From: a virus
Taxonomy: Duplodnaviria; Heunggongvirae; Uroviricota; Caudoviricetes
DNA: 64,000 nt
IMG/VR virus record: IMGVR_UViG_3300034019_002140
Reading direction: 5' to 3' (one strand)
Shown: positions 1-64,000 of the stretch, piece by piece
Position numbering within the stretch: position 1 is the stretch's first letter
Layout of the letters: the number at the start of each line of letters is the position of its first letter
Made by a program: the position numbers and the translations under genes
Notes under the pieces: model-generated
The model's input: only the letters and a program-made list of their open reading frames with translations
Told to the model about the DNA's origin: nothing
The model's database searches: none

Positions 1-1
1 A

Positions 2-2593
2 CCTTCTAGTCCTACTCCAACTCAGACCCAAACCCCAAATACTACTCCAACTCAAACACCGACACCCACAAGTACCCCTTTGAATATTGTCCAATTCCAA
101 GATTGTGATAATTTAGAATTTATCTTTAGATTCGGTGGTCCATCAATGATGGCATTACCCTTGGATGAAACATATTACATCTCAGGAAGTTTGGAGTTTT
201 CGGGATGTGCTACAGTGGTTTCTGGATTTGAGACAGGACCAATCTATAATTCGAATGGTGTTACATTTACTAATATTGCGGGATGTGAAGCAGATGTTTG
301 TCCGAGAACTAATTGGAGGGCAGCTCTTTTTGCCAGATGTTCAGACGGGGCTGTATTATATGCCACTGTTGATGAAGATGTTGCTTTCGATGGGGCGGCC
401 TACATCTACCAAGGGGAATGTTATGAGTTTATTGAATTTTCAGGACCTGGTGGACCATATTTTGGGGAGCCTGATTTTAAAAGTTGTTTCTATTGTAAAA
501 CTACACCAACCCCCACAATTACATCAGCAACACCAACTATTACCCCCACACCTTCTCCAACTCCATCGGGTTGTACTAGCACTGATTTTTGTCTTCAAAC
601 TAATTTACCATCACTCAGTGCATACACTGGAAACTACAGTGAAGGTTCATTTTTTAACAACAGACCAACATACTCTGGTGATGGTTTAACAACCGCCGTA
701 ATTTATTATTTTACATCCTCAACAGAAAATTATTGGTGTCTTTCTGAAACTTTGGGAGGAGCCTGTATATTACAAGGTGCAACACCTTTGTACTCTAGTT
801 GTCCTGATATATCTGCGAATTTTTTCAACTCAGGTCCGTGTCCAACCCCAACTCCATCTCCATCGGCATGTACAATTGATTTTGTTGCGTATTTTGATTG
901 TGATTGGGAACCTGTACCAACCCCATCGCCTAGTATAGATTGTGATGATGTTGATTTTACATTTACAGGATTTGGACTTACACCTACACCTTCAGCAACG
1001 GTTGGTTGTTCAGGAAAAAGTGTCTTGTTCAGTGTTTTACAATCTACACCTACGGCCACACCATCACCTACTCCTACTAAAACTCCTGTTGCTTCACCCA
1101 TCCCAGCTGGTGGGTTGGTAAGTTTCAACATAGTGAATTCACCATTCAACTGTGTGAATGTGAAAATATTAGAAAATTGTTCAACAGGAGAAAGATATTA
1201 TACCGCGAGTGATTTGGTGGTCGGAAATAACGTTGTGGTACCAGGCACTGTGATTTATGCCACTCTGAACGGTAATCCTATGTGTGTAACCTACGTGGGT
1301 GATACAGAGACATTATCTCCTAACACAATAGTAACTGATATTCAAAATGTGTTTGGTAATTGTTCATTCTGTTTACCAACACAAACAGCAACAATTACTC
1401 CGACTCCGACTAAAACACCTACTGCCACTCAAACACCTACTCAAACTCAGACATCCACTCAAACACCTACTCAAACTCCGACGAGAACACCACAAATTAC
1501 ACCAAGTCCAACTCAATCAATTGGAGCAACACCTGAACCCACTCCCACTCAAACACCGACCATGACCAAAACACCTACTAATACCCCATCTATTACACCA
1601 TCTAATACACCTACACCAAGTTGTGCGGCATGTATAAACTATTTGGTTTTGATTGACGATGGTTCACCTAATTATAATCAATATTCATTTGAGTATTTCA
1701 GTTGTGATGGTACGTTGGAAACAACATTATTGGCTAACCAAGCTAAAAATGCGGTTTGTGCAGTTGAGGGTACCTTGGTTTGCACCGAATTGGTTCCACC
1801 GCCATTTATTGCGAGTCAAAGGGGATTCTGTGGTAACATTTGTACACCACCACCAACACCATCTGCAACACCAACTATTTATTATGTTTTCAAACAATGT
1901 GACCAAATAGACAGTGCCACAATTGTTTTCCAAACGTCACCACTTCAGTTCCCAATTACACTGAATAAAACTTTCAGACAAGGAAATTATTGTTGGGAAT
2001 ATTTGGGTATTGTGACAACACCATATTCAAATCCTGGTACTACACAAATAATTTGGACAGGTAACTATTTCGCAGGATTCGGACAAGTACAATACAATGA
2101 TTGTACAACATGTTTATCACAGACAGTTCCTGTAACGTTCCAATGGTCAGTGGAGGAATCAATAGATTTAATTATACCAAGCGGTAATACAACAAACTTG
2201 AATAGTCCCAACTATGGAACTAAGTTTACCACAGGTGACCCTAACTTCAATTTCGAATTGTTCCCTGACTCAGAGGTGATTGCTGGAGGTGGAGTAGTTT
2301 CGAAACTTGTAAACATACCAATATCAGGCGGGACTTCTTATCAGTATGATTTTATAGATTTAGGTGTAATAATTTCAGCGAGTACACCTTACTTAGTATT
2401 CAACGTGAACACTTACATAAACAACGTATTTATTGGTACTAAAGTAGAATTTAGACCAAACAATTTATCGATTCCAAATGGTGAGATTTTAACATCAGTA
2501 TTGTCTGATATAAATTGTATATCAGTACCTTGTCCTAAAGATTTGAGTGCGGGTGACATAATATATTTCGAAATAACTTATCCACAATCATAA
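2..2593 (+). CDS. 5'-truncated large modular structural protein: Cys-rich globular modules joined by Pro/Thr (PTPTPS) linkers, fibre/adhesin-like. The reading frame is open from window position 2.
   Basis: The frame beginning at nt 2 (PSSPTPTQTQTPNTTPTQTPTPTST...) runs without a stop into the ORF-track ORF 80..2593, so the gene begins upstream of the window. There are multiple PT-rich linkers between Cys-containing modules. Confidence 0.6.
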   Translation, partial: PSSPTPTQTQTPNTTPTQTPTPTSTPLNIVQFQDCDNLEFIFRFGGPSMMALPLDETYYISGSLEFSGCATVVSGFETGPIYNSNGVTFTNIAGCEADVCPRTNWRAALFARCSDGAVLYATVDEDVAFDGAAYIYQGECYEFIEFSGPGGPYFGEPDFKSCFYCKTTPTPTITSATPTITPTPSPTPSGCTSTDFCLQTNLPSLSAYTGNYSEGSFFNNRPTYSGDGLTTAVIYYFTSSTENYWCLSETLGGACILQGATPLYSSCPDISANFFNSGPCPTPTPSPSACTIDFVAYFDCDWEPVPTPSPSIDCDDVDFTFTGFGLTPTPSATVGCSGKSVLFSVLQSTPTATPSPTPTKTPVASPIPAGGLVSFNIVNSPFNCVNVKILENCSTGERYYTASDLVVGNNVVVPGTVIYATLNGNPMCVTYVGDTETLSPNTIVTDIQNVFGNCSFCLPTQTATITPTPTKTPTATQTPTQTQTSTQTPTQTPTRTPQITPSPTQSIGATPEPTPTQTPTMTKTPTNTPSITPSNTPTPSCAACINYLVLIDDGSPNYNQYSFEYFSCDGTLETTLLANQAKNAVCAVEGTLVCTELVPPPFIASQRGFCGNICTPPPTPSATPTIYYVFKQCDQIDSATIVFQTSPLQFPITLNKTFRQGNYCWEYLGIVTTPYSNPGTTQIIWTGNYFAGFGQVQYNDCTTCLSQTVPVTFQWSVEESIDLIIPSGNTTNLNSPNYGTKFTTGDPNFNFELFPDSEVIAGGGVVSKLVNIPISGGTSYQYDFIDLGVIISASTPYLVFNVNTYINNVFIGTKVEFRPNNLSIPNGEILTSVLSDINCISVPCPKDLSAGDIIYFEITYPQS

Positions 2594-2594
2594 T

Positions 2595-2807
2595 ATGTCA
2601 AAACTTATTTCAATAGATGCGGTTACAGGTACCTCTCCATATGATGTCTACATATGTGATGAACTCGGTACAAATTGTTTCTATATAACAGAAACATCAA
2701 CAATACCTTTCACTTTTGAAATACCAAAACCTTACGACGAACTTACTGTTTATATGTTAAAATTAGTCGATGCTCAAGGTTGCCAAATAATCAATACTGC
2801 AGAATGA
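2595..2807 (+). CDS. Small structural-associated protein. Its ~60-aa domain is paralogous to the N-terminus of the next gene.
   Basis: [32 protein letters not shown] aligns with [31 protein letters not shown] in the next ORF. It starts 2 nt after the stop of the upstream gene. Confidence 0.4.
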
Positions 2808-3460
2808 GTGAACAAATAACCATAAAATCTTTAACTGCTAACACCCCCGTAGACATTTATTATTGTGACGCAATGAGTGCCTCATGTGTGTACGTCTCAA
2901 CAGTTGCGACTTTTCCATTTGTTTTTGATGTTCCAGTGCCTTATTGTGACTCTGATTTCATAATAAAAATTGTTGATACTCAGGGTTGTGAGTTAGGTTT
3001 ACCATTTCCGATTACTCCCACACCTACACCGAGTTTTACTCCAACACCAACCATAAGCCCAACTCAAACTCTAACTCAAACACAAACACCCACGGTTTCA
3101 CCAACACAATCACCGAGTAATACTCCAACTTTAACATCTACTCCCACCCAAACACCTACTATTTCTGTGACACCAAACATCGCCTCACATGCTGTGGGTC
3201 AGGGTTGTACAGATAGAACGTGGCCTTCATCAGGTGAATGTTGTAACGACCATGTAACAATTCAAAATTATTATACTTATATTGCCGAAGCTAACTTAGT
3301 ACCTGTTGTAGGTGCTAAAGTTTATACAGTACAAAATAATTCTGTTCTTTATTCACCGTTCAATGGTGGAAGTAATTGGTTACTTATGGAGTTCAATGGA
3401 AACAACTATTCAGTCCAAATTGATTCTTCAGGAATTATCTTGGATTATGGTTTATGTTGA
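2804..3460 (+). CDS. Modular structural protein: paralogous N-terminal domain, PT linker, then a C-terminal domain.
   Basis: The ATG at 2804 overlaps the TGA of the upstream gene (ATGA coupling). The ORF-track start at 2780 lies inside the upstream gene and is less likely. A PT-rich linker is present ([19 protein letters not shown]...). Confidence 0.5.
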
Positions 3461-3517
3461 TTTTAGATTTATAAAATAATTCTAATCCTTATAATTATAG
3501 GATATACATTAGTTTAA

Positions 3518-5623
3518 ATGTCGTGTTCTAAGTATCTTATTTATAGTGAAAATGATGGTAATTGGTACGCCACCCATTGTGGTGGTACAGATGCAAGTGG
3601 ACCTATAGTAGGTGGTACTGCAGTTTATACAGATTGTATTATTGATGGAACTTTAGCTACTTCAAGAGGAACAATAATTTTAGAAATCACAGATTGTGTG
3701 GATACAACACCCACACCTACACCTGTGGTCTGTGGTCAAGGTATAACCGATGTAGGTTATTATTATACAGACTGCTGTGGAAATTTCGTAAGAGGTAATA
3801 CTCCAGGACAGATAGTTTCATTAAACTACGGTCTACCATACAACGGAATTAAAATTCTGAATGTTCCTACTTCAGAAATTTGTGCAACTCCTACCCAAAC
3901 TCCTACAACCTCCCAAACTCCCACTCCAACACCTAATTCAACCCCAACTCTAACGCCATCAATAACACAAAGTGCAACACCAACACTCACACCAACACCA
4001 AGTCAAACTCCTGCAGTTGTTTACTATAACGAGTGTGAACCTATTACTATTTTTCCTATGGAAATTGAGTGTATAACAGTTCAAAATCCAACTACTTCAA
4101 CTTCTTTTGATGGTATTTTATATGTAAATGTCACTGGTGGTACCCCTCCTTATAATTTTTATTGGAATACCGGTGAAAGAAGTCAGACTATTTCAAATGC
4201 ACCTGTGGGAAACTATACGGTTCTTGTAATAGATTACTATGGAGACTTTTCAGCAACAACAACATGTTCGTTGATTGGGCCCACTTCAACTGCTACTCCG
4301 ACACCTACTCTTACAATGACACCAACGCCAAGTTTGAGTTTAACAAGTTTGTGTCTGTTATTCACACCTCTTGGAAGCTACGGTTCATCAGGTCAACAAG
4401 CGGGTCTTCAGCTTACTTTCGTTCCATCGGGTAATGCTAATGGTAAACCAACATGGTATAATAGTTCTCAGAACCTGACTATCACTTGGTCAATTACGAA
4501 CAATAGATGGGAAATAACTAATTGGAGTTACGGAGGTATACCAGTAAACACAAATCCAAGCTTGATACCTTCGAGTGGTTGGGTGATTTTAGGTACACCA
4601 ACAACTTATGGAACAATTATCTCAACAGTTGGTAATTGTCCAACAGTGACTCCTCTTACATACACTTTACAAGTAGTACCTTCAAGTTGTAATACAGGTA
4701 CTTGTACTGGCTCAATTTTTGTAAACACTCAAGGAGGTGTTCCCCCATATTCATATTCAATCGATTCGCAAAACTACCAATCAAGTAATATATTCTTGAA
4801 TCTTTGTCCAACTACATATGGACTAATAGTCAAAGACTCTTTGGGAACTATACTTACCCAATCTGTGACAATAACATATAATTCTACCTTTACAACTTAT
4901 ACATTATCACTTGTTGTCGACGGAGTGACAAATCTGAATCAAAACACTAGAAGGATAGACTGGCATGTAGAAGTGGTGCCACCTCTACCTGCGGGACCTT
5001 CTATCGAATTTACTTATTTGGTCAATTCGGTACAACAAAAACAAGGACCTTTTAATGCTAGTCCTAACACGACTATGACAATTACAAGTTCTAACAACAT
5101 AGAAAAGAACCAAGTGCCGATTGTTTTGGCTGTGAATTCAACTTCAGTTCAAACATTACCTAATGTGTGTTCTCCTTCGACTTTGACTATGGAACAAACT
5201 TCCATTTCTCAAAGTAAAAATGTTACTATATCTGCAAACGATACGTTCAGTGGTAATTCTTTATCATTCATTGATGTGTTCAATCCTACTACTCAGGACA
5301 ATTGTGTGTCTACAGGGGTACAAGATATTGGTATTTCATTGCAGAATGTTACGTTAAAGGGTGGAGTTTGTGCGAATGTTGAATATATTCAGGAACCTAT
5401 AACACTCACTCACAGAGTTGTTGGCGTTTTGACTAGTTTGGCCTGTTTAGCTTATACTTGTACGCCTTCAACACCATATGGATTGAGTATCGAGTGGGAA
5501 GATTGTAATGGAAATTACACAACTCAAACATTCTTTGGGGCTACAACTGTTTGTGCAAGGGAAGGTACTTTGAACATAACCAACGGCTCAGGTATAATAC
5601 AAAACATAGGAAGTTGTTCATAA
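3518..5623 (+). CDS. Large PT-linker modular protein carrying two SprB-type repeats and a C-terminal Cys domain shared with the minus-strand gene 57045..58253. Putative adhesin / receptor-binding protein.
   Basis: GGTPPYNFYWNTGERSQTISNAPVGNYTVLVIDYYG and GGVPPYSYSIDSQNYQSSNIFLNLCPTTYGLIVKDSLG match the SprB repeat pattern (GG-x-PY-x-Y-W ... G-x-Y-x-V-x-V-x-D). The C-terminus SIEWEDCNGNYTTQTFFGATTVCAREGTLNITNGSG is similar to SIEWFDCGGSYFTQTFSGQLTICTDGSGYTVTIG in the 57045 gene. Confidence 0.6.
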   Translation: MSCSKYLIYSENDGNWYATHCGGTDASGPIVGGTAVYTDCIIDGTLATSRGTIILEITDCVDTTPTPTPVVCGQGITDVGYYYTDCCGNFVRGNTPGQIVSLNYGLPYNGIKILNVPTSEICATPTQTPTTSQTPTPTPNSTPTLTPSITQSATPTLTPTPSQTPAVVYYNECEPITIFPMEIECITVQNPTTSTSFDGILYVNVTGGTPPYNFYWNTGERSQTISNAPVGNYTVLVIDYYGDFSATTTCSLIGPTSTATPTPTLTMTPTPSLSLTSLCLLFTPLGSYGSSGQQAGLQLTFVPSGNANGKPTWYNSSQNLTITWSITNNRWEITNWSYGGIPVNTNPSLIPSSGWVILGTPTTYGTIISTVGNCPTVTPLTYTLQVVPSSCNTGTCTGSIFVNTQGGVPPYSYSIDSQNYQSSNIFLNLCPTTYGLIVKDSLGTILTQSVTITYNSTFTTYTLSLVVDGVTNLNQNTRRIDWHVEVVPPLPAGPSIEFTYLVNSVQQKQGPFNASPNTTMTITSSNNIEKNQVPIVLAVNSTSVQTLPNVCSPSTLTMEQTSISQSKNVTISANDTFSGNSLSFIDVFNPTTQDNCVSTGVQDIGISLQNVTLKGGVCANVEYIQEPITLTHRVVGVLTSLACLAYTCTPSTPYGLSIEWEDCNGNYTTQTFFGATTVCAREGTLNITNGSGIIQNIGSCS

Positions 5624-5647
5624 TCAAAAATTCAATATTTATTTTAG

Positions 5648-7894
5648 ATGTCATATATTATAAAAAATACTTCAGGTTTAATTAGTACCAGACTTACGGA
5701 TGTAGGGAGGAGAAAAATATCTCAGGGAAATTTTCAAATTTCTTACTTTCAAATTGGTGATAGCGAAGTTAGCTATTCAGCTGCAACTCCATACAATCAG
5801 GTAAGGAACAATATTTTAATGCCATCTTTCAACGCACAAAATGATACAGGATATCCTCAATCCAACAAAGAGGAAATAAAATACCCATATTATGTACAAA
5901 GTGGTTCTGGTATTAAATATGGTATTCCATTCATGGATAGTGGATATGATATTGTTTACAACACTCAGGGTCCTAAAGGATTCTTTTCTGCATCCACAGC
6001 GACTACAATCGTACAAACAAGTTCGGCCTACACAGTAACGTCGAATTATTTCATAGATATGACTACTTTGTCTGGTCAAACAGACATTTATTTGGATTTT
6101 GATTATTGTTCTGCAACTTCAGGAACTCCAAGCATTGGTGATTTCATAACAATTTATTTTGATGGTGTTGGAGATTGTAACTCAATAAATACAGTACCTA
6201 TTCTTACATACCAAATCGTAGGTTTAGTTCCATCGACGGGAACAACCGCGCAAACACCTTGGCACGTTTATCTTGACAGACCAGTACCAAATTATACCGG
6301 AACGACTACTTCAGGAAATTATGCTCGAGCCCAAATTTATCCTTCAGGGATGACAGTTCTATATGATTCGGAGGTTCCTCAAATATATTGGGACCCAACT
6401 ACTTTGACATTTGACGAACCATGTAGTATTCTAAATAAGGAAACTCCGGTCTGGAATATGAATATTCCTTGGTCGGAAAATCCTGCAGGATTATTTCCAA
6501 GTACTTATCAAGATTATTCGACTTACTCTGCGGTAACTTATTTAGGTAGTAAAGAATACTTTGGTTACCAAGAGTCTTCAGGTCAAACCTTTTTTGTTTC
6601 TAATAGATTCAGTGCCGAAACTACTGACACCTACTACTACAATTCATATGATGAAAAAATAAATGTTTTACCAAAAAATCAAAAAGCGATTGCAATAGTA
6701 CATTTCACTAATCAGGATATTGATTTTCCTTATGGTGAAAAGTTTGCAACTTTACCTTTTGACCCTCAAAACCCAACTAACCAGACTGGTTTGGCTAGAC
6801 ACCTGAAAGTAAAACTTCCCACTTTAATGTGGCACAAATCCACGGGAAATACTATTGGTCAAACTTTTATGATTGACCCACCAGGTTATAATCTATGTGT
6901 CCCACATTACATGAAATCATCTAAGAATCCTGATATGAACGACCCGGGTTTAAGGTACTTCCAATTGTGGGATTTGAACCCAGATACGAATGGTAATTTA
7001 AACAGGGTTGGTAAAGTTTTTCCTGATTCTCAGACAATTATTTTTGATGACGAAGAGATTGTTGCGGCTATGTCTTATAAAGCTAACAGAAATTGGACAC
7101 TACCTGCACCCCGTCTTTCAACTGTTCCACCAAACCTTTGTGATTCTAATCAAACAGGTACGCCATTGTTCACAAATCCAAGTGAGAGACTTTGGTTGAC
7201 GTATTTGTTCACGAATACAGGATTTACCAATTCTCTACATTGTAATTATTATTCACAAGTATTGGCTCCTACAGGTACCTCTGTAACGAATCCTTTCAAC
7301 GTCATTACAAAATTTGGACCTGAGTTTCCTTTTATGAGTCAAAATTTTGGACCAATACCTTTGAGTGGTTTCACAGGATTTGTTGCCAACAATTTGATTC
7401 TTCTCGTACAGAAAGTAACGGGTGATACTAAACCCTCTTCAACCTCTTGGAGAAGAATTGACGTCACTAATTCTATGAGTGCAAATACCATAAATGGATA
7501 TTTGACAATGAGTGGAATGACAGGAACTACCTTCCAAATTGATGGCGACATGTACAACGCCGCAGCCTCCAATTTGTATAATTTAGCTAACTACATAAAT
7601 ATTCCTCTTTGGGGTGCTACAGGTCAAACATTGAATTTCGGTCAGGAATACTATTTCTATGGTAATTTTGAAACGGACATTTCGGCAACAATATACGAAA
7701 TGAGATACAAAGTTACACTCGGAAGAAATCAATTCACAAATACAACAAATCCGACTTGGCAATCGGGGACCACTTCATACATTACTGAAATAGGTCTATT
7801 TGACGAAAATTATGATTTGTTAGTTCTATCAAAATTACAATCCCCCCAAATTAGACAGGGTATTCAGCAATTTTTGGTCAAATTAGATTTCTAA
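5648..7894 (+). CDS. Large hypothetical protein (748 aa), probably virion/structural.
   Basis: Long uninterrupted ORF following the fibre-like genes. No motif recognised. Confidence 0.5.
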   Translation: MSYIIKNTSGLISTRLTDVGRRKISQGNFQISYFQIGDSEVSYSAATPYNQVRNNILMPSFNAQNDTGYPQSNKEEIKYPYYVQSGSGIKYGIPFMDSGYDIVYNTQGPKGFFSASTATTIVQTSSAYTVTSNYFIDMTTLSGQTDIYLDFDYCSATSGTPSIGDFITIYFDGVGDCNSINTVPILTYQIVGLVPSTGTTAQTPWHVYLDRPVPNYTGTTTSGNYARAQIYPSGMTVLYDSEVPQIYWDPTTLTFDEPCSILNKETPVWNMNIPWSENPAGLFPSTYQDYSTYSAVTYLGSKEYFGYQESSGQTFFVSNRFSAETTDTYYYNSYDEKINVLPKNQKAIAIVHFTNQDIDFPYGEKFATLPFDPQNPTNQTGLARHLKVKLPTLMWHKSTGNTIGQTFMIDPPGYNLCVPHYMKSSKNPDMNDPGLRYFQLWDLNPDTNGNLNRVGKVFPDSQTIIFDDEEIVAAMSYKANRNWTLPAPRLSTVPPNLCDSNQTGTPLFTNPSERLWLTYLFTNTGFTNSLHCNYYSQVLAPTGTSVTNPFNVITKFGPEFPFMSQNFGPIPLSGFTGFVANNLILLVQKVTGDTKPSSTSWRRIDVTNSMSANTINGYLTMSGMTGTTFQIDGDMYNAAASNLYNLANYINIPLWGATGQTLNFGQEYYFYGNFETDISATIYEMRYKVTLGRNQFTNTTNPTWQSGTTSYITEIGLFDENYDLLVLSKLQSPQIRQGIQQFLVKLDF

Positions 7895-7949
7895 TCTATT
7901 CATTACTTGCACAAGTAGGTTATATTTTTATCTATTATTCATTTAATAC

Positions 7950-8570
7950 ATGAGAAGTGGTAAAAAAAACAAAAAAGATGTTAAAATAGATTCACCCAAA
8001 GTTTTGGGATTGGACGTTTCTACTAAAACAATAGGATTTGCTTTATTTGATATTGGAACCAAAAATTTGTTGGAATTGACTCACGTTTCACCTCGACCAA
8101 TAAAAAAAACTGAAAGTAAAATTGAAGAATTACTTTTGAAAAGTCAGGTGTTCAGAAAAAAACTTGAACAATACGTAGGTTTGGGAATCGAGAAAGTTAT
8201 AATTGAAGAACCATTATTGAACTCCAACAACATATATACAGTTGGAACTCTGATGAGATATAACACACTCATTTGTAGGGAGATTTATGATATATTAAAC
8301 ATAGTACCTGAGTTCATCTCAACATATAATTCAAGGAAGTTCGCCTTCCCTCATTTAGTTCAAAAAAACGACAAAGGAAAATTTGTTCTTTTTGGGGCAC
8401 ACCCAAAAGATTGTGATAAAAAGATGATTATTTGGGAACTTGTTGCAAAAAGAGAACCTCAAATTACGTGGCAGTACACTAGAAATAATACCCTGAGTAA
8501 AGAAAATTTTGACCAAACCGATGCTTACTGTGCGGCGTTGGGCTATATGAAGTCAAAAGAAATTTGGTGA
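7950..8570 (+). CDS. RuvC-like Holliday junction resolvase.
   Basis: N-terminal VLGLDVSTKTIGFALFD resembles RuvC motif I (hhGIDpG..t.G%a). There is an acidic IEEPLL segment and a C-terminal DAYCAALGYM, consistent with RuvC-fold catalytic residues. Confidence 0.5.
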   Translation: MRSGKKNKKDVKIDSPKVLGLDVSTKTIGFALFDIGTKNLLELTHVSPRPIKKTESKIEELLLKSQVFRKKLEQYVGLGIEKVIIEEPLLNSNNIYTVGTLMRYNTLICREIYDILNIVPEFISTYNSRKFAFPHLVQKNDKGKFVLFGAHPKDCDKKMIIWELVAKREPQITWQYTRNNTLSKENFDQTDAYCAALGYMKSKEIW

Positions 8571-8585
8571 TTTTTTTAAATTTAC

Positions 8586-8593
8586 TATCTTTG
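8586..8593 (+). promoter_or_regulatory. Bacteroidetes sigma-A -7 promoter motif TAnnTTTG (TATCTTTG) upstream of gene 8598.
   Basis: Exact match to the -7 consensus, 5 nt before the ATG. The same extended motif nnTATCTTTGT recurs at 55680, 56105, 58702, 62892 and 63653. Confidence 0.4.
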
Positions 8594-8597
8594 TGTT

Positions 8598-8960
8598 ATG
8601 TTACAAATGCAAAGAAGCGAACAAGCGCTCGAAAAAAGATATTTCATTAAAAAGTTTTCTACAGGTATAAAAGTAGATACTCAAAAGATTCGAGGACATT
8701 TCACAATTACAAGTTATAGGAAGTATTCTTACAAAGAAGAAGTTGATGTAGTTTTCAAAGGAGAAATTTTCTGTAAGATTGGAAGAACTCCGGCTCAGTG
8801 GTATGGAAATGAAATTATCGGTATCTATAAGAATATATCTAAGGTCAAATTGAATAGGTTACTTCGTAAAAGTTTATTCGAAGACGTTCGTAGAAGGTGC
8901 AGACTTTTCTCTGCTGACCTTTGGACTTACCATGATATAAAAAAAATAAAATGGAATTGA
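8598..8960 (+). CDS. Hypothetical protein.
   Basis: ORF preceded by a promoter motif. Basic protein. Confidence 0.35.
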   Translation: MLQMQRSEQALEKRYFIKKFSTGIKVDTQKIRGHFTITSYRKYSYKEEVDVVFKGEIFCKIGRTPAQWYGNEIIGIYKNISKVKLNRLLRKSLFEDVRRRCRLFSADLWTYHDIKKIKWN

Positions 8961-8961
8961 T

Positions 8962-9144
8962 ATGGAACTTGTAAAATTTTTGGTCACCGTTTGGTTTATC
9001 TTATTTTGTATCTTCGCTATTGGATTCTTTTTTGGAGTTATAATTGAAAATCATCTCAATGAAACAAACCCAATCAAGAAATGGTGGAGGAAACATATTG
9101 TTGCCCCCGACCCAGATGACAGTTGGAAAAATTTCAGAGGATAA
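8962..9144 (+). CDS. Small membrane protein.
   Basis: Hydrophobic helix FLVTVWFILFCIFAIGFFFGVII. Confidence 0.3.
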   Translation: MELVKFLVTVWFILFCIFAIGFFFGVIIENHLNETNPIKKWWRKHIVAPDPDDSWKNFRG

Positions 9145-10058
9145 TGCAAGACGAAGTCGAAGTATTGGTTGAATTACTTACTGATGTGCTTGGCGACCCC
9201 CATAATCATTATGAGTCCAAGGCGCAGATATCATTCGATTGTCCAGTCTGTGCGGCAGAAAAGGGTCTCGAAAACGGTGATGGTAAAGGTAACCTCGAAA
9301 TAAATTACTCAAGACATGTTTATAAATGTTGGGCTTGTGGTGAAACCTTGGGCACACATGGTCCCTTAGGTAAATTATTTGACAAATTCGGAACTAAAAA
9401 ACAAAAAAAGGTATATGAACTCATAAAACCTGAAGAACTCAAACAAGAGGAAAAGAAACGTGTCTGGTTCAGACTTCCAGAAGGGTACATGACGTTCAAA
9501 GATTCAAATCCAAGATTCATACCTCACATCGAAGCTTACAATTATTTAAAAAGTAGAGGTATCACCGATGAAATAATTGAGAAATATAAGATAGGTTATA
9601 CGGTGAAGGGGGATTTTGCTTACAGGATAATTGTTCCATCATACAATGCGGAAGGTCAATTAAATTATTTTGTGGCTAGGTCATGGACAAACAAGAAGAT
9701 GAAATATAAAAACCCGACCGCACAAAAAGACGAAATCATTTTCAATGAGGGTCTAATTGATTGGAACAAAGATATTTTCTTGGTCGAGGGAGTTTTTGAC
9801 TCATTCTTCTTGGAAAATCCAATTGTTATGTTGGGAAAAAAAATGAGTAGACTACTATTCGAAAATCTGTATAATAGGGCAAACGGAAACATTATAGTTT
9901 GTTGTGATGGAGATGCTTGGGAGGATGGTTTAAAAATCTATCATGAACTAAACGGAGGTAGACTCTATAACAAGGTAAAAATTGTCAAGTTACCTCGTGA
10001 TAAAGATATTTGTGATTTGAAAGGTCAAATTGATGAATATTATTTTGAGATAAAATAA
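9123..10058 (+). CDS. DNA primase with an N-terminal zinc-binding domain and a Toprim domain.
   Basis: CPVCAAEKG...CWACGETLG forms a CxxC...CxxC zinc finger. The Toprim acidic motifs are LVEGVFDSFF (E-G-x-x-D) and CCDGDAWEDG (DxD). Confidence 0.7.
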   Translation: MEKFQRIMQDEVEVLVELLTDVLGDPHNHYESKAQISFDCPVCAAEKGLENGDGKGNLEINYSRHVYKCWACGETLGTHGPLGKLFDKFGTKKQKKVYELIKPEELKQEEKKRVWFRLPEGYMTFKDSNPRFIPHIEAYNYLKSRGITDEIIEKYKIGYTVKGDFAYRIIVPSYNAEGQLNYFVARSWTNKKMKYKNPTAQKDEIIFNEGLIDWNKDIFLVEGVFDSFFLENPIVMLGKKMSRLLFENLYNRANGNIIVCCDGDAWEDGLKIYHELNGGRLYNKVKIVKLPRDKDICDLKGQIDEYYFEIK

Positions 10059-10257
10059 ATTTTGTAGTTTGATTGAGATTCCATATCTTAGCTAAAATTA
10101 CAGACATGACCTTTACAATCGACACCTACACAAGATTCAAACTTCAGTATCTGAAAGCTTCCAACAACAAAAAGGAAAAGTTTACTTTCGATGGTCATGA
10201 TTTTTTGACAGAGTATGCTAAATACTTACTCATGTATCTTAAACCAAAATTTGAAAA

Positions 10258-11103
10258 GTGATGAATCTATCCATTGCAGCACAGGAGATTAGAGAATTGA
10301 TTTCCAAAAGACAGAAAGAGTTGGGACTTGTTTTCGAAGAGGAACGTCACATTTACACCATGAATGGTAAAACAAGTTGGCCATCAGTTTCCAAAGTTCT
10401 TAAAACATTTTACAGGGCATTCCCTACTGAAGAAGCTGCTTATAACAAAGCTGGTGGAGACCCCGAAAAACAACAAGAACTAATCGAACAATGGGCAGCT
10501 GCGGGTACCTATTCCACAAATTTGGGTAGTAGGGTCCATTTTGTTTTGGAAGATGAGTTAGTAAAAAGAAATGGTTCTTACAAAGATGTCAGAAAGCCTA
10601 TCTTTGAGTGTGACCTTACACAACTTATGAAGAGTGACAAGATGATTGTTGCAGGAAAAAGGTACTTAGAATTGTTGGAGCAACGTAATGTTGTGTTGTT
10701 GGATACTGAGATTGTTTTGGGTGACCCCGAATTGGGTTATACAGGACAACCCGATAAGGTTTGGTTGACAATGAATAAAACGGGAGACGAGTTTGGTTTT
10801 CTAATTACTGATTGGAAAACAAACAAACCTAAAAATTTCCAGCAGACAGATTTTACTGAAAGAATGTTCACTCCGTTTGAGAAATTACCAAACAACGCTT
10901 TGGGACACTATTTCGTTCAACTCCCACTTTATGGTAAACTACTTATAAAAATGCTTCAAGGTACGAAATATGAAAACATCAAACTTTATGGGTGTATTGT
11001 TGCTCATCTTAGGGAAGACACTCAATTTGAGGAGTTTAGAGTACCTAAAGAAGTGATAAATACCGTTCTTGAGATGGACATGAAAAATTATTTGAAGAAC
11101 TGA
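10258..11103 (+). CDS. PD-(D/E)XK-family nuclease (RecB/Cas4-like exonuclease).
   Basis: GQPDKVW ... LITDWKT supplies D...D-x-K, followed by QLPLYGKLL (QxxxY). These are typical PD-(D/E)XK nuclease motifs. Confidence 0.4.
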   Translation: MMNLSIAAQEIRELISKRQKELGLVFEEERHIYTMNGKTSWPSVSKVLKTFYRAFPTEEAAYNKAGGDPEKQQELIEQWAAAGTYSTNLGSRVHFVLEDELVKRNGSYKDVRKPIFECDLTQLMKSDKMIVAGKRYLELLEQRNVVLLDTEIVLGDPELGYTGQPDKVWLTMNKTGDEFGFLITDWKTNKPKNFQQTDFTERMFTPFEKLPNNALGHYFVQLPLYGKLLIKMLQGTKYENIKLYGCIVAHLREDTQFEEFRVPKEVINTVLEMDMKNYLKN

Positions 11104-11133
11104 TAAAATTTACTATATTTAAAAAAAACCGTT

Positions 11134-11376
11134 ATGGATATTAAAGATTTATCTCAACCTAGAATTGACCTAAGAGATTGTGAAACTATAAAATGTGAAA
11201 ATTGTGGAGGAATTTATTTTAAAGAAACTCTCATTTTGAAAAAGGTCTCTAAATTACAAGGGGCACCAATGGACCAAAATGTTCCAGTTCCTGTCTTTAG
11301 ATGCGAAGACTGTGGACACGTAAATAAAGGATTCAATCCATTTGAGGAAAACTCAAAACTCGTAGAAAACGAATAA
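11134..11376 (+). CDS. Small zinc-ribbon protein.
   Basis: CENCGG ... CEDCGH gives two CxxC pairs. Confidence 0.4.
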   Translation: MDIKDLSQPRIDLRDCETIKCENCGGIYFKETLILKKVSKLQGAPMDQNVPVPVFRCEDCGHVNKGFNPFEENSKLVENE

Positions 11377-11387
11377 AGATAGAGTAA

Positions 11388-12167
11388 ATGATTAAAAGAC
11401 TCGTACATTTTTCAGACCTACACGTGAGGTTATTCAAGGACCATGAACTTTATCGTTCAATCCTTGAATCTGCACTTAAAGAATGGAAGTCCATATCCCC
11501 CGATAGGATTGTTTTTACAGGTGATTTAGTTCATTCAAAAAATCAAATGACACCAGAGTTGATTGAGTTTGTTGCTTGGGTTCTCACTGAATGCAGTAAA
11601 ATTGCTAAGACAATTGTAATAATTGGTAACCATGATTTTTTGGAGAATAACACCTCAAGGTTAGATGCTTTGACTCCGATTATTGATTCTCTTCAGAATG
11701 AAAACATAGTTTACCTAAAGAATAGGGGGGTTTATGAGGATGAAAATGTAAATTGGTGTGTATACTCTTTAATGGAACATAACATACCACCTGACATAAA
11801 CAAATCTACAAATAAAAATATTGGATTATTTCACGGACCAATTCAAGGATTGTATACTGACATTGGTTATAAGTTTGAAGATGGGTTTGACAAGAGTAAA
11901 TTCAAAGGTTGTGATTTAGTATTGTGTGGTGATATTCACAAGAGACAAATCTTCGATATTCCTGGTGGTAAGAAAGCATACATGATTGGGTCAACCATTC
12001 AACAGAATTTTGGTGAATCCGTTAGGAAACATGGTTATGGAGTATATGACTTAGAAAAAGACGAATATGACTTCATTGATTTACCAAACCCAAAACCATT
12101 CCTGTCTTTTTATATAAACTCTATTGATTGTTTGGCTGACGGCTCTGAGAAGTTAGTCAATTACTAA
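11388..12167 (+). CDS. SbcD/Mre11-like metallophosphoesterase nuclease.
   Basis: The calcineurin-like phosphoesterase motifs HFSDLH (DxH), FTGDLVH (GDxxH) and IIGNHDF (GNHD) are present. Confidence 0.6.
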   Translation: MIKRLVHFSDLHVRLFKDHELYRSILESALKEWKSISPDRIVFTGDLVHSKNQMTPELIEFVAWVLTECSKIAKTIVIIGNHDFLENNTSRLDALTPIIDSLQNENIVYLKNRGVYEDENVNWCVYSLMEHNIPPDINKSTNKNIGLFHGPIQGLYTDIGYKFEDGFDKSKFKGCDLVLCGDIHKRQIFDIPGGKKAYMIGSTIQQNFGESVRKHGYGVYDLEKDEYDFIDLPNPKPFLSFYINSIDCLADGSEKLVNY

Positions 12168-12168
12168 T

Positions 12169-12993
12169 ATGGAAGTAAAAATTAAATTATCCAATCAGGA
12201 ACATAAAGAATTGGTTTCTTATTGTAACCTGAATGATTTACTTATAAGTTCAGTTGTCAAGGATTCCTTTACAACTGGATTTAATATTGAAAGGTATGGT
12301 TTGCTAAATTCAGGGGTATCTCAAGAAAAACAGGTGGTAAAAGAGGTGATTGTTGAAAAACGGGTGGAAATACCTGTTGAAGTCATCAAAGAGGTTGTCA
12401 AAATTGAATATGTTGAGGTTGAAAAACCTGTTGAAATTGTTAAAGAAGTTACAGTTGAAAAAATTGTAGAGGTGGTTAAAGAGGTGCCTGTTGAACGTGT
12501 GGTTGAAAAGATTGTTGAGATTACCAAAGAGGTACCTGTCGAAAAGGTAGTAGTCCAAGAAGTGATAAAAGAGGTGCCTGTAGAGAAAGTTGTCACCAAA
12601 ACAGAATATGTTAGTGATGATACCCAAATAAATGAACTTTTATCAAAAATACAACAGTTGGAAAACCAACCTCCCAAAATAGTTGAGGTGGTTAAAGAGG
12701 TTCCTGTCGATAAGGTAGTTATACAAGAAAAGATTGTTGAGGTAACAAAAGAAATAGTTAAAGAAGTCCCGATTGAGGTTGTCAAAGAGATAGTTATAGA
12801 AAAGGAGAACAATATCGATAAATCCAAAATTGAGGCGCTTCAAAACACAATTAGCAAGTTACGAGAGGACAACATCGAGAAAGAAAAAAAAATCACCAAA
12901 CTTGAACAAACAATAAAAGAAATTCAATCAATTCAAAATAAACAAGCCGTATATTTGCGGGGTTCAAACTTAGATGATAAACTTTATAAATAA
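12169..12993 (+). CDS. Tandem-repeat protein with an EVPVEKVV-type periodic repeat and a C-terminal coiled coil.
   Basis: The motif (V/I)KEV(P)VEK(V/I)V recurs more than 12 times between aa ~50 and ~210, as in VVKEVPVERVVEKIVEITKEVPVEKVVVQEVIKEVPVEKVV. Confidence 0.5.
   Translation: MEVKIKLSNQEHKELVSYCNLNDLLISSVVKDSFTTGFNIERYGLLNSGVSQEKQVVKEVIVEKRVEIPVEVIKEVVKIEYVEVEKPVEIVKEVTVEKIVEVVKEVPVERVVEKIVEITKEVPVEKVVVQEVIKEVPVEKVVTKTEYVSDDTQINELLSKIQQLENQPPKIVEVVKEVPVDKVVIQEKIVEVTKEIVKEVPIEVVKEIVIEKENNIDKSKIEALQNTISKLREDNIEKEKKITKLEQTIKEIQSIQNKQAVYLRGSNLDDKLYK
12340..12800 (+). repeat. In-frame degenerate tandem DNA repeat of ~33 nt units that encodes the KEVPVEKVV periodicity.
   Basis: Variants of gttaaagaggt(g/t)cctgt(t/c)ga(a/t)aaggt(a/t)gt recur. 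Confidence 0.5.
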
Positions 12994-12999
12994 AACTTT

Positions 13000-13335
13000 A
13001 TGACACAATTATTTTTATGGATGGTTATGGTTTATGGACTCAGTAACATTCTTGTTTACGGAAGCATATTTGATAGACCAAGAAATTACATCATCAAACA
13101 ATCGGAAAATGAGGAAAACTATTTTATGGATTTTTTCATTTTCTTGAGAGACATGCTCAGTTGTATGATGTGTACTCCAACATGGGTTGGATTCTTCTTC
13201 GGAATTTTCTTATATTCTCCTGTACATCAAATACTAGAAGTAAATCCATACGTCTCTTGGTTTTTTGATGGTTTGTTAGCATCAGGCTCTACGTGGGCCA
13301 TAAACTCGATTATCGAATGGTTTGAAAAAAAATAA
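13000..13335 (+). CDS. Membrane protein.
   Basis: Several hydrophobic segments (LFLWMVMVYGLSNILVYG, WVGFFFGIFLYSPV). Confidence 0.35.
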   Translation: MTQLFLWMVMVYGLSNILVYGSIFDRPRNYIIKQSENEENYFMDFFIFLRDMLSCMMCTPTWVGFFFGIFLYSPVHQILEVNPYVSWFFDGLLASGSTWAINSIIEWFEKK

Positions 13336-13540
13336 AACTATGGAAGTCAACGCAGAATTCACAATGAAAATCAAAATAAATGATTTTCCTTTCCCCAACA
13401 ATATTTCGGCACAAGAAGTGAAAAAGAGATTATTGGAAGAGGGTGAAAAAAGACTTAGATACTATACCTCAGGATTTTTATTGGACCCTGAAGGAAAGGT
13501 AGTAAGTAAAGACATTAAATTTGAAATTAAACAAGGTTAA
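13322..13540 (+). CDS. Small hypothetical protein.
   Basis: ORF in a tight operon. Start/stop overlap with neighbours. Confidence 0.3.
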   Translation: MKKNKTMEVNAEFTMKIKINDFPFPNNISAQEVKKRLLEEGEKRLRYYTSGFLLDPEGKVVSKDIKFEIKQG

Positions 13541-13721
13541 AATGCCCCAAAGTAAAAAAAGAGGTGGAGCGAAGGCACACCGAAAAAAAATCGAAAACAG
13601 AAACAATCAAGTGAAAGCTCAGCAATCCGCTATGCAAAAACTATTCAACGAAGCCATCAAGGCTCAGATTGATGAATTGAAAAAAAAGAATGAGGAAACT
13701 TCAGGACAAACTGAAAACTAA
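13521..13721 (+). CDS. Small basic protein.
   Basis: K/R-rich (KKRGGAKAHRKKIENRNN). Confidence 0.3.
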   Translation: MKLNKVKMPQSKKRGGAKAHRKKIENRNNQVKAQQSAMQKLFNEAIKAQIDELKKKNEETSGQTEN

Positions 13722-13726
13722 TCAAA

Positions 13727-16105
13727 ATGGAATGGAATTTATTCAATCCATATCCTGAATTCAATTTGAAAAACATGAGTAAAAAACTTGATATCTCGTC
13801 TTTGGATAATCCTAACATTCAGGTTATTTGGGAAGACACTGCAGAAAACTTTACACAGGAGAAAATTAAATCTGTAAAACAATACTTTTACAAAAAATAC
13901 AATTCTACCAACGTAAATGTTATCACGAAAGTTAAAACCACAGATGAAACCCAACAGACTGTAGATGTTTCTGTCAATATAATGGACAAGAATTATCAAA
14001 GGGAACTAATCAAGTCACTTTTGGAATCAAAAGGACAAGAAAAGTATTTCGACCAATTGATGAATATTGACCTTGCGGTTGAAAACAGAATTTCCGCTGA
14101 GGATGTTGAAGTAAGTCCATTCAAGAGATGGTATATCAAGAAAATAGAATTCAGTAATTTCCTTTCTTACGGTGAAAACCAAATAATTGACTTTGAAAAA
14201 TGTAATGGTATCACTGTTGTCGAATCTGACCCACCAAATTTCGGTGGTAAAACAGTTTTGACCGTTGACCTATTACTTTTCTTATTTTTTAATACGACTA
14301 CTAAAACCCAAAAAGCTGAGGAAATCTTCAACAGGTTCACAGATAAAAATGCGGTATCTGTTAGAGGGGAAATTCTTATTGACGGGGAAGAGTATATCAT
14401 TGCAAGAAAGATAGAGAGGAAAAAGGCGAAGAGTGGGGAATGGAATGTCAAAACTGAATTGGATTTCTTTAAAAAGTTGTCTGATGGACAACTTCAAAAC
14501 TTCACCGGAGAACAACGAAGAGAAACTGAAGATTTCATAAAAAAATCCATTGGTAACATGGAGGATTTTTTGATGACTATTGTTACTACAGCATCAAATT
14601 TAGAAGATTTGTTAGAAGCAAAACCAACAGCTCGTGGTCAAGTTCTTTCAAGATTTTTGGGGTTGGAATTTTTGAAGAAAAAAGAAGAGTTTGGTAAAGA
14701 AATATATTCGGAATTTTCCAAAGGGATGTTGTCAAATGTATACAACACCGAATCCTTGAAAAATGATAATCAAAATTCTGAGGAGGAGATAATTGAGTGT
14801 AATAGTTCAATTGCAGATGCTCAAACAAAAATAAAAGATGTTGATAATCGACTGAAAAAGGGTCAAGATTATAAAGACAATCTTTTGAAATCCAAATTCA
14901 CCGATTTGGACCAAGACTTAGTTATTTTGAATCCAGATAGATTACAAATTCAAATCGAGGAGCATAAAACAATCTCTGGTCGATTAAAATCACAAATACA
15001 AGAGATTAAAATCGTTGAACCTAAAAAGTTTTATCACGAAGACCAGCACGACTCGGTAAGGGAGAAAATCAAATCCACAAATGGGGAACTTGTTCTCGCG
15101 GAAAACAAAGTAGAAGAAATAGAAGACCTAATTAAAAAGTATGGTGATGGTATCCAATGTGAACATTGTGGTATTAAACTTATGGAAGCCGAACTCACCA
15201 AAAAGAAAATCGAACAGTTAGAAAAATATAAAAAACTGGTCAAAGAGTTTAAAAAAGAGTTAGAAGGTTTAGAAAAAAAAGAACAATCATTCACACAACT
15301 TAAAAAGGACTTTGATGAATATGAAAAGGCCAAACTCGTAAAAGAAAAGTATGAAGCGTCTTTGGAGGCCAATGATTTAAAACTTGAACAATTCCAAGAT
15401 AAAATGAAAAGGTATTTGGAGGTTCAAGATAAAATCAAAAAGAACAATGAGATTGATGCACAGTTGGTAAAGGCCGGTCTGAGACTTGATGAACTAATTA
15501 AAGAAAAACGAGACTACGAGAAGGTACAAACAACAAACCAGAATCAAATAACATTCCTTGAAGAAAGGATTGAGAAAAACAATGAACTGATTCTCAAAAT
15601 AGCTGAAGAATACGAAAAAGAAAAAGTATACAAGATTTACTTGGACATCTTCGGAAAAAATGGTATCAGTAAAATCATCATGAAAACTATGATGCCACTG
15701 ATAAACCAAGAACTTCAGAGACTTTTAATTGATTCTTGTTATTTCAATTTGGAAATTAGAATCAATGAAAAGAACGAAGTGGAATTTGTCATGATTGATA
15801 ACTCAACAGGTATTGAGAAACTAATGGTTTCTGGTTCTGGTTATGAAAGAACAATTGCAGCTATGGCACTGAGAGCAGTACTAAGTAAAGTTTGTTCACT
15901 TCCAAAACCTAACGTGATTGTATGGGATGAAGTCTTTGGTAAAATATCGAATGATAACTTAGACATGGTGGGTGAATTTTTCCAAAAGATGAGAGAGTAT
16001 TTCGAGAAAATTTTTGTAATCTCACACAACCCTCTTATCAATGCATGGGGTAATAACACTTTGAAAATTTCCAAGTCAGATAATGTTTCAAGAGTAATAC
16101 AATAA
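13727..16105 (+). CDS. SbcC/Rad50-like SMC-family ATPase, partner of the SbcD-like protein.
   Basis: N-terminal degenerate Walker A (DPPNFGGKTVL). A long coiled-coil middle region contains a CxxC zinc hook (CEHCG). The C-terminus has the ABC signature SGSGYER, Walker B/D-loop VIVWDEVFG and H-loop VISHN. Confidence 0.65.
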   Translation: MEWNLFNPYPEFNLKNMSKKLDISSLDNPNIQVIWEDTAENFTQEKIKSVKQYFYKKYNSTNVNVITKVKTTDETQQTVDVSVNIMDKNYQRELIKSLLESKGQEKYFDQLMNIDLAVENRISAEDVEVSPFKRWYIKKIEFSNFLSYGENQIIDFEKCNGITVVESDPPNFGGKTVLTVDLLLFLFFNTTTKTQKAEEIFNRFTDKNAVSVRGEILIDGEEYIIARKIERKKAKSGEWNVKTELDFFKKLSDGQLQNFTGEQRRETEDFIKKSIGNMEDFLMTIVTTASNLEDLLEAKPTARGQVLSRFLGLEFLKKKEEFGKEIYSEFSKGMLSNVYNTESLKNDNQNSEEEIIECNSSIADAQTKIKDVDNRLKKGQDYKDNLLKSKFTDLDQDLVILNPDRLQIQIEEHKTISGRLKSQIQEIKIVEPKKFYHEDQHDSVREKIKSTNGELVLAENKVEEIEDLIKKYGDGIQCEHCGIKLMEAELTKKKIEQLEKYKKLVKEFKKELEGLEKKEQSFTQLKKDFDEYEKAKLVKEKYEASLEANDLKLEQFQDKMKRYLEVQDKIKKNNEIDAQLVKAGLRLDELIKEKRDYEKVQTTNQNQITFLEERIEKNNELILKIAEEYEKEKVYKIYLDIFGKNGISKIIMKTMMPLINQELQRLLIDSCYFNLEIRINEKNEVEFVMIDNSTGIEKLMVSGSGYERTIAAMALRAVLSKVCSLPKPNVIVWDEVFGKISNDNLDMVGEFFQKMREYFEKIFVISHNPLINAWGNNTLKISKSDNVSRVIQ

Positions 16106-16128
16106 TTTTTTTTATTGTTTTAATTCCT

Positions 16129-16136
16129 TACTTTTG
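16129..16136 (+). promoter_or_regulatory. -7 promoter motif TACTTTTG upstream of gene 16141.
   Basis: Matches TAnnTTTG, 4 nt before the ATG. Confidence 0.35.
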
Positions 16137-16140
16137 TCTC

Positions 16141-16614
16141 ATGCAAATATTTCTACCCTATCCTGACTTTAGAGCATCTCTTCAAACATTGGATAATAAG
16201 AGATTGGGTAAACAGAGAGTTGAAACATATCAAATAATCTCTGCAATCACACGTAGACCAAAACTTGACGGTTCTCCATACAAAGGATGGTTGAATCATC
16301 CTTGTACTGTGATGTGGAAAGATTATGTGGATGCTCTCAAAGTCTATATGAATATTTCAATTGAAGAATGGATTGGTCGAGGTTTCAAGAACACCATGGC
16401 AATTGAGACTATTCCAAAATTAGTTACTTATCCACCATTCATTGGTAATGAAAGATTTCATTCCTCTCACAGAGCTAATCTATTGAAGAAAGAACCTGAA
16501 TTTTACGTCAAATATAATTGGGTTGAGAATCCTGAAGACCCTTATGTTTGGATGGATGGTGAGGGTAAATGGTATGAACAACACAGTGGAAAAAAAGGAA
16601 GAGTTTATATTTGA
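16141..16614 (+). CDS. Hypothetical protein. The N-terminal pattern loosely resembles the bacterial Pyr_excise-like conserved-protein family.
   Basis: MQIFLPYPDF...LDNKRLGKQRVE...GW.NHP..VMW. This is weak pattern recognition only. Confidence 0.35.
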   Translation: MQIFLPYPDFRASLQTLDNKRLGKQRVETYQIISAITRRPKLDGSPYKGWLNHPCTVMWKDYVDALKVYMNISIEEWIGRGFKNTMAIETIPKLVTYPPFIGNERFHSSHRANLLKKEPEFYVKYNWVENPEDPYVWMDGEGKWYEQHSGKKGRVYI

Positions 16615-16635
16615 TTTTTACATACATTTGCAATT

Positions 16636-17205
16636 ATGAAAATTACAATCGACACAGAACAATTTACTGAGGAGCAAGTTAGACAGTTGTTCAATATCAT
16701 CGGTGAAAATTATAATATGAGTTTGAGTGGTAAAGAGAAATCAGAACTCTTGGAAGCTCGTATGAGATTCACACTTGGTGAACCTCGTCCTGAAACAACT
16801 GACTACGATTTTCGTACTGGTGAAGAATATTTTTTCACCACGGATAAAGTTGAACTAAAACAATTTGATGCTCTTGGTTCCTCACCTAAACTTCAGCAGG
16901 TTAAACCCGCTCTTTATAATAAAATTTTAGTTGCAGCTGAATTTCCTGAGTTTACTGAGTGGTGGGTAATCAAAACTGACAAGATTTCCCAAGTTGCAGG
17001 TAAAGAAAACAAAGAAGACGGTAAATTGACCTTACAAAGACAACACAAGGGCAATGAACTTGAGGGTCAAATTACTTTTACACAACAATTCAAAAGTATG
17101 GCCACTTACCTTCTCAGCACAGGACCAATTGATTATACACAGAGTAACTTAGGTCTTACTGACGAATACATTTTAGAAATTCTCAACCATGTTAAAAATC
17201 ATTAA
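16636..17205 (+). CDS. Hypothetical protein.
   Basis: ORF with no recognised motif. Confidence 0.4.
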   Translation: MKITIDTEQFTEEQVRQLFNIIGENYNMSLSGKEKSELLEARMRFTLGEPRPETTDYDFRTGEEYFFTTDKVELKQFDALGSSPKLQQVKPALYNKILVAAEFPEFTEWWVIKTDKISQVAGKENKEDGKLTLQRQHKGNELEGQITFTQQFKSMATYLLSTGPIDYTQSNLGLTDEYILEILNHVKNH

Positions 17206-17227
17206 GTATTTAATTCCTTAATGAAAT

Positions 17228-18637
17228 TTGGTACTATTTATTAGTATGATAGAAAACAAAAGTATAAACAACCATAACTATTTCCTTGGTCAATATATGA
17301 CCCCTGTGGATTTAGCTACTGAGCTTTTATCAGAACTTGAGATATCTGACAATATCGTTTATGTAGAACCATCTTTCGGTACTGGTAATTTTATACAAGC
17401 TCTTCTAAAAAGGGGTGTTGACATTAATAAAGTTGTTGGATGTGAATTGGATTCGACCCTTTTTGAGTTTGCGTCTGAACTTAGTTTTGAAAAATATCTA
17501 ATAAATTTTTACGATTGGAAGTTCAAAACAAACAAAAAAATAATTTTTGTTGGAAATCCACCATTCAGAACCCCAGCTTACTCATTACGTTCACATCCCG
17601 ATTTTGTAAAGAAATTGTGTAAAAAGTATGATGTAAAAGGTATACGTGAAGAATCGGTATTTTTTCTCCTTAGATGTTTAGAAATCATAGAGGAAAATGG
17701 TAATGGGGGTGAAATAAGATTCATAATGCCTGAAACACTTTTTACGAACAACTCTAAGTTTTTCGTCAGGTTCCAAAATTTAATTCATGAAAAATTTGAC
17801 ATTGAATATGTGAAAGAAATACCCAACGGACTCTTTGAATCAGCATCACTTAAAATGATTTTTATAGTTTTGAAATACGTCCAAAAAGAAAAGTCTGATA
17901 AAATAAACAATAATGAAGATTATTGGAATTACAATCAGATATTCAAAAGAACTTATTTAGGGTCGGTCCCCTGTGAAAGCATATTTCTGTCTTGCAGGAA
18001 TGAAAATAGGGAGGAGTTCATCGATAGAATGATTAGATTATACAATTCTGATTTGAAGGATTTAGATTCCAATCTCAGGTTCCAAGGACTTGCACATTTG
18101 AAAGTATTGAACAGTCAAAATGAGGAACTCAAATCAAAAAAACTTGAGGTGATTTGGAAATATTTGGAGGAGATAAAGACTAAACTTTCAGATAGATTTT
18201 TGTCGGAGCTTGAGAATGTAGACAATTATAAAAAGATAAATCACAGAAACGAAATCAGATACTATTTTAGAAATCCCATTTTAAAAAAGATGAGTTTTGT
18301 GTATGAAATAAATCCCAACCCAACAAAATCATTTTATTTTACTGGTAACCCCTCTAAATCATCCACCGATTATTTTGGTTACTGTGATTATGACATCACA
18401 AGAAATAGCAGTCCAGGTGCATGTAGAACTATACCAGTTGAGGATGTTGAAAATAATCTTACTGATGAATTCAAGACATGGTGGAACGAAAATAATTTAG
18501 GAGATTATGAAAAAATTTTTGATTTGTTTATTACAACCTCAAAATCAGTTTGGTATAAAAATATGAAAAAAAAATATAACCGATTTTACTTCGGAATACC
18601 AAAAAAATTGAATCAAAACCTAATTTATAATAAATAA
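17228..18637 (+). CDS. N6-adenine DNA methyltransferase, gamma-class.
   Basis: The AdoMet motif I VEPSFGTGNF comes first, followed by catalytic motif IV VGNPPF (NPPF). The I-then-IV order indicates the gamma class. Confidence 0.55.
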   Translation: MVLFISMIENKSINNHNYFLGQYMTPVDLATELLSELEISDNIVYVEPSFGTGNFIQALLKRGVDINKVVGCELDSTLFEFASELSFEKYLINFYDWKFKTNKKIIFVGNPPFRTPAYSLRSHPDFVKKLCKKYDVKGIREESVFFLLRCLEIIEENGNGGEIRFIMPETLFTNNSKFFVRFQNLIHEKFDIEYVKEIPNGLFESASLKMIFIVLKYVQKEKSDKINNNEDYWNYNQIFKRTYLGSVPCESIFLSCRNENREEFIDRMIRLYNSDLKDLDSNLRFQGLAHLKVLNSQNEELKSKKLEVIWKYLEEIKTKLSDRFLSELENVDNYKKINHRNEIRYYFRNPILKKMSFVYEINPNPTKSFYFTGNPSKSSTDYFGYCDYDITRNSSPGACRTIPVEDVENNLTDEFKTWWNENNLGDYEKIFDLFITTSKSVWYKNMKKKYNRFYFGIPKKLNQNLIYNK

Positions 18638-18641
18638 ACCT

Positions 18642-18649
18642 TACATTTG
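18642..18649 (+). promoter_or_regulatory. -7 promoter motif TACATTTG upstream of gene 18656.
   Basis: Matches TAnnTTTG, 6 nt before the ATG. Confidence 0.35.
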
Positions 18650-18655
18650 TAGCTC

Positions 18656-19150
18656 ATGAAAAATTACTTTTTAATCCTTTTAGGAAATTTTGAAAATGAA
18701 TCCGAGACTAAAGATATTGTAGTATCTCTCAGTCCTATTGTTGATTCACCAACTTTGAAATTCAATCAAACAACCGGCTCATTAGTATTTCATTTCGCAT
18801 CTGAAGTAAGTCAAGAAGAGATGTTTGACTACATCATAGTCACAGTTGGTGAGAAGTGTACGTCTTTTTTTCTGACAGAAAATACTGACAAGGTGTCAGT
18901 TTTCCTTCCTTCATCTGTCAGCGAACACTTATTGGACTTAGACAAAGAAACGATGGATTTAAAATGGAAACCCTCAAAAAATTTTGACGAAGAATTAGAT
19001 GAAGAAATCGTGGCATTACTTTTGGAGGGTATCAAGAAATCAAGAAAGAAACCAACCTTAGACGAAATATTAGAAAAAATTTTATCGGGTGGGGTAAACT
19101 CCCTTAGCTTGTACGAAAAAGAAATCTTAGAAAATTATAGTAAAAACTAA
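18656..19150 (+). CDS. Hypothetical acidic protein.
   Basis: ORF. No motif recognised. Confidence 0.4.
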   Translation: MKNYFLILLGNFENESETKDIVVSLSPIVDSPTLKFNQTTGSLVFHFASEVSQEEMFDYIIVTVGEKCTSFFLTENTDKVSVFLPSSVSEHLLDLDKETMDLKWKPSKNFDEELDEEIVALLLEGIKKSRKKPTLDEILEKILSGGVNSLSLYEKEILENYSKN

Positions 19151-19154
19151 TATC

Positions 19155-19952
19155 ATGAAAGAAAAATCAGTTATTCCAATCAATCAAGAAGAAATTGCGG
19201 TTTATCTCAAAGACATTCGTAAAATATCAGTTATGACCCCTGAAAGAGAAAGGGAGTTGGCTGAAAGAATGTTATCAAATAACATTTCGGAACGAGAAAA
19301 GGAAGATATCAAAAAAGAACTTGTTGAAGGCAATTTAAGGTTTGTTATCACAGTTAGTAAACAATATCAAAATCAGGGTTTAGATTTTCCTGACTTGATT
19401 GCTGAAGGGAATTATGGTCTAATGAAAGCTATTGATAATTTTGATTGGTCGAAAAAACTAAGATTTATATCATACGCTGTTTGGTGGATTAGACAGTCGA
19501 TTCTACAATCATTGAATGAAAATGCAAGAACTATTCGCCTTCCCGTAAATGTTGTCCAAGAACTTCAGAAAGCTAAAAAGGAACTTGAAAATGCCGGTGT
19601 AGAGTTACCTGAAAAGTTCGTGAATTTACCATACACTGTAAATCTAGATAGTCCTTTGAATGAGGATGGAGACACTCTAATGGATGTATTAGTAAACCCA
19701 AACGCCGAATCTGCAGACTCCAATCTTTCTACGGAGCAAACTCTAAAAGACAAATTACTTGGTATGTTGGATGTACTTGACGAACGCGAAAGGGTTATAG
19801 TTGAGGATTATTTTGGGTTATCGGGTTCAACACGAACCTTGGAAGATATTGGTAATGATTTTGATTTGACTAAAGAAAGGGTAAGACAAATAAAAGAGAA
19901 GGCTTTACGAAAACTTCGAAATGAAACAGGTAGTCTGTTCGACTACATGTAA
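19155..19952 (+). CDS. Sigma-70 family RNA polymerase sigma factor with regions 2 and 4.
   Basis: Region 2 is GNLRFVITVSKQYQNQGLDFPDLIAEGNYGLMKAIDNFDWSKKLRFISYAVWWIRQSI. Region 4 HTH is TLEDIGNDFDLTKERVRQIKEKALRKLR. Confidence 0.8.
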   Translation: MKEKSVIPINQEEIAVYLKDIRKISVMTPERERELAERMLSNNISEREKEDIKKELVEGNLRFVITVSKQYQNQGLDFPDLIAEGNYGLMKAIDNFDWSKKLRFISYAVWWIRQSILQSLNENARTIRLPVNVVQELQKAKKELENAGVELPEKFVNLPYTVNLDSPLNEDGDTLMDVLVNPNAESADSNLSTEQTLKDKLLGMLDVLDERERVIVEDYFGLSGSTRTLEDIGNDFDLTKERVRQIKEKALRKLRNETGSLFDYM

Positions 19953-20023
19953 AAAGATTATAAAGGGTGTATTTATTATATACACCCTTTATAATTTAGG
20001 GGGTATATTAAAATTACAATTAT

Positions 20024-20302
20024 ATGAAAAAGTTTATCGAGACAAATTTTACTGTAATAGTTTTGGTCATAGCACTTCTGAGTTTTTTCAAAGGGTGTGG
20101 AGATAGCAGAGAACTTTCCAAAATGAGAAAAGAAGTACAGGCTATTAAAGACTCAACATTCACAAAAACTCAATTGGAAAAAAAATTAAAAATTTCTGGA
20201 TTAGAGGCTGAAAAAAGAATGATTCAAGCAACTGATAGAAAACTTCTTGATGTAAGAAGACAAACAGAAATTGAAGATGAAATCAAAAGATTAAATAATT
20301 AA
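20024..20302 (+). CDS. Small protein with an N-terminal TM helix and a coiled coil.
   Basis: FTVIVLVIALLSFF followed by a charged helical region. Confidence 0.35.
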   Translation: MKKFIETNFTVIVLVIALLSFFKGCGDSRELSKMRKEVQAIKDSTFTKTQLEKKLKISGLEAEKRMIQATDRKLLDVRRQTEIEDEIKRLNN

Positions 20303-20305
20303 AAA

Positions 20306-20926
20306 ATGACTTGGATACAAAAAAATTTCAAAAGTATAATATATGCTGCTTTTTTGGTTCCAATTTTAACAGTAGCTTTCGTCTCAATATCACACGTCAC
20401 AAAATGGTACGGTATATCAAACCCATTTAGCTGGGCTATTTACCTGTCGATTGGTATTGAAATTGCGGCACTTTCAGCTTTAGCTGCGATAAGTGCGAGA
20501 ATGGGTAAAAAGGTATATTTCCCATTTGGTATCGTTACTTTAATTCAATTTTTGGGAAACATTTACTTTGCATATTCTTATATAGATGTTGGTTCACAAG
20601 CATTTAAAGATTGGGTTGATTTAGTCGACCCTATTGTTTCTTTCATGGGTGTTGATTCAGGTGACCCTATAGGTCACAAAAGATTTTTGGCAATATTTGC
20701 AGGCGGAATGTTACCTATAATTTCTTTATCCTTTTTACACATGTTGGTCAAATTTGAGCAGGATGAAAGACAAAAACAAATAGAAATTAAAGTTGAGGAA
20801 ATTATTAAAGCCCAACCAACTGAGATTACTAAAGAAGTAAAACCTGAGGAGGTTCCCAATCAAGAAAAGGAAGATAAACCCGAATATAAAGTTTTGAGTT
20901 ATACTAAAAATGTCAACTCTCAATAA
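20306..20926 (+). CDS. Multi-pass membrane protein, a holin-like candidate.
   Basis: At least 4 hydrophobic helices and a C-terminal charged tail. Confidence 0.4.
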   Translation: MTWIQKNFKSIIYAAFLVPILTVAFVSISHVTKWYGISNPFSWAIYLSIGIEIAALSALAAISARMGKKVYFPFGIVTLIQFLGNIYFAYSYIDVGSQAFKDWVDLVDPIVSFMGVDSGDPIGHKRFLAIFAGGMLPIISLSFLHMLVKFEQDERQKQIEIKVEEIIKAQPTEITKEVKPEEVPNQEKEDKPEYKVLSYTKNVNSQ

Positions 20927-21518
20927 ATACGGAAATTTCAAAGCGTTAGGTAAATACAGAAATAAAAAACAAATCATTTTATGTCATACGTCAAGGGAGG
21001 TAGATAAATATCTAACCTCCCTTCGATTTAGATATAACCAAAGGTTTGATAGAATACCTAATTTTGTGATAACCAAAAAAGGAGAAGTGATTCAACTTTT
21101 GGATGAGTCGTCTCACTCAAGATTTTTTTACAACGAAGAGGTAAATAAAAATTCTGTTATAGTTTGCTTAGAAAACTTAGGATGGTTGGAAAAGAAACCC
21201 CTATCTAACGAGTATATTAGTTGGGATGGGAGTATTTATAATGAGAAAGTTTACGAAAAAAAATGGAGAGATTTTTTCTTTTGGGAACCATATTCTGATG
21301 TTCAAATAACAGAAACATCTAAACTTTGTTCCAAATTGATTGAACTTTTCCAAATAAAAAAAAGTTGTGTCGGTCATAACACTAAGGTTGATGGAATAGA
21401 AAGATTCGAGGGAATTTCCACAAGAAGTAATTATGACCAACGGTTCACTGATTTGAACCCCTCTTTTAATTTTGAAAACTTTGTAAAATTTTTAGAAAAT
21501 GAGCAATTTGCACAATGA
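20910..21518 (+). CDS. Possible Amidase_2/PGRP-like N-acetylmuramoyl-L-alanine amidase (T7-lysozyme-like).
   Basis: IILCHTS ~ IFVHCSAT. NFVITKKGEV ~ YHFIIKRDGTV. NKNSVIVCLENLG ~ NHNSIGVCLVG. The match was made by eye and the full set of Zn ligands is not confirmed. Confidence 0.35.
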   Translation: MSTLNKYGNFKALGKYRNKKQIILCHTSREVDKYLTSLRFRYNQRFDRIPNFVITKKGEVIQLLDESSHSRFFYNEEVNKNSVIVCLENLGWLEKKPLSNEYISWDGSIYNEKVYEKKWRDFFFWEPYSDVQITETSKLCSKLIELFQIKKSCVGHNTKVDGIERFEGISTRSNYDQRFTDLNPSFNFENFVKFLENEQFAQ

Positions 21519-22071
21519 AAGATACGATGAAATTAAATCACTTTTGAAGAAATCAAAAATGATTTTCGAACAAAAAAGTGACATGTCACAAATCAACGTA
21601 GCCAAAGATATCGAAACGAAAATATCTCAAGATGCAGATGAGTTCGATATGGATTATGAAGAGGGACCATCATCTCCCAAAGACAAAGTACAAAAGTATA
21701 GAGTGTCTGGTGGAATTTTAGCATTACATGGTAAAAGTAAAACCGACTTAGACATAACAACAGATGATAAAATTGCATTCCAAGACTCCATGGAGGAGTT
21801 CGTGGATGAAGTGTCTGATTTGGTCGATTTCAATACATTGAATGTCTATCCGAATAATGTAGAATGGTCTGGTAAAATTATTGGTGAAGATTTAGATTTT
21901 ACCTTCACCATTGGTGAAGATAGTGGAATCTACATAGAGGGAACCATGATTAAAGTAGATGATGAATTTTTGGAGTTGATAAATAAATTACAACAATATT
22001 ATCAAAAATTCAAAAGTCGTTGGGCTAAAATTATAGCAGGTCGGAAAAAAACAAGAGAGACAAATGAATAA
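21499..22071 (+). CDS. Hypothetical acidic protein.
   Basis: ORF. Confidence 0.4.
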   Translation: MSNLHNERYDEIKSLLKKSKMIFEQKSDMSQINVAKDIETKISQDADEFDMDYEEGPSSPKDKVQKYRVSGGILALHGKSKTDLDITTDDKIAFQDSMEEFVDEVSDLVDFNTLNVYPNNVEWSGKIIGEDLDFTFTIGEDSGIYIEGTMIKVDDEFLELINKLQQYYQKFKSRWAKIIAGRKKTRETNE

Positions 22072-22423
22072 AGTAAAAAATTTTTTAGCTACGAATTACA
22101 AAACTATTTTTAAGATAGGTTTAGTTGTGTTTGCTTTATATTGGGTGGTTTTTGTATTGACCCCAAGAACATCAATTTCAGAACAACAAAAACAAGCTTT
22201 AGACTCCCTATCTGCACAAATAAAGATTTTACATGAGGACAATTTAAAACTTGAAGAAGAAATCACTTCTTTTAATGAAGAAATAAAACAAGTTGATTCA
22301 AAAATTGCTAAAATAAAAAATCAAAAAACAATAGTAAAAGAAATATATCATGAAAAAATCAATAGCGTTGATAGGCTTACTGTTCGTGAGCTTGATAGCT
22401 TTTTCACAGACAGATACAAATAA
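22064..22423 (+). CDS. N-terminal TM plus periplasmic coiled-coil protein, an i-spanin-like candidate.
   Basis: TM segment IGLVVFALYWVVFVL followed by a coiled coil (LKLEEEITSFNEEIKQVDSKIAKIKNQ). It overlaps the next gene in a different frame. Confidence 0.35.
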   Translation: MNKVKNFLATNYKTIFKIGLVVFALYWVVFVLTPRTSISEQQKQALDSLSAQIKILHEDNLKLEEEITSFNEEIKQVDSKIAKIKNQKTIVKEIYHEKINSVDRLTVRELDSFFTDRYK

Positions 22424-22757
22424 TGTGAAATGCTTTCCGATTCCTGTAGTGAAACAAATCATGAAAGATGTTTTAAGTGGTGATTCAGCAAAGGCGCAAC
22501 TCAAACTTGTTGAAAGTGAGGTGGGTGAACTCGAAAAAAAAGTAAGTTTAAAAGATAGTGTTATAAACACTTTAAGACTTAAAGAGGAGAACTACCAAAC
22601 AATAATCAAATCAGAAAAGGAAAAGTTCGGAATTGTGGAATCTTACTCGAAAAAATTAGAATGGGATTTAAAGAAAGAAAAAACAAAAAATAAATTCAAA
22701 TCATTTGTTGGCACTGCAGTTATTGGGGTGCTTGCATTTTTTATAATTCAAAAATAA
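22350..22757 (+). CDS. Secreted/membrane protein with an N-terminal signal peptide and a C-terminal TM helix, an o-/u-spanin-like candidate.
   Basis: MKKSIALIGLLFVSLIAFSQ signal peptide. C-terminal VGTAVIGVLAFFIIQK. Confidence 0.35.
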   Translation: MKKSIALIGLLFVSLIAFSQTDTNNVKCFPIPVVKQIMKDVLSGDSAKAQLKLVESEVGELEKKVSLKDSVINTLRLKEENYQTIIKSEKEKFGIVESYSKKLEWDLKKEKTKNKFKSFVGTAVIGVLAFFIIQK

Positions 22758-23002
22758 TGGCACTCACTAATACAGAGATGAGAGAAATAGAGACAGTTAT
22801 CCGAAAAGAAATAAAGAATTTCTTGGAGACTAACACTATCAAACAGTTTGAAGATAAGTTATTGGATAGAGTACATAAAGAAATGAAACGTGGTAAACTT
22901 GAATCTGAAGTGAAAGATATTGCCGTAAAAATGTTTAGAGAATTCTATCAATTCATGTGGCAAAACAGAAGTTATTGGGAGCCAAGATTAAAAAATTCAT
23001 AA
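22757..23002 (+). CDS. Small hypothetical protein.
   Basis: ORF. Confidence 0.35.
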   Translation: MALTNTEMREIETVIRKEIKNFLETNTIKQFEDKLLDRVHKEMKRGKLESEVKDIAVKMFREFYQFMWQNRSYWEPRLKNS

Positions 23003-23004
23003 TT

Positions 23005-23847
23005 ATGGAAAGCTCAGAAAAAGTATGGAAAGATTCTTTGAAAAAAAGTTACTCCAATGCATTGACAACAGCAACTCAAGGGAGCACAGGTGAAATGCTA
23101 TCAGATATGAACAAGTATTCCAAAGAAATGAGGGAAGAAAAGGATTCAGATAAACCTGTAGAAAATAAAATAACCAAGTCAGATGTGAGTAAGGTTACAG
23201 CCAAACAACAATTCGCTAGAGATTTACAGGATGACCCGGATTTTCAAGACTTCAAGAAAAACGCAAAATACGAGAAGGGTGGCTCAACGTTTACTTTCGG
23301 AGTCCCTAATGTGAGCACGGAAGACCCATACATAAAAAAAAGAACAAAATACGGAAGACCTGGAAGAGGGAAAGAAGAGAATAAAGAAGCCACTACGTCT
23401 GGTTCATCAGGGGCGTTTAGTGCACCTTTGTTCGGAGGTGATGATGATTTTGTAAAAAAAAGTGACTCAGAGACACCAAGTCTAAAAGAGGGAATGTTTT
23501 CAGATGGGATGTACGGTGTTGATAAAATCGAGGCAAAGGAGGCTACCACATCAGGTTCTGTCGGGGGGTACTCAAGTCCTTCAATGTGGGCGAAATCAAC
23601 AAGTAAGAAAGATTGGGGACCCTCAAGAAAAACCCAATATAAAGGTGGTAGTTTTGTAAAAGTCAAAAAAAAATGTACAAGATTTCCATATTGTAATCAA
23701 GGAGATATAAATGCTCTTAAATTGACTAAAACAGAGTCTGTAAAGGAAGCTATTAAAAAAGTCTCACAGAAATTGAATATTAGTGAAGATATAATCGAGA
23801 CTATTATTCAGAAAGAATACGTTAAAACATCAAAAAGGCACAAATAA
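23005..23847 (+). CDS. Hypothetical K/E/S-rich protein.
   Basis: The ATG at 23005 immediately follows the upstream stop at 23002. The ORF-track start at 22957 would overlap the upstream gene. Confidence 0.4.
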   Translation: MESSEKVWKDSLKKSYSNALTTATQGSTGEMLSDMNKYSKEMREEKDSDKPVENKITKSDVSKVTAKQQFARDLQDDPDFQDFKKNAKYEKGGSTFTFGVPNVSTEDPYIKKRTKYGRPGRGKEENKEATTSGSSGAFSAPLFGGDDDFVKKSDSETPSLKEGMFSDGMYGVDKIEAKEATTSGSVGGYSSPSMWAKSTSKKDWGPSRKTQYKGGSFVKVKKKCTRFPYCNQGDINALKLTKTESVKEAIKKVSQKLNISEDIIETIIQKEYVKTSKRHK

Positions 23848-23870
23848 AGATATTTATAAAAAAAAATCAA

Positions 23871-25340
23871 ATGGATAAAACACAACTTGATATTGATAGA
23901 ATGATTTCAAATATCCTAAAGGAAGAAATAGAAATCAAAAGTAAAAAGATTGCTGAGGAAGTAGGTGAGTGGACCGAAATAGAAATTGAAGAGAAACTTC
24001 ATGGTAAGCAACACAAATTGGATAAGAATAAAAATGGCAAAATTGATGCTGAAGATTTCAAGTTGCTCAGAAAAAAGGAAACTAAAGAGGACGATTTTGA
24101 CTCATTGGTTGATGCCGATATTGATGATGAAGAAGAAAGAGATTCTTTGGAGCAGGGAATGTATGAGGAAGATGGTGAGACCGAAGAAGGTAATGAATTT
24201 ACAGGTGAGTTAGAGAAGGCTAGAAAAGAAGGTAAATCATCGTTCAAAGTCGGAGATAAAACTTTCAAGACCGAACCCAAAGAGAAAAGAGACAATTTTG
24301 ACGGTAGAAAATCAGAAGTTATTGGGGTTTACTCAAATATTGATAAGCAGAGAGAAATGAAAGAGGAGAAAAAATGGATTCAAAAAACTGATATGAAAAA
24401 AGGAGCACTACATAAAAAACTTGGAGTTCCTGAAGACGAAACAATTCCTAAATCAAAGTTGAAAAGTTTGAAAAAAGAACTTATGAAAAAAGGTGAAGGT
24501 GATAAAAAATTATCTGCGGCCGACTCTAAAACTTTGAAACAAGTGAATTTGGCAATGACATTAAAGGGTCTTAAAGAGAACGATAATACTCTTAGATTGA
24601 GTGAAAGTGAACTAATTGACATGATTGAAAAAATTGTGTTAGAGGAGAAAAAAAATAAAGAGGTAAAAGACAAGGCAGAAAAACAAAATATCACTAAGAA
24701 AACACCGGAAGGTTTGAAGAAAACTGAAAAGGCACTTAAAGCTTCGAAAAAAGAAAACGAGGATTATGCTAAGGAGGTTGTCAAAAAGATGAAAGATTAC
24801 ATGAAAACAGGGTCTAAGGGTGAGTATACTGAAAACCCTGTAGACTTTCCGAAAAGTAATTTTGCATTAGAAAAAGACCCTAAGGTAAAAAAATATACAC
24901 CTTCACAAGCGGTGGAAGAATATATTGAATATTTTTCATATCCGGGTCAAACAAATTTGGTATTTGACGAAATCAAACCCGATGTTAAAAAAATTGAAAA
25001 ACATCTCAAAGGTGACAGAATAATGGGAAATGCTCAAGTCGATGAGGATGGAAATGCTTTGGGTAACGTTGTACCGAGCAAAGTTGGAGAAAGGTTCTTC
25101 AAAAATTTCCAAGATAATGTTTATGGTAACGAACAAATGCAAGCATCCTACAAGAGATATCCAGCACCTGTTGAAGAAGAGGGTGAGGGACAAACATCAG
25201 GTTCGTTAAAAGACCTTAAAAAACTATCCAAAGGAAATAAAGTTTTAAATAAATTATCAGAGTCTCAGCAATCGAATAAGATTATTGGAGAAATGGAACA
25301 AATGAAAAAACTTATGTCCTACAATAAGAAAACACAGTAA
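23871..25340 (+). CDS. Large K/E-rich hypothetical protein.
   Basis: 489-aa ORF, highly charged. Confidence 0.45.
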   Translation: MDKTQLDIDRMISNILKEEIEIKSKKIAEEVGEWTEIEIEEKLHGKQHKLDKNKNGKIDAEDFKLLRKKETKEDDFDSLVDADIDDEEERDSLEQGMYEEDGETEEGNEFTGELEKARKEGKSSFKVGDKTFKTEPKEKRDNFDGRKSEVIGVYSNIDKQREMKEEKKWIQKTDMKKGALHKKLGVPEDETIPKSKLKSLKKELMKKGEGDKKLSAADSKTLKQVNLAMTLKGLKENDNTLRLSESELIDMIEKIVLEEKKNKEVKDKAEKQNITKKTPEGLKKTEKALKASKKENEDYAKEVVKKMKDYMKTGSKGEYTENPVDFPKSNFALEKDPKVKKYTPSQAVEEYIEYFSYPGQTNLVFDEIKPDVKKIEKHLKGDRIMGNAQVDEDGNALGNVVPSKVGERFFKNFQDNVYGNEQMQASYKRYPAPVEEEGEGQTSGSLKDLKKLSKGNKVLNKLSESQQSNKIIGEMEQMKKLMSYNKKTQ

Positions 25341-25386
25341 TTCACAAAACAAAATATTTTATTTATAATTCTCCATAGCCATCACT

Positions 25387-25845
25387 ATGGAGAATTTTTT
25401 TAAATGGATAGGTAAAGAAATACCTGACGAAGAAGTTATAATATGGTTCAATGTCCATAACATGAACTATGAAAAAATTGAACTTTACGGGGACATTTTC
25501 AAAACCTTGTCATATCTAATACAAGACACCTATTTGGGTGAAGAAAATCATGAAACTAAAATTTCATTATCTGTTGAGGATAAAGAATTGCATTTTGAAT
25601 GGTGTTGGGCTAAAATGATTGAAAATTTCGCAAAAGAAAAAATATTCATCGAATCTGACGGGGAACACAAAAAATATTTAAAAAATTTTTTTGGTGAAAC
25701 CTTTTATAATCAACAAGATAAAAATATCAAAGACGAGGTCTTTGTTTTTGTGGACCAAGTTTTTGAGGTGAATAAAAAGTTTTCAAAGGCCGATTTAGAT
25801 ATCCTTACAGAAATTTATAAGTTCATGGAAAAAAATGTTAAATAA
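25387..25845 (+). CDS. Hypothetical protein.
   Basis: ORF. Its start codon lies in the 3' arm of an 8-bp inverted repeat. Confidence 0.4.
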   Translation: MENFFKWIGKEIPDEEVIIWFNVHNMNYEKIELYGDIFKTLSYLIQDTYLGEENHETKISLSVEDKELHFEWCWAKMIENFAKEKIFIESDGEHKKYLKNFFGETFYNQQDKNIKDEVFVFVDQVFEVNKKFSKADLDILTEIYKFMEKNVK

Positions 25846-25921
25846 AAAAACCTTTATTAGTTTACTTCCAGGGACAAAAAATTACATTTTTAACAAAATA
25901 AACTTTAATTATTAAATCAAA

Positions 25922-26104
25922 ATGGAAACATTAGAACAAATTAAAGAATTGACTGAAGTTTTATCTGTTGATGCTACCAAGTTTTTTAAAGGTAACAAGA
26001 GTGCAGGTACAAGAGCTAGAAAGACAGCTCAAGAGTTGAAAGCTTTACTTCAAAAATTCAGAGGGGAAATTCTTGAACACAAGAAATCAGAAAAAGATGC
26101 ATAA
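25922..26104 (+). CDS. Histone H1-like / Bacteroidetes-type small basic DNA-binding protein.
   Basis: FFKGNKSAGTRARKTAQELKALLQKFR matches the conserved core (F.KGNKAAGTR.RK....LK.L.Q..R) of Bacteroidetes histone-H1-like proteins. Confidence 0.5.
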   Translation: METLEQIKELTEVLSVDATKFFKGNKSAGTRARKTAQELKALLQKFRGEILEHKKSEKDA

Positions 26105-26285
26105 TATTGAATCAACATTTTTTTTTATATTTGTTTTTACAATATTGATTGTATTCAGAAACCTATTTAGGATTATAAGTACCCTGTTAGATAAAGAACC
26201 AAAAAAAATTGTTTATACTAACAGGGAACTTATAATTTTAGGTCTATCATTGTCTTACATTATAACATTTATCAAATTCACATGA
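26073..26285 (+). CDS. Small membrane protein.
   Basis: Hydrophobic FFFIFVFTILIVF. Confidence 0.25.
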   Translation: MNTRNQKKMHNIESTFFFIFVFTILIVFRNLFRIISTLLDKEPKKIVYTNRELIILGLSLSYIITFIKFT

Positions 26286-26698
26286 GTTTTTATAAAGAAA
26301 TTGAACAATTTTCAGAGTATATTAAATCAATAAGGAAATTAAAAGACTATTTAAGTTTTGATTTATATTTTCCTTCAAAATGGGGATTACCTAAGGATGA
26401 TACCCAAATAATTCCTTTTGAATCAGATGTCGCCAATCACAAGGGTTTATCTTTCGTTACAGAAATGAAAGATAAAGAAGTAACAAATACAATCACTAAA
26501 ATACTTAAAGTTATAAAAATAAATAAAGAGAGAGAATTGAAGGAAATGTTGTTTAAACAAACAGTTGAACAATTAAAAAAGACGTTTGAAAACAATGATT
26601 TAGACAAACTTCAGAACCTCTATTTTGATTTTGAAAATCACGAATTAGATGAACCAGAAATCGGAGAAGAATCAGATAGCATTGAATTGGCTGAATAG
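26282..26698 (+). CDS. Hypothetical protein.
   Basis: ORF. Confidence 0.35.
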   Translation: MSFYKEIEQFSEYIKSIRKLKDYLSFDLYFPSKWGLPKDDTQIIPFESDVANHKGLSFVTEMKDKEVTNTITKILKVIKINKERELKEMLFKQTVEQLKKTFENNDLDKLQNLYFDFENHELDEPEIGEESDSIELAE

Positions 26699-26809
26699 TG
26701 AAAAAGGAAAGGATAAGAAAAGTTTAGAAATTGATAAGAAAAAATTCATCCAAGAAATAAAAAAGTATAAGAAAACAGATTTGATTCCAATTCCAAAAAA
26801 ATTGACATT

Positions 26810-27040
26810 ATGGGAGAAAATAAAGATAATGATTTTGGGACAATAAACAAGTTGGCTCTCGTAGCCGAATCTGTACAGACTCTTTTCGAGGGTAAAGCAA
26901 CTGTGGTCTTTGAATTGACTAAAAAAGAATATCAACCGGTAATAAACCAGTTCAGAGAGATTGACAGACATCACAAACAGTTCTCCATAGATATTTCAGG
27001 GACTGAGTTTCATTTTTTACTCATCGAGGATGAGTCGTAG
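26810..27040 (+). CDS. Small hypothetical protein.
   Basis: ORF. Confidence 0.3.
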   Translation: MGENKDNDFGTINKLALVAESVQTLFEGKATVVFELTKKEYQPVINQFREIDRHHKQFSIDISGTEFHFLLIEDES

Positions 27041-27659
27041 ATTGTCTATACAATATTTTTTTATCGAAGCCCGCATCTGATAGTAATTTTAAAAGGTATT
27101 TTCTTTGGGCTACCGACGAATCCTTTATAAATAAACAATTTGTTTTCTTGTTGTCATAGTAAAATTTACTGACACAATCCAAAAACCTCTCAGCATCAGA
27201 TTTATTTTTTACTGAAAATATTTTGAATTCCAAATTCTCTTGTAAAACAATTTTATTATTCAACGAGTATAACATTTTCATTTCATTACCAACCATGTAA
27301 GTTTTAATGAATTTATCGAATGATATTTTGATTGATTTTTTTATGTCGTAAATTTCTTCCTCTTTTTTTATTTTTGAAATCTTTATAAATTTCAAATTTT
27401 CATCTTCTAATTTGACCTTTTTATTCCTTCCAAATTGGTCTGTCAAATAAGTTGGTGACATTTGACTTTTAGTTTTTTCTATGATTGCTAATTCAAATTC
27501 ACATAGTTTACCACTCTCGAATACCTTCTCAAAAATAATTTTTTCAGATTTTGATATATTTGAATTGAAGAATTCCTGAGCCTTCGCTAAAGTTTTATAT
27601 TCCTTTATTATTTTTTTCTTTTTTTTATCCTTGAAAAGAACAATCATATATTGCGACAT
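27021..27659 (-). CDS. Hypothetical K-rich protein on the minus strand.
   Basis: The start is chosen at the internal Met (MSQYMIVLFKDKKKKK) at 27659 so that the gene does not overlap the divergent DnaJ start at 27662. The ORF-track start is 27743. Confidence 0.4.
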   Translation of the reverse strand: MSQYMIVLFKDKKKKKIIKEYKTLAKAQEFFNSNISKSEKIIFEKVFESGKLCEFELAIIEKTKSQMSPTYLTDQFGRNKKVKLEDENLKFIKISKIKKEEEIYDIKKSIKISFDKFIKTYMVGNEMKMLYSLNNKIVLQENLEFKIFSVKNKSDAERFLDCVSKFYYDNKKTNCLFIKDSSVAQRKYLLKLLSDAGFDKKILYRQSTTHPR

Positions 27660-27661
27660 AC

Positions 27662-28579
27662 ATGAAAAATTACTACAAATTATTAGAAGTTGAAGAGAAT
27701 GCTTCAGAAGATGATATAAAAAAGAGTTATAGAAACCTGTCAAAAAAATATCATCCAGACTTGAACCCTCAAGGGGCGGAGAAATTCAAGGAAATCAATG
27801 AAGCATATGAAGTCCTGAGTAACAAGGAAAAAAGAAAGAAATATGATTTTCAGAAATCTAATCCCTACAACGGAAGTGAATTTTCGGACTTTTTCGCATC
27901 TATGTTTTCGAACCAAAATTTCCAACCACCAAGGAACCATCCAGCACCAGATAAGATTTTGAATCTTCAATTGACCCCTTTAGAATCATATTTAGGACAA
28001 GAAAAAAATATTCAATATTTCAGGGAACTTCATTGCGATACTTGCGTAGGAACAGGAGGGGACAGGGCAATTTGTGGATTATGTGAAGGTACAGGTTTTA
28101 TTGTGAAAACATTCGGTACAGGATTTTTAGTTCAACAGGTCCGGATGGCATGTCCAAATTGCGAGGGACGGGGATATAATCTCATAAATAAATGTTATAA
28201 GTGTTCAGGTAAAGGTACCTTAGGTAATGCAAATGAAATAAAGATAAACATACCTAAAGGTATTGATAGTGGACAATTCGTGAGAATACGGGGTATGGGG
28301 GACTATAGAAATGGTAATTATGGTGACCTCTTGATTCAGATAGAATTGAAAAGTTCCGAAGGATTCGAAAAAATGGGTAGTGATTTAGTATATAACCTTT
28401 ATCTCAATTATGAGGACCTATTGAAGGATAAATATTCAATACCACACCCAGATGGAGAACTTATAGTTCCCGCTCCGAAAAATTTTGACACTTCGAAGCC
28501 TTTGAGGCTTAGGGGTAAGGGATACAGTTCAGGAGACATGTTCATCAAAATACATGTCAAATTTGATAGACCTACTTGA
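27662..28579 (+). CDS. dnaJ: DnaJ (Hsp40) co-chaperone with a J domain and a CR-type zinc finger.
   Basis: J domain NYYKLLEVEENASEDDIKKSYRNLSKKYHPDLNP (HPD motif). Four CxxCxGxG repeats follow (CDTCVGTG, CGLCEGTG, CPNCEGRG, CYKCSGKG), then a C-terminal beta-domain. Confidence 0.85.
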   Translation: MKNYYKLLEVEENASEDDIKKSYRNLSKKYHPDLNPQGAEKFKEINEAYEVLSNKEKRKKYDFQKSNPYNGSEFSDFFASMFSNQNFQPPRNHPAPDKILNLQLTPLESYLGQEKNIQYFRELHCDTCVGTGGDRAICGLCEGTGFIVKTFGTGFLVQQVRMACPNCEGRGYNLINKCYKCSGKGTLGNANEIKINIPKGIDSGQFVRIRGMGDYRNGNYGDLLIQIELKSSEGFEKMGSDLVYNLYLNYEDLLKDKYSIPHPDGELIVPAPKNFDTSKPLRLRGKGYSSGDMFIKIHVKFDRPT

Positions 28580-28933
28580 AAAAATTTATCAATAGTTTAA
28601 TAAGAACGTAGTTACCGTAAATTGCTGAAGCTAATATGTAAAAACCGAAAAATAACATCGGAGTTACAGTCTTGAATAAAGATTTTTTTTTACATTTACT
28701 ACAACCTTGAGATTCTTCCATATTTATAAGTATGATTTTAGAGCAAATTATTAGGAGGGTCTTGCATCAATTTTTAGATGAAAAGGACCAAAATAAATTT
28801 AAGAAACCACGTAAATATAGTCAATCGTATTGTAAATCTACACCTTGCTCCAAAATGGGTTTCACTCAGAAAGCTTCTTGTAGACCCTACAAAAATTGTT
28901 ATAAGTAAAATTTGCCTTTTTCTTTTTTTTTCA

Positions 28934-28941
28934 TATATTTG
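28934..28941 (+). promoter_or_regulatory. -7 promoter motif TATATTTG immediately upstream of gene 28946 (leaderless or very short leader).
   Basis: Matches TAnnTTTG, 4 nt before the ATG. Confidence 0.3.
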
Positions 28942-28945
28942 ACTT

Positions 28946-29785
28946 ATGCTAAGTTATATAGGTGGAAAATCAAAAATTGGTAAATGGATTATTGAGTACT
29001 ATCTCGAAGACATGGAGACATATGTGGAAACATTCGGGGGAATGTTTTGGTGTTTTTTCAATATGGATTTAGAAAAATTTCCAAATCTCAAAAGAGTGGT
29101 TTACAATGACTTCAATCCTTTGAATTATAATTTGTTCAAATGTGTACAAAATCCCGCTGAATTACAGAGGGCTTTGGATAACATCCCTGTACAAGAATAC
29201 GGAACATCACTAACTGATATTAGCTTCAAAGATAGATTCAGAGAATTTCAAACTGAAATATTTTCTTCAGGTTTTACGATAAATTATCCTGATTATGAAG
29301 TTGCAGCAAAATATGTTTATGTTGTAACACAAGTTTTCAGTGGTTCAAAACCCGAAACATCGAGTTTTATAGATTTAAAGGGAAAGTACAGGTCTAAATA
29401 TTTAGCTTTCAGAGATAAGTTGTCAAACCCAAAGTGGGTAGAACATTTCTTGAAGATTACAAATGTAGAAAACTTAGATTTTCAAGAAGTAATAGAAAAG
29501 TATGATTCCCCCTCGACCTACATCTATTTAGACCCACCCTATTGGAAAACTGAAAACTATTATTCGAATCATGACTTCGACCGACAGGACCATGAAAGAC
29601 TCTCTGTAATTTTGAATCAAGTTCAAAGTAAATTTAGTTTATCATACTACGATTTCGATTTATTACATCAGTGGTATCCTGAATCTACCTTCCGATGGGA
29701 AAGAAAAAAATTCGCAAAGGCTGCCGCTGCAAAAAAGGGTACAAAACAAAATTTGGGTGAAGAGCTTTTGATTATGAATTATTAG
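28946..29785 (+). CDS. Dam-like (alpha-class, D12-type) N6-adenine DNA methyltransferase.
   Basis: N-terminal SYIGGKSKIGKWII (Dam KWAGGK-like) and ETFGGMFW (FxGxG-like). Catalytic DPPYW at aa ~197. Y.DPPY is typical of the Dam/D12 class. Confidence 0.65.
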   Translation: MLSYIGGKSKIGKWIIEYYLEDMETYVETFGGMFWCFFNMDLEKFPNLKRVVYNDFNPLNYNLFKCVQNPAELQRALDNIPVQEYGTSLTDISFKDRFREFQTEIFSSGFTINYPDYEVAAKYVYVVTQVFSGSKPETSSFIDLKGKYRSKYLAFRDKLSNPKWVEHFLKITNVENLDFQEVIEKYDSPSTYIYLDPPYWKTENYYSNHDFDRQDHERLSVILNQVQSKFSLSYYDFDLLHQWYPESTFRWERKKFAKAAAAKKGTKQNLGEELLIMNY

Positions 29786-29827
29786 TTATTTTTACACTTT
29801 GATTGTATTTATATTAAAGTTTACTAA

Positions 29828-31180
29828 ATGAGATTCACCAATTTATTGAAGTCCATCATTTTGGAGGCACAAGAAAAAATTGATTTTTTGATTGATACTT
29901 ATGCTAAATCAAAAAAGAAGAAAGATGGTTCAATCAAAAAAGCAAAACTTACACCTAAAGAGTTGTCTATCTTAGTTGCGGCTGACCCCGAAACAAATCT
30001 TCATAATGTTGAAATTCCAACCTCAGACGTGAAGGAATTGGCTAAAGTTAAAGCAGGACCATACTCTCCGTGGATTATCAAAAGATATTTGGAATTGAAT
30101 CAGAATACTGAAATTCCTTATGGTGAATCAGGATATGAAAGAGAATTGAAGACGCTCAAGGATAGATTCATGGAGGATTTGTACAAAATTACCGAGGATT
30201 TAAAAAAGTTCGATAGATTTAAATCAAGAATTCCTCAAGAACTAAGAGATATCAATAAGTTGACTCCTGAAAAATTATATGATATCGTAAAAGATTTCGA
30301 TATAACAATCGCCACTACAACCAAAGCAGAAAGAAAATCTGCACCTGTACATCCTGGTGGGAAATTGGTTTTTGATTCACCTAATTTGAGAGTGGTTGAA
30401 ATAACAGACAAAGGAAATTTGGGTAAAGAGGCGGCTTGTTTTTATGGTGGAAATCAACAAGAAACAAGATGGTGTACATCAGCACCCGGTCTATCCCATT
30501 TTGATTATTATATCGGGAAAGGACCTCTATATGTAGTTTTTGACCCTTCAGACCCGAATGTTTCACCAACAACAGGATTACCTGTTGAAAGATTCCAATT
30601 ATCTTTCGAAACTGACCAATTCATGGACAGACATGACCATTCAATTGATATAATTGAAAAGTTGAATGGTCCTTGGAAGGAGCTCAAACAAGTGTTCAAA
30701 CCTAAATTTGCAAGGGGTCTCACAACTGGCGGTACGAAACTTACTATTGATAATTTCAAACATGGTAATGTTGGTAAATTTGTGGCACTTTATGGTTTGG
30801 AGGAACTATTTGAAAGTTTACCTGATACCCTTGATGAAATTGCTATCTCACAAAAATCAGATAAGGGACAAAACATTGACATCAAGATTCCTGCTTCCAT
30901 AAAAAGATTTAAAAATATGGAGGTAATATTGTTAGATAATTGTATTAGTTCTTTACCTGATGAAATTTGTGAACTGAAAGAATTGAAGTTTCTAAGCTTA
31001 CTCAATAACCCCAACTTAAAAGAACTACCTGACTGTTTGAACAATCTCAAAAATTTGGCCTTCATCGCTCTTACAGGTAGTCCCAATGTTCGTATTCCTG
31101 AGTGGTTAAAGAAGAGAGGTAAAACCATGAGAAAAGACGATAGTAATGGTAATCTTTGGGATTTGGAATATGATAAATAA
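29828..31180 (+). CDS. Hypothetical protein with C-terminal leucine-rich repeats.
   Basis: LxxLxLxxN-like spacing is seen in LPDEICELKELKFLSLLNNPNLKELPDCLNNLKNLAFIALTGSPNV. Confidence 0.45.
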   Translation: MRFTNLLKSIILEAQEKIDFLIDTYAKSKKKKDGSIKKAKLTPKELSILVAADPETNLHNVEIPTSDVKELAKVKAGPYSPWIIKRYLELNQNTEIPYGESGYERELKTLKDRFMEDLYKITEDLKKFDRFKSRIPQELRDINKLTPEKLYDIVKDFDITIATTTKAERKSAPVHPGGKLVFDSPNLRVVEITDKGNLGKEAACFYGGNQQETRWCTSAPGLSHFDYYIGKGPLYVVFDPSDPNVSPTTGLPVERFQLSFETDQFMDRHDHSIDIIEKLNGPWKELKQVFKPKFARGLTTGGTKLTIDNFKHGNVGKFVALYGLEELFESLPDTLDEIAISQKSDKGQNIDIKIPASIKRFKNMEVILLDNCISSLPDEICELKELKFLSLLNNPNLKELPDCLNNLKNLAFIALTGSPNVRIPEWLKKRGKTMRKDDSNGNLWDLEYDK

Positions 31181-31197
31181 TTACTAAATTTGTTTTT

Positions 31198-31482
31198 ATG
31201 AGTGTTGATGTAGAAATCTACATGAATAACATAATCAAATTTTTCAGAAATAATCCTAAGGATTTACAAAATCTTGTGCCTCTTCACAAGGAAGATGAGT
31301 TTTATAAAAAAATTCGAGAGGTTGCAACTAAAAATTCGTCAGAAGGGAAGGAGATTAGTTTAACTCAAAAACAATTATTGGACATTTGCGTTGTAATAAA
31401 CGGAAAAGAACCCAAACCCGATGAAATTTTGGATGAAAGAGTTTTCATCCCTTCTCCATTTGGTTTTATTTGTTTGAATTAA
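31198..31482 (+). CDS. Small hypothetical protein.
   Basis: ORF. Confidence 0.3.
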   Translation: MSVDVEIYMNNIIKFFRNNPKDLQNLVPLHKEDEFYKKIREVATKNSSEGKEISLTQKQLLDICVVINGKEPKPDEILDERVFIPSPFGFICLN

Positions 31483-33137
31483 AATTTTTCTTATTTTTGT
31501 GTCCTATGAATGACACAGTTATCTACAAAAAAGTTTTTCAAAGACATGTTTCGAGAGAAGCCCAAAACTATTCCCTCATAGATAGTAACAAAAAAGAATA
31601 TTACGACGGAGTCCACCCTTTTTTTGATTTTATATCAACATACAGAGACGAAGACACATTTAAGACTAATCTTAAAAATCTTTTATTTACAATTATTCAA
31701 GACACTGTAACAATTTTGATTGAACAGAAAGAAGAAAAAATTTCTTTAAAAATTTTCCAAAAATCTTTTTCAAGAAAGGTTGGACTTCAATATTTTAAAT
31801 TATATAAAAATATAAGGTATGTTACCGTCAACATGAAGTACGGTAATATATATTTTGGTGAAATGAACAATTATCAGAATAAGAAAAAAGTCCATAAGAA
31901 AGTTCGTTCAAATTTCATCATAAATGATTCTTTCAAAACTTTCAGAACATCACTCAAGAACATAATCAACGAATTCAGTGCGGACCAAAACACAGATGTT
32001 ATAAACGAAGTATCTAGAATTTTTTTGGATAAAATAGACGGAGGCGTTAAAGGATTATCATTTGGAGATAGACTTTTCAAGTATTATTTAGATAAGAAAC
32101 AAATAAAATACCCAAATAATTTTCCCTTATATTCAAACTTTCTTATTGGTAATTTCAGAAAAAAATTAAAAAAATTAGATAATAGATTGGTTGATACCTT
32201 CATGTTGATGAATGACATAAACGGAAAAAAATTAAAGAAAGTTCTCCATACTGCTAATCATCTAAATGTATCAAACTATAAAGTCGGACTTAAACTATTC
32301 GGTTCCGATTGGATAAATCAAGATGAAAAATTATTGAAGGATATATTCAATAATCAAGTTAGTTTGGATTTGAGTGATAAACAAATATCACAATTTAATT
32401 TGCTGATTTGTCCTAAAGAAAAAAAGAGGGTTTTCCTTTTGTTTAAAACATTCAATTCGAATAATGAAATTGATGAATGGACACTCAAAGACCACTTCCT
32501 TTTCTATATTCAATTGAAAAGTTTTGGGGAAACTGATATTGAGTGGAAATCTACAGATAACTCTGATTTTTTCAGAGAAGAGCATTTAGATTGGGTCAAT
32601 AAGTTAGAACATTATAAGAATGGTACTTACAATAGAATTTATCCAAAAATTTATTATGAGGTAATTCAAAATTTTCTAATAGGTGATATTCAGTTCTATC
32701 CTAAACTTCTCACTAATTCTTCGGAGTATAATAGTGAGAGTTCGATTCAAAGTAACTGTGTCAAAGGTTATATTGGTAGAGTGAGTTCTATAATCATTTC
32801 ACTAAGAAAGAATGATATAGATTCTAATGAAAGACTCACTATCGAATATAGAATTCATTATTTAAAAAATTCAGATAAAAGTCATATAGACCGTGTTCAA
32901 TGTTTGGGGAAATACAATAGCTTACCTGATAGTTCTTGGGATGAGCCTTTGAGAGTCTTGGATTCTCAGGTGAAAAAATTATTGAACGATTCTAATTTCC
33001 CTTTTTACAAACTAACTAAAGAATGTAGTAATGGGGTAAAATTCGAGTCAGATACAATGTTCAATCAGGATGGTTATCTTGAATGGACTTACAAAGCTAT
33101 TGATAATTCAGGTATGTCGGATTATTTTCTGTTTTGA
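31470..33137 (+). CDS. Large hypothetical protein (555 aa).
   Basis: ORF. No motif recognised. Confidence 0.45.
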   Translation: MFELKFFLFLCPMNDTVIYKKVFQRHVSREAQNYSLIDSNKKEYYDGVHPFFDFISTYRDEDTFKTNLKNLLFTIIQDTVTILIEQKEEKISLKIFQKSFSRKVGLQYFKLYKNIRYVTVNMKYGNIYFGEMNNYQNKKKVHKKVRSNFIINDSFKTFRTSLKNIINEFSADQNTDVINEVSRIFLDKIDGGVKGLSFGDRLFKYYLDKKQIKYPNNFPLYSNFLIGNFRKKLKKLDNRLVDTFMLMNDINGKKLKKVLHTANHLNVSNYKVGLKLFGSDWINQDEKLLKDIFNNQVSLDLSDKQISQFNLLICPKEKKRVFLLFKTFNSNNEIDEWTLKDHFLFYIQLKSFGETDIEWKSTDNSDFFREEHLDWVNKLEHYKNGTYNRIYPKIYYEVIQNFLIGDIQFYPKLLTNSSEYNSESSIQSNCVKGYIGRVSSIIISLRKNDIDSNERLTIEYRIHYLKNSDKSHIDRVQCLGKYNSLPDSSWDEPLRVLDSQVKKLLNDSNFPFYKLTKECSNGVKFESDTMFNQDGYLEWTYKAIDNSGMSDYFLF

Positions 33138-33472
33138 TGGATAGACACCAATATATTGTGAATTTAGAGAGAGATGGTAAATTTTTTTCTAATCTAAAAT
33201 TTACCATACCTGATTTAACCATTCCTAAAAATTTGAAGGATAAAAGATATTTTCCGGTTTATTCGGAAAGAATTCTTGGTCCCAATAATAAAACAACCCT
33301 CAAAAACTACATATTAAAATCGGCACAAGGATTTTATTTGTGTTTCGATAAGTTGGAAAATGATTCATCTGAGGTGACTATTTATTTTGAAGAGAGTCAA
33401 GATATCGAATTACAATTTTTCGTAAATAATTTTTTAAAAACTTTCAAAAATGCAACAACTAACAACAAATGA
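33134..33472 (+). CDS. Hypothetical protein.
   Basis: ORF, translationally coupled (overlapping stop/start). Confidence 0.35.
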   Translation: MMDRHQYIVNLERDGKFFSNLKFTIPDLTIPKNLKDKRYFPVYSERILGPNNKTTLKNYILKSAQGFYLCFDKLENDSSEVTIYFEESQDIELQFFVNNFLKTFKNATTNNK

Positions 33473-33776
33473 ACTAAAAGAAAAAATCAATAACAGAGAA
33501 AACTTCATATTAGATTTATATGCTACGTGGTGCGGACCCTGTAAAATGATGTTGTTTAATTTAGATAAATTAGAGGAGCATTTATCTAAAGAATCTGGAA
33601 ATACTCCAAAATACGGAATTTATAAATTTGACATTGACTCAGATAGAGAATTCATAATGAGTGAGATGGGTATCAGAAGCGTACCAACAATCAAAATATT
33701 CAAAGAAGGAAAAGAAGTTTTTTCAAAAGCGGGAGTTATGTCTACTCTTGAAGTTCTAAATTTATTACAAAATTAA
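33450..33776 (+). CDS. trx: Thioredoxin.
   Basis: WCGPC active site (LYATWCGPCKMM). Confidence 0.8.
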   Translation: MQQLTTNELKEKINNRENFILDLYATWCGPCKMMLFNLDKLEEHLSKESGNTPKYGIYKFDIDSDREFIMSEMGIRSVPTIKIFKEGKEVFSKAGVMSTLEVLNLLQN

Positions 33777-33779
33777 AAT

Positions 33780-34079
33780 ATGTCAAAATTATCTGTTATA
33801 GTTTATACAATGAAGGGATGTCCTCATTGCAAAGACTTCAAAGAGTTATTAGTTAAAGAAGGAATCGAATTTCACGATAGAGATATTGATGAATACGAGG
33901 AAGAGTATGATATATTTTCCAAAGTAACAGACAACGATATGATACCTGCTTTACTTGTCATAGAGGGAGACCTTAAAAAACATGAATCTTTTTTATATGT
34001 TCCCGAAAAAAATTACAACGAGCTTACGGAAGCCGTAGATATTATAAGAGGACATCAAAAAAAATTAGGGATTATCTAA
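33780..34079 (+). CDS. Glutaredoxin/NrdH-like redoxin.
   Basis: CPHC active site near the N-terminus (VYTMKGCPHCKDFKELL), ~99 aa. Confidence 0.65.
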   Translation: MSKLSVIVYTMKGCPHCKDFKELLVKEGIEFHDRDIDEYEEEYDIFSKVTDNDMIPALLVIEGDLKKHESFLYVPEKNYNELTEAVDIIRGHQKKLGII

Positions 34080-34765
34080 ATTGAAATAATTCCTTTTATT
34101 TTCTTTTTTAAAAAATCTAAGTCTTTCTCATAAAAATTTAGTTCTTCGTTCCAATTAGATTCGATGACCTCCTTTTTGAATTTCTGAGCATTGGTATCTA
34201 CACAATCTAAAAAAAGAGAGTTCAGAGTTTCTGAGACGGTGCCATCTTCCTCTTGAAATAAGATTTCTATTTGACCTTTATCTTTTTTTATCGTTAGAAG
34301 TAATTTCTCAAAAACTAAATTAGGTGGTATATTGTATACTAGTCTTTTTGCAAAGAAATAAAGAAGTCGTCCCATTTCCAAAGAATAACCGAATGGAAAC
34401 TTAGAACTAATGACAAGTTCGTCCGCCATTTCTAAAATTTCTTTTTTGATACTACAATTCTCTGAGTTATAAAAAAAGCCTGAAAATTTTTTCACCTCTG
34501 ATAGTTTACACCCATAGTCAATCAAATCTATGGTATTTAGAAGTTTCTTCTCATTTTTCAAGTCTGGATTTTTGGTATAAAATTCGTCTTTGACTTTGTT
34601 CAAATCTAATATTTCTTTAGAGGTGGTCTTCCCCTTTACAACGTAAAAATTTTCACAATCAACAACCTGAATTATAGAATTTTCTTTGAATTGTATTTTA
34701 GATAAAATAAACTCTGAGAGAGAATTTACAAAAAATTCACGAGATGTTCTAGATAATATTTTCAT
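34076..34765 (-). CDS. Hypothetical protein on the minus strand.
   Basis: ORF convergent with the redoxin gene. Confidence 0.4.
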   Translation of the reverse strand: MKILSRTSREFFVNSLSEFILSKIQFKENSIIQVVDCENFYVVKGKTTSKEILDLNKVKDEFYTKNPDLKNEKKLLNTIDLIDYGCKLSEVKKFSGFFYNSENCSIKKEILEMADELVISSKFPFGYSLEMGRLLYFFAKRLVYNIPPNLVFEKLLLTIKKDKGQIEILFQEEDGTVSETLNSLFLDCVDTNAQKFKKEVIESNWNEELNFYEKDLDFLKKKIKGIISI

Positions 34766-34878
34766 CTTATATTTATTACTTCTTCAATCATAATTAATTT
34801 TTGAAAAATAATGAAGACTAACTAATATTTCCAAAACATTTAGTGTATTTGGATATTTATCATTAGTATTTAAAAAGG

Positions 34879-37800
34879 ATGGGAAAAAATATTTTAATTG
34901 TTCCGAGTAATTTCACTGAGAGGACTGCTAACCGTACTCCATTTATAAGTTATGAGGGTACCACGGGTCAGGTTATTCTGACGGTTACACCTTCAGGTAA
35001 AATTAAATTCAGCGGTAATACTGTTGGTGATACAAATTTGATGACAGTAGACCCTGCAAATTCTACAGTTTCAGTAAACACTATTTTTGTAGGAAATTAC
35101 CTTGCAATAGGAGGGGTTCAGGTAATAAATGCCACAAACAATTGGATTGGACCCACAACAGGTATAGCTGGTTCTCAGGGTGCAAAAGGATTCAACGGAA
35201 ATACAGGTCCTACGGGTGCAATAGGTAACACAGGAGCACAAGGTGCTATTGGTGCTGCAGGCGCCACAGGACCTCAAGGTGCTCAAGGTACATTTGGGCC
35301 TAAGGGTGCTCAAGGAACTGCCGGAGCACAAGGAAATACGGGTGCTCAAGGTAACAATGGACCCAAGGGTGCCACAGGAGCACAAGGGTCAGCAGGTGCG
35401 CCAGGTAATACAGGTAACCCTGGACCTACAGGACAAAGTGGACACCCTGGTCCACAAGGACCAACGGGAGCCGTTGGTAATACAGGAGCACAGGGTGCGA
35501 TTGGGGTTACAGGACCCACAGGTAATACAGGTGCTCAAGGACCTGTAGGACCAACAGGTGGACAAGGTGCTCAAGGACCACAAGGAGCTCAAGGTCCAAA
35601 AGGATTTTCAGGTGCACAAGGTGCAACAGGAAACACAGGTGGAACAGGACCCACAGGAAATACAGGACATCCTGGCGCTCAGGGTGCTACAGGAAATCCT
35701 GGACCTACGGGTGTCACAGGGTCTCAAGGAGCCGTTGGACCCACCGGTGCTATAGGAGCTCAAGGACCCAAAGGAGCACAAGGGAATACTGGAAACACAG
35801 GGGCACAAGGAGCCACAGGAAATCCTGGTCCACAAGGTTTCACAGGTAATGTTGGTGCGGTAGGGCCCACAGGTGCGATTGGTCCAAAGGGACCACAAGG
35901 ACCTACAGGAAATACAGGTAATGTGGGACCACAAGGTGCCACAGGTACCACAGGCCCAACAGGTGATACAGGAGCTACAGGACCTGCAGGACCACAAGGT
36001 GCTGTGGGACCAAAAGGAGACACAGGTAATACGGGGGCTCAGGGTGCTGTGGGGCCACAAGGAGCAACTGGTCCGACAGGACTTTCAGGTGCTCAAGGTG
36101 CCCAAGGTGGGGTAGGACCGACAGGGGCTACAGGACCACAAGGAGCTCAAGGACCTGCGGGTAATACGGGTCATTCTGGTGCACAAGGTGCTACAGGACC
36201 AACAGGGCCTGGAGGTAACACAGGTGCTCAAGGGGCGGTTGGACCGAAAGGGGCTACAGGACCTCAGGGAGCTCAAGGACCCGCAGGTGGTACAGGTAAC
36301 ACAGGGGCTCAGGGTGCCACAGGACCACAAGGTTCGCAAGGGGCGGGTGGTGGAACAGGTCATCCAGGTGCCCAAGGTCCCCAAGGAGCGATAGGACCAC
36401 AAGGTTCACAAGGAGCCACAGGACACACTGGTGCTCAAGGCCCACAAGGTGCCACAGGACCACAAGGCTCACAAGGGGCTACAGGACATCCTGGTGCCCA
36501 AGGTAGTCAGGGTGCGGCCGGACCAAAAGGACCTAATGGATTCACAGGTCATCCTGGAGCGCAAGGACCGCAAGGTTCAGCGGGAGCAACGGGTGCTCAA
36601 GGTCAGACAGGTCATCCGGGGGCACAAGGTGCAGGTGGACCTACTGGGTCTCAAGGACAAGGGGGTGGTACAGGACATCCTGGAGCTCAAGGTGCCATAG
36701 GACCCAAAGGACCTCAAGGACCTACAGGTGCTACTGGCCATCCTGGTGCTCAAGGTGCTGGTGGAGGTACTGGTAACGAGGGGGCACCAGGTTTCACAGG
36801 ACATCCAGGTGCACAAGGTGCTACAGGACCAGGAGGTAGTCCGGGTGCTCAGGGTTCACAAGGTTCCCAAGGACCTCAAGGAGCTCAAGGAAATACCGGT
36901 CCGACCGGCGTACCGGGAGCTACGGGGCATCCTGGTGCTCAAGGAGCGGTCGGTCCAACTGGCCCACAAGGTCCGTCAGGTAATACAGGACATCCTGGTG
37001 CACAGGGAGCAACGGGTCCTACAGGACCTCAAGGAAATACAGGTGCCACGGGTGCTATTGGACCCCAAGGTGCGGGAGGTGCCACAGGCTCACAAGGGGC
37101 TGTAGGACCTCAAGGAGCAACTGGAGCCACAGGAGCCCAAGGTCCACAAGGTCCAGGTGGTCCTACAGGACCTGGCGGGGCACAAGGTGCTCAAGGAGGA
37201 GGAGGTGCCACAGGACCTCAAGGACCACAAGGTCCAAAGGGACCTCAGGGTGCTACAGGTCCTACAGGGGGTCCTGGTCCAACTGGACCACAAGGTCCTC
37301 AGGGACCAACAGGAGCACCTGGACCTACAGGTGCCACAGGACCACAAGGTCCTACAGGTGGTCAAGGTACACAAGGCTCATTAGGTGCAACAGGAGGGCA
37401 GGGTGCTCAAGGTTCCCAAGGAGCTGTTGGACCTGGAGGTGTAACATGTCAACTGAATAGTATTATTGCTCTTACAGGAAGTAGAAACCCATGTGTAGGT
37501 GTTTGTAATATCACTGTACCCAACGTTTATCCATACACTCAAACTGCTTACACAGCCACACAAAACAAATATTTCGATGCTACGAATTGTTCAAATGGTA
37601 CTTGTGATTGGAATACTTATAACTGGGAACAATGGAATAGTGCATGTTATTCATTAAACGCCACTTGTGGTAATGGTACCTATCAGCAGGCTTGTGCTTA
37701 TTCTGACGTGAAACTTAAAACAGGTATTGAAACCTTGAAAGATTCTCTTATAAAAATATTGGAAATAGAAACTGTTGAGTATGATTGGAACGAAAAAAAT

Positions 37801-38040
37801 TGGGGTACCAAAGAAGAGTATGAATATTTTGCTCAGATGGGAAGATTACATCAGATAGGTCTAATTGCACAAAACGTAAGAATTCATTTCCCTGAAGCTG
37901 TTGGAATCGGTCCTGATGGATATTATTACATTGACTACAAGAAATTAAATTCTGTTGTAGTTGAAGGTATAAAAGAACAACAAGTATTTATTGAAGAGAT
38001 AACTAAACAAGTAGACGAATTAGAAATTAAATTGAGATAA
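34879..38040 (+). CDS. Collagen-like fibre protein 1: N-terminal domain, ~800 aa of G-X-Y repeats, a Cys-rich knob, and a C-terminal peptidase-S74 intramolecular chaperone domain.
   Basis: Continuous G-X-Y triplets ([25 protein letters not shown]...). The C-terminus [12 protein letters not shown]...VEYDWN...IGLIAQNV...FPEAV...[20 protein letters not shown] matches the phage fibre intramolecular-chaperone domain. Confidence 0.8.
35140..37440 (+). repeat. Collagen-like G-X-Y triplet repeat array in fibre gene 1.
   Basis: 9-nt ggt-nnn-nnn periodicity over ~2.3 kb. Confidence 0.8.
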
Positions 38041-41024
38041 TGCCATCTAATGTAATTATATATCCTACCGGTAGAACGTGGAACACTGACCCTCATTTTA
38101 TTTTTGATGATGGAACTAATAAATTACAATTCAACGTTTTAACTGACGCAATAAGTCTGTCTGCTGGGTCAATTTCAAATAATTTTGTAATTGGTACAAA
38201 AGGTTCAGACAATGGTGTCACAACCTCAGGGGCTTCCGCACAGTCACTATATTTCAACGCCTCACAATTCATAGGTTCTGGAGGTGTTTGGGTCGGACCA
38301 ACTGCCGGTATCGCTGGTGCTCAGGGAGCTCAAGGTGCTCAGGGAGCCCAAGGTGGTCAGGGAGCTCAAGGAGCTCAAGGTGCAAATACAGGAGCTCAAG
38401 GTGCTACAGGTGCCCAAGGAGCAACAGGCGCACAAGGTGCGGCAAACACAACACAAGGTGCTCAAGGTACAATTGGGTCTCAAGGAGCTCAGGGTGCCAC
38501 AGGAGCTCAGGGTGGAAATACGGGTGCTCAAGGAGCCACAGGAGCTCAAGGTAACCAAGGAGCTCAAGGTGCTCAAGGAGGAACAGTTGGAGCTCAGGGT
38601 GCTCAGGGTGGTCAGGGAGCTCAAGGTGCTCAAGGTGCTCAAGGTGCAAACACAGGTGCTCAGGGTGCGACAGGTCCCCAAGGAGCCCAAGGAGCGGTAG
38701 GTGCTACAGGAGGAGTTCAAGGTGCTCAAGGTGCCGTCGGTGCCACAGGTGATTTAGGTGCTCAGGGAGCTCAAGGAGCCAATACCGGAGCCCAAGGTGC
38801 TCAAGGTGCACAGGGAACTCAAGGTGCACAAGGTGCTCAGGGAGGAAATACTGGTGCACAAGGTGCTCAGGGTACTCAGGGTACACAAGGTGCTACAGGT
38901 GCTCAAGGAGGAGTACAAGGTGCTCAAGGTGCTATAGGTACTACAGGACCACAAGGTGCTCAAGGGGCCCAAGGGGCAAACACAGGAGCTCAAGGTGCTC
39001 AAGGTGGTCAAGGTGCTCAAGGAGCTCAAGGTGCTCAAGGAGGAGTACAAGGTGCTCAAGGGGCTACAGGTCCTACGGGGGTACAAGGAGCACAAGGTGC
39101 ACAAGGAGGAGTACAAGGAGCACAAGGTGCAACAGGACCTCAAGGAGCTCAAGGGGCTCAGGGATTACAAGGTGGACTTCAAGGTGCCCAAGGTGCAACA
39201 GGTGCTCAAGGTGCACAAGGTTCTACAGGTGCTCAAGGAGGTACCCAAGGAGCTCAAGGTGCCACAGGACCACAAGGTGCACAAGGAGCAATAGGAGCTC
39301 AAGGAGGAGTACAAGGTGCTCAGGGTGCAACAGGAGCAGCGGGAGCTCAAGGTGCTCAAGGAGCCCAAGGTGCAAATACAGGTGCTCAAGGCGCCACAGG
39401 ACCTCAAGGTGCTCAGGGGGCGACAGGAGCCCAAGGGGGTGTACAAGGTGCTCAAGGCGCCACAGGTCCTCAAGGTGCTCAAGGTGCTCAGGGGGCTCAA
39501 GGTGCAAATACAGGAGCTCAGGGTGCTACAGGTCCTCAAGGTGCTCAAGGTGCTCAGGGAGCCCAGGGTGCCAGTCCAGGTGCTCAGGGCGCTCAAGGTC
39601 CAAAAGGACCTCAAGGTGCTCAAGGAGCCCAAGGTGGAAGTGCAGGTGCCACGGGTGCGCAAGGTGCAACAGGTCCTCAAGGAGCTCAAGGTGCCCAAAG
39701 TGGTATAACAGGACAGGCAGGAGCTCAGGGTGCTACAGGTCCCCAAGGGGCACAAGGTGCTCAAGGTGGAAGTGCCGGTGCTACAGGAGCAGTCGGTGCA
39801 CAAGGAGCTACAGGAGCACAAGGAGCCCAAGGTGCTAATCAAGGAGCACAAGGTGCTACGGGTGCTACAGGAGCTCAAGGTGCTCAAGGTGCTCAAGGTG
39901 CTAATCAAGGAGCCCAAGGTGCGACAGGTCCACAAGGTGCTCAGGGTTCACAGGGTGCACAAGGTGCTAATCAGGGAGCACAGGGGGCTCAAGGAGCTCA
40001 AGGTGCTCAAGGTTCTCAGGGAGCACAAGGAGCCAATCAGGGTGCACAAGGTGCTACAGGTCCACAAGGTGCACAAGGTGCAATTGGACCAAATAATACG
40101 ACACAAGGTGCTCAAGGTGCTCAGGGAGGTCAAGGTACTCAGGGAAGTCAAGGAGCACAGGGTGCTAACCAAGGCGCTCAAGGGGCACCTGGAGTTCAAG
40201 GAGCTCAAGGAGCACAAGGTGCACAGGGTGCTAATCAAGGGGCTCAGGGAGCACCTGGAGTTCAAGGTGCTCAAGGTGCTCAAGGTTCTCAAAGTGCTAC
40301 TTCGGGAGCACAAGGTTCTACAGGACCTCAAGGTGCTCAAGGTTCTACAGGACCCGGTCCTGGTCCGCAAGGAGCCCAAGGTCCACAAGGATTGACTGGA
40401 GGTGGAGGGAACACAGGTGCACAAGGGTCCCAAGGAGCTACAGGAGCCACGGGTCCTACAGGTGCTCCTGGTGGAACAGGAGCCACAGGTGCTCAAGGAG
40501 CCACAGGATTTGCTGGAAGTACTCAGGGTGCTCCAGGTGTACCAGGACCACAGGGGGCTCAAGGTCCGACAGGTGTTGGTGGTGCCACAGGCCCAACAGG
40601 CCCAACAGGTTTCAAGGGGAATACAGGCCCAACAGGCCCAACAGGTGCCACAGGTGCTCAGGGAGCACAAGGCGCTAAGTCAGATAAAAGATTAAAAGAT
40701 AATATAGTTGAATTCAAAGAACCTCTCACCCGTCTGAAACAAATCCAAGGTGTTAAATTTACTTGGGACCATGAACATCCTAAAATTAAATTTCATAAGC
40801 ACCTGAATGCTAAAGAAGCGTTCACAGGTGATACTTATGGATTCATAGCTCAAGATGTAGAAAAAGTATTTCCTGAGATTGTTGACACTGACCCAACTGA
40901 TGGATACAAATCTATGGATTATGGACTCTTGGTTAGTTTAGCCTTCGCATCAATTAAAGAGAATCAAAAAAGAATATTGTCAGTGAAAGATAGAATAAAT
41001 AGATTAAAACAAGTAGTGAACTAA
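38040..41024 (+). CDS. Collagen-like fibre protein 2 with a C-terminal S74 intramolecular chaperone domain.
   Basis: The ATG overlaps the upstream TAA (ATGA-type coupling). G-X-Y repeats are dominated by GAQ. The C-terminus is [32 protein letters not shown]...[15 protein letters not shown]...[18 protein letters not shown]. Confidence 0.8.
38290..40680 (+). repeat. Collagen-like G-X-Y triplet repeat array in fibre gene 2.
   Basis: ggtgctcaaggwgc units repeated. Confidence 0.8.
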
Positions 41025-44000
41025 TGGCATCATACGTAGTATATTCAGGGACGAGTTATCTAAATGCGTGTAATTCTGTGGCATCACAGACTATTTATAC
41101 ACCGTGTCCATCACTAAGTGGAGGTTGTGTAGTCTATACAGATGCAGGTTATACTAATGTTATTACTTTCTCTCCATTATTACCTAATTTATATCTAAAG
41201 GATTCTGTTGATACAACGGTTTGGAAGATAAATAGGACAGGAACTGTCACGGAGGTTAGAAAATGTACTGAATTTTCAGGTGATGAAAATATAATTGTTT
41301 ATCCTGATGGAGCCAATTTTCAACTTATAGATTCTGGAGGAACTGCCACTAACTGGTATATGGAGAATGGTGAGTTGAAATTTGGAACTTTAACTTCCAC
41401 TTTAGCAAGAATAAGTACTTCCTATCCAAACCTCAGAGTCAGTGGGGGGTCAATAACACTTACTAACAAACTTGCAAATGCCTCGGGAGATTTAATAAAT
41501 TCAACAGGATGGGTCGGAGCTAAATTACCTCAAGGTCCAACGGGTGCTCAAGGTTCACAAGGTTCTACTGGTGCTCAAGGAGCTCAAGGGGGTCAAGGAG
41601 CACAGGGTACCCAAGGTTCAACAGGTGCCCAAGGTTCTCAGGGTGCTCAAGGGGGACAAGGTGCTCAAGGTGCTCAAGGGTCACAAGGACCTACAGGTGC
41701 ACAAGGTTCACAAGGTGGTCAAGGTTCACAAGGCTCACAAGGTTTTACAGGTGCTCAGGGTTCACAAGGAGCTCAAGGAGGACAAGGTGCTCAGGGTTCA
41801 CAAGGAACTTTGGGACCCACAGGAGCTCAAGGTTCTCAAGGTGGTCAAGGAGCCCAAGGAGCCCAAGGTTCAACAGGTGCTCAAGGTTCGCAAGGAGCAC
41901 AGGGTGGACAGGGCGCTCAAGGTTCACAAGGGGCTAAAGGTCTCACAGGTGCTCAAGGGGCACAAGGTGGACAAGGTGCCCAAGGTGCTCAAGGTTCCCA
42001 AGGTACAACAGGAGCCCAAGGTTCCCAAGGGGGACAAGGTGCTCAAGGTGCTCAAGGCGCAGTTGGTCCTACAGGTGCTCAAGGAGCTCAGGGTGGACAA
42101 GGGGCTCAAGGAGCTCAAGGGGCTGTCGGTCTCACAGGAGCTCAAGGAGCTCAAGGTGGGCAAGGTGCTCAAGGAGCACAAGGGGCTCTCGGTCCTACAG
42201 GAGCTCAAGGTTCCCAAGGTGGACAGGGTGCTCAAGGAGCACAAGGTTCACAAGGTTTAACAGGTGCGCAAGGGTCCCAAGGTGGTCAAGGAGCTCAAGG
42301 AGCTCAGGGAGGACAAGGTGCTCAAGGTGCCCAAGGTCCTAAAGGTCCACAAGGTGCTCAAGGAGCCCAAGGTGCTCAAGGTTCAACAGGAGCCCAAGGT
42401 TCCCAAGGTGGAACAGGAGCCCAAGGTGCTCAAGGTTCAACAGGAGCCCAAGGTTCACAAGGTTCACAAGGTGGAACAGGAGCTCAAGGAGCCCAAGGTT
42501 CAACAGGAGCCCAAGGTGCTCAAGGTTCCCAAGGAGGACAAGGTGCCCAAGGGGCTCAAGGTACAACAGGTGCCCAAGGAGCTCAAGGAGCTACAGGAGG
42601 TCAAGGTGCTCAGGGTTCTCAAGGACCCACAGGAGCCCAAGGTTCTCAAGGTGCCGGAGGAGGACAAGGTGCACAAGGAGCTCAAGGTATAGTTGGAGCC
42701 CAAGGTGCTCAAGGTGGAGGTGGAGGACAGGGTGCACAAGGAGCACAAGGAACGACAGGTCCCGTAGGTGCACAAGGTTCACAAGGTGGGCAAGGTGCTC
42801 AAGGTTCCCAAGGTGCACAAGGTGCCACAGGAGCTCAAGGTTCTCAGGGCGTCGCCGGAGCTCAAGGTGCTCAAGGTGCTCAAGGAGCTGTTGGTAGTCA
42901 AGGTTCACAAGGAGGACAGGGTGCACAAGGAGCTCAAGGTTCACAAGGAGCTCAAGGTGCAACTGGTCCTGGTGGCGGACAAGGTGCTCAGGGAGCACAA
43001 GGAGCCACAGGTTCACAAGGTGCTCAAGGTGGAGGTGGTGGACAAGGTGCCCAAGGTGCTCAAGGGCCCGTCGGTTCACAAGGTTTTCAAGGAACAACTG
43101 GAGGTCAAGGTGCACAAGGTGCGCAAGGACCTACTGGACCTACAGGTATCACAGGACCTAAAGGGGGTCAAGGTGCACAAGGTGCTCAGGGAGGACAAGG
43201 TGCACAGGGACCACAAGGTCATATCGGTGCAAACGGTGCAACTGGTGTTCCTGGTCCTATTGGTCCCAAAGGACCTACGGGTCCTACGGGAGGTCAAGGT
43301 GCTCAAGGAGCTCAAGGACCTGGTGGTGCTCAAGGGGCTCAAGGTCCTACGGGAGGTCAAGGTGCTCAAGGAGCTCAAGGACCTGGTGGTGCTCAAGGGG
43401 CTCAAGGTCCTACGGGAGGTCAAGGTTCCCAAGGTGGAGGAGGAGCTCAAGGGGCTCAGGGTCCAACAGGACCTGGAGGTGCTCAAGGTGCTCAAGGAGC
43501 TCAAGGTCCCAAAGGTCCAATAGGTGGACAAGGTTCTCAAGGTCCCACAGGGGCTCAGGGTACCGCCGGAGGACAAGGTTCTCAAGGCGGTGGTGGTGCC
43601 CAAGGTGCTCAAGGTGCTCAAGGTCCGCAAGGAGGCCAAGGTGCTCAAGGCGGTGGTGGTGCCACAGGAGCTCAAGGACCTCAGGGGGGTCAAGGTGCCC
43701 AAGGACCACAAGGTGGTCAAGGTCCACAAGGTGCACAAGGTGCAACCGGTCCAAATGGTTTACAAGGTGCTCAAGGTGCACAAGGTACCACTGGTTCTGA
43801 CCTAAGATTAAAAAAGGACGTAAAAGAAATACAATCCCCACTAGAAAAAGTCCTGAAATTGAGAGGTGTTTCATTCTATTGGAATAAATTAAATGATGAA
43901 ACATCCCAATCAGGTAAACATGATATTGGATTCATTGCCCAAGAAATAGGTCATATATTACCTGAATTGGTTTTCAAGAAAAACACCGAGAACGCATATT

Positions 44001-44131
44001 TCATGGTAAAATATGCTGAAGTAATAGCTGTTTGTTTAGAAGCCATTAAAGAACAATCCTTGATTTTGGAATCTAAAGAAATAAAACTTGATGAGTTAGA
44101 GACAATAGCCAAGGAAAGAGGACTTATTTAG
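41024..44131 (+). CDS. Collagen-like fibre protein 3 with a longer N-terminal domain and a C-terminal S74 intramolecular chaperone domain.
   Basis: The ATG overlaps the upstream TAA. ~170-aa N-terminal domain, then G-X-Y repeats. The C-terminus is [31 protein letters not shown]...[16 protein letters not shown]...[15 protein letters not shown]. Confidence 0.8.
41535..43795 (+). repeat. Collagen-like G-X-Y triplet repeat array in fibre gene 3.
   Basis: ggtgctcaaggttcacaagg units repeated. Confidence 0.8.
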
Positions 44132-45000
44132 ATTTCGGTCTTTTGAATTAAATCTCTTATTTCGAAACCAGTTTGGTATAACATCGACAGAAATTTTTTC
44201 CAAATTTCTGGGTTATACTTTTTAATCAATTCAACATAATAAATGTAGTAAGGTTCTTCTCCTCCTCTCTCAGACATAAAATCTGCAAGTTGAGGATTAT
44301 CGGTGGTTAAATTTTTGAAAACTCTGATAAGGTCATTTCCCAAATGTTCATCATTTATTCTAAATAAAATATCCTTCGAGAGTTTAGATAGTGGGTCACC
44401 CTTGGCAAAATAATTGATTATATTTTTTAATGATTTTTCTAAAAATTGTAGGTTTTCAATTTTTCTGTTTCTTTTAACTCTTCTTTCAAATTCGAGAACC
44501 AAACCCTCCAAAAATTCATTTGAAATTGCAAAAAATTCTATTGGATGACCCCAATAATCTTTATCTGATTTCTCATTGTAAGTCACCATATATTTGGGAC
44601 TAAACAAATGAGATTGTGTTGGGTCACTGGCATGTATCATTTCATGATATAGTGTAAGATAAAGTGTTTTTTTTGACTCGTAGTGTTTTGGATTTACTTC
44701 GATTACAATATCTGCCGGGTCGACTGACTTTTGAGGTTTTGTACCCATCTGACCCATGTAGGGTAGTCTTGGGTTTACCACGACTCTAGCTAAACCCTCT
44801 ACTCCATCGGCTAATTTAAAAGGAATGACATCAACTAGTTCTTTTCCTTTATAAGGTTTATTTCTATCAGACCATAATTTTTCTGTGACGGATTTCATTC
44901 TATCTCTCACATCATCAGAAAATTTATATCTCTGTGCCTCCAATATTAGATTGGTGATTATATTTCTTATTTTATTCATTTTTGTAAATCTACCCCCCAA
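44128..45000 (-). CDS. Putative zinc metallopeptidase-like protein with an HExxH motif.
   Basis: [16 protein letters not shown] contains HEMIH. Confidence 0.4.
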
Positions 45001-45758
45001 TTTATTGGAATCTCTTTGAGACTTATTTTACTTACGAATTTATCAAAAGAGTTCTTGAAGGTCACCTGAGCTTTCTTGATGTCTTTTATTCTTGCCATAT
45101 CAGGTAAAATCCCTGTAGATAAATATGCTTGAATCTCATCATCAATTACATTTTCACCATAACCCATGTTTTTGATTTTTCTTGTCATGGAATCTAATGT
45201 AGATGGATTTAGGTTATTGATATTATAAGATTGTAAGTTTTTATAGTTAGGTGAACTATACCACAACCCATGTGCTAATTCATGATAGATTAAACTCAAG
45301 TCCTCTCCATCTGTTTGGTCGATACCGATTAAATAAAAATTGTTGTTACCTGTTTTTTCTTTTATGGTATCAATAATTGAAAACATAATAAGGTCAAAAT
45401 AATTTATGTCAGGAATTACTTTTATACACGATTCGATTGAATCACACGGTAAATTATAACCAGACCAATCTTCATGGTAAGTGAAAATGTCATTCTTAGT
45501 TTTTTCCTTATAGAATTTGACAAAATCGACCCATTTAAAACCTTGTCCTCTGAATGTCTCTGAGTCTGACTCATAAAATTCTTGATAACGCATGAAAACT
45601 CTTGCACGGAGTTTATCATCTTTAATTACAACGGCAAAAATCTTTGGGAATATCTCAAACAATCTAATCTTAGATAGAATGTTTTTAATATTCTTCGGGG
45701 GGTTTTTAGGTGGACTTTGAACCCTCTCATGAATGGTATTTATACTTTTATTATTCAT
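44976..45758 (-). CDS. Putative zinc metallopeptidase-like protein with an HExxH motif.
   Basis: LSLIYHELAHGLWY contains HELAH. Confidence 0.4.
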   Translation of the reverse strand: MNNKSINTIHERVQSPPKNPPKNIKNILSKIRLFEIFPKIFAVVIKDDKLRARVFMRYQEFYESDSETFRGQGFKWVDFVKFYKEKTKNDIFTYHEDWSGYNLPCDSIESCIKVIPDINYFDLIMFSIIDTIKEKTGNNNFYLIGIDQTDGEDLSLIYHELAHGLWYSSPNYKNLQSYNINNLNPSTLDSMTRKIKNMGYGENVIDDEIQAYLSTGILPDMARIKDIKKAQVTFKNSFDKFVSKISLKEIPINWGVDLQK

Positions 45759-46741
45759 CAGAAAAAATCACTGAAATACATGTTTATATTTTTATCGACC
45801 TCTCTACTATCGGGGTAGTCAGAAATCCTTGGGTACAAACAATCATTGTTTTCGTCTAATATTCTAATAAAATACGCCTCATCTTCAATTGCGTTTGAAT
45901 ACTTGTTATGTAAGAAATCGTAAATTTGTCCTTCGAAATCCTTTATTTTCATTTTGTATTGATACTTCATAGTATCTTTTTTATAAGGATGTGGGGATGA
46001 TATCCACTCACCCTCATAGAAATAATCACCCAATTCATTCATTATATTTTTATAAATTTGACTCTCATATGCTGAATTGTAAGCGTCGGAGTGTATTCTA
46101 TACAAATCACCTTCAATATCCAAATATTTTTTCATCAATTCATTGAATGTATCTCTATCATCCACAATTCTGGCTATGTTTGATTCGTTTACTTCAACGT
46201 AGTCTGGATGACCTTGTTCAGAGGCAATCAATTCTAGTTCCTCAGTCTCTGTTTCTACCCGTTCATTTTTTAAATCATCTATAATCTTCTTGTATAAAGT
46301 TTTCAAATTTTCTTGATTTAATTCCTCAACCACGTCTCTATGAACATCATCAGTTGTTTCTGAATAATATTCAAACCAATCATTATCCTCACCCAAGATA
46401 TTCTCAATGGTGTCTCGTGAAAAATCTCTACTACTATCACAAAAAAGTGTTGCTAATTCTTTTCTGTCGTCCAAAATCAAATAAGCATCACCTTTTTCAT
46501 CAATTTGAACATCTCCTAAAATGCGATTCATGTATTTGTAAAACTCTTGTTTATCATTCTCCATGGTCCAAATGAAATATTGGTTTTGCCATTCTCTACT
46601 GTCATTGGCTAATGGGTCTAATAAATGAAAAAGTTTTTTCGATTTAAGCACCGCAAAAAAATCATCATAATCATTGTTGAAGTATTTCAACGCCCATGTG
46701 TCACCATCATTAAAATCACTTATAATTTCTTGCCAATTCAT
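45758..46741 (-). CDS. Hypothetical acidic protein on the minus strand.
   Basis: ORF in the minus-strand block. Confidence 0.4.
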   Translation of the reverse strand: MNWQEIISDFNDGDTWALKYFNNDYDDFFAVLKSKKLFHLLDPLANDSREWQNQYFIWTMENDKQEFYKYMNRILGDVQIDEKGDAYLILDDRKELATLFCDSSRDFSRDTIENILGEDNDWFEYYSETTDDVHRDVVEELNQENLKTLYKKIIDDLKNERVETETEELELIASEQGHPDYVEVNESNIARIVDDRDTFNELMKKYLDIEGDLYRIHSDAYNSAYESQIYKNIMNELGDYFYEGEWISSPHPYKKDTMKYQYKMKIKDFEGQIYDFLHNKYSNAIEDEAYFIRILDENNDCLYPRISDYPDSREVDKNINMYFSDFF

Positions 46742-46753
46742 ACATATAAATAC

Positions 46754-46783
46754 AAAAAAAGGGACAAATTTTGTCCCTTTTTA
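46754..46783. terminator. Bidirectional rho-independent terminator.
   Basis: aaaaaaaGGGACAAAttTTGTCCCttttta: a 7-bp GC-containing stem flanked by an A-run on one side and a T-run on the other. Confidence 0.5.
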
Positions 46784-46804
46784 TAAAATACCTTTTTCAG
46801 ATTA

Positions 46805-46972
46805 TTTTCTGACCCAACCATTAGATTTTTGAGCCGTATAATATTTTTCAATTGTTTTTTTCACGGCATCTTTAACCTGTTCTTGTGGAGTTTTTTGAGC
46901 TTCCTGAAGTTGTTGGTTATTCACTTGAGGTTGAGGAGTTTGATTACCTTTGTTTTTACAACCGCATCCCAT
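46805..46972 (-). CDS. Possible small protein (~55 aa, MGCGCKNKGNQTPQPQVNNQQLQEAQKTPQEQVKDAVKKTIEKYYTAQKSNGWVRK).
   Basis: It falls below the ORF-track cutoff. It sits in a 320-nt gap and ends just before the bidirectional terminator at 46754-46783. Confidence 0.25.
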
Positions 46973-47059
46973 AATTTTTGATTTGAAATAAGTTTATTGT
47001 TATAAATAGTGTCGAATCGAAATATAAGAATGAAAAGATATTTATTAAATAAAAATTAG

Positions 47060-48109
47060 ATGAAATTTTCCCAAATATTATCAGAAAAGGTTGATTACTC
47101 AGAGGAGTTGAAGGGTGATAGGAGAAGAGAGAACAAAGAGTGGGAACTTGATATCAATTGTCCACTTGAGGGTAGAAAGGCTTGGGCTTTGTTGTATTAT
47201 TTAGAGTATGAGTCAGAGTTAGAGGTTCTCACACCCGAAGATTTGGAAAATAAAAAAAGAATTTCTGAAAAAATTGAGGAGTTGAACCAAACTTACAATA
47301 CAACAGATGACGAAGATGAAAAAGCTGAATTATTGGATGAAATTTCTGATTTGGAAGACGAAATAGATGAATTCGATAATAAAATTGATGTTTATGACAT
47401 AATTCCAAACGGACAGTATTATGATATGACTCAATTTGAAATTCCCAAGGTAACGAGTAAAACATATGCAGTAGGTACAGAAACGGAGGTTCAAGAATCT
47501 GCGGAGGAATATGTAAGCCAGCTTATTGATGATATAGGTTACGAGGGATTTAGAAAAGGATTTATGGAAAATCACATCGATGAAGAAAAAGTTTTGAGTG
47601 AGTTTGAAAGTATTTTTGAAGACGATATCACGAATAATCCAGATGTGTATTTTGATGATGATGATAGAGAATTGTCTACTCAACAGAAGGAAAAAATAGA
47701 GATTTACAAAGAAAGAATATCTAAAGTTGAAGGACTCATTAGTTTGTTAGAAGAAAGACTTACAGGAGATGAAGATGTTGATGAATTGGTACAAGATAAA
47801 ATCGATGAGTTACAAGAAGAAGTTGATGAAATGGAACAAGAAATAAGTGAAATTGAATCAAATCCTGAAGGGGATATCCCTCAACATTTGATTGATAGGG
47901 CTGTTGAGACAAAAATGACTGATATAAGTAGAAATCCCATCGAATATATGAATGATTATGGGATGGAAATCGATTATTATATTGACAGAGAAAGTTTTAT
48001 AGATGGTGTAATCGACGAGGATGGATATGGGATGTTAGCCTCTTATGATGGTAACATGGACGAAAGAGAAGTTTTGGGACAATACTTTTGGGTATGTAGA
48101 ATTGATTAA
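47060..48109 (+). CDS. Hypothetical highly acidic protein.
   Basis: D/E-rich 349-aa ORF. Confidence 0.4.
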   Translation: MKFSQILSEKVDYSEELKGDRRRENKEWELDINCPLEGRKAWALLYYLEYESELEVLTPEDLENKKRISEKIEELNQTYNTTDDEDEKAELLDEISDLEDEIDEFDNKIDVYDIIPNGQYYDMTQFEIPKVTSKTYAVGTETEVQESAEEYVSQLIDDIGYEGFRKGFMENHIDEEKVLSEFESIFEDDITNNPDVYFDDDDRELSTQQKEKIEIYKERISKVEGLISLLEERLTGDEDVDELVQDKIDELQEEVDEMEQEISEIESNPEGDIPQHLIDRAVETKMTDISRNPIEYMNDYGMEIDYYIDRESFIDGVIDEDGYGMLASYDGNMDEREVLGQYFWVCRID

Positions 48110-48134
48110 ATTTTTTGGTTTAGTATTTTTAATT

Positions 48135-48920
48135 ATGCCGAGAAAGAAAAACATAAAATTCAAGTTAGACCCTGAATGGATGTTCAAAGAACCTTTGGAT
48201 TTTGAATATAACAAATATACTGTCTTGGATTATATTCAAAAATGTGAGAAAAGATTTGACAAGCTTGAGATATATCCAGATTTTGTTGAGTTATCATTAC
48301 ACTTAGCAAATCTTCAATCCTTAGCCAAAGAAAATTTAATTCTTTTCACTACAAAAAAATTTGAATCTTGTGATGATGAAATTCTTCTAAAAGAATTATT
48401 ACCAAAAAAACCAAGAGAACTTTCTCCTGAAGAAGAATCTGAACTTGATAAAACAATAAAATTCTCTGGTTCTAAACTTTTCGACACTTTTAATATTGGA
48501 AAATCTATTTGGAATTTAGCCTTCGACAACATTCATTTATCAATTAGAAAGAACAAGGAAAACATATCAACAGGTAGAGGATTTGTTTATTTTTATTTCA
48601 AAGAAATTGAAAAACTTTTTATATGGGAGTATGAAATCAAAAAGTTAGATAAAGGTGAACAACAAACTAAGTTATATTTAAAATTACTTTACGAAGGACC
48701 CAAAACAGATATAGTAATAGGTAAACTTATTTTAGAAACCTCAACTTGGAAAGAAATATCTGGTTGTGAGTTATTACCTATATTCGAAGTAAAAACTTCC
48801 CAAAACTTCCCGATGGAACAAACTTTCATTCCAATGATGAAGAGAAAACTTATGACTTATGTTTATCAAATTGTCAACATGGAAATTCTAAAAAACTTTG
48901 ACACTTCAATACAATTGTAA
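48135..48920 (+). CDS. Hypothetical protein.
   Basis: The start is chosen at the Met (MPRKKNIKF) downstream of the upstream stop. The ORF-track start at 48045 overlaps the previous gene. Confidence 0.4.
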   Translation: MPRKKNIKFKLDPEWMFKEPLDFEYNKYTVLDYIQKCEKRFDKLEIYPDFVELSLHLANLQSLAKENLILFTTKKFESCDDEILLKELLPKKPRELSPEEESELDKTIKFSGSKLFDTFNIGKSIWNLAFDNIHLSIRKNKENISTGRGFVYFYFKEIEKLFIWEYEIKKLDKGEQQTKLYLKLLYEGPKTDIVIGKLILETSTWKEISGCELLPIFEVKTSQNFPMEQTFIPMMKRKLMTYVYQIVNMEILKNFDTSIQL

Positions 48921-48928
48921 TATATTTG
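48921..48928 (+). promoter_or_regulatory. -7 promoter motif TATATTTG upstream of gene 48933.
   Basis: Matches TAnnTTTG, 4 nt before the ATG. Confidence 0.3.
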
Positions 48929-48932
48929 TGTC

Positions 48933-49148
48933 ATGGGTTTCAATAAAAGATACGTGGATTCAAAAAATAGTATTTTCGCACTCGAATCTAATAATCTTAA
49001 AGGTTATTATGGTAAAAGCGATGCATTGATTTTCGAAGATTCTTTAAGTTCGAAAATTTACGACCTATACAAAGAAGGTAAGTCTGACAAAGAAATTTTA
49101 TCAATTATAAATCAAAACATGGAGGAAAAAACCAATGAAGTGTATTAA
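48933..49148 (+). CDS. Small hypothetical protein.
   Basis: ORF. Confidence 0.3.
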   Translation: MGFNKRYVDSKNSIFALESNNLKGYYGKSDALIFEDSLSSKIYDLYKEGKSDKEILSIINQNMEEKTNEVY

Positions 49149-49380
49149 ATCAATCAAGGAAACCAAAGATGTTGCTCTCGGAACAATTAGGAGAGTCGAA
49201 GACAAAGTTGCAAACAACATGGTAGGTAACTATTGGGCTTACGTTTCTAAATCTGAGTGGAAAAAAGAAACAAGAAAATCCAAACCTACCGAACAGGAAA
49301 CTGAACAAGTTACTGAACAAGTAGAAAAGAAACCGTATAAAAAAGGACAACGTTCCGAAAAACATAAAAACAAAAAATAA
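49135..49380 (+). CDS. Small basic hypothetical protein.
   Basis: ORF. K-rich C-terminus. Confidence 0.3.
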   Translation: MKCIKSIKETKDVALGTIRRVEDKVANNMVGNYWAYVSKSEWKKETRKSKPTEQETEQVTEQVEKKPYKKGQRSEKHKNKK

Positions 49381-49595
49381 TGGCAGAAGTAAAAAAACAT
49401 TTAATCAAAATGCTTGAGCTTGAAGCTGAAGCACAGAAAGCCAAAGCTCTTCTAACTTTGGAACTATTATCTAACCACGCGGCAGGAATAGGCGACCATT
49501 CAACAGGAGATTTCTACAAAAATGCAGAAGAAGCTCTACAAATGTTGGTTGACGCTGATGATAAACTTGAAGCGATAAAAAAATATTTTCTATGA
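49380..49595 (+). CDS. Small hypothetical protein.
   Basis: ORF. ATGA overlap with the upstream gene. Confidence 0.3.
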   Translation: MAEVKKHLIKMLELEAEAQKAKALLTLELLSNHAAGIGDHSTGDFYKNAEEALQMLVDADDKLEAIKKYFL

Positions 49596-49798
49596 AAAGA
49601 TTTACTATAACAGGTGTGAGAACTATCGATGAATATGTTACTTATACTGTCGAAGCGGAAACTGAAGATGAAGCAATTGAGATGGTTGAGAATGGTGAAG
49701 TTGATGATAACGATGACCATTGGCAACGTGAAACATCAGGAGGAGAAGATTATACCGTTACTAATGTTGAAGAATTAGAAGAAGATGAAGAAGAATAA
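49592..49798 (+). CDS. Small acidic hypothetical protein.
   Basis: ORF. ATGA overlap. Confidence 0.3.
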   Translation: MKRFTITGVRTIDEYVTYTVEAETEDEAIEMVENGEVDDNDDHWQRETSGGEDYTVTNVEELEEDEEE

Positions 49799-49812
49799 AT
49801 TTTTCAAAAAAC

Positions 49813-50514
49813 TTGAGTGGTATTTTGATTACTACGTTGCCTATTTTCTCTACAATGGAAACAAACAAGACAGATACGTGCAGTACATGCAAAAAAAGTG
49901 GGGAGATAGAAAATAATTATGGGCTGAATATTTCAGAGGAACACAAAACTTTTCTTTGGTTGTGGGCTAAAACCGGCACGTCCCATTTGAAACAAAATAT
50001 GAAATATTTTGGTTTCAATTTTTATATGTTCGATGGCGGTAAAAGAAGTTTTTTATCTAAAGGAATCACTCAGCAACACACTTGTCAATTATTTGAAGGG
50101 CACCATGATTATAAGATGTTAGCTACGGCTAGAAATCCCTACTCAAGATATGTTTCTTTCTATATAATGGCAAAAAAGGATGAAGCAACAATCGAAAATT
50201 TTGATGATTTTTTAGAAACACAAATATTTCATCATACAAATTTCGATTGTGTAACTTTTCACGATAGAATCCCTGATTATTTTGTTAGAGTTGAAAATTT
50301 GTTCGAGGACTATTCCAAAATTCCTTTCGTTGTTAAAAGTGATTATTATAAATCAGGACTTTTGGAAGAATTCTGTAATAAAAAAATAAATAAATCAAAG
50401 TTTGAAGTTGATTGGAAAGATTATTATAATCAATCAATGGCTGATTTAGTTTTTTATAACACTCAAAATTATTTTGAAATCTTAGGTTACGATAAAAATT
50501 CTTGGAAAAAATAA
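49813..50514 (+). CDS. Sulfotransferase-family protein (PAPS-dependent).
   Basis: 5'-PSB-like P-loop WLWAKTGTSHLKQ (cf. PKSGTTW). 3'-PB-like motif TARNPYSRYVSFY (cf. RNPKD..VSxY). The true start may be the Met at 49855. Confidence 0.5.
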   Translation: MSGILITTLPIFSTMETNKTDTCSTCKKSGEIENNYGLNISEEHKTFLWLWAKTGTSHLKQNMKYFGFNFYMFDGGKRSFLSKGITQQHTCQLFEGHHDYKMLATARNPYSRYVSFYIMAKKDEATIENFDDFLETQIFHHTNFDCVTFHDRIPDYFVRVENLFEDYSKIPFVVKSDYYKSGLLEEFCNKKINKSKFEVDWKDYYNQSMADLVFYNTQNYFEILGYDKNSWKK

Positions 50515-50520
50515 AAATAT

Positions 50521-50745
50521 ATGAATACTGAAATGGTCAATGGACCGATTCACTACGGTGGTGCGGATAATCCCTATGAGGTGATAAAAGTTTGTGAAGC
50601 GTGGGGTTTAGATAAGGACGCATATTTGTTCAATGTTGTAAAATATATTGCTCGTGCCGGTATCAAAGACCCCTCTAAAGAACTAGAAGACCTTAAAAAG
50701 GCTCAATTTTATTTAGATAGAAGAATTAAAAATTTGGAAAAATGA
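50521..50745 (+). CDS. Small hypothetical protein.
   Basis: ORF between the sulfotransferase and the APS kinase. Confidence 0.35.
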   Translation: MNTEMVNGPIHYGGADNPYEVIKVCEAWGLDKDAYLFNVVKYIARAGIKDPSKELEDLKKAQFYLDRRIKNLEK

Positions 50746-51182
50746 TTATTTGGCTAACAGGTCAACCTGGTTCGGGTAAAACAACTATCTGTGAACAGAT
50801 TATGTCTATTCACACAGAGTTTTTCCATGTTGATGGGGATGACCTAAGAGATTTATTTGACAATAAAGATTACTCTAAAACAGGTAGAAGAAAGAATATT
50901 GAACTTGCTCAACAAATATCTCAATATCTTCACAACCAGGGAGTTGATGTTTTAGTATCTTTAGTTTCCCCATATAAAGACCAAAGGGATAGGTTCAAGG
51001 AAAAGATGGGGGATGATTTGAGAGAAGTCTACGTTCATACATCAGAAAAAAGAGGTAGAGAACAATTCTTTGTTAAAGAATACAATGAACCAACAGAAAA
51101 CTATCTTGAGATTGATACAACCAATGAAAGTATAGTTGAGTCAGCAAAAAAAGTTTTAGATTATGCGAAAAATTCACGTTGA
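50742..51182 (+). CDS. cysC: Adenylylsulfate (APS) kinase, CysC-like.
   Basis: MIIWLTGQPGSGKTTI (cf. CysC VLWFTGLSGSGKSTV). HVDGDDLRD (cf. LDGDNVRHG). LVSLVSPYKDQRD (cf. AFISPHRAERQ). Confidence 0.7.
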   Translation: MIIWLTGQPGSGKTTICEQIMSIHTEFFHVDGDDLRDLFDNKDYSKTGRRKNIELAQQISQYLHNQGVDVLVSLVSPYKDQRDRFKEKMGDDLREVYVHTSEKRGREQFFVKEYNEPTENYLEIDTTNESIVESAKKVLDYAKNSR

Positions 51183-51564
51183 GGGTGACCCGAAATTAAA
51201 AAATACTGGAGGTAAGCAATATTCTATGTTTGTGGGACGGTTCCAACCATTTCACGGGGGACATCGATGGATTGTGGATGAATGTCTGAACGAAGGAAAA
51301 AATGTTTTAATTTGTATAAGAGATATTCAACCTGATGATAAAAATCCTTTTAGTGCTCAAGAAGTTGAATCCAATATCAAAAAAGAGTTGTGGAAATATT
51401 TGACCGACGAGAAAGTAAAAGTTATGATTATACCTGATATCGAATCTGTCAATTTTGGTAGAGGTGTTGGTTATGATATAATCGAACACATACCACCTCA
51501 AGAGGTTGGGGAGATATCTGCAACAAAAATTAGAGAAGAATTAAAAAAAGAAGGAAAATTATAA
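51163..51564 (+). CDS. HxGH-motif nucleotidyltransferase of the cytidylyltransferase/NMNAT-like superfamily.
   Basis: FVGRFQPFHGGHRWIV matches the archaeal-NMNAT/NadM-type GRFQPFHxGH signature. C-terminal ISATKIREEL matches the conserved (I/Y)S(G/T)T.IR motif. Confidence 0.5.
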   Translation: MRKIHVEGDPKLKNTGGKQYSMFVGRFQPFHGGHRWIVDECLNEGKNVLICIRDIQPDDKNPFSAQEVESNIKKELWKYLTDEKVKVMIIPDIESVNFGRGVGYDIIEHIPPQEVGEISATKIREELKKEGKL

Positions 51565-52418
51565 TGCAAACTAATAAGATATATCAAGGTGATTGTATTG
51601 AGGTTATGAAAACATTTCCCGAAAATTCAATTGACCTCATAGTAACATCTCCACCCTATGGTGTAGGAATCGATTATGACACTTTTGAAGACGACATCCC
51701 TTTTGAAGATTATAAATTGTTTTCAACAAACTGGATGACAGAAGCTTTCAGAGTGTTGAAGGAAGATGGGAGAATTGCTTTGAACATTCCATATGAAATA
51801 AATCGTCAGAGTCAGGGTGGAAGAATTTTCATGGCGTCTGAACTTTGGCGGATAATGCAGATAATTGGATTCAAGTTTTTCGGGATTGTTGACCTAAAAG
51901 AAAATTCTCCTCATAGGAGTAAAACCACCGCATGGGGTTCTTGGATGTCACCATCCGCACCGTACATTTACAACCCCAAGGAGTGTGTTATTTTGGCGTA
52001 CAAGAAAAACCACATAAAGAAAGTAAAAGGTCAACCAGAGTGGGTAGGAATCCCTGAGGAGGTCACCAACGAAGAGGGAAAGACCCGAACTAAAATGATG
52101 TATACTGAAGAACAGAAAAGAGAGTTCATGGATTTAGTTTACGGGGAGTGGGATTATTTTGCCGACACGAAACAATTGACAAAGGCAACATTTTCATTAG
52201 ATATTCCTTTAAAGGCAATAAAAATTTTAACTTATAAAAATGATTTGGTTCTTGACCCTTTTGCTGGTAGTGGAACAAGTTTGGTTGCTGCAGTTATTTC
52301 CGACCGTAATTGGATTGGTATCGAGCTTAGTGAAAACTACTGTGGAGTCGCTCAAAAACGAGTACAACATTTCATAGATAAAAAAAACCAACCTGAACTT
52401 GATTTTGAAAAGGGGTAA
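51564..52418 (+). CDS. DNA methyltransferase, beta-class (N6A or N4C).
   Basis: Catalytic motif IV LIVTSPPYG comes first. The AdoMet motif I VLDPFAGSGTSLVAA lies near the C-terminus. The permuted order indicates the beta class. Confidence 0.75.
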   Translation: MQTNKIYQGDCIEVMKTFPENSIDLIVTSPPYGVGIDYDTFEDDIPFEDYKLFSTNWMTEAFRVLKEDGRIALNIPYEINRQSQGGRIFMASELWRIMQIIGFKFFGIVDLKENSPHRSKTTAWGSWMSPSAPYIYNPKECVILAYKKNHIKKVKGQPEWVGIPEEVTNEEGKTRTKMMYTEEQKREFMDLVYGEWDYFADTKQLTKATFSLDIPLKAIKILTYKNDLVLDPFAGSGTSLVAAVISDRNWIGIELSENYCGVAQKRVQHFIDKKNQPELDFEKG

Positions 52419-52460
52419 TACCCCTTTTTTTCTTTTCAGTATATTTATAATTAAATTATT

Positions 52461-52835
52461 TTGATGACTGAAGAATTGATAAAGAAACTCGTTCAGATGC
52501 AACTTCAATGGAAGTTTTTACATTGGCAAACTTTTGGGGATGCTAAACACAGAGTTTATGGAGAAATTTACGATGGTTTAGGTGACCTGATTGATGAGTT
52601 TACTGAAACCATGATGGGAAAGTATGGTAGACCTAAGTTTGATGATGAGTTTGCTTTGATGTTTCAAGATATATCAAGTCTCAGTATTCAGAACTTTGTC
52701 GATGGAATAGTTGAATTTTTGGTTTCTATGTCTGAAGAATTGGACCCAAAATACGATACTGACTTGTTGAATATCAGAGATGAGATGCTCGGATTGATAA
52801 ATAAATCAAAATTCCTTTTAACACTTAAATACTAA
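52461..52835 (+). CDS. Hypothetical protein.
   Basis: ORF. Confidence 0.35.
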   Translation: MMTEELIKKLVQMQLQWKFLHWQTFGDAKHRVYGEIYDGLGDLIDEFTETMMGKYGRPKFDDEFALMFQDISSLSIQNFVDGIVEFLVSMSEELDPKYDTDLLNIRDEMLGLINKSKFLLTLKY

Positions 52836-53200
52836 TGAAGAAAATTGTCAGACTTACCGAAACAGATTTGGAAAGAATCGTAACAAGGGTTATAAATGAA
52901 CAAAATGAAACAAGAAGTTTCATTAGAGCAATACAAAGATTTTTAATTGATAAAAAAATTACCGGAGACAATAAAAAACCTCTAACCGTTGACGGTAGAA
53001 CTGATAATAATTTGACCTCTCAAACGGCACAGGCAATATCAAAATACCAATCTATGATAGGAGTTTATCCTGCGGATGGAGTTTGGGAAATAAATACTTG
53101 GGAGAAAATGCCGAAGGAAGACCAAAAAAAGTTAAAAAAACTGATGGCTGAAGAAGGTGACATTTTCGATAAATTCTTACATTGGATGGGTTGGGATTGA
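52835..53200 (+). CDS. Small protein with a possible peptidoglycan-binding-like helical domain.
   Basis: LTVDGRTDNNLTSQTAQAISKYQSMIGVYPADGVW resembles PG_binding_1 (DG.FG..T..AV..FQ...GL..DG). This is a weak match. Confidence 0.3.
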   Translation: MKKIVRLTETDLERIVTRVINEQNETRSFIRAIQRFLIDKKITGDNKKPLTVDGRTDNNLTSQTAQAISKYQSMIGVYPADGVWEINTWEKMPKEDQKKLKKLMAEEGDIFDKFLHWMGWD

Positions 53201-54594
53201 TGAAAAAAATTTTAAAAGAAACAGGTATAAGAGACATTTCGGCTTTGAGGAAGAGATATCCCAAAGCCGAAATTTATTTTCACCAAGACTTAGACGGTGT
53301 CACTACCGCTATAGCGATGAAAAAATATCTTGAGGACAATGGGATTGAAGTTGTTGGTGCACATATAATTCAATATGGTGACAAAGAGTTTGCTGTAAAA
53401 AAAAATGATGCCGAAGGTGACACGATGCCTGTGCTAGTCGATTTTGCTCACGGGAAGCCGATGTTTAAAATTCACACGGACCACCACGATAAACAAGTTG
53501 GTGCTGAAAAAGAAACATCCAAATCATTTAGACAAGCTCGTTCTAACGTTGAAACAATATCTCAAATTGTTTCACCTAAAGATTTATTTCCATCTTCAGA
53601 CATACGTCTGATAAGCACTGTTGATTCTGCAGATTTCGCTAGAAATGAAATTACTCCCGAGGATGTAATAAATTACATTTTTAGATTTGATAAAGAGAAA
53701 CCTCTACAAAAGAACAAAATGCTTTTGGGATTGGTTATAAATAAACTTATTTTAGCCTTCAAGAACAGACGTGGGTTTATGGAAAATCTTGTAATGGATT
53801 CTGAGCCATCTCTGCTTTCGATTCTCACGAACATAAGAAAGTGGATGAAAGAAACAGGGGCTGAACAACCCGAAAAATTACAATCCCATTCTCAAGATTA
53901 TTCACAAAGAATGAAATCTTATCATGGTTTGGAAGTAGATGGGAGTATTTTAACTCAGTACGGTGGTGGGGATATGAGGAAAGCAGGTTCCTATGACAGA
54001 TACACCCCTTTCAAGAACAATCCTGATGCGGATTTTTTGATTATGATTTGGCCTATGGGATTGTTACAAGTTTCGTGTAATCCATTCAAAAAAGATAGAG
54101 AACTCAAAGGTGTGAATCTCGGTGAAATTGCACAAGAGGTTTTATCAAAATGGAAAGATAAATTACAATCAAGGGTAATACCCTTATCAACAATCAAATG
54201 GATTAGTGAAACTTCGGTGAACCCTGAAAGTGTAGGTTTCACATTTAAAGATTTTGATGCTCTTTATGGTGGTAAAATTCAATATATGCAAGGTGGTAAA
54301 GAAATTTTGTCACAAATAAAGGAAATGATGAACAAACCTTTTGTTAAACTTACGGATGAAGAAAAAAATATTTTAGACAAATTAGGAATCAATGCTTGGG
54401 AACTACTTCAGTCCATGTCAGGTGGACATAAATGTATTACAAACATAAGTGGTTTAAATTATTTAGGTAGAAGTAAGAGACCGCCTCAAGGGAACTATAG
54501 ATGGGACCCTGAAAAGGAAGATGCTCCATACATTAAATTTCTTAAAATGTTAGCATCAGAATTCAAAAAAACATTGAAATCCAAAATTCACTAA
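53200..54594 (+). CDS. DHH-family phosphoesterase (NrnA-like), a candidate pAp phosphatase / nanoRNase.
   Basis: All four DHH motifs are present: I IYFHQDLDGV (HxDxDG), II VLVDFAHG, III IHTDHHDKQ (DHH), IV MSGGHKC (GGH). The ATG at 53200 overlaps the upstream TGA. Confidence 0.5.
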   Translation: MKKILKETGIRDISALRKRYPKAEIYFHQDLDGVTTAIAMKKYLEDNGIEVVGAHIIQYGDKEFAVKKNDAEGDTMPVLVDFAHGKPMFKIHTDHHDKQVGAEKETSKSFRQARSNVETISQIVSPKDLFPSSDIRLISTVDSADFARNEITPEDVINYIFRFDKEKPLQKNKMLLGLVINKLILAFKNRRGFMENLVMDSEPSLLSILTNIRKWMKETGAEQPEKLQSHSQDYSQRMKSYHGLEVDGSILTQYGGGDMRKAGSYDRYTPFKNNPDADFLIMIWPMGLLQVSCNPFKKDRELKGVNLGEIAQEVLSKWKDKLQSRVIPLSTIKWISETSVNPESVGFTFKDFDALYGGKIQYMQGGKEILSQIKEMMNKPFVKLTDEEKNILDKLGINAWELLQSMSGGHKCITNISGLNYLGRSKRPPQGNYRWDPEKEDAPYIKFLKMLASEFKKTLKSKIH

Positions 54595-54629
54595 AATGGT
54601 TAGAATTTCTGACTAAAATCTTCAAAAGA

Positions 54630-54980
54630 TTATCTTATTACATAATCCACCCTATCACCTTCATTGATATCTAAATCCCAACAGGTCCCACCCTGAACCT
54701 CGAACACAACATTTCCAGGACCACAATAAGACATACAATCATCCTCTTCACAAGGAGGACAATCGTGATGAATTTTTGTTATAATATTATCTTTGATTAT
54801 TATAATATCCAAATCAATAATACAATTTTTCATCCAAAAACATTGTTCCTTTCCACCCATAAGAAATAACAATCCCTGAAAATCATCATCAAATACTTTT
54901 CCCATCATCCCTTTCATTTGAGATTTTTTATCCAACAAAACCTTTGATTTAAATTCGTTATTTTTTATCTTTACAATCAT
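54630..54980 (-). CDS. Hypothetical Cys-rich protein on the minus strand.
   Basis: CPPCEEDDCMSYCGPG. Confidence 0.35.
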   Translation of the reverse strand: MIVKIKNNEFKSKVLLDKKSQMKGMMGKVFDDDFQGLLFLMGGKEQCFWMKNCIIDLDIIIIKDNIITKIHHDCPPCEEDDCMSYCGPGNVVFEVQGGTCWDLDINEGDRVDYVIR

Positions 54981-54994
54981 ATTTAATAAATACT

Positions 54995-55405
54995 ATGAAA
55001 AAAAGTTATGCGGGTGTAGTGGTAAAACACAAAAAGAAAATTTTATTTTGTAAAAGAAGTTCTAAAGTAGATTATCCAGGTGTTTGGTCAATTCCTGGAG
55101 GTACAATGGAGGAAGGCGAGTCTCCCATCCAAACAGCACGTAGAGAGTTTTTTGAAGAAATGGCTGTTGACATAGATAGTGAAACATTGAACAAAGTTGG
55201 TGTAATTCCAAGATATTCGAGAGACGGTAAGAAGTTGAAGGGTCAGATGCATGTCTTTGAGACAGAACCAATTGAAAAACTCATTCCTGATTTATCAATT
55301 GCGATTGACGGTGAAGAACATACTGAATGTGGTTATTATACTCTCGAAGAAATGCCACCTTCCAAAATTGGAGAGAACCTATACAATCTTTTAAAAAATA
55401 TGTGA
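54995..55405 (+). CDS. Nudix hydrolase.
   Basis: Nudix box GGTMEEGESPIQTARREFFEEMAV (Gx5Ex7REUxEExxU). Confidence 0.75.
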   Translation: MKKSYAGVVVKHKKKILFCKRSSKVDYPGVWSIPGGTMEEGESPIQTARREFFEEMAVDIDSETLNKVGVIPRYSRDGKKLKGQMHVFETEPIEKLIPDLSIAIDGEEHTECGYYTLEEMPPSKIGENLYNLLKNM

Positions 55406-55679
55406 TATGATTTGGTATATGATTGTTGGTTTAGTTTTCACAGGTATTGTAATTTGGTTTGAGTTACGTGAAGAAAAAGAAAAAAATCTTTGAAAAAATA
55501 TTTTCACCAAAGGTTACTTTTTTCACTTTTCGGTATATTTATATGTTCTTACCCGAAAGGGTGAACATCCCCACAGATTCAAGTTTTCAACCGAGAGGTT
55601 GGTAAAAAAACCTGAATCATACGAGACAGAAAAAGTCTCAAAAAAAGTCCCACAAGTTTGGTGTTTCAAAAAAATGTCT

Positions 55680-55687
55680 TATCTTTG
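55680..55687 (+). promoter_or_regulatory. -7 promoter motif TATCTTTG (extended TCTTATCTTTGT) inside the non-coding GC-rich island.
   Basis: The extended sequence is identical to the motif at 56105. It is overlapped by a 9-bp inverted repeat (AGTCCCACAA at 55649 and TTGTGGGACT at 55685). Confidence 0.4.
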
Positions 55688-55791
55688 TGGGACTTTATTA
55701 TCAAAAGAAGTTCTTTAACATATTTCTACTCAAGGTTCAACCAGAGCATGACTTGGATGGTGACACGGGGACTTGAGTAGTTTTATTATAG

Positions 55792-55863
55792 GGCGAGCGG
55801 GAGGTAAGGTATCTCATTGGTCTCATAAGCCAATTGAACTTGGTTCAATTCCAAGGCGTCGCA
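55792..55863 (+). ncRNA. tRNA-like element (anticodon CAT, Met/Ile-like) with a non-canonical acceptor stem.
   Basis: D-arm GAGG-TAAGGTA-TCTC (A14, G18 G19, A21). Anticodon arm TTGGT-CUCAUAA-GCCAA. 5-nt variable loop. T-arm CTTGG-TTCAATT-CCAAG. The proposed acceptor strands GCGAGCG/GCGTCGC pair at only 4 of 7 positions, and an alternative 8-bp hairpin (AATTGAAC/GTTCAATT) competes with the T-arm. Confidence 0.2.
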
Positions 55864-56104
55864 ACAATACAGGTGAAGACTGTGGTGGAACCCCACGGTA
55901 TATGAATCCCAAAGACGCCGTCTTGATTCGCGGTATCAGAGCGGGGAGGGTATAGTTACTATAAGTCAGGAGTAATTAACCAACGACGAAAATGTAACCA
56001 CCAATGTAGGAATATGTTGGTCATGATGTACAAAAGGGTACAAAAAGCCTGTAAATTTTTTATAAAAAACTCTTATAAAATTTGACAGTCTGAAAATGAC
56101 TTCT

Positions 56105-56112
56105 TATCTTTG
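56105..56112 (+). promoter_or_regulatory. Second -7 promoter motif TATCTTTG (extended TCTTATCTTTGT) inside the non-coding island.
   Basis: Flanked by the short inverted repeat GTCTTA...TAAGAC. Confidence 0.4.
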
Positions 56113-57014
56113 TAAGACAATTGAGGGAAATCGTTTCCGAATGTTCGGAGTAAAGATATTTCGGTTTCCTTCAATCTTTGATAGTTCTTTGATTCAAGAT
56201 ATTGGCCGCCTATGGTCGTTAAATAAACTACGAAAGTAGTATAAAGTAGGAACCCCTGGTTTGGTGGTTCCCGCGGTTTCCAAAAGGGAGCTCGAGTAGG
56301 CAAGCAGGATATCACAACACCTTTAGTACCGAGGGTAACACTGTAGGGAACGTGGTGTGGTGACCAAGCGATTCGGGTCGTTTGGTTGAGGTCGGAAGAC
56401 CAACAAGAATCACCTGTAGAATCGATGTAAGAAGTGGTAGTATCCACTGTCACAATTGCGTCATTCAATATCAAAGTTGACTTAAAAACCGAAAGGTAAG
56501 TTTTATTACAGGTGGTGCTGATAGAACCTTAGCAAATGCTCTACCAAGAGGTCTGTTATGAAGTTGACTCGAAGTATGGAGGTGGGGACACTTCAGAGGG
56601 TAGTTTAGTATCGGGTCGTTCAAAAGATGACTTGGCTTCAGACGGGCCACTACCTTCATAATCCGTAAACCAACTTTGGTCTATGCAATGTCCAAAACAT
56701 TAATTAAATCAAGGAAAAGTGCTCGTCAGTTGTGTGTGACAGGTCACTACATAGTAATGAGATGTTCATTGCCGTGAAGGGTCCCAAGCCCGACACGATT
56801 TTCACGAAAGTTCTCTAATCCCGCAAGGATGAATTGGCTCGGCAGGGTCGAAGAGTGATGAGTAATGGGAGAGTTGCAGACAACTTCAGGATTGGTTAAT
56901 CTAATTGACCGTGACTGAGAGTTACTTCTCAAAAGGAAGTGGAAACAGAGGGAACCAAATAATCCTCCTAAAGACTCTTGTCAAGACTTGTATTCTCAGA
57001 GTTTTCGCCTAACC

Positions 57015-57046
57015 CTGACCGTCTCTACGGTTGGGGTTTTTTATTT
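57015..57046 (+). terminator. Rho-independent terminator closing the + strand ncRNA locus.
   Basis: GACCGTCTCTACGGTT stem-loop followed by GGGGTTTTTTATTT. Confidence 0.55.
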
Positions 57047-58253
57047 AACAAGGGTATGGTCCTGAAACAACCGTAACAGCACCAATAGTAACTGTATATC
57101 CACTTCCATCCGTACATATGGTGAGCTGTCCACTAAATGTTTGTGTAAAATAACTACCACCACAATCGAACCATTCTATTGATGCACTTCCACCACCAGC
57201 ATCCAATACATAACCAACACACGTAGAAGGTGTTATTGATGGAGTTGGAGTTACTGTCGGTGTTTCGGCTGGAGTACCTGTATTTGTTGGAGTGACGGGT
57301 GGAGTCGTTGGCGGAGTAGCGGTATTTGTAGGTGTCGTAGTATTTGTTGGGGTCACTGTGGGAGTTGTAGTATTAGTGGGAGTTACCGAAGGTGTAGGTC
57401 CAATCGTTGGGGTAACAGAAGGAGTTTGAGTTTGTGTTGCGGTGACTGACGGGGTTGGTGTAGATGTTCTAGTCGGGGTTGGAGTTGCGGTTGCTTGGCT
57501 TGTAGGAGTTGGTGTCGGAATGTTTGCATTTGTAAGTTCACAAAGACTAATTCTTACACCGCCATATTGTATACTTGGTGGAGATGAAAATGTTATTTCT
57601 GTGAAAGGGGAAGTTGATTGAACTAAAAATCTTGCTAATCCATCAGTATTTACCGCTGTGATTGTACCGTTGTTGATATTGAAATTACAACCTGTACATT
57701 GAGTTATTATTGGAGTTTGAGAATTGTTTAAAGTTATGGTAACTCTATCTCCATTCGGGAAAGCATCACCATTCCAAACACCTGAATTGAACATCAATGA
57801 TGAGATGGCTTGACTAAATCTAAAAGTAACAGTTGCACCTGACCCGAAAGACACGACACCAGTTCCTGGTCCAGGTTTTATTGTAATTGGGATTTCTTGA
57901 CAAGAGTAGTTGTTTGGACCATAGGTAAATGTATTAGTTGAACATACTGAGTTAAAAGTATAACCAGTTATTTGTATACCATTACTTGTTACCACTTGAC
58001 CATTACAAGGGGTATTTATTACATTACATGTAGGACAATTATTCAAATCCCTTTGAAACCATTCTTCACTAATTACTAAAGAATTTTCGTAGAAATTACT
58101 TAAAGAGAAGGTATCGTAAATTGCCCAAACATTTTTTGTTTGATTTGGTAAGAGTGGGACTTGGTTTTCAAATTCGCTTGAATCACATTTTCTATAACTA
58201 AATGTTACAAGAGTGTTACCCGTGTTGGTTAGAGTATATTTTTTACAATTCAC
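57045..58253 (-). CDS. PT-linker modular Cys-rich structural/adhesin-like protein. Its C-terminal domain is paralogous to the C-terminus of gene 3518..5623.
   Basis: Long linker PTPTPTSQATATPTPTRTSTPTPSVTATQTQTPSVTPT.... C-terminal SIEWFDCGGSYFTQTFSGQLTICTDGSGYTVTIG. Confidence 0.55.
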   Translation of the reverse strand: MNCKKYTLTNTGNTLVTFSYRKCDSSEFENQVPLLPNQTKNVWAIYDTFSLSNFYENSLVISEEWFQRDLNNCPTCNVINTPCNGQVVTSNGIQITGYTFNSVCSTNTFTYGPNNYSCQEIPITIKPGPGTGVVSFGSGATVTFRFSQAISSLMFNSGVWNGDAFPNGDRVTITLNNSQTPIITQCTGCNFNINNGTITAVNTDGLARFLVQSTSPFTEITFSSPPSIQYGGVRISLCELTNANIPTPTPTSQATATPTPTRTSTPTPSVTATQTQTPSVTPTIGPTPSVTPTNTTTPTVTPTNTTTPTNTATPPTTPPVTPTNTGTPAETPTVTPTPSITPSTCVGYVLDAGGGSASIEWFDCGGSYFTQTFSGQLTICTDGSGYTVTIGAVTVVSGPYPC

Positions 58254-58350
58254 AATAATGTAGTTTCAAATAAATACTTCGTTAAACAAGAATTTAAAAT
58301 CTACTTGAATAGAGGGTTTAAAAAACTATTTGTGAAAATATTTGTAAATT

Positions 58351-58647
58351 TTAATCAGATTCTTTCTGACCAAAAAACTTGGAGAAGGAGGGAGAACTCT
58401 TGATAGTTTGCTCAAGTTCGGTTTCATATTCACCATCATTTTTCATTTGCTTAAAATAGTCTGCAATCTTAGTTGCAGTTGCTCTACCTAAATCATAAAC
58501 GAAAGTGACAAAAAGAAACGGAGGAGTCATTTCGTCCAGCTCAGAATCTTCCAATCTAACAAGTGCTTTTTCGATGAGAATATTTCTATATTCATCGGAA
58601 TAATGCATGTCTTTTAAAATTTGATTTAATATTTCTGCGTCATTCAT
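58351..58647 (-). CDS. Hypothetical protein on the minus strand.
   Basis: ORF. Confidence 0.4.
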   Translation of the reverse strand: MNDAEILNQILKDMHYSDEYRNILIEKALVRLEDSELDEMTPPFLFVTFVYDLGRATATKIADYFKQMKNDGEYETELEQTIKSSPSFSKFFGQKESD

Positions 58648-58701
58648 ACACTCTTAAATATATTGAAAAAACAATTTTTTGTTTAGTTCGTTAAAATTTT
58701 T

Positions 58702-58709
58702 TATCTTTG
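58702..58709 (+). promoter_or_regulatory. -7 promoter motif TATCTTTG upstream of gene 58726.
   Basis: TTTTATCTTTGTGG lies 17 nt before the ATG. Confidence 0.4.
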
Positions 58710-58725
58710 TGGATAAAATTGTTTT

Positions 58726-59268
58726 ATGTTCGATAAACTAATAGATTTAATTGTAACTTTTATTCACGACGTACTTCCTTTCAAAATAGTGAATCAATGG
58801 GAAGAAGGTGTACATCTTCGTAATGGCAAGTTCTTGAAGGTTGTTGGACCTGGACTTGTCTATAAAAGACCCTTTTTTGATAAAATTTGGGTTACCCCTG
58901 TAATTACGCAAACGGTAAATCTTTCACCCCAAACCGTTACCTCCTTGGATGAAAGAAGTGTTGTTCTATCTTCCATAGTTCGTTATCACATTTATGACGT
59001 AGAGAAGTTTTTACTTGGAGTTATGCATGCTAATGACGTTTTGGTTGATACCACACAAGGAATCATACGGGATATTGTTGAAGATACAACATGGGAGGAC
59101 CTCGTAGATTTAACAAATCGTGTAACTCCCGCGGTGAATAAACAAGTTAAAAAGTGGGGTATCACTGTTCAATTGGTAAGTTTTCCTGATTTAGGGGAAA
59201 TTACCACTTATCGAATCATTGGAGATACACAAAAAAATTCACATAATATTTTACCAGTAAATGTTTAA
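58726..59268 (+). CDS. SPFH/band-7 (prohibitin/HflK-like) domain protein.
   Basis: N-terminal hydrophobic segment. Then VNQWEEGVHLRNGKFLKVVGPGLVYKRPFFDKIWVTPVITQTVNLSPQTVTSLDERSVVLSSIVRYHIYDVEKFL matches the SPFH core pattern. Confidence 0.5.
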   Translation: MFDKLIDLIVTFIHDVLPFKIVNQWEEGVHLRNGKFLKVVGPGLVYKRPFFDKIWVTPVITQTVNLSPQTVTSLDERSVVLSSIVRYHIYDVEKFLLGVMHANDVLVDTTQGIIRDIVEDTTWEDLVDLTNRVTPAVNKQVKKWGITVQLVSFPDLGEITTYRIIGDTQKNSHNILPVNV

Positions 59269-59295
59269 TTCATATTTTTGAAAAAAAATCAGTTA

Positions 59296-59454
59296 TGACC
59301 AACGAAGAAATTATCCAAGAGATTCTGTATGAAGCAAGTAAGTACGGTTTGTTATCAGAAGTAATTGACACCGCCAAATCCATTTTAGATAAAGAACCCA
59401 ATATGGATAGGGTTTTGGCTTACGACATGGCATTTAAGGAGTGGGTGAAATAAT
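59296..59454 (+). CDS. Possible small protein (52 aa, MTNEEIIQEILYEASKYGLLSEVIDTAKSILDKEPNMDRVLAYDMAFKEWVK).
   Basis: It fills the gap between genes 58726 and 59493 and falls below the ORF-track cutoff. Confidence 0.25.
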
Positions 59455-59477
59455 TTTGTGAGTTCAATTTTTTCCTG

Positions 59478-59485
59478 TACCTTTG
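59478..59485 (+). promoter_or_regulatory. -7 promoter motif TACCTTTG upstream of gene 59493.
   Basis: Matches TAnnTTTG, 7 nt before the ATG. Confidence 0.35.
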
Positions 59486-59492
59486 TAAAACT

Positions 59493-59753
59493 ATGAACAC
59501 ATCAATTAAAATTCAACACAAGACATTCGGAGTAATTTGTGACGAGACTTTCGTAGATGCAACTCAATTCAAGATTTTCCTTCAATCTGTTCACGGTTGT
59601 TTGAAGTCTAAGTCGGATTTGGATTTTTTCAACGGACAAAACTTTTTGTTACATATCCCTCATGAAGTGCTCAAAGAAAGTGTTGTAAATACCAAAATGG
59701 AATTTTCGACCTTGACCGAAAAATTCATCAAGGGTTCGTCTTTAGAAAAATGA
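59493..59753 (+). CDS. Small hypothetical protein.
   Basis: ORF. Confidence 0.35.
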   Translation: MNTSIKIQHKTFGVICDETFVDATQFKIFLQSVHGCLKSKSDLDFFNGQNFLLHIPHEVLKESVVNTKMEFSTLTEKFIKGSSLEK

Positions 59754-60040
59754 TTATAACTAAAGAAAATATTATGGAGTGGTCCAAACCTCATCACGGT
59801 GGTGGTCGACAGACGGTAATAAAAACACCCAAAGTCATTATCTCCATCGTGGGTGGTGGAAGAGGACTTTATGGTGACTTCGAAAAAACGTTTGAGTTAG
59901 CCATCATGACCCATAGTGGTTCATTTATTACAAGAATTTTTTGTCCTGGATTGAGTGATGATGTTTGTGGATATATGGAAGAAAATGAACTTATTGAAGT
60001 TATAAACTCACTTACAACAAGAGGTTTCCAAATTTCATAA
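59750..60040 (+). CDS. Small hypothetical protein.
   Basis: ORF. ATGA overlap with the upstream gene. Confidence 0.35.
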   Translation: MIITKENIMEWSKPHHGGGRQTVIKTPKVIISIVGGGRGLYGDFEKTFELAIMTHSGSFITRIFCPGLSDDVCGYMEENELIEVINSLTTRGFQIS

Positions 60041-60075
60041 AATTTGGTGGTGGAGGCGACCGAAAGGTCCTCGAA

Positions 60076-60099
60076 GGGGAACTATGTTCCCCTTTTTTT
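60076..60099 (+). terminator. Rho-independent terminator.
   Basis: GGGGAACtatGTTCCCC followed by TTTTTTTA. A GACC-GAAA-GGTC hairpin lies immediately upstream. Confidence 0.6.
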
Positions 60100-60568
60100 A
60101 TTGAATTTCTGTTTGAAAACCTGTGTCTTCAAAAATTATACCCTCAATATCTCTCAGGATACTATCAATAAAATCTTCTACATTAGACCATTCAGACATA
60201 TCGGCATCATCAAGTAAATCATCAATAGTTCTCGGATTTCCTTTTTCATCGAGAATTTTTGTTGGACCCCAAACAACTGTAAGATAAATTATATTGTTCT
60301 CGAAATCAATCTTCATTTTTTTGATTTCAACACAAACGTTACCTCCTGAGGGGTATTCAGTCAAATCGTAACACAACATATTGTTCCTAAGAATCTTTGA
60401 AAAGGTTTTGTTCACGAATTCCTTTGCCTTCTCTTCACCAAACTCAGAATGTAAATCTTTTAAAAAATTGCCGATTTCATAACCACAAATCTTCGCAACA
60501 CTCAACGTCTTATCTGAAGGATAAGTTGTTTTGGCTAAACAGTTCAAAAAAATTTCGAGTTCTGACAT
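60098..60568 (-). CDS. Hypothetical protein on the minus strand.
   Basis: ORF. Confidence 0.4.
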   Translation of the reverse strand: MSELEIFLNCLAKTTYPSDKTLSVAKICGYEIGNFLKDLHSEFGEEKAKEFVNKTFSKILRNNMLCYDLTEYPSGGNVCVEIKKMKIDFENNIIYLTVVWGPTKILDEKGNPRTIDDLLDDADMSEWSNVEDFIDSILRDIEGIIFEDTGFQTEIQ

Positions 60569-60600
60569 TTGTGGTATTTATATTAAATATTTGTTCAGTA

Positions 60601-60849
60601 ATGAATTATTTAATTTCCGAATCACAATTAGAATCATTAGTATCGGCACAACAACCTGTACCTGTAATGTCATTCAGGTCTGCACTGAAAAAGATTGTAG
60701 ATGTCTTGAAAAAAGATGATTATGAACCAGAACAAATAATGGATTTTATCCTTGGACTAAGATATAAAGATGAGTTTGTTATCAGAAAGGTTCAAAAGTA
60801 CAAGGACGACCCTGAGTTTCTCACTGCGGTTTCCAAAATTATTGGATAA
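60601..60849 (+). CDS. Small hypothetical protein.
   Basis: The start is taken at MNYLISESQ so that the gene does not overlap the minus-strand gene. The ORF-track start is 60397. Confidence 0.3.
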   Translation: MNYLISESQLESLVSAQQPVPVMSFRSALKKIVDVLKKDDYEPEQIMDFILGLRYKDEFVIRKVQKYKDDPEFLTAVSKIIG

Positions 60850-61714
60850 ACTCATCTATATTTTTAGGTGAACTATCGAAACCGTAATATCTGATTTCGA
60901 ACTGAGGACTGAGTAAAATTTGTTTTTCCTCATCGAATTCATTACAGTAAACAACGCCTTCTTCTATCTCTTCTAAAAATTCTATATCTAAATCACCCCA
61001 TTCTCTATAATTGAGAGTTATTATATTCGGGTTGTTTTCGATGTTTTCCCTTGCTCCGACAGGTTCGGGTCTCCCGACATTTAATTCACAAAGATTCTTT
61101 AGATTTTTATCCCAAGAACAAATGAATATAAGCTCGATAGATGAATCCGTACCTTCTAACTCGCCATCGGCATTACAGTTATGACAATCAAGTCGGGATT
61201 CACCGTCACAACGACTACAATTGACTGTACCTCCGCCATCACATTCCTCGCAATCAACTTCTCCACTTCCGTCACACATGTCACAAGAAACCTTTTCACC
61301 TGCGTCACCTTCTATTTTACCTTCCCCATCACAATCACTACAAATTACTTGACCACTACCATCACACTCCGAACACGACTCGTTACCACTTCCGTCACAT
61401 TCTGAGCATTCAAATCTTCCTTCACCATAACAATCACCACACTCCTCAACATATTGTGAACCTGTTTTCCAAAAGAGAGATGCGAAGAAAAGATTTTCCA
61501 AAGCGAAATCGGCGAATTCGAAATTTCCCTTTTTTTTCAAGGACAAGATATAAAAATAAAATTTCAAAAACTCCTGAGGAGTAAAACTAGAAAAATATAT
61601 TGCTTGTTTTTTTGCGACCTTTTTCAACACATTAAAAATGTCATTGTTATGTTCAACGTTACGGAACATTCCGATAAGTTGCTGTGCCAACCTTTTCAAC
61701 CTTTCATCTGTCAT
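60839..61714 (-). CDS. Protein with ~9 tandem DnaJ-CR-type CxxCxGxG zinc-finger repeats.
   Basis: CGDCYGEG, CSECDGSG, CSECDGSG, CSDCDGEG, CDMCDGSG, CEECDGGG, CSRCDGES and CHNCNADG lie within ~110 aa. Confidence 0.5.
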   Translation of the reverse strand: MTDERLKRLAQQLIGMFRNVEHNNDIFNVLKKVAKKQAIYFSSFTPQEFLKFYFYILSLKKKGNFEFADFALENLFFASLFWKTGSQYVEECGDCYGEGRFECSECDGSGNESCSECDGSGQVICSDCDGEGKIEGDAGEKVSCDMCDGSGEVDCEECDGGGTVNCSRCDGESRLDCHNCNADGELEGTDSSIELIFICSWDKNLKNLCELNVGRPEPVGARENIENNPNIITLNYREWGDLDIEFLEEIEEGVVYCNEFDEEKQILLSPQFEIRYYGFDSSPKNIDEFIQ

Positions 61715-61746
61715 GGGAAAAGTTTTTTTTATAAATAGGTTTTTTT

Positions 61747-62208
61747 TTGAAAATAAATCAACTATTTTTTTTTTATAAAACTTTTTATATGGGTATTACG
61801 GTCACACTTACAGAAAATGAAATCTTGGGTAATCCCAATGATTTTGATTTGGGCGAATTGGCTCGAAACAAATATTGGCAAGAAAGAAGAAATCAGGAAG
61901 GTCCACCTGTGGATGATGAACATTTTTTCTTGAATATCGGAGATGATGGTTTGGTTAAATCTATCGGAAGACCATGGACTTGCTCAATTTGTGGAGAAAA
62001 AACTGATAAAGTGGATTATGATTATCTTGTTGGTTGGGACCATTTGAGTTGCAGATTGAAGTCTGAAATGAGTGATGAGAAAGATAAATGTGTAATCTGT
62101 GGAAAAGAATCACCCTATACTAAAAGTACTCATATCGATATGAGAATCGGTTATGTTGAAGGAGGTGGACAAGGTTGTTTTCAACCAAATCAATGCGATA
62201 AAGTATGA
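61747..62208 (+). CDS. Zinc-finger-containing hypothetical protein.
   Basis: CSICGEK...C and CVICGKE pairs. The true start may be the Met at 61789 (MGITV). Confidence 0.4.
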   Translation: MKINQLFFFYKTFYMGITVTLTENEILGNPNDFDLGELARNKYWQERRNQEGPPVDDEHFFLNIGDDGLVKSIGRPWTCSICGEKTDKVDYDYLVGWDHLSCRLKSEMSDEKDKCVICGKESPYTKSTHIDMRIGYVEGGGQGCFQPNQCDKV

Positions 62209-62337
62209 TTGAAACCTTTGACCATGAATTGATTTCTTTGAGTGGTTCCACAACTTTATCTTATACGGAGTGGCATATAAACAGGGACAACATGGCTAGA
62301 GACCAAAGAAATCTCGAAGTTCATAATATTAAAAAAG

Positions 62338-62862
62338 ATGATTGAGGTTTTTGATGAGTTTCTCACCCCTGAGGAAATAACTGAGTTGTTCAAAACTCTA
62401 AGGGAGAGTTCTTGGATTTTGGAAGAAAAGGTCCCTTATCTTTCCGAAGTTCAATTAGAGGGAGGTGCTGATATTGGTTATATAAAAGAGATACCTGAGA
62501 ACACCATATATTGGAAGATTTTGGGTCGATTACATTCTTTACCAATAATATCAGGAAAATACAAATTCTTTTCAGCATTCCGAAATGCATACAAGAGAGG
62601 AGATGTTACAGCTCTCCATACAGATGAGTCAGATATCACAGCACTTTTATATGGTAATCCCAAATGGAACATAAATTGGGGTTCGGAAACCATTTTTACT
62701 GAAAGTTTATCACCTGATACAGAGATAATTGCGAGCATAATACCCAAACCTGGTAGGTTGGTAATTTTCGATTCTTCTATCCCACATTCAGGTAGACCAC
62801 CAAGTTCAAGTTTTGCAAACCACAGATATTCAGTGGCTTATAACTTCAAAAAAATAATTTAA
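62338..62862 (+). CDS. 2OG-Fe(II) oxygenase superfamily protein, a possible prolyl 4-hydroxylase-like enzyme.
   Basis: HxD...H...RxS facial-triad pattern: ALHTDESD, SIPHSG, HRYSVAYNF. Size ~174 aa, like small viral/bacterial P4Hs. Confidence 0.5.
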   Translation: MIEVFDEFLTPEEITELFKTLRESSWILEEKVPYLSEVQLEGGADIGYIKEIPENTIYWKILGRLHSLPIISGKYKFFSAFRNAYKRGDVTALHTDESDITALLYGNPKWNINWGSETIFTESLSPDTEIIASIIPKPGRLVIFDSSIPHSGRPPSSSFANHRYSVAYNFKKII

Positions 62863-62891
62863 AAAAAATTTGTTGGTTTGATGGAATAGTC

Positions 62892-62899
62892 TATCTTTG
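62892..62899 (+). promoter_or_regulatory. -7 promoter motif TATCTTTG upstream of gene 62920.
   Basis: GTCTATCTTTGTGTAACAAAACACAAACATCATG, nearly identical in layout to the promoter at 63653. Confidence 0.4.
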
Positions 62900-62919
62900 T
62901 GTAACAAAACACAAACATC

Positions 62920-63390
62920 ATGACAAACACCACAACCATCCCCGTAGTTAAAGTATCTAACGATTCAATGGCAGGAGACGTATTCTACGGTTCCTTCAAC
63001 ACCACTGTAAAAGGTAAACGTATCACAGTCGGAGTTTCCAATCACATCAAAGACGTAAACAAAACCTATAAGTTCCGTTCAGCTGCTAAATGTAAAGCTG
63101 GTTTCGTGAACATCAGCGATTTCGAAGACACCCCTCAAGGTGCTATCTGTTCTTGGGTAAAAAACGCACTTGTCAACCTTCAAGTTTTGGTTGAGTTCGA
63201 TGGTGGTGTAACACAATGGCACAACGTCTATACCACGAAGGGTGGCGTATGGTACCACATCGACCGTGGACTTCTTGAAGTGTTGACCGTTGGAGCGATG
63301 CGTGAGTCATTCCCCAATATGTGTGACATGAGCCTTTGGGAAATGGTTGGAGCTAAGACTTGGGCAGACAAAGCATTCACTAATCAATAA
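62920..63390 (+). CDS. Hypothetical protein, paralogous at the N-terminus to the gene at 63682.
   Basis: MTNTTTIPVVKVSND compared with MTTTTTISVQDKVRN. The promoter/leader sequences are also duplicated. Confidence 0.4.
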   Translation: MTNTTTIPVVKVSNDSMAGDVFYGSFNTTVKGKRITVGVSNHIKDVNKTYKFRSAAKCKAGFVNISDFEDTPQGAICSWVKNALVNLQVLVEFDGGVTQWHNVYTTKGGVWYHIDRGLLEVLTVGAMRESFPNMCDMSLWEMVGAKTWADKAFTNQ

Positions 63391-63440
63391 TAGCTGACGG
63401 AAGGGGGTTATTCCCCCTTCCACTATGCGAAACAAATCTC

Positions 63441-63626
63441 ATGCGAAACAAAAAAAATAAAACCAGCACTTTGAGTCCGAAACACAAGATGTTCCTCGAG
63501 CTATTGGAGAACCGTATCAAAGAGATTCACGGGGAAAAAAAGGTTGAGGATGTTCGAAAGGAGGTGGGGTACCCTAAGTGTGATGAGGGGGATTATTATT
63601 TTGCTCTTCTAAAATTTTTGAAATAA
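63441..63626 (+). CDS. Small hypothetical protein.
   Basis: ORF. Confidence 0.3.
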   Translation: MRNKKNKTSTLSPKHKMFLELLENRIKEIHGEKKVEDVRKEVGYPKCDEGDYYFALLKFLK

Positions 63627-63652
63627 TTTTTTGTTGGTAACAAATATATCCC

Positions 63653-63660
63653 TATCTTTG
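63653..63660 (+). promoter_or_regulatory. -7 promoter motif TATCTTTG upstream of gene 63682.
   Basis: CCCTATCTTTGTATTCGCAAAACACAACACATATG. Confidence 0.4.
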
Positions 63661-63681
63661 TATTCGCAAAACACAACACAT

Positions 63682-64000
63682 ATGACAACCACTACCACAA
63701 TCTCCGTCCAAGACAAAGTTCGTAACTACCAAGGTCAAAACCGTTTTATTCTGAACATGAAAGACGCCCTCAACAAGTGGGGAGGACTTACCCCAAAACA
63801 ACGCGAAGCCGCTGAAAAGGCTTTGAACTCTGAGGTGAAGGTTATCGATAAGGAAAACCTTCCTGAAAACATTAAACGTATTGTCGAGTACAAGGGTGAT
63901 AACACCTTTGTTAAAGACATCGCTTCCAAGTTCGAGAAATACGGTACTCTCACTTCTAAGCAAATCTCTGCGGCTGTTACGCAGATTCAAAAAGAGGAAG
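63682..64000 (+). CDS. 3'-truncated hypothetical protein, paralogue of the gene at 62920.
   Basis: ORF starts MTTTTTISVQDKVRNYQGQNRF and runs to the window end. Confidence 0.4.
   Translation, partial: MTTTTTISVQDKVRNYQGQNRFILNMKDALNKWGGLTPKQREAAEKALNSEVKVIDKENLPENIKRIVEYKGDNTFVKDIASKFEKYGTLTSKQISAAVTQIQKEE

What the first reader, a model, noticed from the sequence alone, without database searches (positions are those of the whole stretch)
4079..4870. SprB-type repeats (from the Bacteroidetes gliding-motility adhesin family) inside a phage structural protein
Two segments of the 701-aa protein (GGTPPYNFYWNTGERSQTISNAPVGNYTVLVIDYYG and GGVPPYSYSIDSQNYQSSNIFLNLCPTTYGLIVKDSLG) follow the SprB repeat signature (GG-x-PY-x-Y-x-W ... 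G-x-Y-x-V-x-V-x-D). SprB repeats are characteristic of Flavobacterium/Bacteroidetes cell-surface adhesins. Their presence in a phage fibre- or adhesin-like protein suggests host-derived domain capture for receptor binding and points to a Bacteroidetes host. The same protein shares a C-terminal Cys domain with the distant minus-strand gene 57045..58253. This implies a family of modular adhesins assembled by domain shuffling through PT linkers.
Basis: partly seen in the sequence, partly recalled or inferred. Interest (0 to 1): 0.6.

Follow-up and report, generated by a model that had tools for sequence, protein, structure and literature searches.

The report
SprB-like domains in jumbo-phage adhesin
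A 701-residue protein of an uncultivated freshwater jumbo phage carries two immunoglobulin-like 'SprB' domains of the kind found in Bacteroidota surface adhesins, but it is an old, conserved phage protein with no export signal (probably a virion adhesin), not a freshly captured host gene, so this is a sound annotation and not a surprise.

Summary
ORF 3518..5623 (+, 701 aa) hits Pfam SprB (PF13573) just above the curated cut-off (29.5 vs 28 bits, two stretches). Both segments match many repeats of genuine bacterial SprB arrays (36-50% identity). AlphaFold2 models both as ~80-residue beta-sandwiches.

The protein belongs to a large, uncharacterised metagenomic family found on IMG/VR viral contigs up to 321 kb. 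The family has a fixed core architecture and conserved gene order. So the SprB domains are an old, inherited part of this phage lineage, not a recent capture.

All 117 aligned members lack a signal peptide, a membrane segment and a T9SS sorting domain. The protein is therefore not a SprB-type adhesin.

A Bacteroidota host is supported independently. 62 of 66 genes lack a Shine-Dalgarno motif. The Bacteroidetes promoter element TAnnTTTG is about six-fold enriched just upstream of start codons. The closest cultured-phage primase is from a Flavobacterium phage.

The shared C-terminal Cys module is real and has a third copy in the upstream giant gene.

Virion location is inferred, not shown. Verdict: new member of a known kind (phage surface proteins with Ig-like domains); modest interest.

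The parts
3518..5623 (+). Gene for the 701-aa modular, all-beta, Cys-rich (24 Cys) protein with PT linkers. It has no signal peptide and no membrane segment.
3518..3703 (+). N-terminal Cys module (aa 1-62). It is variable or absent among homologues.
   Evidence: alignment A1; model pLDDT 81-89
3731..3883 (+). Conserved Cys module 'CGxG..YYYTDCCGNF..C' (aa 72-122), with invariant C72, C86, C87 and C122. Mean pairwise identity in the family is 57%.
3887..4015 (+). Long Pro/Thr linker (aa 124-166), predicted disordered.
4028..4273 (+). SprB-type Ig-like domain 1 (aa 171-252). The signature GGTPPYNFYW...GNYTVLVIDYYG lies at aa 207-242 (nt 4136..4243). This is the most conserved part of the protein (63% mean identity).
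4274..4336 (+). Pro/Thr linker (aa 253-273).
4349..4642 (+). Trp-rich beta domain (aa 278-375) between the two SprB domains, with invariant W324, W331 and W355. It has no match in bacterial SprB arrays.
4646..4882 (+). SprB-type Ig-like domain 2 (aa 377-455). The signature GGVPPYSYSI...YGLIVKDSLG lies at aa 407-444 (nt 4736..4849). The best Pfam stretch is aa 384-416.
4883..5437 (+). Large beta-sandwich domain of about 185 aa (aa 456-640). It is the least conserved core domain (36% mean identity). The model has pLDDT 94.5. Fold matches are generic and adhesin-like.
5435..5620 (+). C-terminal Cys module (aa 640-701). It is present only in the closest relatives (P0002, P0004, P0021, P0025) and is replaced by unrelated tails in other homologues.
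57072..57230 (-). Paralogous copy of the C-terminal Cys module, at the end of the 402-aa PT-linker protein (gene 57045..58253).
   Evidence: BLASTP E = 6e-7; HMM E = 8.8e-18
1625..1786 (+). Third copy of the Cys module, inside the giant PT-linker ORF that is cut by the window start (2..2593; 1639 aa in the same phage on L001).
   Evidence: HMM E = 4.4e-6
2780..3460 (+). Upstream conserved gene for a small PT-linker protein (218-226 aa). It is part of the syntenic block.
5648..7894 (+). Downstream 748-aa orphan protein. It always lies next to the SprB-domain gene and is much more conserved (62-66% identity).

Best explanation
ORF 3518..5623 encodes a conserved modular protein of an uncultivated clade of freshwater jumbo phages (contigs up to ~320 kb) that most probably infect Bacteroidota. 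The protein is a string of small beta domains joined by flexible Pro/Thr linkers. In order: a variable N-terminal Cys module, a conserved Cys module, a SprB-type Ig-like domain, a Trp-rich domain, a second SprB-type Ig-like domain, a large variable beta-sandwich, and an exchangeable C-terminal module. It has no export signal, so it can reach the outside only on the virion or after lysis. The most likely function is a virion-surface adhesin, either a fibre or side-fibre component or a decoration protein. On this reading the Ig-like SprB domains act as spacers or weak glycan binders, and the variable distal sandwich and terminal modules tune specificity, as in other phage proteins with Ig-like domains. 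Shown here: the domain identities, the family conservation, the synteny, the absence of secretion signals, and the Bacteroidota-type expression signals. Inferred: virion location, the adhesin role, and an ancient shared origin of the SprB domains with Bacteroidota adhesins.
For: SprB identity: Pfam 29.5 bits against a cut-off of 28. Both repeats match genuine bacterial arrays at 36-50% identity, and giant multi-repeat proteins match the same two segments. The models are ~80-aa beta-sandwiches with pLDDT above 90. The best PDB match is the GhpA grappling-hook fragment of Aureispira (9flw_A, E = 2e-6). [quoted passage not shown]

Phage family: more than 750 homologues and at least 382 IMG/VR viral contigs, some up to 321 kb. 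Synteny is conserved: [variable giant protein]-~70 aa-~215 aa-[this gene]-[735-748 aa]-...-primase.

Adhesin-like context: in relatives, the upstream genes encode Laminin_G_3, PKD and DUF285 proteins. Collagen/S74 fibre genes lie in the window.

Conservation falls from the conserved Cys module and SprB1 towards the C terminus: 57%, 63%, 47%, 51% and 36% mean identity, followed by non-homologous tails. This is the pattern seen in receptor-binding proteins.

None of 117 members has a signal peptide or a membrane segment, and no T9SS domain is found.

Among 50,697 phage records, the only matches to the SprB segment are nine records (five distinct phages), all from Flavobacteriia phages. They lie in virion proteins near the tape-measure gene; those of phage phi19:1 were detected in virions by mass spectrometry. 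PHROG 26672, 'virion structural protein', hits at E = 6e-8. BFVD matches include 'SprB repeat [uncultured Caudovirales phage]' at E = 7.5e-22, Hoc, and a T5-like decoration protein.

Host: 62 of 66 genes lack a Shine-Dalgarno motif. TAnnTTTG occurs 11 times in the 40 nt before starts against ~2 expected, 0 of 2000 shuffles reach 11, and 7 of the 11 sit at -12 to -14. The best cultured-phage primase hit is Flavobacterium phage vB_FspM_immuto.
Against: There is no direct evidence that the protein is in virions. No capsid, portal, terminase, sheath or baseplate gene was recognised in the 64-kb window. The genes just downstream are for replication and repair (RuvC-like nuclease, primase, exonuclease). 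The cultured-phage virion proteins share only one 45-50-aa stretch and do not reach Pfam SprB at E <= 0.1. The Pfam score is barely above threshold. The N terminus, where fibres usually attach to the virion, is variable here, which is atypical for a tail fibre. The host assignment rests on sequence signals, not on a host link such as CRISPR spacers. The only full-length hits in cellular genomes are two 5-6-kb contigs binned into a 'Bacteroides sp.' MAG, which is weak evidence.
Confidence: 0.6

Rival explanations
1. Recent host-derived capture: the phage lately copied SprB repeats from its host's gliding adhesin to gain receptor binding.
For: Cellular relatives of the two segments are overwhelmingly in Bacteroidota. 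The best local identity of the phage repeats to repeats of giant proteins is 53-58% over 45-52 aa. That is about as high as the identity among the phage repeats themselves, so exchange between phage and host pools cannot be excluded.
Against: Both domains occupy fixed positions in an architecture shared by all 117 aligned homologues, which are only 36-70% identical overall, with invariant signature residues. Relatives occur on at least 382 viral contigs. The two domains are not adjacent and share only a 16-aa BLAST match. Bacterial arrays, by contrast, are tandem with a 77-78-aa period. No flanking bacterial sequence, signal peptide or T9SS domain came along.
Confidence: 0.1
2. Non-virion protein: a cytoplasmic or lysis-released factor. 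It might bind host envelope glycans or the host's own SprB/T9SS surface layer, for example to block superinfection, to aggregate debris as a decoy, or to act as a scaffold, without being part of the particle.
For: The gene lies at the border of a replication and repair block. No recognisable virion gene is adjacent. There is no signal peptide. The variable N terminus is unlike a classical fibre anchor.
Against: An all-beta, 24-Cys, PT-linked, Ig-rich architecture is typical of extracellular proteins and is ill suited to the reducing cytoplasm. Neighbouring genes in relatives are adhesin or fibre-like (Laminin_G_3, PKD). The only annotated phage proteins with any similarity are virion components.
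Confidence: 0.2
3. Capsid decoration protein of the Hoc/pb10 type and not a tail or fibre protein: Ig-like domains displayed on the head for weak adherence to polysaccharide or mucus-like matrices.
For: The family profile gives a weak match to the Ig domain of T5 decoration protein pb10 (5lxk, E = 0.19, same GGTxPYxYxW...GxYxVxVxD pattern). BFVD matches include Hoc and a T5-like 'decorating protein'. The conserved central core with variable ends would fit a capsid-binding core.
Against: The matches are confined to the Ig fold and have poor E-values. No similarity to the capsid-binding parts of Hoc or pb10 was found. The neighbouring genes look like fibres or adhesins, not head genes.
Confidence: 0.15
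4. Chance or low-complexity artefact: the Pfam hit is a borderline false positive driven by the Thr/Pro/Gly-rich composition.
For: The score exceeds the gathering threshold by only 1.5 bits. PT linkers do cause spurious hits, for example PHROG 15511 in the neighbouring genes and 8zvk in the PDB search.
Against: The matched segments lie outside the PT linkers. They match dozens of repeats in genuine arrays at 36-50% identity. They fold as confident beta-sandwiches. Their signature residues are invariant across the family.
Confidence: 0.02

Closest known systems
SprB gliding adhesin of Flavobacterium johnsoniae and SprB-like T9SS giants such as GhpA of Aureispira (PDB 9flw)
   Same: Same repeat family (PF13573). 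The repeat is an Ig-like beta-sandwich of ~77-80 aa with conserved Cys and the GG-x-PY...G-x-Y-x-V-x-V-x-D signature. The phage repeats are 36-50% identical to bacterial repeats, and GhpA is the best solved-structure match.
   Different: The phage protein has only two repeats, and they are not adjacent, whereas the bacterial proteins have tens in tandem. It is 701 aa against ~6000 aa. It has no Sec signal and no T9SS C-terminal sorting domain. It is encoded in a phage genome among phage genes. Its Cys modules, Trp-rich domain and 185-aa sandwich have no counterpart in the bacterial arrays tested.
Phage surface proteins with Ig-like domains: T4 Hoc and T5 pb10 (PDB 5lxk)
   Same: Ig-like domains displayed on an otherwise phage-specific protein. 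pb10's Ig domain shows the same motif pattern in a weak profile match. Hoc and a T5-like decoration protein appear among the BFVD fold matches.
   Different: There is no detectable homology outside the Ig fold. Capsid binding is not shown. This protein is larger, rich in Cys and joined by PT linkers.
Virion proteins Cellulophaga phage phi19:1 gp98 and Polaribacter phage P12002L gp28 (PHROG 26672)
   Same: These are the only cultured-phage proteins with any sequence match to the SprB segment. All are from Flavobacteriia phages. They are of similar size (679-707 aa). Cellulophaga phi19:1 gp98 was found in virions by MS/MS; Polaribacter P12002L gp28 carries the 'virion structural protein' label without a proteomics note. 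In each phage the gene lies two genes after the tape-measure gene.
   Different: The match covers only 45-50 aa (40-44% identity, E from 1e-3 to 1). Those proteins do not reach Pfam SprB at E <= 0.1. Their phages are ~50-kb siphoviruses unrelated to this jumbo-phage clade.
UniProt/BFVD entries named 'SprB repeat [uncultured Caudovirales phage]' (A0A6J5LDA4, A0A6J5LD72, A0A6J5MUM3)
   Same: These are the best viral fold matches (E = 7.5e-22 for a 677-aa protein). This shows that SprB repeats have already been auto-annotated in uncultured phages.
   Different: They carry automatic names only. No study of them was found: just one paper holds both 'SprB repeat' and 'phage', and its subject is bacterial toxins, not phage proteins. 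Whether they are orthologues could not be checked.

Membership tests
SprB repeat domain (Pfam PF13573) | HMM score at or above the curated gathering threshold | tested here: met
   29.5 bits against a cut-off of 28, E = 5.7e-7, two stretches. Homologue L007 also scores 29.5 bits. Most of the 120 listed homologues carry a precomputed PF13573 hit.
SprB repeat domain (Pfam PF13573) | Direct similarity to repeats of genuine multi-repeat SprB proteins | tested here: met
   Each phage segment matches 3-11 repeats in each of four arrays that score 138-302 bits on PF13573. Giant proteins match these two segments in 20-85 stretches each.
SprB repeat domain (Pfam PF13573) | Ig-like beta-sandwich unit of about 77-80 residues | tested here: met
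   The modelled domains span aa 171-252 and 377-455 with pLDDT above 90. The bacterial array period is 77-78 aa. The best PDB hit is GhpA.
SprB-type gliding or cell-surface adhesins (T9SS substrates) | N-terminal Sec signal peptide | tested here: not met
   None of 117 family members has a hydrophobic signal-like region in the first 45 aa, and none has a membrane-like segment (simple hydrophobicity rule, not SignalP).
SprB-type gliding or cell-surface adhesins (T9SS substrates) | C-terminal T9SS sorting domain (Por_Secre_tail or type B CTD) | tested here: not met
   There is no Pfam hit other than SprB at E <= 1 and no NCBIfam hit at E <= 0.1. The C terminus is instead a Cys module shared with other phage genes.
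SprB-type gliding or cell-surface adhesins (T9SS substrates) | Long tandem array of repeats in a giant protein | tested here: not met
   The protein has two non-adjacent repeats in 701 aa. The bacterial comparators have 5-10 repeats per 700-950 aa fragment.
Phage decoration proteins with Ig-like domains (Hoc, pb10) | Homology to the capsid-binding part, and location on the capsid | tested here: inconclusive
   Only the Ig domain of pb10 is matched, weakly (E = 0.19). Hoc and a T5-like decoration protein appear only as fold matches. Location cannot be tested here.
PHROG 26672 'virion structural protein' (Cellulophaga and Polaribacter phages) | Full-length homology to the family profile | tested here: not met
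   The match is limited to aa 382-460 against profile positions 212-288 of 679. tblastn matches cover 45-50 aa only.
Phage tail fibre or receptor-binding proteins (functional class) | Presence in virions and binding to a host receptor | not testable with these tools
   Only indirect support is available: adhesin-like neighbours, identity falling from the conserved Cys module and SprB1 to the C terminus with swapped terminal modules, and adhesin-like folds.

The most novel reading that the evidence does not exclude
The phage displays SprB-type domains as molecular mimics of its host's own gliding adhesin. The virion, or released protein, would engage the moving SprB/T9SS surface machinery of a gliding Bacteroidota host: riding the adhesin track to an entry site, or competing with host SprB for its partners and so altering host motility. 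The adjacent phage sugar-modifying genes would glycosylate the PT linkers into mucin-like stalks.
Probability: 0.06. Interest if true: 0.75.

Novelty: new member of a known kind. Interest (0 to 1): 0.3.

Why it matters
This gives a sound annotation and a domain map for a very widespread but unnamed protein family of freshwater jumbo phages. The family has more than 750 clusters at 90% identity and contigs up to ~320 kb. The analysis also ties the phage clade to Bacteroidota hosts using evidence independent of the protein itself. It identifies candidate specificity modules (a variable distal sandwich and swappable Cys modules on PT linkers) that could guide host-range studies. It does not change how phage adhesion is understood, because Ig-like domains on phage surface proteins are well known and SprB repeats are already auto-annotated in uncultured phages.

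Tried and rejected
(1) Megablast of window 1-20000 and tblastn of the full protein against 50,697 phage records found nothing at E <= 1e-5, so there is no cultured relative.

(2) An exact-peptide scan of IMG/VR with the single protein found nothing. The alignment-based scan worked.

(3) Sequence searches against the PDB gave only a PT-linker artefact (8zvk) and a weak pb10 match.

(4) A whole-model Foldseek search against the PDB returned generic multi-Ig arrays with low TM-scores, because the relative orientation of the domains is arbitrary.

(6) For the 748-aa neighbour, Pfam, PHROG, NCBIfam, single-sequence and profile searches of the PDB, and tblastn against phages all found nothing. I recalled a resemblance of its termini to the N-terminal domain of P2 tail-fibre protein H. 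hhalign gave only 1% probability, so I rejected this as evidence.

(7) tblastn with the phage sigma factor gave a mixed list that says nothing about the host.

(8) The sigma-70 promoter and terminator scan of 1..9200 was at chance level: 36 promoter-like sites against 32.6 expected.

(9) Percent-identity comparison could not settle whether the phage SprB repeats are older than, or derived from, the bacterial ones. Identities within the phage family and to the best bacterial repeats are similar.

(10) I considered a eukaryotic giant virus and rejected it, because the window encodes a sigma-70 factor and a DnaG-type primase whose best hits are phages.
Full report
WHAT IS THERE. The two quoted segments are aa 207-242 and aa 407-444, inside the reported range. 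Pfam gives a single family, SprB (PF13573): E = 5.7e-7, 29.5 bits against a gathering cut-off of 28, two stretches, the best at aa 384-416. PHROGs gives phrog_26672, 'virion structural protein' (E = 6e-8), but only over aa 382-460, which is the second SprB domain. NCBIfam gives nothing.

IS IT MORE THAN CHANCE? Yes. The Pfam margin is thin, but four independent checks agree.
- Most of the 120 listed homologues carry a precomputed PF13573 hit. A homologue that is only 40% identical again scores 29.5 bits.
- In an alignment of 117 homologues the signature residues are invariant: G207, G208, P211, Y212, W216, Y233, D239, and G407, Y411, D440.
- I compared the protein with four bacterial fragments that score 138-302 bits on PF13573 with 5-10 repeats each. 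Each phage segment matched 3-11 separate repeats per fragment, at 36-50% identity over 52-69 aa. The other phage domains matched nothing.
- An exhaustive phmmer search of 1.84 billion representatives found 15,290 proteins at E <= 1e-3 and 1,507 at E <= 1e-30. The top of the list mixes the 560-1000-aa phage family (one long matched stretch) with giant 2000-7400-aa proteins that match aa ~180-260 and ~375-460 in 20-85 stretches each.

ANATOMY. AlphaFold2 with the 117-sequence alignment gives an all-beta model. Mean pLDDT is 84, the domains are above 90, and only the Pro/Thr linkers at aa 125-177 and 258-271 are disordered. From the model and the alignments the modules are:
- aa 1-62: N-terminal Cys module, variable or absent in homologues.
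- aa 72-122: conserved Cys module 'CGxG..YYYTDCCGNF..C'.
- PT linker.
- aa 171-252: SprB-type sandwich 1.
- PT linker.
- aa 278-375: Trp-rich beta domain.
- aa 377-455: SprB-type sandwich 2.
- aa 456-640: large beta-sandwich. Modelled separately, it has pLDDT 94.5 and pTM 0.86.
- aa 640-701: C-terminal Cys module, present only in the closest relatives and replaced by unrelated tails elsewhere.

Mean pairwise identity in the family is 57% (Cys module), 63% (SprB1), 47% (Trp-rich domain), 51% (SprB2) and 36% (C-terminal sandwich). Conservation therefore falls from the conserved Cys module and SprB1 towards the C terminus. The protein has 24 Cys. None of the 117 members has a signal-peptide-like or membrane-like segment.

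THE FAMILY AND ITS GENOME. The exact protein occurs on many metagenomic contigs, including JGI sample 3300002835. To my recollection this is a Lake Mendota freshwater metagenome; I did not verify that here. More than 750 homologues were scored, at 36-70% identity, and all come from metagenomes. IMG/VR holds at least 382 viral contigs that encode relatives, up to 321 kb long. Gene order is conserved even among distant members: one or more large variable proteins, a ~70-aa gene, a ~215-aa gene, this gene, a 728-748-aa gene, a RuvC-like nuclease gene, then the primase gene. In some relatives the upstream variable genes encode Laminin_G_3, PKD and DUF285 proteins.

The window looks like part of a large phage genome. 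It has DnaG-type primase, an SbcC-like protein, a Metallophos nuclease, T4-denV-type glycosylase, DNA methyltransferases, a sigma-70 factor, DnaJ, and three collagen plus Peptidase_S74 fibre genes. No capsid, portal or terminase gene was recognised in these 64 kb. No cultured phage is close.

HOST. Three lines of evidence independent of the SprB domains point to Bacteroidota.
- 62 of 66 genes have no Shine-Dalgarno motif upstream, which is fewer than at random positions.
- The Bacteroidetes -7 promoter element TAnnTTTG (established knowledge for Bacteroides and Flavobacterium promoters) occurs 11 times in the 40 nt before start codons, against ~2 expected. None of 2000 shuffles reaches 11. It is the most frequent of the 30 permutations of its letters; the next has 6. 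Seven of the 11 copies sit at -12 to -14. The classical sigma-70 consensus is at chance level.
- The best cultured-phage match of the primase is Flavobacterium phage vB_FspM_immuto (31.8% identity, E = 2e-28).

The SprB-related evidence agrees. A scan of 185,579 species genomes listed 80 loci. Two hold full-length homologues, on 5-6-kb contigs binned into a 'Bacteroides sp.' MAG. Of the other 78, which match only aa ~170-455, 76 are from Bacteroidota. Among 50,697 phage records the SprB segment matches only nine, all from Cellulophaga or Polaribacter phages.

THE MODULAR FAMILY CLAIM. PT linkers occur in only four genes of the window: 2..2593, 2780..3460, 3518..5623 and 57045..58253 (-). The C-terminal Cys module of the 701-aa protein matches the C terminus of the 402-aa protein (21/43 identical, E = 6e-7). 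An HMM built from this module finds a third copy inside the truncated giant ORF, at nt 1625..1786 (E = 4.4e-6). Other module pairs show no significant similarity. Together with the swapped termini among homologues, this supports module shuffling on PT linkers.

WHAT IT MOST LIKELY DOES. The following points are shown:
- It is a conserved phage protein.
- It has an extracellular-type architecture.
- It has no export signal.
- Its neighbours are adhesin-like.
- Its host signals are of the Bacteroidota type.

The following is inferred. It is exposed on the virion as a fibre, side-fibre or decoration component. The SprB-type Ig domains serve as spacers or weak glycan binders, as in Hoc, pb10 and other phage Ig-like domains. 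The variable distal sandwich and terminal modules set specificity. I put this at about 0.6.

The main rival is a non-virion, lysis-released factor (0.2). A capsid-decoration role is a sub-variant (0.15). An ancient common origin with Bacteroidota adhesins is plausible, but percent identities could not resolve it.

COMPARISON AND NOVELTY. At the domain level this is a member of the SprB repeat family. At the protein level it is not a SprB-type adhesin: signal peptide, T9SS domain and tandem array were all tested and not met. It works most like the known class of phage surface proteins with Ig-like domains. SprB repeats in uncultured phages are already auto-annotated in UniProt, but I found no paper that discusses them. 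The rating is therefore a new member of a known kind. The family, its Cys modules and its 748-aa partner are uncharacterised and would merit experimental work, but nothing here contradicts expectation.

Noticed in passing
window 34879..44131 (+): Three tandem genes (1053, 994 and 1035 aa) combine long collagen triple-helix repeats with a C-terminal Peptidase_S74 intramolecular chaperone domain, which is typical of phage fibres. Their GC content is 52-54% in a genome of ~33% GC, presumably because of Gly-X-Y codons.
   Followed up: partly
window 5648..7894 (+): The 748-aa gene that always follows the SprB-domain gene has more than 3,344 homologues. They are 63-65% identical where the SprB protein is only ~40% identical. 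It has no Pfam, PHROG, NCBIfam, PDB or cultured-phage match. It is a highly conserved orphan core protein about the size of some jumbo-phage capsid or sheath proteins (a recollection, not tested). A recalled resemblance to P2 tail-fibre protein H was not supported (hhalign probability 1%).
   Followed up: partly
whole window; e.g. 8586..8593, 16129..16136, 16623..16630, 18642..18649, 28934..28941, 31185..31192: Genes lack Shine-Dalgarno motifs (62 of 66). The Bacteroidetes promoter element TAnnTTTG sits 12-14 nt before many start codons. This implies almost leaderless transcripts and Bacteroidota-type expression.
   Followed up: yes
L001 682..3860 (same phage, upstream of the window start); L090 1..5046: Genes for hexapeptide transferase, methyltransferase, HAD/nucleotidyl-transferase and glycosyltransferase lie just upstream of the block of PT-linker proteins. 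The Pro/Thr linkers might be O-glycosylated by phage enzymes. This was not tested.
   Followed up: no
window 2..2593 (+): This ORF is cut by the window start. In the same phage (L001) it is 1639 aa, and in relatives it is replaced by proteins of 930-1382 aa. It is a chain of at least six Cys-containing modules on PT linkers, and one of them (nt 1625..1786) is a copy of the C-terminal Cys module.
   Followed up: partly
L037 4..2313 (Microcoleus sp. contig); L021 5001..7094 (Sphingomonadales MAG contig): Strong SprB arrays (10 and 9 repeats, 254 and 302 bits) lie on short contigs attributed to a cyanobacterium and an alphaproteobacterium. Either the repeat is not strictly confined to Bacteroidota, or these contigs are contaminants or mis-binned.
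   Followed up: no
window 19155..19952, 27662..28579, 16141..16614, 58726..59268, 62338..62862: The phage encodes a sigma-70 factor (regions 1.2, 2 and 4), a full DnaJ, a T4-denV-type pyrimidine-dimer glycosylase, an SPFH/Band-7 protein and a 2OG-Fe(II) oxygenase.
   Followed up: no
window 57045..58253 (-): The 402-aa PT-linker protein starts with GTG, and its N terminus (VNCKKYTL) resembles that of the 701-aa protein (MSCSKYLI). The Cys-module HMM also gives a weak match to its aa 2-26 (independent E = 0.038). The N- and C-terminal Cys modules may therefore belong to one fold family.
   Followed up: partly

Follow-up and report, generated by a model that had tools for sequence, protein, structure and literature searches.

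A conserved phage gene trio encodes collagen-like, S74-terminated proteins with matched triplet numbers

Why does a tailed-phage-like genome carry, side by side, three genes whose products consist largely of collagen-like repeats and end in an intramolecular chaperone, and what do the three products build? We addressed this question in the window, a 64,000-nucleotide stretch of IMG/VR record IMGVR_UViG_3300034019_002140. The three consecutive ORFs claimed in a first-pass annotation are present on the plus strand as genes A (34879-38040), B (38040-41024) and C (41024-44131), which encode proteins of 1053, 994 and 1035 aa. All three follow a common plan in which an N-terminal beta domain of ~90 aa leads into ~250 Gly-X-Y triplets and then into a C-terminal Peptidase_S74 domain with a Ser/Lys motif. 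The start of B overlaps the stop of A, and the start of C the stop of B, through the sequence TAATG at 38038-38042 and 41022-41026. The overlaps had been read as a sign of stoichiometric coupling but are weak evidence for it, because they are common between phage genes. A consensus scan alone places a weak promoter-like site (TTGAAA-16-TAATAT, 34801-34828, plus strand) upstream of A, in the 113 bp between it and its divergent neighbour, and no terminator-like site was found between A, B and C. The divergent neighbour, a 229-aa gene (34076-34765, minus strand), keeps its synteny with the trio in 11 of the 12 relatives that were tested, and a convergent 327-aa gene (45758-46741, minus strand) lies downstream of the trio in all 12. 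Two genes between C and the latter (44128-45000 and 44976-45758) are missing in some relatives. Pfam, PHROGs and NCBIfam offer no significant family match for the neighbours of 229, 290, 260 and 327 aa.

The element is an uncultured jumbo phage from fresh water, ~320 kb in size; its syntenic relatives include one 272.7-kb contig and, in IMG/VR, viral contigs that measure 317 and 321 kb. PHROG matches to a primase, an exonuclease, SbcCD, a sigma factor and methyltransferases give it the gene content of a phage, not that of a nucleocytoviricot, and the likeness to giant viruses that had been drawn for the locus is an analogy only. The host is probably a member of the Bacteroidota. The closest cultured primase is that of a Flavobacterium phage (32% identity), and the element encodes an SprB repeat protein. 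In a scan of genome contigs, distant S74 relatives were found mostly in Bacteroidota MAGs, a hint to the host that is not decisive; the only other return of that scan was a 2.7-kb contig (55% identity) from the bin of a Betaproteobacteria MAG. Nucleotide comparison of the flank with GenBank phages gave only two weak matches (66-74% identity) to uncultured phages of 634-642 kb, and protein searches with the primase and the A C-terminus found no close cultured phage. Patterns taken from the B C-terminus proved too specific for scanning IMG/VR and retrieved S74 proteins that are all distant (≤41% identity); the relatives were recovered by alignment-based scans.

The chaperone domains proposed for the three C-termini are borne out. 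Peptidase_S74 (PF13884) matches the extreme C-terminus of A (aa 942-1008, 36.2 bits), B (aa 881-948, 49.0 bits) and C (aa 925-983, 52.6 bits) above its cut-off of 22, within domains that we delimit at aa 943-1053 (37705-38037), 881-994 (40680-41021) and 925-1035 (43796-44128), respectively. At the start of the domain stand a Ser and a Lys five positions apart (SDVKLK in A, S881-D-K-R-L-K886 in B and S925-D-L-R-L-K930 in C), which we take, from what is known of endoNF, to be the catalytic dyad. The S-D-x-x-L-K, GxIAQ and PE motifs are present in all three proteins, and the S, D and K are invariant across 47 A-type homologues. The motif aligns with SDRRIK of 6f45, the phage S16 long-tail-fibre structure that phmmer matches to the S74 domains of B (E 1.7e-5) and C (E 6e-6), the latter also matching the MyRF ICA domain 7dc3. 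Tail-fibre families in PHROGs, more than 20 of them, also match these C-termini at their own C-terminal ends, and the fold matches the solved chaperone domains 3gw6, 4uw8 and 3gud. From the position of the motif (S942-D-V-K-L-K947), A is predicted to be cut after Ser942. In B and C the collagen abuts the cleavage serine directly, and the mature proteins would have no distal globular domain.

Among the trio, only A carries an ~85-aa Cys-rich domain between the collagen and the chaperone (aa 857-942, 37447-37704; 10 Cys). This tip is conserved in all A orthologues and is modelled by AF2 with a pLDDT of 83-94 across residues 1-80; it has no sequence match in the PDB and no fold match beyond the S74 part. 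It would stay on the mature protein after the predicted cleavage and is presumably the receptor-binding end.

In the shafts, Gly occurs at every third residue, and Pfam Collagen (PF01391) matches A, B and C with E values of 3e-94, 1.7e-65 and 8.5e-69, such that the HMM searches proposed with the first-pass annotation recover both domain types in all three genes. The shaft of A comprises 254 triplets with zero interruptions (aa 95-856, 35161-37446), and that of C ~252 unbroken triplets (aa 171 to ~924-926, 41534-43795). The description of all three shafts as uninterrupted therefore holds for A and C but fails for B, in which 250 triplets (aa 90-880, 38307-40679) are divided into 33 runs by 32 interruptions. 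In 29 cases the interruption is a single extra residue (G-X-Y-Z-G), nearly always placed after seven triplets, which produces a period of 22 aa or 66 nt in ~30 copies. This periodic insertion is kept in all B orthologues, which have 20-43 single-residue insertions. The C shaft has a period of 21 aa or 63 nt (~24 copies) and includes, at 43280-43434, a tandem repeat of 63-nt units that are 97% identical, one of which is lost in a strain variant; the A shaft has a 21/42-aa periodicity, seen for example in a His every 21 aa at shaft positions 401-548, and a 63-nt period by TRF. All three shafts are rich in Gln, Ala and Thr, nearly uncharged and poor in Pro (4-12%), and Pfam scans of 20 neighbouring ORFs detected no hydroxylase or glycosyltransferase. 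With the collagen rise of 0.286 nm per residue, the predicted shaft length is ~215-225 nm, in agreement with the earlier estimate of fibres hundreds of nanometres long.

The GC content of the trio genes is 0.48-0.56 relative to a background of ~0.32 because of their Gly, Ala, Pro and Gln codons. Recent horizontal acquisition was considered as the source of the high GC and rejected, the choice of codons being that of the phage background. A, B and C use nearly the same codons, contrary to what had been suggested for the three copies.

The N-terminal domains had been thought to differ, but those of A (aa 1-94, 34879-35160, all-beta), B (aa 1-89) and C (aa 86-170) are homologous, with 27-33% identity and a common MxxNIIIYP...W[IV]G signature. 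C alone has an additional 85-aa Cys-containing extension before this domain. The junction into the collagen reported as common to the three is exact in A and B (WxGPTxGIAG), whereas C has another 12-residue sequence. The N-domain has no match in PHROG, Pfam or NCBIfam and shows no similarity to known fibre adaptors or attachment domains; a word-indexed search found one fragment as a relative and an exhaustive profile search found 44, mostly fragmentary. We presume that it is a shared, lineage-specific virion anchor of ~90 aa.

Because the DNA is highly repetitive, and because many public scaffolds break here or hold N gaps, we asked whether the tandem array could be an artefact of assembly. 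We consider this extremely improbable. All 9,253 bases of the locus are found at 100% identity in two MAG contigs from NCBI, and such identity between independent assemblies argues strongly against an assembly error. In addition, an index of public assemblies lists the exact B protein in 52 blocks, the same three-gene order recurs in 16 diverged loci, some of them on contigs of 272-321 kb that are free of Ns in the stretches of 20 kb that were read, and exact repeats are no longer than 84 nt inside a gene or 29 nt from one gene to another. The question of how such paralogues avoid recombinational collapse has a concrete answer in their low shared identity: their best local nucleotide alignments are ~71-80% identical, and synonymous sites between identical peptides are essentially randomised.

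A, B and C form a conserved trio in 16 related loci, and every relative has identifiable C-termini of the A, B and C types. The number of triplets varies between phages from 95 to 312 but is matched within a phage (mean within-locus CV 1.6%), and none of 100,000 permutations gave a match as tight. Across the 16 loci, the triplet counts of A, B and C correlate with Pearson r of 0.991-0.997, a value that overstates the number of independent events because the loci are phylogenetically related and represent ~12 length classes; these classes still require many coordinated changes. The one exception is locus L186, with 126/152/144 triplets. The conserved quantity is triplet number and not total protein length, as the match persists when one paralogue has gained globular inserts of 70-240 aa. 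Across loci the period is 21 aa in A and C and 22 aa in B, and the shafts comprise ~36/36/36 seven-triplet units in the window and ~28, 23 and 17 in relatives. No landmarks at equal height in A, B and C were found among Lys, Asp/Glu, His and GPKGP, and the sporadic interruptions in A fall at other positions than those in C, save for a loose cluster in the last ~10-30 triplets. Gene conversion was rejected as the cause of the equal lengths, given the ~71-80% identity of the paralogues, their different repeat units and their exact matches of at most 29 nt. The concerted shaft length, the most telling feature of the locus and one that the first-pass annotation did not report, suggests that the three shafts work as a physically matched set.

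How the set is assembled can be approached through the distribution of these features. We lean slightly towards the reading that A, B and C are paralogous structural fibres that form separate homotrimers (A3, B3 and C3) whose shaft length is co-selected. By analogy with endosialidase and T5 pb1, the C-terminal S74 domain of each chain would trimerise, would nucleate zipper-like folding of the ~250-triplet helix in the usual C-to-N direction of collagen, and would then detach by cleaving after the conserved Ser. This would yield ~215-225-nm fibres anchored through the N-domain, with mature A ending in a small disulfide-rich tip and mature B and C in bare collagen, and the three trimers would be made together and used as a set. 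Selection would hold triplet numbers equal in seven-triplet units, while repeat-unit slippage would lengthen or shorten the set between phages; a strain variant that has lost 36 + 63 nt in C, and so has 254/250/241 triplets, points to such slippage. Homotrimers are favoured by a geometric argument, in that the B insertions keep the stagger of the chains only if all three chains carry them, and also by the unaligned interruptions of A and C, by the restriction of the 85-aa tip between helix and chaperone to A, and by the occurrence of large inserts in one paralogue only. The solved S74 domains known to us (3gw6, 3gud, 4uw8 and 7dc3), moreover, are all homotrimers.

Several observations fit separate homotrimers poorly. 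If the fibres are independent and flexible, it is hard to see why their lengths should agree to 1-2% while ranging threefold, a precision more to be expected of chains or helices held physically in register; bare ends on mature B and C would be odd for independent receptor-binding fibres; and the genes lie in a replication or early-type neighbourhood and have an N-domain without an adaptor match. It is possible, though we think it doubtful, that A, B and C are instead the three chains of a single C1q-like heterotrimeric fibre, in which divergent S74 domains would select and register the chains, the A tip would sit at the end, and the extra B residue would form a periodic one-chain bulge conferring curvature or flexibility. 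Such a molecule would account for the equal triplet numbers across the 16 loci and for their survival when one chain gains globular inserts, for the seven-triplet unit common to all three chains, for the conserved overlapping operon and for the lack of a distal domain of their own in mature B and C. A weak hint in the same direction is the triplet phase of the catalytic Ser, G-x-x-S in B versus mostly G-P-S in C, since a one-residue stagger needs such a difference. However, each of the 20-43 one-residue insertions in B would break Gly packing if unmatched, and they have no counterpart in A or C; the end of the helix and the S74 domain are separated by 85 aa in A but are contiguous in B and C; and mismatched sets persist, both in L186 and in the strain variant. 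We know of no natural prokaryotic or viral heterotrimeric collagen and of no heteromeric S74 domain. Still more tentative is the full form of this idea, a natural A:B:C heterotrimer that would be the first outside animals, registered by co-evolved, self-removing S74 domains, with one B bulge per seven-triplet superhelical repeat providing programmed curvature or hinges. Were it true, the concerted gain and loss of seven-triplet units would be compensatory evolution within one molecule.

An unlikely alternative is that A3, B3 and C3 lie side by side in register as one thicker rope or bundle, held by Gln-rich surfaces and a common seven-triplet axial repeat that would require equal unit numbers. 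The equal unit counts in the window and in relatives, the almost uncharged Gln/Ala/Thr-rich composition, and homologous N-domains that could form a common root are all consistent with a bundle. It would nevertheless be expected to align Lys, His or GPKGP landmarks at matching heights, which A, B and C do not, and the B period of 22 rather than 21 residues gives an equal axial repeat only if the extra residue adds no rise. Less probable again is that the proteins are not virion fibres at all but collagen-like products that serve within the infected cell or at its surface, for instance as a coat or as agents of superinfection exclusion or of adhesion of infected cells, with S74 as a mere folding module. 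This would suit the neighbourhood of the trio, which includes DnaJ, Dam, an LRR protein, a PcfJ-like protein, thioredoxin, glutaredoxin and genes of no known function, with the primase and SbcCD nearby and no tail or baseplate module, and it would suit an N-domain unlike known virion adaptors. Structural genes of jumbo phages, on the other hand, are commonly scattered, such that a location outside a tail module is weak evidence, and no signal peptide or membrane anchor is evident by eye at the N-termini. S74 domains, furthermore, are found overwhelmingly at the C-termini of phage and viral fibres and spikes (PHROG matches; PMC12220804). We retain separate structural homotrimers as the preferred reading, with 'tail fibre' as a putative designation given the lack of a tail module and of a known adaptor match.

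Comparison with known fibres places the trio among S74 proteins, with another kind of shaft. The K1F endosialidase, the T5 pb1 L-shaped tail fibre, the GA-1 neck appendage and S16 gp37 share the C-terminal ~110-aa S-D-x-x-x-K domain, which presumably has the same role here: to trimerise, to fold the upstream trimeric shaft and to self-cleave. The shafts of these known proteins are triple beta-helices or other beta-structures followed by a binding domain. Those of the trio instead consist of ~250 collagen triplets, which in B and C lead straight to the cleavage serine. C1q likewise has three tandem paralogous genes with collagen regions of equal length, and its A chain has a one-residue insertion (an extra Thr at the kink). 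In C1q, however, the gC1q head selects the chains and is kept, the interruptions are co-located and there are ~27 triplets. Long Gly-X-Y surface filaments are also formed by the fibril proteins of Mimivirus and other giant viruses and by collagens of Bacillus (BclA), Pasteuria and Streptococcus (Scl), and NCBIfam Scl/Lcl models match the trio repeats below their cut-offs. The trio differs from giant-virus, BclA and Scl collagens in its tailed-phage-like genome, its S74 trimerisation module and its lack of an LPXTG or spore anchor. The collagen parts of side-tail-fibre proteins from E. coli O157:H7 prophages are reportedly short, at tens of triplets. These phage-encoded proteins are trimeric, collagen-like and fitted with non-collagen trimerisation domains (Ghosh et al. 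2012, PMC3368898), but they have other flanking domains, no S74 and no length-matched set of paralogues.

Collagen-like repeats followed by a C-terminal S74 domain are already known from polinton-like viruses, virophages and other phage or eCIS fibres, where one or two Pfam collagen domains occur in mixed modular fibres (PMC12220804; PMC12923769). Neither report describes an orthologous trio that is conserved, shafts matched in length or a single-residue insertion that recurs at regular intervals. What is new here is the conserved orthologous trio with matched triplet numbers. It constitutes a natural experiment, in which triplet numbers track one another within ~2% while the set spans 95-312 and B always has one extra residue every seventh triplet. 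Existing sequences can thus be used to ask what measures or constrains the length of a viral fibre, how long, Pro-poor, uncharged and hydroxyproline-free collagens fold in register, and whether S74 domains can specify heterotrimers. In recombinant collagen design, heterotrimer composition and register have long been difficult to control, and a self-cleaving tag able to set the register of defined collagen homotrimers or heterotrimers, with tunable length, would be useful there.

Collagen ORFs, some of them in tandem, are present at 12 of 80 S74-anchored loci in viral collections and at 11 of 80 in metagenome collections, the latter count including B orthologues of the trio's own lineage. More distant tandem examples have unequal lengths, as in L107 with 1095, 1641 and at least 980 aa. 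Public gene calls often split the trio genes into wrong-frame ORFs, and the family is consequently largely invisible in protein databases.

The three consecutive plus-strand ORFs reported in the first-pass annotation were recovered at identical positions, with gene A at 34879-38040 (1053 aa), gene B at 38040-41024 (994 aa) and gene C at 41024-44131 (1035 aa). The start codons of B and C share bases with the stop codons before them, in TAATG sequences at 38038-38042 and 41022-41026 as described. Pfam searches recovered Collagen in all three products (E = 3e-94, 1.7e-65 and 8.5e-69 for A, B and C, respectively) and Peptidase_S74 (S74) at the extreme C-terminus of each (36.2, 49.0 and 52.6 bits; cut-off 22 bits). 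We took the structure of the collagen shafts from a direct count of the Gly phase along each protein. The claim that the triplets are uninterrupted holds for A (254 triplets, aa 95-856) and C (about 252 triplets, aa 171-926) but not for B, in which 250 triplets are divided into 33 runs by 32 interruptions. Single extra residues account for 29 of the 32, nearly always after exactly seven triplets, and TRF reports 30.5 copies of a 66-nt unit in B and 24 copies of a 63-nt unit in C. The shafts are almost uncharged and rich in GAQ and GPQ, with a Pro content of only 4-12%. On the host-guest stability scales of Persikov et al., Ala in the X position and Gln in the Y position reportedly rank with the most stabilising non-imino residues, which would explain the GAQ/GPQ richness of so Pro-poor and nearly uncharged a shaft. 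The repeats also give rise to long stop-free ORFs in alternative frames and antisense to the genes, such as a 256-aa ORF at 39165-39935 on the minus strand.

The N-terminal domains had been described as different, but the ~90 residues before each shaft (the N-domain) prove to be homologous, with 27-33% identity and the shared pattern MxxNIIIYP ... W[IV]G. C of the window phage has an additional 85-aa N-extension containing 5 Cys. At the opposite end, an S-D-x-x-x-K motif in all three proteins supports the S74 assignment, and phmmer searches with the C-termini match the phage S16 long-tail-fibre chain 6f45 (E about 1e-5) and MyRF 7dc3; more than 20 PHROG tail-fibre families likewise have ends that match these C-termini. 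The collagen passes directly into the S74 motif in B (…GAK-S/DKRLK) and C (…GTTG-S/DLRLK), and in A the helix is separated from SDVKLK by a domain of ~85 aa with 10 Cys. This tip is kept in all A-type relatives and is predicted with high confidence (pLDDT 83-94); sequence and fold searches returned no match to it. The evidence from Pfam, the motif, phmmer and PHROG thus supports S74-matured collagen fibres, whereas their designation as tail fibres is unproven, as the trio lies outside any recognisable tail module among the neighbouring genes of the window. With these corrections, the original observation is confirmed.

Two further features of the junctions were also recorded. The predicted catalytic Ser of B (40671-40685) and C (43787-43801) and of their orthologues stands in differing phase to the last in-phase Gly, as G-x-x-S in every B checked and mostly as G-P-S in C, a difference that could relate to chain stagger at the boundary of helix and chaperone. 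In an unrelated high-GC S74 fibre (P0124, 714 aa), the same pre-collagen junction, V-I-D-x-x-G-x-W-V-G-P-x-x-G-L-x-G, is present twice, and this short motif may commonly introduce collagen segments in S74 fibres.

Such an array could have arisen by misassembly. However, all 9,253 bases of the array recur without a single difference in two NCBI MAG contigs, showing that it is no artefact, and the B protein has exact matches in 52 indexed assembly blocks. The longest exact word common to the paralogues is 22-29 nt, their best pairwise local nucleotide alignments have about 71-80% identity, and the longest exact repeat within a gene is 24 nt in A, 33 nt in B and 84 nt in C. Identical 7-aa peptides within a gene have a third-position identity of 0.48-0.58, near the 0.45-0.53 for random codon choice, so synonymous sites are saturated. 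GC content is 0.48-0.56 in the trio compared with about 0.32 outside it, which reflects amino-acid composition; codon usage equals the phage background, and the genes are therefore native. Repeat slippage does happen: in a strain variant differing by 7 SNPs, C is shorter by 36 nt and by one exact 63-nt unit, leaving 241 rather than 252 triplets. Public gene calls at the related loci L006 (8123-14593) and L089 (7994-15703) and at other JGI/ENA loci split the collagen genes into many short wrong-frame ORFs. Because only the S74 ends are correctly called, full-length members are nearly absent from protein databases.

We collected relatives through exact-protein look-ups of homologues of the A C-terminus, a metagenome scan with a B-type profile and an IMG/VR scan with an A-type profile. 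At every complete locus the C-termini identify a single gene of each type, in the order A-B-C except at L179 (B-A-C), with conserved flanking genes (34-87% protein identity). The A/B/C triplet numbers are 254/250/252 in the window, 198/197/197 in L089, 161/153/160 in L006, 118/114/117 in L099, 221/219/219 in L179, 152/148/148 in L180, 150/148/145 in L181, 97/95/96 in L182, 266/269/268 in L183, 211/210/212 in L184, 118/114/117 in L185, 126/152/144 in L186, 177/167/176 in L187, 142/138/136 in L188, 195/195/193 in L189 and 312/302/311 in L190. Across the 16 loci, which are related and not independent samples, these numbers correlate between A, B and C with Pearson r of 0.991-0.997 and a mean within-locus CV of 1.6%, a tightness reached in none of 100,000 permutations. 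Even with this relatedness, the roughly 12 separate length classes call for many coordinated changes among three genes that lack long stretches of identical sequence in common.

The match persists despite globular inserts confined to one paralogue (about 240 aa in B of L179, 221 and 92 aa in A of L188, 123 aa in A of L190), and the conserved quantity is thus collagen triplet number rather than protein length. In nearly all loci the periodicity is 21, 42 or 63 aa in A and C and 22, 44 or 66 aa in B; the building block everywhere is a 7-triplet unit, with one extra residue in B. Matched lengths were not seen in more distant aquatic loci with tandem collagen and S74 genes. The one clear exception within the lineage, L186 (8357-14422), may represent a transitional state or a tolerated mismatch. 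Together with the strain variant, it indicates that the length constraint is not absolute. Some A- and B-type fibres (L179 4273-7680, L188 7259-10333, and also P0088, P0094, P0095, P0102 and P0111) contain a globular domain of ~225-240 aa (…PIPPAFT…YSSFGTKF…CxGYG) that interrupts the collagen a few triplets beyond the N-domain. In L179, an A-like N-domain and this insert are fused to a B-type shaft which, with the B-A-C order, shows modular shuffling at the proximal end.

S74 domains such as those of endoNF, T5 pb1 and GA-1 form trimers, assist folding of the trimeric shaft that precedes them and then cut themselves off after a conserved Ser, and folding of a collagen helix starts at its C-terminus and proceeds like a zipper toward the N-terminus. 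Each set of chains would accordingly fold backwards from its S74 domain and lose this chaperone, with cleavage predicted after S942 in A, S881 in B and S925 in C. The result would be a fibre of about 215-225 nm, taking 0.286 nm per residue, with the N-domain as its root; the fibres of relatives would be about 80-270 nm long.

The trio could supply such chains in different ways. On balance, we lean towards A, B and C forming separate homotrimers that are used as a set. A one-residue insertion keeps the one-residue chain stagger only if it occurs in all three chains, and the 20-43 such insertions are confined to B. The occasional interruptions in A do not line up with those in C, a domain between helix and chaperone is found in A only, and large inserts are confined to single paralogues. 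An A:B:C heterotrimer, as in C1q, the closest analogy for the trio, appears distinctly less probable, and a lateral bundle of fibres in register improbable, even though either would account for the great precision of the length match. The match is in triplets and not in residues (the B span is consistently about 4% longer than that of A), the 7-triplet unit is common to all three proteins, and mature B and C carry no distal domain, all of which likewise speaks for one of these two arrangements. Among the marks of a heterotrimeric collagen, the trio has equal triplet numbers but not aligned interruptions.

Collagen repeats joined to a C-terminal S74 chaperone are already known from virophages and polinton-like viruses, as are collagen shafts from the fibres of phages and eCIS (PMC12220804; PMC12923769). 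Collagen ORFs were also present at 12 of 80 and 11 of 80 S74-anchored loci in two samples, the second of which includes B orthologues from this lineage. The architecture alone is thus not new. In the literature searched we found no description of a conserved orthologous trio, of its concerted length evolution, of a strictly periodic one-residue insertion in one member, or of the lineage-specific N-domain and Cys-rich tip. The locus is of interest chiefly for its length-matched trio and for the possibility that nature has produced a heterotrimeric or register-controlled collagen here.

The window belongs to an uncultured freshwater jumbo phage lineage. Nucleotide searches with the flank and protein searches with the primase and the A C-terminus found no close GenBank phage, and syntenic relatives occur in many freshwater metagenomes, including a 272.7-kb contig, and in IMG/VR as two complete viral contigs, one of 317 kb and one of 321 kb (IMGVR_UViG_3300032242_003291 and IMGVR_UViG_3300032050_000001). 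The shafts on these three contigs have 138, 195 and 160 triplets, the last number being that of the 272.7-kb contig. The phage is abundant in some lakes, for example in JGI 3300008116 and the GROS21/KRAE22 samples. The host is probably a member of the Bacteroidota, as tentatively suggested by a SprB repeat protein, a nearest cultured primase from a Flavobacterium phage, and the concentration of S74 relatives in Bacteroidota MAGs. The neighbourhood encodes a primase, exonuclease, SbcD, SbcC, a phage sigma factor (phrog_351) and several DNA methyltransferases (at least three) at 9123-21518 and 51564-52418, a replication and transcription region that is an unusual setting for fibre genes. A full-length DnaJ (27662-28579; J domain, CXXCXGXG zinc finger and C-terminal domain) is identical to a protein indexed in 284 assembly blocks, indicating that the phage is very widespread in freshwater data sets. 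Thioredoxin (33450-33776) and glutaredoxin (33780-34079) genes lie directly upstream of the trio and are syntenic in most relatives; they possibly serve disulfide formation in the A tip and the C N-extension, and may equally be ordinary nucleotide-metabolism genes. A 60-aa gene at about 25922-26104 (L001 261-443) has a Pfam Hc1 (histone H1-like nucleoprotein) match in the precomputed annotation of the matching JGI contig. Large ORFs at 80-2593, 3518-5623 and 5648-7894 may encode other virion surface proteins; one combines SprB repeats, which hint at surface adhesin modules of Bacteroidota type, with a weak PHROG match to 'virion structural protein'.

Follow-up and report, generated by a model that had tools for sequence, protein, structure and literature searches.

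An accessory sulfotransferase beside a short-lid APS kinase and a coupled minimal nucleotidyltransferase in a jumbo phage: probable sulfation with phage-made PAPS

The window, that is, the whole 64-kb stretch of DNA that was analysed, is from a ∼320-kb jumbo phage of environmental metagenomes. Five genes within it had been predicted to form a sulfation module: a sulfotransferase, an APS kinase, an HxGH nucleotidyltransferase (NTase), a DHH phosphoesterase and a Nudix hydrolase. All five open reading frames were confirmed in position, strand (plus) and motifs (Table 1). The DNA methyltransferase noticed in their midst is also present, together with four further interleaved genes (DUF3310, DUF5856, a PG-binding-like ORF and DUF192). 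From the sulfotransferase through to the methyltransferase the genes are spaced by +6, −4, −20 and −1 nt, the DUF3310 stop overlapping the kinase start and the kinase and NTase genes sharing 20 nt, and the run closes at a terminator-like hairpin which divides the cluster into these first five genes and the DHH block. Given this tight packing, the sulfotransferase and kinase run is probably a single transcript, within which the methyltransferase is a bystander. The scanned ORFs of the window yielded neither an ATP sulfurylase (cysD/N or sat) nor a sulfatase.

Table 1. Genes and features of the cluster, in window coordinates
Feature	Position	Strand	Basis or remark
Sulfotransferase, divergent Sulfotransfer_2 type, accessory	49855..50514	+	Alternative TTG start 49813
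DUF3310 small protein, core gene	50521..50745	+	Pfam DUF3310 E 1.3e-12
Short-lid APS kinase, CysC type (predicted APS to PAPS)	50742..51182	+	Pfam and PDB matches, context
Minimal HxGH nucleotidyltransferase, candidate APS-forming enzyme	51163..51564	+	CTP_transf_like E 5.4e-7
N6/N4 DNA methyltransferase	51564..52418	+	Pfam N6_N4_Mtase E 6.5e-32; PADLOC type II MTase E 7.5e-54
Terminator-like hairpin	52407..52429	+	10-bp G+C-containing stem, then T-run; consensus match only
DUF5856	52461..52835		Interleaved gene
Weak PG-binding-like ORF	52835..53200		Interleaved gene
DHH/DHHA1 phosphoesterase, divergent, core gene	53182..54594	+	Intact motifs; candidate pAp phosphatase or nanoRNase
DUF192	54630..54980	−	Interleaved gene
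MutT-like Nudix hydrolase, core gene	54995..55405	+	Pfam NUDIX E 5.7e-18

The first ORF (49813–50514) carries the motifs AKTGTS and RNPYSRYVSFY; its likeliest start is the ATG at 49855, as in most homologues, and not the TTG. Whilst the Pfam families expected for the kinase, the NTase and the Nudix protein were matched far beyond chance, this protein had no direct match to any model in Pfam, PHROG or NCBIfam, nor to a PDB sequence. The predicted assignment was nevertheless confirmed, through structure and bridging homologues: the AF2 model (pLDDT 86.3) indicates the fold of a sulfotransferase, in which the PAPS-binding motifs are intact, and Lys53 of the 5'-PSB, Arg107 and Ser115 of the 3'-PB, and His89 are kept both across 44 homologues and in a wider set of 25. 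PF03567 itself is matched by distant members and a paralogue (28.1, 23.8 and 27.6 bits, cut-off 22). The family is a previously unclassified one of divergent Sulfotransfer_2 type, known from environmental phage contigs only (at most 52 clusters in either search), with zero matches among 50,697 deposited phage genomes. Near its homologues in other phage lineages no APS kinase was found within 10 kb. In favour of a tie between the two enzymes, a free-standing HAD protein encoded ∼1 kb from a sulfotransferase paralogue in another phage lineage has 41% identity (E 2e-27) with the HAD domain that P0176 carries in fusion with a short APS kinase.

Every related phage locus has the kinase, NTase and methyltransferase genes, as well as the DHH and Nudix genes if it extends that far, in each case at 50–90% identity. 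Of 48 kinase-seeded loci, however, only 8 (∼17%) have the sulfotransferase in the kinase-adjacent slot, and of 32 NTase-seeded loci only 5. In seven of the 48 it has been deleted down to a 32-codon 5' stub, and in 33 it is missing from the slot, four of these 33 having a diverged paralogue ∼9 kb away. The sulfotransferase is an accessory gene, and the others are the conserved core of a family of ∼320-kb jumbo phages. Since the sulfotransferase is facultative, the kinase, NTase, DHH and Nudix proteins must have a role for which this particular enzyme is not required. Of the self-contained five-gene module originally proposed, the identities of the sulfotransferase and the APS kinase stand, but the five genes are not inherited together.

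The kinase ORF contains WLTGQPGSGKTT, DGDDLR and SPYKDQRD. It matches the Pfam APS_kinase model with E 1.3e-17 (64.7 bits, cut-off 21.1), far above the 21.8 bits scored against AAA_33/PNK, and its top PDB matches are all APS kinases. Residues D33, R36, Y44, R49 and S76–P77 align with Asp480, Arg483, Phe492, Arg497 and Ser524 of Mycobacterium tuberculosis CysC (PMC4373884). Among 80 bacterial loci with homologues, 42–52% identical, 46 have the kinase gene next to cysD/cysN; these neighbours are true cysD (47% identity, compared to Escherichia coli) and cysN (50%). In Verrucomicrobia the homologues adjoin Sulfotransfer_2/3-like genes, and in Marinimicrobia/Fidelibacterota the loci of this kinase subfamily carry a sulfotransferase-like gene, with neighbouring ORFs that resemble polysaccharide-export genes. 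Profile, PDB matches, contact residues and genomic context all agree with the original prediction and argue for a genuine, short-lid APS kinase of CysC type. In many Bacteroidota the kinase linked to cysDN has this short form too, so the reduced lid characterises the subfamily and is not a defect.

The NTase, which contains GRFQPFHGGH and ISATKIR, had been proposed either to adenylylate sulfate or to act in NAD salvage. In sequence it is NMNAT-like: its profile matches archaeal/NadM NMNAT (E 1e-10), and up to E = 10 it finds only NMNAT, PPAT, NadR and RibF, with ATP sulfurylase absent from the matches. It nevertheless lies far under the NCBIfam cut-off (41.5 versus 127), lacks ∼33 residues that follow the DIE motif in NMNAT, and carries GR-VGY as an invariant motif. 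Genomic context, on the other hand, favours sulfate over NAD salvage. Of 59 NTase-seeded phage loci, all but one have the kinase immediately upstream of the NTase (58 loci), the two genes overlap in Marinimicrobia as well as in the phage, and at least eight fusion proteins of the two occur among unrelated phages and bacteria (Xylella phage Salvo gp32, Stenotrophomonas phage DLP_6, P0191, P0219, P0242, L158, L177 and L189). Beside the short kinase in bacterial loci there is either cysD/N (46 loci) or the NTase (12), never both (Fisher p = 5.9e-6, with kinship ignored). The phage and Fidelibacterota NTases are 62% identical. The NTase may therefore be a minimal, APS-forming ATP sulfurylase, perhaps of an unrecognised kind.

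The DHH protein contains HQDLDG, VDFAH, TDHHD, VDSADF and SGGH; all the metal-binding motifs are intact, as had been described. Its Pfam DHH match (E 1.1e-3) is below the Pfam cut-off, and 12 of 12 aligned relatives match DHH (best E 1.3e-6). It had been read as an NrnA-type pAp phosphatase. The best match to its model, a low-confidence one (pLDDT 62.5), is indeed the archaeal PAP phosphatase MtPAPP, but RecJ-type proteins score only slightly lower, leaving a candidate pAp phosphatase or nanoRNase. The family is much more widespread than the sulfotransferase; the gene occurs in phages with or without the sulfotransferase, and huge phages that have no kinase in the 6 kb of flank examined carry it too. 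The Nudix protein has an intact Nudix box, and its best NCBIfam and PDB matches are generic MutT/Nudix proteins. Its place in a sulfation module was not borne out: it is by these matches a generic MutT-like hydrolase without a demonstrated link to sulfation and, like the DNA methyltransferase, DUF3310, DUF5856 and DUF192, a neighbour and not a demonstrated pathway member.

Overall, the explanation which we consider probable is that the core kinase–NTase pair supplies PAPS and the accessory sulfotransferase uses it. The conserved backbone encodes an APS kinase translationally coupled to the minimal NTase, so that the phage would make, or at least complete, PAPS itself. The variable slot directly upstream holds, in this phage, a sulfotransferase that would spend PAPS to sulfate an acceptor, most likely a glycan, and the core phosphoesterase 2 kb downstream may clear the by-product pAp. 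What the analysis shows directly is folds, family assignments, conserved catalytic and ligand-contact residues, the order of the genes and their co-occurrence; the enzyme activities, co-transcription, the acceptor and what the NTase and DHH proteins do are inferences. There is good support for sulfation fed by PAPS of phage origin, and only partial support for a closed pathway of five genes.

It is tempting to go further and regard the pair as a complete miniature PAPS synthase, in which an NMNAT-derived ATP sulfurylase of 110–130 aa is pulled forward by the kinase; the phage would then be independent of host sulfate activation. Fusion of APS kinase to ATP sulfurylase is the classical arrangement of PAPS synthases, and the overlaps, the fusions, the near-constant upstream kinase, the mutual exclusion with cysD/N, the Marinimicrobia/Fidelibacterota setting and NTase identity, and the departure from NMNAT in size and motif are all consistent with it. 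However, the NTase profile does not find ATP sulfurylases, we know of no ATP sulfurylase of 110 aa, and the ATP sulfurylase reaction is very unfavourable. The exclusion was counted beside the kinase only, the NTase could make another activated precursor, and the cultured phages with the fusion, Salvo and DLP_6, have no recognised sulfotransferase. We hold this extension to be tentative.

A further reading, somewhat unlikely, takes the kinase for a standard cysC auxiliary gene boosting the host's assimilatory sulfate reduction (cysteine, methionine), beside an unrelated accessory sulfotransferase that has landed in a variable slot and draws on available PAPS. The kinase gene is indeed core with or without the sulfotransferase, and its nearest cellular homologues are in Bacteroidota cysDN assimilation operons. 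In addition, large phages are reported to carry cysC commonly as an auxiliary gene (PMC13172472), and jumbo phage RsoM2USA has an annotated 144-aa 'adenylylsulfate kinase' (PMC8504454). Yet this would leave the obligate NTase partner unexplained, and the ORF scan of the 64-kb window found no cysH or sulfite reductase. The tight packing of the sulfotransferase and kinase genes, and the independent adjacency of short kinases and sulfotransferases in Verrucomicrobia and Marinimicrobia, also argue against it.

Far less probable is a role in nucleotide housekeeping or nucleic-acid end-processing, with a PNK-like or nucleotide kinase, a T7 gp1.7-like DUF3310, a nanoRNase/RecJ-like DHH protein and a MutT-like Nudix protein lying by chance next to a sulfotransferase. 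DUF3310 (80–89% identical in relatives) is matched by PHROG families with the label 'nucleotide kinase', fusions to HAD phosphatases occur among the short-kinase relatives (compare T4 Pnkp), the Salvo and DLP_6 fusion sits among DNA-metabolism genes, and RecJ-type proteins are among the DHH model matches; but the APS_kinase score, the conserved APS-contact arginines and the cysDN and sulfotransferase neighbours of the homologues all speak for an APS kinase. Least probable of all is NAD salvage by a split NadM-Nudix (NMNAT/ADP-ribose pyrophosphatase) with a kinase like nicotinamide-riboside kinase, for although the best NTase matches include NadM-Nudix proteins and T4-like phages encode such fusions, the NTase is short of NMNAT in residues and score, the scanned window ORFs include no Nampt or PRPP synthetase, the MutT-like Nudix gene is 3.4 kb off, past the terminator-like site and an opposite-strand gene, and genomic context marks the kinase as an APS kinase.

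The preferred reading, PAPS supply by the core pair and its use by the accessory enzyme, can be set against known systems. Sulfotransfer_2 (PF03567) is a PAPS-dependent family of mostly carbohydrate sulfotransferases; the phage protein, without a direct match to the family model, is small (core ∼190 aa) and soluble, and the C-terminal motif YDKNSWKK characterises its family. With CysC (PF01583; M. tuberculosis 4BZQ, Aeropyrum pernix 2YVU) the kinase shares the Walker A, (L/V)DGD and SP motifs, both phosphosulfate-binding arginines and the first stacking aromatic residue. It differs in its length of 146 aa, with no N-terminal extension, in a lid 14 residues shorter, from which the segment with the second stacking Phe is gone (PMC4373884), and in scoring under the NCBIfam equivalog cut-off (69.9 versus 138.7). 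MtPAPP of Methanothermococcus thermolithotrophicus (PDB 8A8K) has 317 aa, against 470 aa with a ∼90-residue helical insert in the phage DHH protein; the two share no sequence similarity, and the likeness is a structural one on the pLDDT 62.5 model.

A phage sulfation pathway, held at first to be unusual, is less so than claimed, as Sulfotransfer_3 genes in cyanophage S-SRM01 and OM43 phages, and cysC in large phages, are each known (PMC10580990, PMC13172472). As here, these are phage genes for a sulfotransferase or an APS kinase. The combination of sulfotransferase, kinase and coupled NTase was not found described in the phage auxiliary-gene literature examined; the sulfotransferase here belongs to another, unclassified family and, in contrast to the earlier cases, directly adjoins the kinase with its coupled NTase. 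The closest comparison for the pair itself is with bifunctional PAPS synthases, such as metazoan PAPSS (N-terminal APS kinase, C-terminal ATP sulfurylase), the fungal and Aquifex Sat-CysC proteins and CysN-CysC. The phage-type pair, fused or in overlapping genes, has the PAPSS order of kinase followed by HxGH-superfamily nucleotidyltransferase, whereas its second domain, of 110–130 aa, is NMNAT-like and not detectably similar to either Sat or CysD, its activity being putative.

Ten ORFs occupy positions 49813-55405, nine of them on the + strand (see table), and all the ORFs and motifs quoted in the original prediction were found in the window. The first five genes are tightly packed, with spacings of +6, -4, -20 and -1 nt, and a terminator-like hairpin closes the run. 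Because of this packing and the hairpin, itself inferred from a consensus scan, the cluster probably comprises two or more transcription units and a gene on the opposite strand. Elsewhere the window encodes collagen-like tail-fibre proteins, a primase, an SbcC-like protein, a sigma factor, DnaJ and a Dam methylase, and related IMG/VR viral contigs extend up to 321 kb; the genome is that of a jumbo phage. PADLOC reported only a type II methyltransferase and a generic Nudix protein, with no link to a defence system.

Features of the sulfotransferase-kinase region and of other parts of the window
Feature	Coordinates	Strand	Basis
Three consecutive ORFs of ~1000 aa	34879-44131	+	collagen-like tail-fibre PHROGs, E down to 5e-149
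Sulfotransferase-like protein	49813/49855-50514	+	motifs, model, broadened profile
DUF3310	50521-50745	+	family search
APS-kinase-like protein	50742-51182	+	Pfam APS_kinase (PF01583) E 1.3e-17, 64.7 bits vs curated cut-off 21.1
HxGH nucleotidyltransferase	51163-51564	+	CTP_transf_like E 5.4e-7
N6/N4 DNA methyltransferase	51564-52418	+	E 6.5e-32
Terminator-like hairpin	52407-52429		consensus scan
DUF5856	52461-52835	+	family search
Weak PG-binding-like ORF	52835-53200	+	family search
DHH-like protein	53182-54594	+	Pfam DHH (PF01368) E 1.1e-3, 19.7 bits, under the cut-off of 28.1
DUF192	54630-54980	-	family search
Nudix hydrolase	54995-55405	+	PF00293 E 5.7e-18, 65.7 bits vs 21.1
tRNA-like element	55793-55863	+	weak, 33 bits; no tRNA called by ARAGORN
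GOLLD RNA	56596-57002	+	full-length Rfam RF02032 match, 314.7 bits vs cut-off 150, E 3e-89
Terminator-like hairpin	57011-57038
402-aa protein	57045-58253	-	long Pro/Thr-rich linker, Cys-rich ends; no Pfam match

Assignment of the sulfotransferase required a structural model and a broadened profile in addition to direct sequence search. Neither the single sequence nor a 44-sequence profile matched anything in Pfam, PHROGs, NCBIfam or the PDB sequences, and a sequence search of 50,697 deposited phage genomes found no copy; 52 environmental homologues were recovered. An AlphaFold model built from the homologue alignment was confident (pLDDT 86.3) and has the sulfotransferase alpha/beta fold, and nearly all its Foldseek matches in the PDB were sulfotransferases, with weak E-values. 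The 5'-phosphosulfate-binding loop (K-x-G-T-T/S) is present as W-A-K53-T-G-T-S, with K53 at least 90% conserved among the 44 sequences and the position K or R in most divergent paralogues of the broadened alignment. Both alignments keep R107, N108 and P109 of the 3'-phosphate-binding motif without exception, and S115 in at least 90% of sequences. H89, a candidate catalytic histidine, is likewise invariant in both. Such conservation is what PAPS sulfotransferases would be expected to show at their 5'-phosphosulfate loop, 3'-phosphate motif and catalytic base.

Broadening the profile with divergent paralogues brought in proteins that exceed the Pfam Sulfotransfer_2 (PF03567) cut-off of 22 bits, namely P0340 (28.1 bits), P0337 (23.8 bits) and the paralogue at locus L047 (27.6 bits); here P numbers denote homologous, mostly metagenomic proteins and L numbers collected phage or bacterial loci. 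In five further relatives PF03567 was among weak sub-threshold matches, and the top match in four. The window protein itself had no PF03567 match in the Pfam search. On the motifs, the model and these relatives together, we file it as a predicted, divergent member of the Sulfotransfer_2-type sulfotransferases. Its start codon is likely the ATG at 49855, since most homologues begin there. There is no evident Shine-Dalgarno-like sequence upstream of the start.

The kinase clears its Pfam threshold and misses the stricter NCBIfam equivalog TIGR00455 (69.9 versus 138.7); its significant PDB matches are exclusively APS kinases, the best being 2YVU (E 1e-10). It carries the P-loop (G7-T14), the (L)DGD motif (D31-G32-D33), two phosphosulfate-binding arginines (R36 and R49), a stacking aromatic residue (Y44) and the (I)SP motif (S76-P77). 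Alignment with E. coli CysC, together with spacing from the DGD motif onto M. tuberculosis CysC, equates D33, R36, Y44, R49 and S76-P77 with Asp480, Arg483, Phe492, Arg497 and Ser524 of the latter enzyme, where these residues hold the ribose, phosphosulfate and adenine of APS (PMC4373884). Its lid falls 14 residues short of that of E. coli CysC, the ~30-residue lid with the second stacking Phe being absent. It was this short lid, together with the score below the NCBIfam equivalog cut-offs, that at first made the substrate uncertain.

The kinase's cellular relatives resolved this. A bacterial and archaeal scan, with one genome per species and a nine-sequence kinase alignment as query, found homologues at 80 loci, mostly at 41-52% identity to the phage protein. 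At 46 of the 80, true cysD and cysN directly adjoin the kinase gene (median identity to E. coli 47% and 50%, respectively); most of these loci, on contigs as long as 575 kb, belong to Flavobacteriales or other Bacteroidota. The cysDN-linked Bacteroidota homologues align with the phage kinase over the same ~140 residues, leaving no room for the 14-residue insert, which implies that they share the short lid, and therefore that a long lid is not required in this subfamily. In Verrucomicrobia the short-kinase gene adjoins genes with classical sulfotransferase motifs, and in Marinimicrobia, too, sulfotransferase-like genes are adjacent to it. From these neighbourhoods we take the short-lid form to be a bona fide cellular subfamily of APS kinases, one that includes the phage kinase. 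Both of these identities in the original prediction stand: the sulfotransferase on its model fold, conserved PAPS motifs and relatives above the PF03567 cut-off, and the APS kinase on HMM and PDB matches, ligand-contact residues and the context of its homologues.

Among the cellular loci compared (L120-L199), those with the kinases closest to the phage enzyme (49-52% identity) come mostly from Bacteroidota, Flavobacteriales and Chitinophagaceae included. Together with the lack of an evident Shine-Dalgarno sequence and the 32% G+C content, they give a weak hint of a Bacteroidota host. The metagenomic proteins P0176, P0196 and P0268 have a short APS-kinase domain fused to a HAD phosphatase or an FkbM-type methyltransferase. 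The HAD-kinase arrangement resembles the architecture of T4 Pnkp; a PNK-like role for the phage kinase was considered and judged unlikely. The fused HAD phosphatase could be an alternative pAp 3'-phosphatase.

The original prediction had read the whole interval as a self-contained five-gene module for making PAPS, using it and removing its by-product. To examine this, related loci were gathered from three seeds (sulfotransferase, kinase and nucleotidyltransferase) and gene presence was scored in each. The kinase, nucleotidyltransferase and methyltransferase occur in every kinase-seeded locus, and the DUF3310, DUF5856, DHH and Nudix genes in all that are long enough to include them. These core genes are mostly 70-90% identical to the window copies (Nudix ~50%), and the sulfotransferase just 35-50% identical among relatives. 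Among the 48 kinase-seeded loci that have the upstream anchor gene, the adjacent slot holds a full-length sulfotransferase in eight, a 32-codon 5' stub only in seven, and is empty in the remaining 33, four of which have a diverged paralogue ~9 kb downstream. Because its presence is facultative whereas that of the core genes is constant, the sulfotransferase is accessory and occupies a variable slot, beside a core block that functions independently of it. The five genes are thus not a unit of inheritance.

The stubs lie in ~320-kb relatives (at 9317-9412 in L058-L060, L062, L064 and L065, and at 9687-9779 in L072), between the upstream gene and DUF3310, and consist of the first 32 sulfotransferase codons, a non-catalytic leader. 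They reflect either loss of the catalytic part by deletion or a separate function of the leader itself.

Some other phage lineages have two or three sulfotransferase paralogues each, adjoining TylF-like methyltransferases, HAD phosphatases or a GT17 glycosyltransferase, with no APS kinase within 10 kb of them. At L041 (9404-12723) and at L118 and L119, three tandem paralogues are accompanied by two Methyltransf_24/TylF-like methyltransferases and a CxxCxxCC protein, and at L118 a radical SAM/SPASM protein was also called; the set resembles a cluster for tailoring a glycan or a small molecule. An AAA_33 kinase downstream of a sulfotransferase paralogue at L008 was rejected as independent support for a link to APS kinase, as it shares only the P-loop with that family. 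Two observations do argue that the adjacency of sulfotransferase and kinase in the window is functional. Bacteria link sulfotransferases to the short kinase independently, and a stand-alone HAD protein ~1 kb from the sulfotransferase paralogue at L044 resembles the kinase-fused HAD domain of P0176 (41% identity). The sulfotransferase and the APS kinase of the window, with their predicted activities, plausibly work together.

If the sulfotransferase is dispensable to the block, the nucleotidyltransferase cannot be separated from the kinase. In the window their genes share a 20-nt overlap, the kinase lies directly upstream in 58 of 59 nucleotidyltransferase-seeded phage loci, and fusions of the two occur in phrog_10255, Xylella phage Salvo gp32, Stenotrophomonas phage DLP_6 AAY80_227 and several metagenomic and bacterial proteins. 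A viral scan seeded with the nucleotidyltransferase returned the same phage family only and no further lineages. The Salvo and DLP_6 fusions (L110 6578-7324 and L111 4590-5321) are annotated merely as 'kinase' or 'hypothetical protein', and Salvo also has an annotated cysteine dioxygenase gene 3.5 kb upstream of gp32.

By sequence, the nucleotidyltransferase is a relative of NMNATs of the archaeal/NadM type. Both GRFQPFHGGH (HxGH) and ISATKIR (ISxTxxR) are present, and its profile matched the NMNATs 1F9A (E 1.1e-10) and 4YP7 (E 3.2e-10) in the PDB, reached only E ~0.04 against PPAT and found no ATP sulfurylase up to E = 10. Of the Sat/MET3 motifs, it has neither the QxRNPxHxxH type nor GRDHAG and shares only the HxGH superfamily signature. 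In NCBIfam it scores 41.5, where the cut-off is 127. Where MJ0541 has ~33 residues between its DIE motif and GYEV, the nucleotidyltransferase has eight (SVNFGRGV), and an invariant GR-VGY motif replaces the missing segment, which we take to bind nicotinamide riboside in NMNATs.

Two roles had been put forward for this protein, adenylylation of sulfate and NAD salvage. Among the 80 bacterial loci, the nucleotidyltransferase is beside or fused with the kinase in 12, none of which has cysD or cysN, and it is found in none of the 46 cysDN loci (Fisher p = 5.9e-6 for the exclusion, phylogeny ignored). The Sat-type motifs RNPxHxxH and GRDHAG are absent from all 80. Linkage to the kinase and mutual exclusion with cysDN match what would be expected if the nucleotidyltransferase replaced CysDN as the APS-forming enzyme, and for this reason we put it forward as a tentative candidate for that role, one we still consider rather doubtful. 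NAD salvage by the nucleotidyltransferase together with the Nudix protein would suit the resemblance to NMNATs, and was judged unlikely. On genomic context, adenylylation of sulfate by a mini ATP sulfurylase would be likelier than NAD salvage, though the sequence has no similarity to ATP sulfurylases.

The overlapping kinase-nucleotidyltransferase pair is chromosomal in SAR406-type bacteria (Marinimicrobia/Fidelibacterota), at L176 (5989-6757), L174, L161, L169 and L184. By eye, from the N-terminal sequences of their products, its neighbours there look like genes for polysaccharide synthesis and export (WecB-like, Wza-like, Wzz-like and flippase-like). A 237-aa 'WSGPRNIST' protein is encoded near the pair in four of these five loci; at the one locus searched, it gave two PDB matches only, both weak and both sulfotransferase domains.

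The DHH protein had been proposed to remove pAp. Its metal-binding DHH motifs I-IV (H34-x-D36-x-D38, D87, D100-H101-H102 and D148) and the GGH motif of DHHA1 (G414-G415-H416) are invariant in 12 sequences, down to 23% identity in homologues from huge phages, and all 12 aligned members match Pfam DHH, with a best E of 1.3e-6. Neither the single sequence nor a profile matched anything in the PDB. The best structural match of the low-confidence model is MtPAPP (PDB 8A8K), the PAP phosphatase of Methanothermococcus thermolithotrophicus, and RecJ-type proteins score only a little lower, at 9.1 and below. The MtPAPP gene shares its genomic neighbourhood with ATP sulfurylase and APS kinase genes (PMC10322725), a precedent for the proposed pAp removal. 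A grouping with RecJ, which would have counted against the proposal, was not seen with this low-confidence model, and the protein is a possible pAp phosphatase, for which the model and this precedent are suggestive. Some homologues carry C-terminal extensions of ~250 aa (P0110 among them), with a PF25218 domain in P0056 and P0112 and a GNAT acetyltransferase domain in P0166. The Nudix protein has the Nudix box, reaches no specific subfamily and is generic MutT-like; as far as can be told, it is unrelated to sulfation.

Just downstream of the Nudix gene, an ORF-poor stretch contains a GOLLD RNA, preceded by a weak tRNA-like element and followed by a terminator-like hairpin. GOLLD lies at the same position in six of seven related jumbo-phage loci (313-335 bits), with a good tRNA (53-64 bits) ahead of it in five of them. 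The three collagen-like ORFs have a G+C content of 48-55%, against ~32% for the genome. The 402-aa protein beyond the GOLLD RNA had been named in the original prediction as a possible sulfation target. Candidate acceptors for the sulfotransferase are glycoproteins of the virion, glycans of the host envelope and metabolites.

To our knowledge, sulfation in bacteriophages is essentially unstudied, and this locus provides a concrete case, with an unclassified sulfotransferase family, an adjoining phage APS kinase and a candidate phosphatase for the by-product. Outside phages, the cysDN-linked kinase of many Bacteroidota proves to be of this short-lid type. Phage Sulfotransfer_3 sulfotransferases have been reported as auxiliary genes whose function was called unclear (PMC10580990), and cysC as an auxiliary gene common in large phages (PMC13172472). 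We found no description in the literature of a kinase-nucleotidyltransferase PAPS synthase, or of sulfation genes in this jumbo-phage family. The novelty here is threefold: the sulfotransferase family is unclassified, it directly adjoins a phage APS kinase, and the kinase-nucleotidyltransferase pair is a candidate compact PAPS synthase.

It is possible, if on balance improbable, that the 110-130-aa HxGH proteins descend from an NMNAT-like ancestor and constitute a new class of ATP sulfurylase of minimal size. Were the nucleotidyltransferase to activate sulfate, the annotation of sulfate activation would change in SAR406/Marinimicrobia, Verrucomicrobia and many phage genomes, and phages with the pair could produce PAPS from sulfate and ATP unaided. 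In Marinimicrobia/Fidelibacterota and some Verrucomicrobia and Bacteroidota the pair would then take the place of CysDN, as it would in many phages, including cultured Xylella, Xanthomonas and Stenotrophomonas phages, where it is annotated just as 'kinase'. The short-lid kinase and the nucleotidyltransferase, whether overlapping or fused into a protein of ~250 aa, would in that case be the smallest known PAPS synthase.
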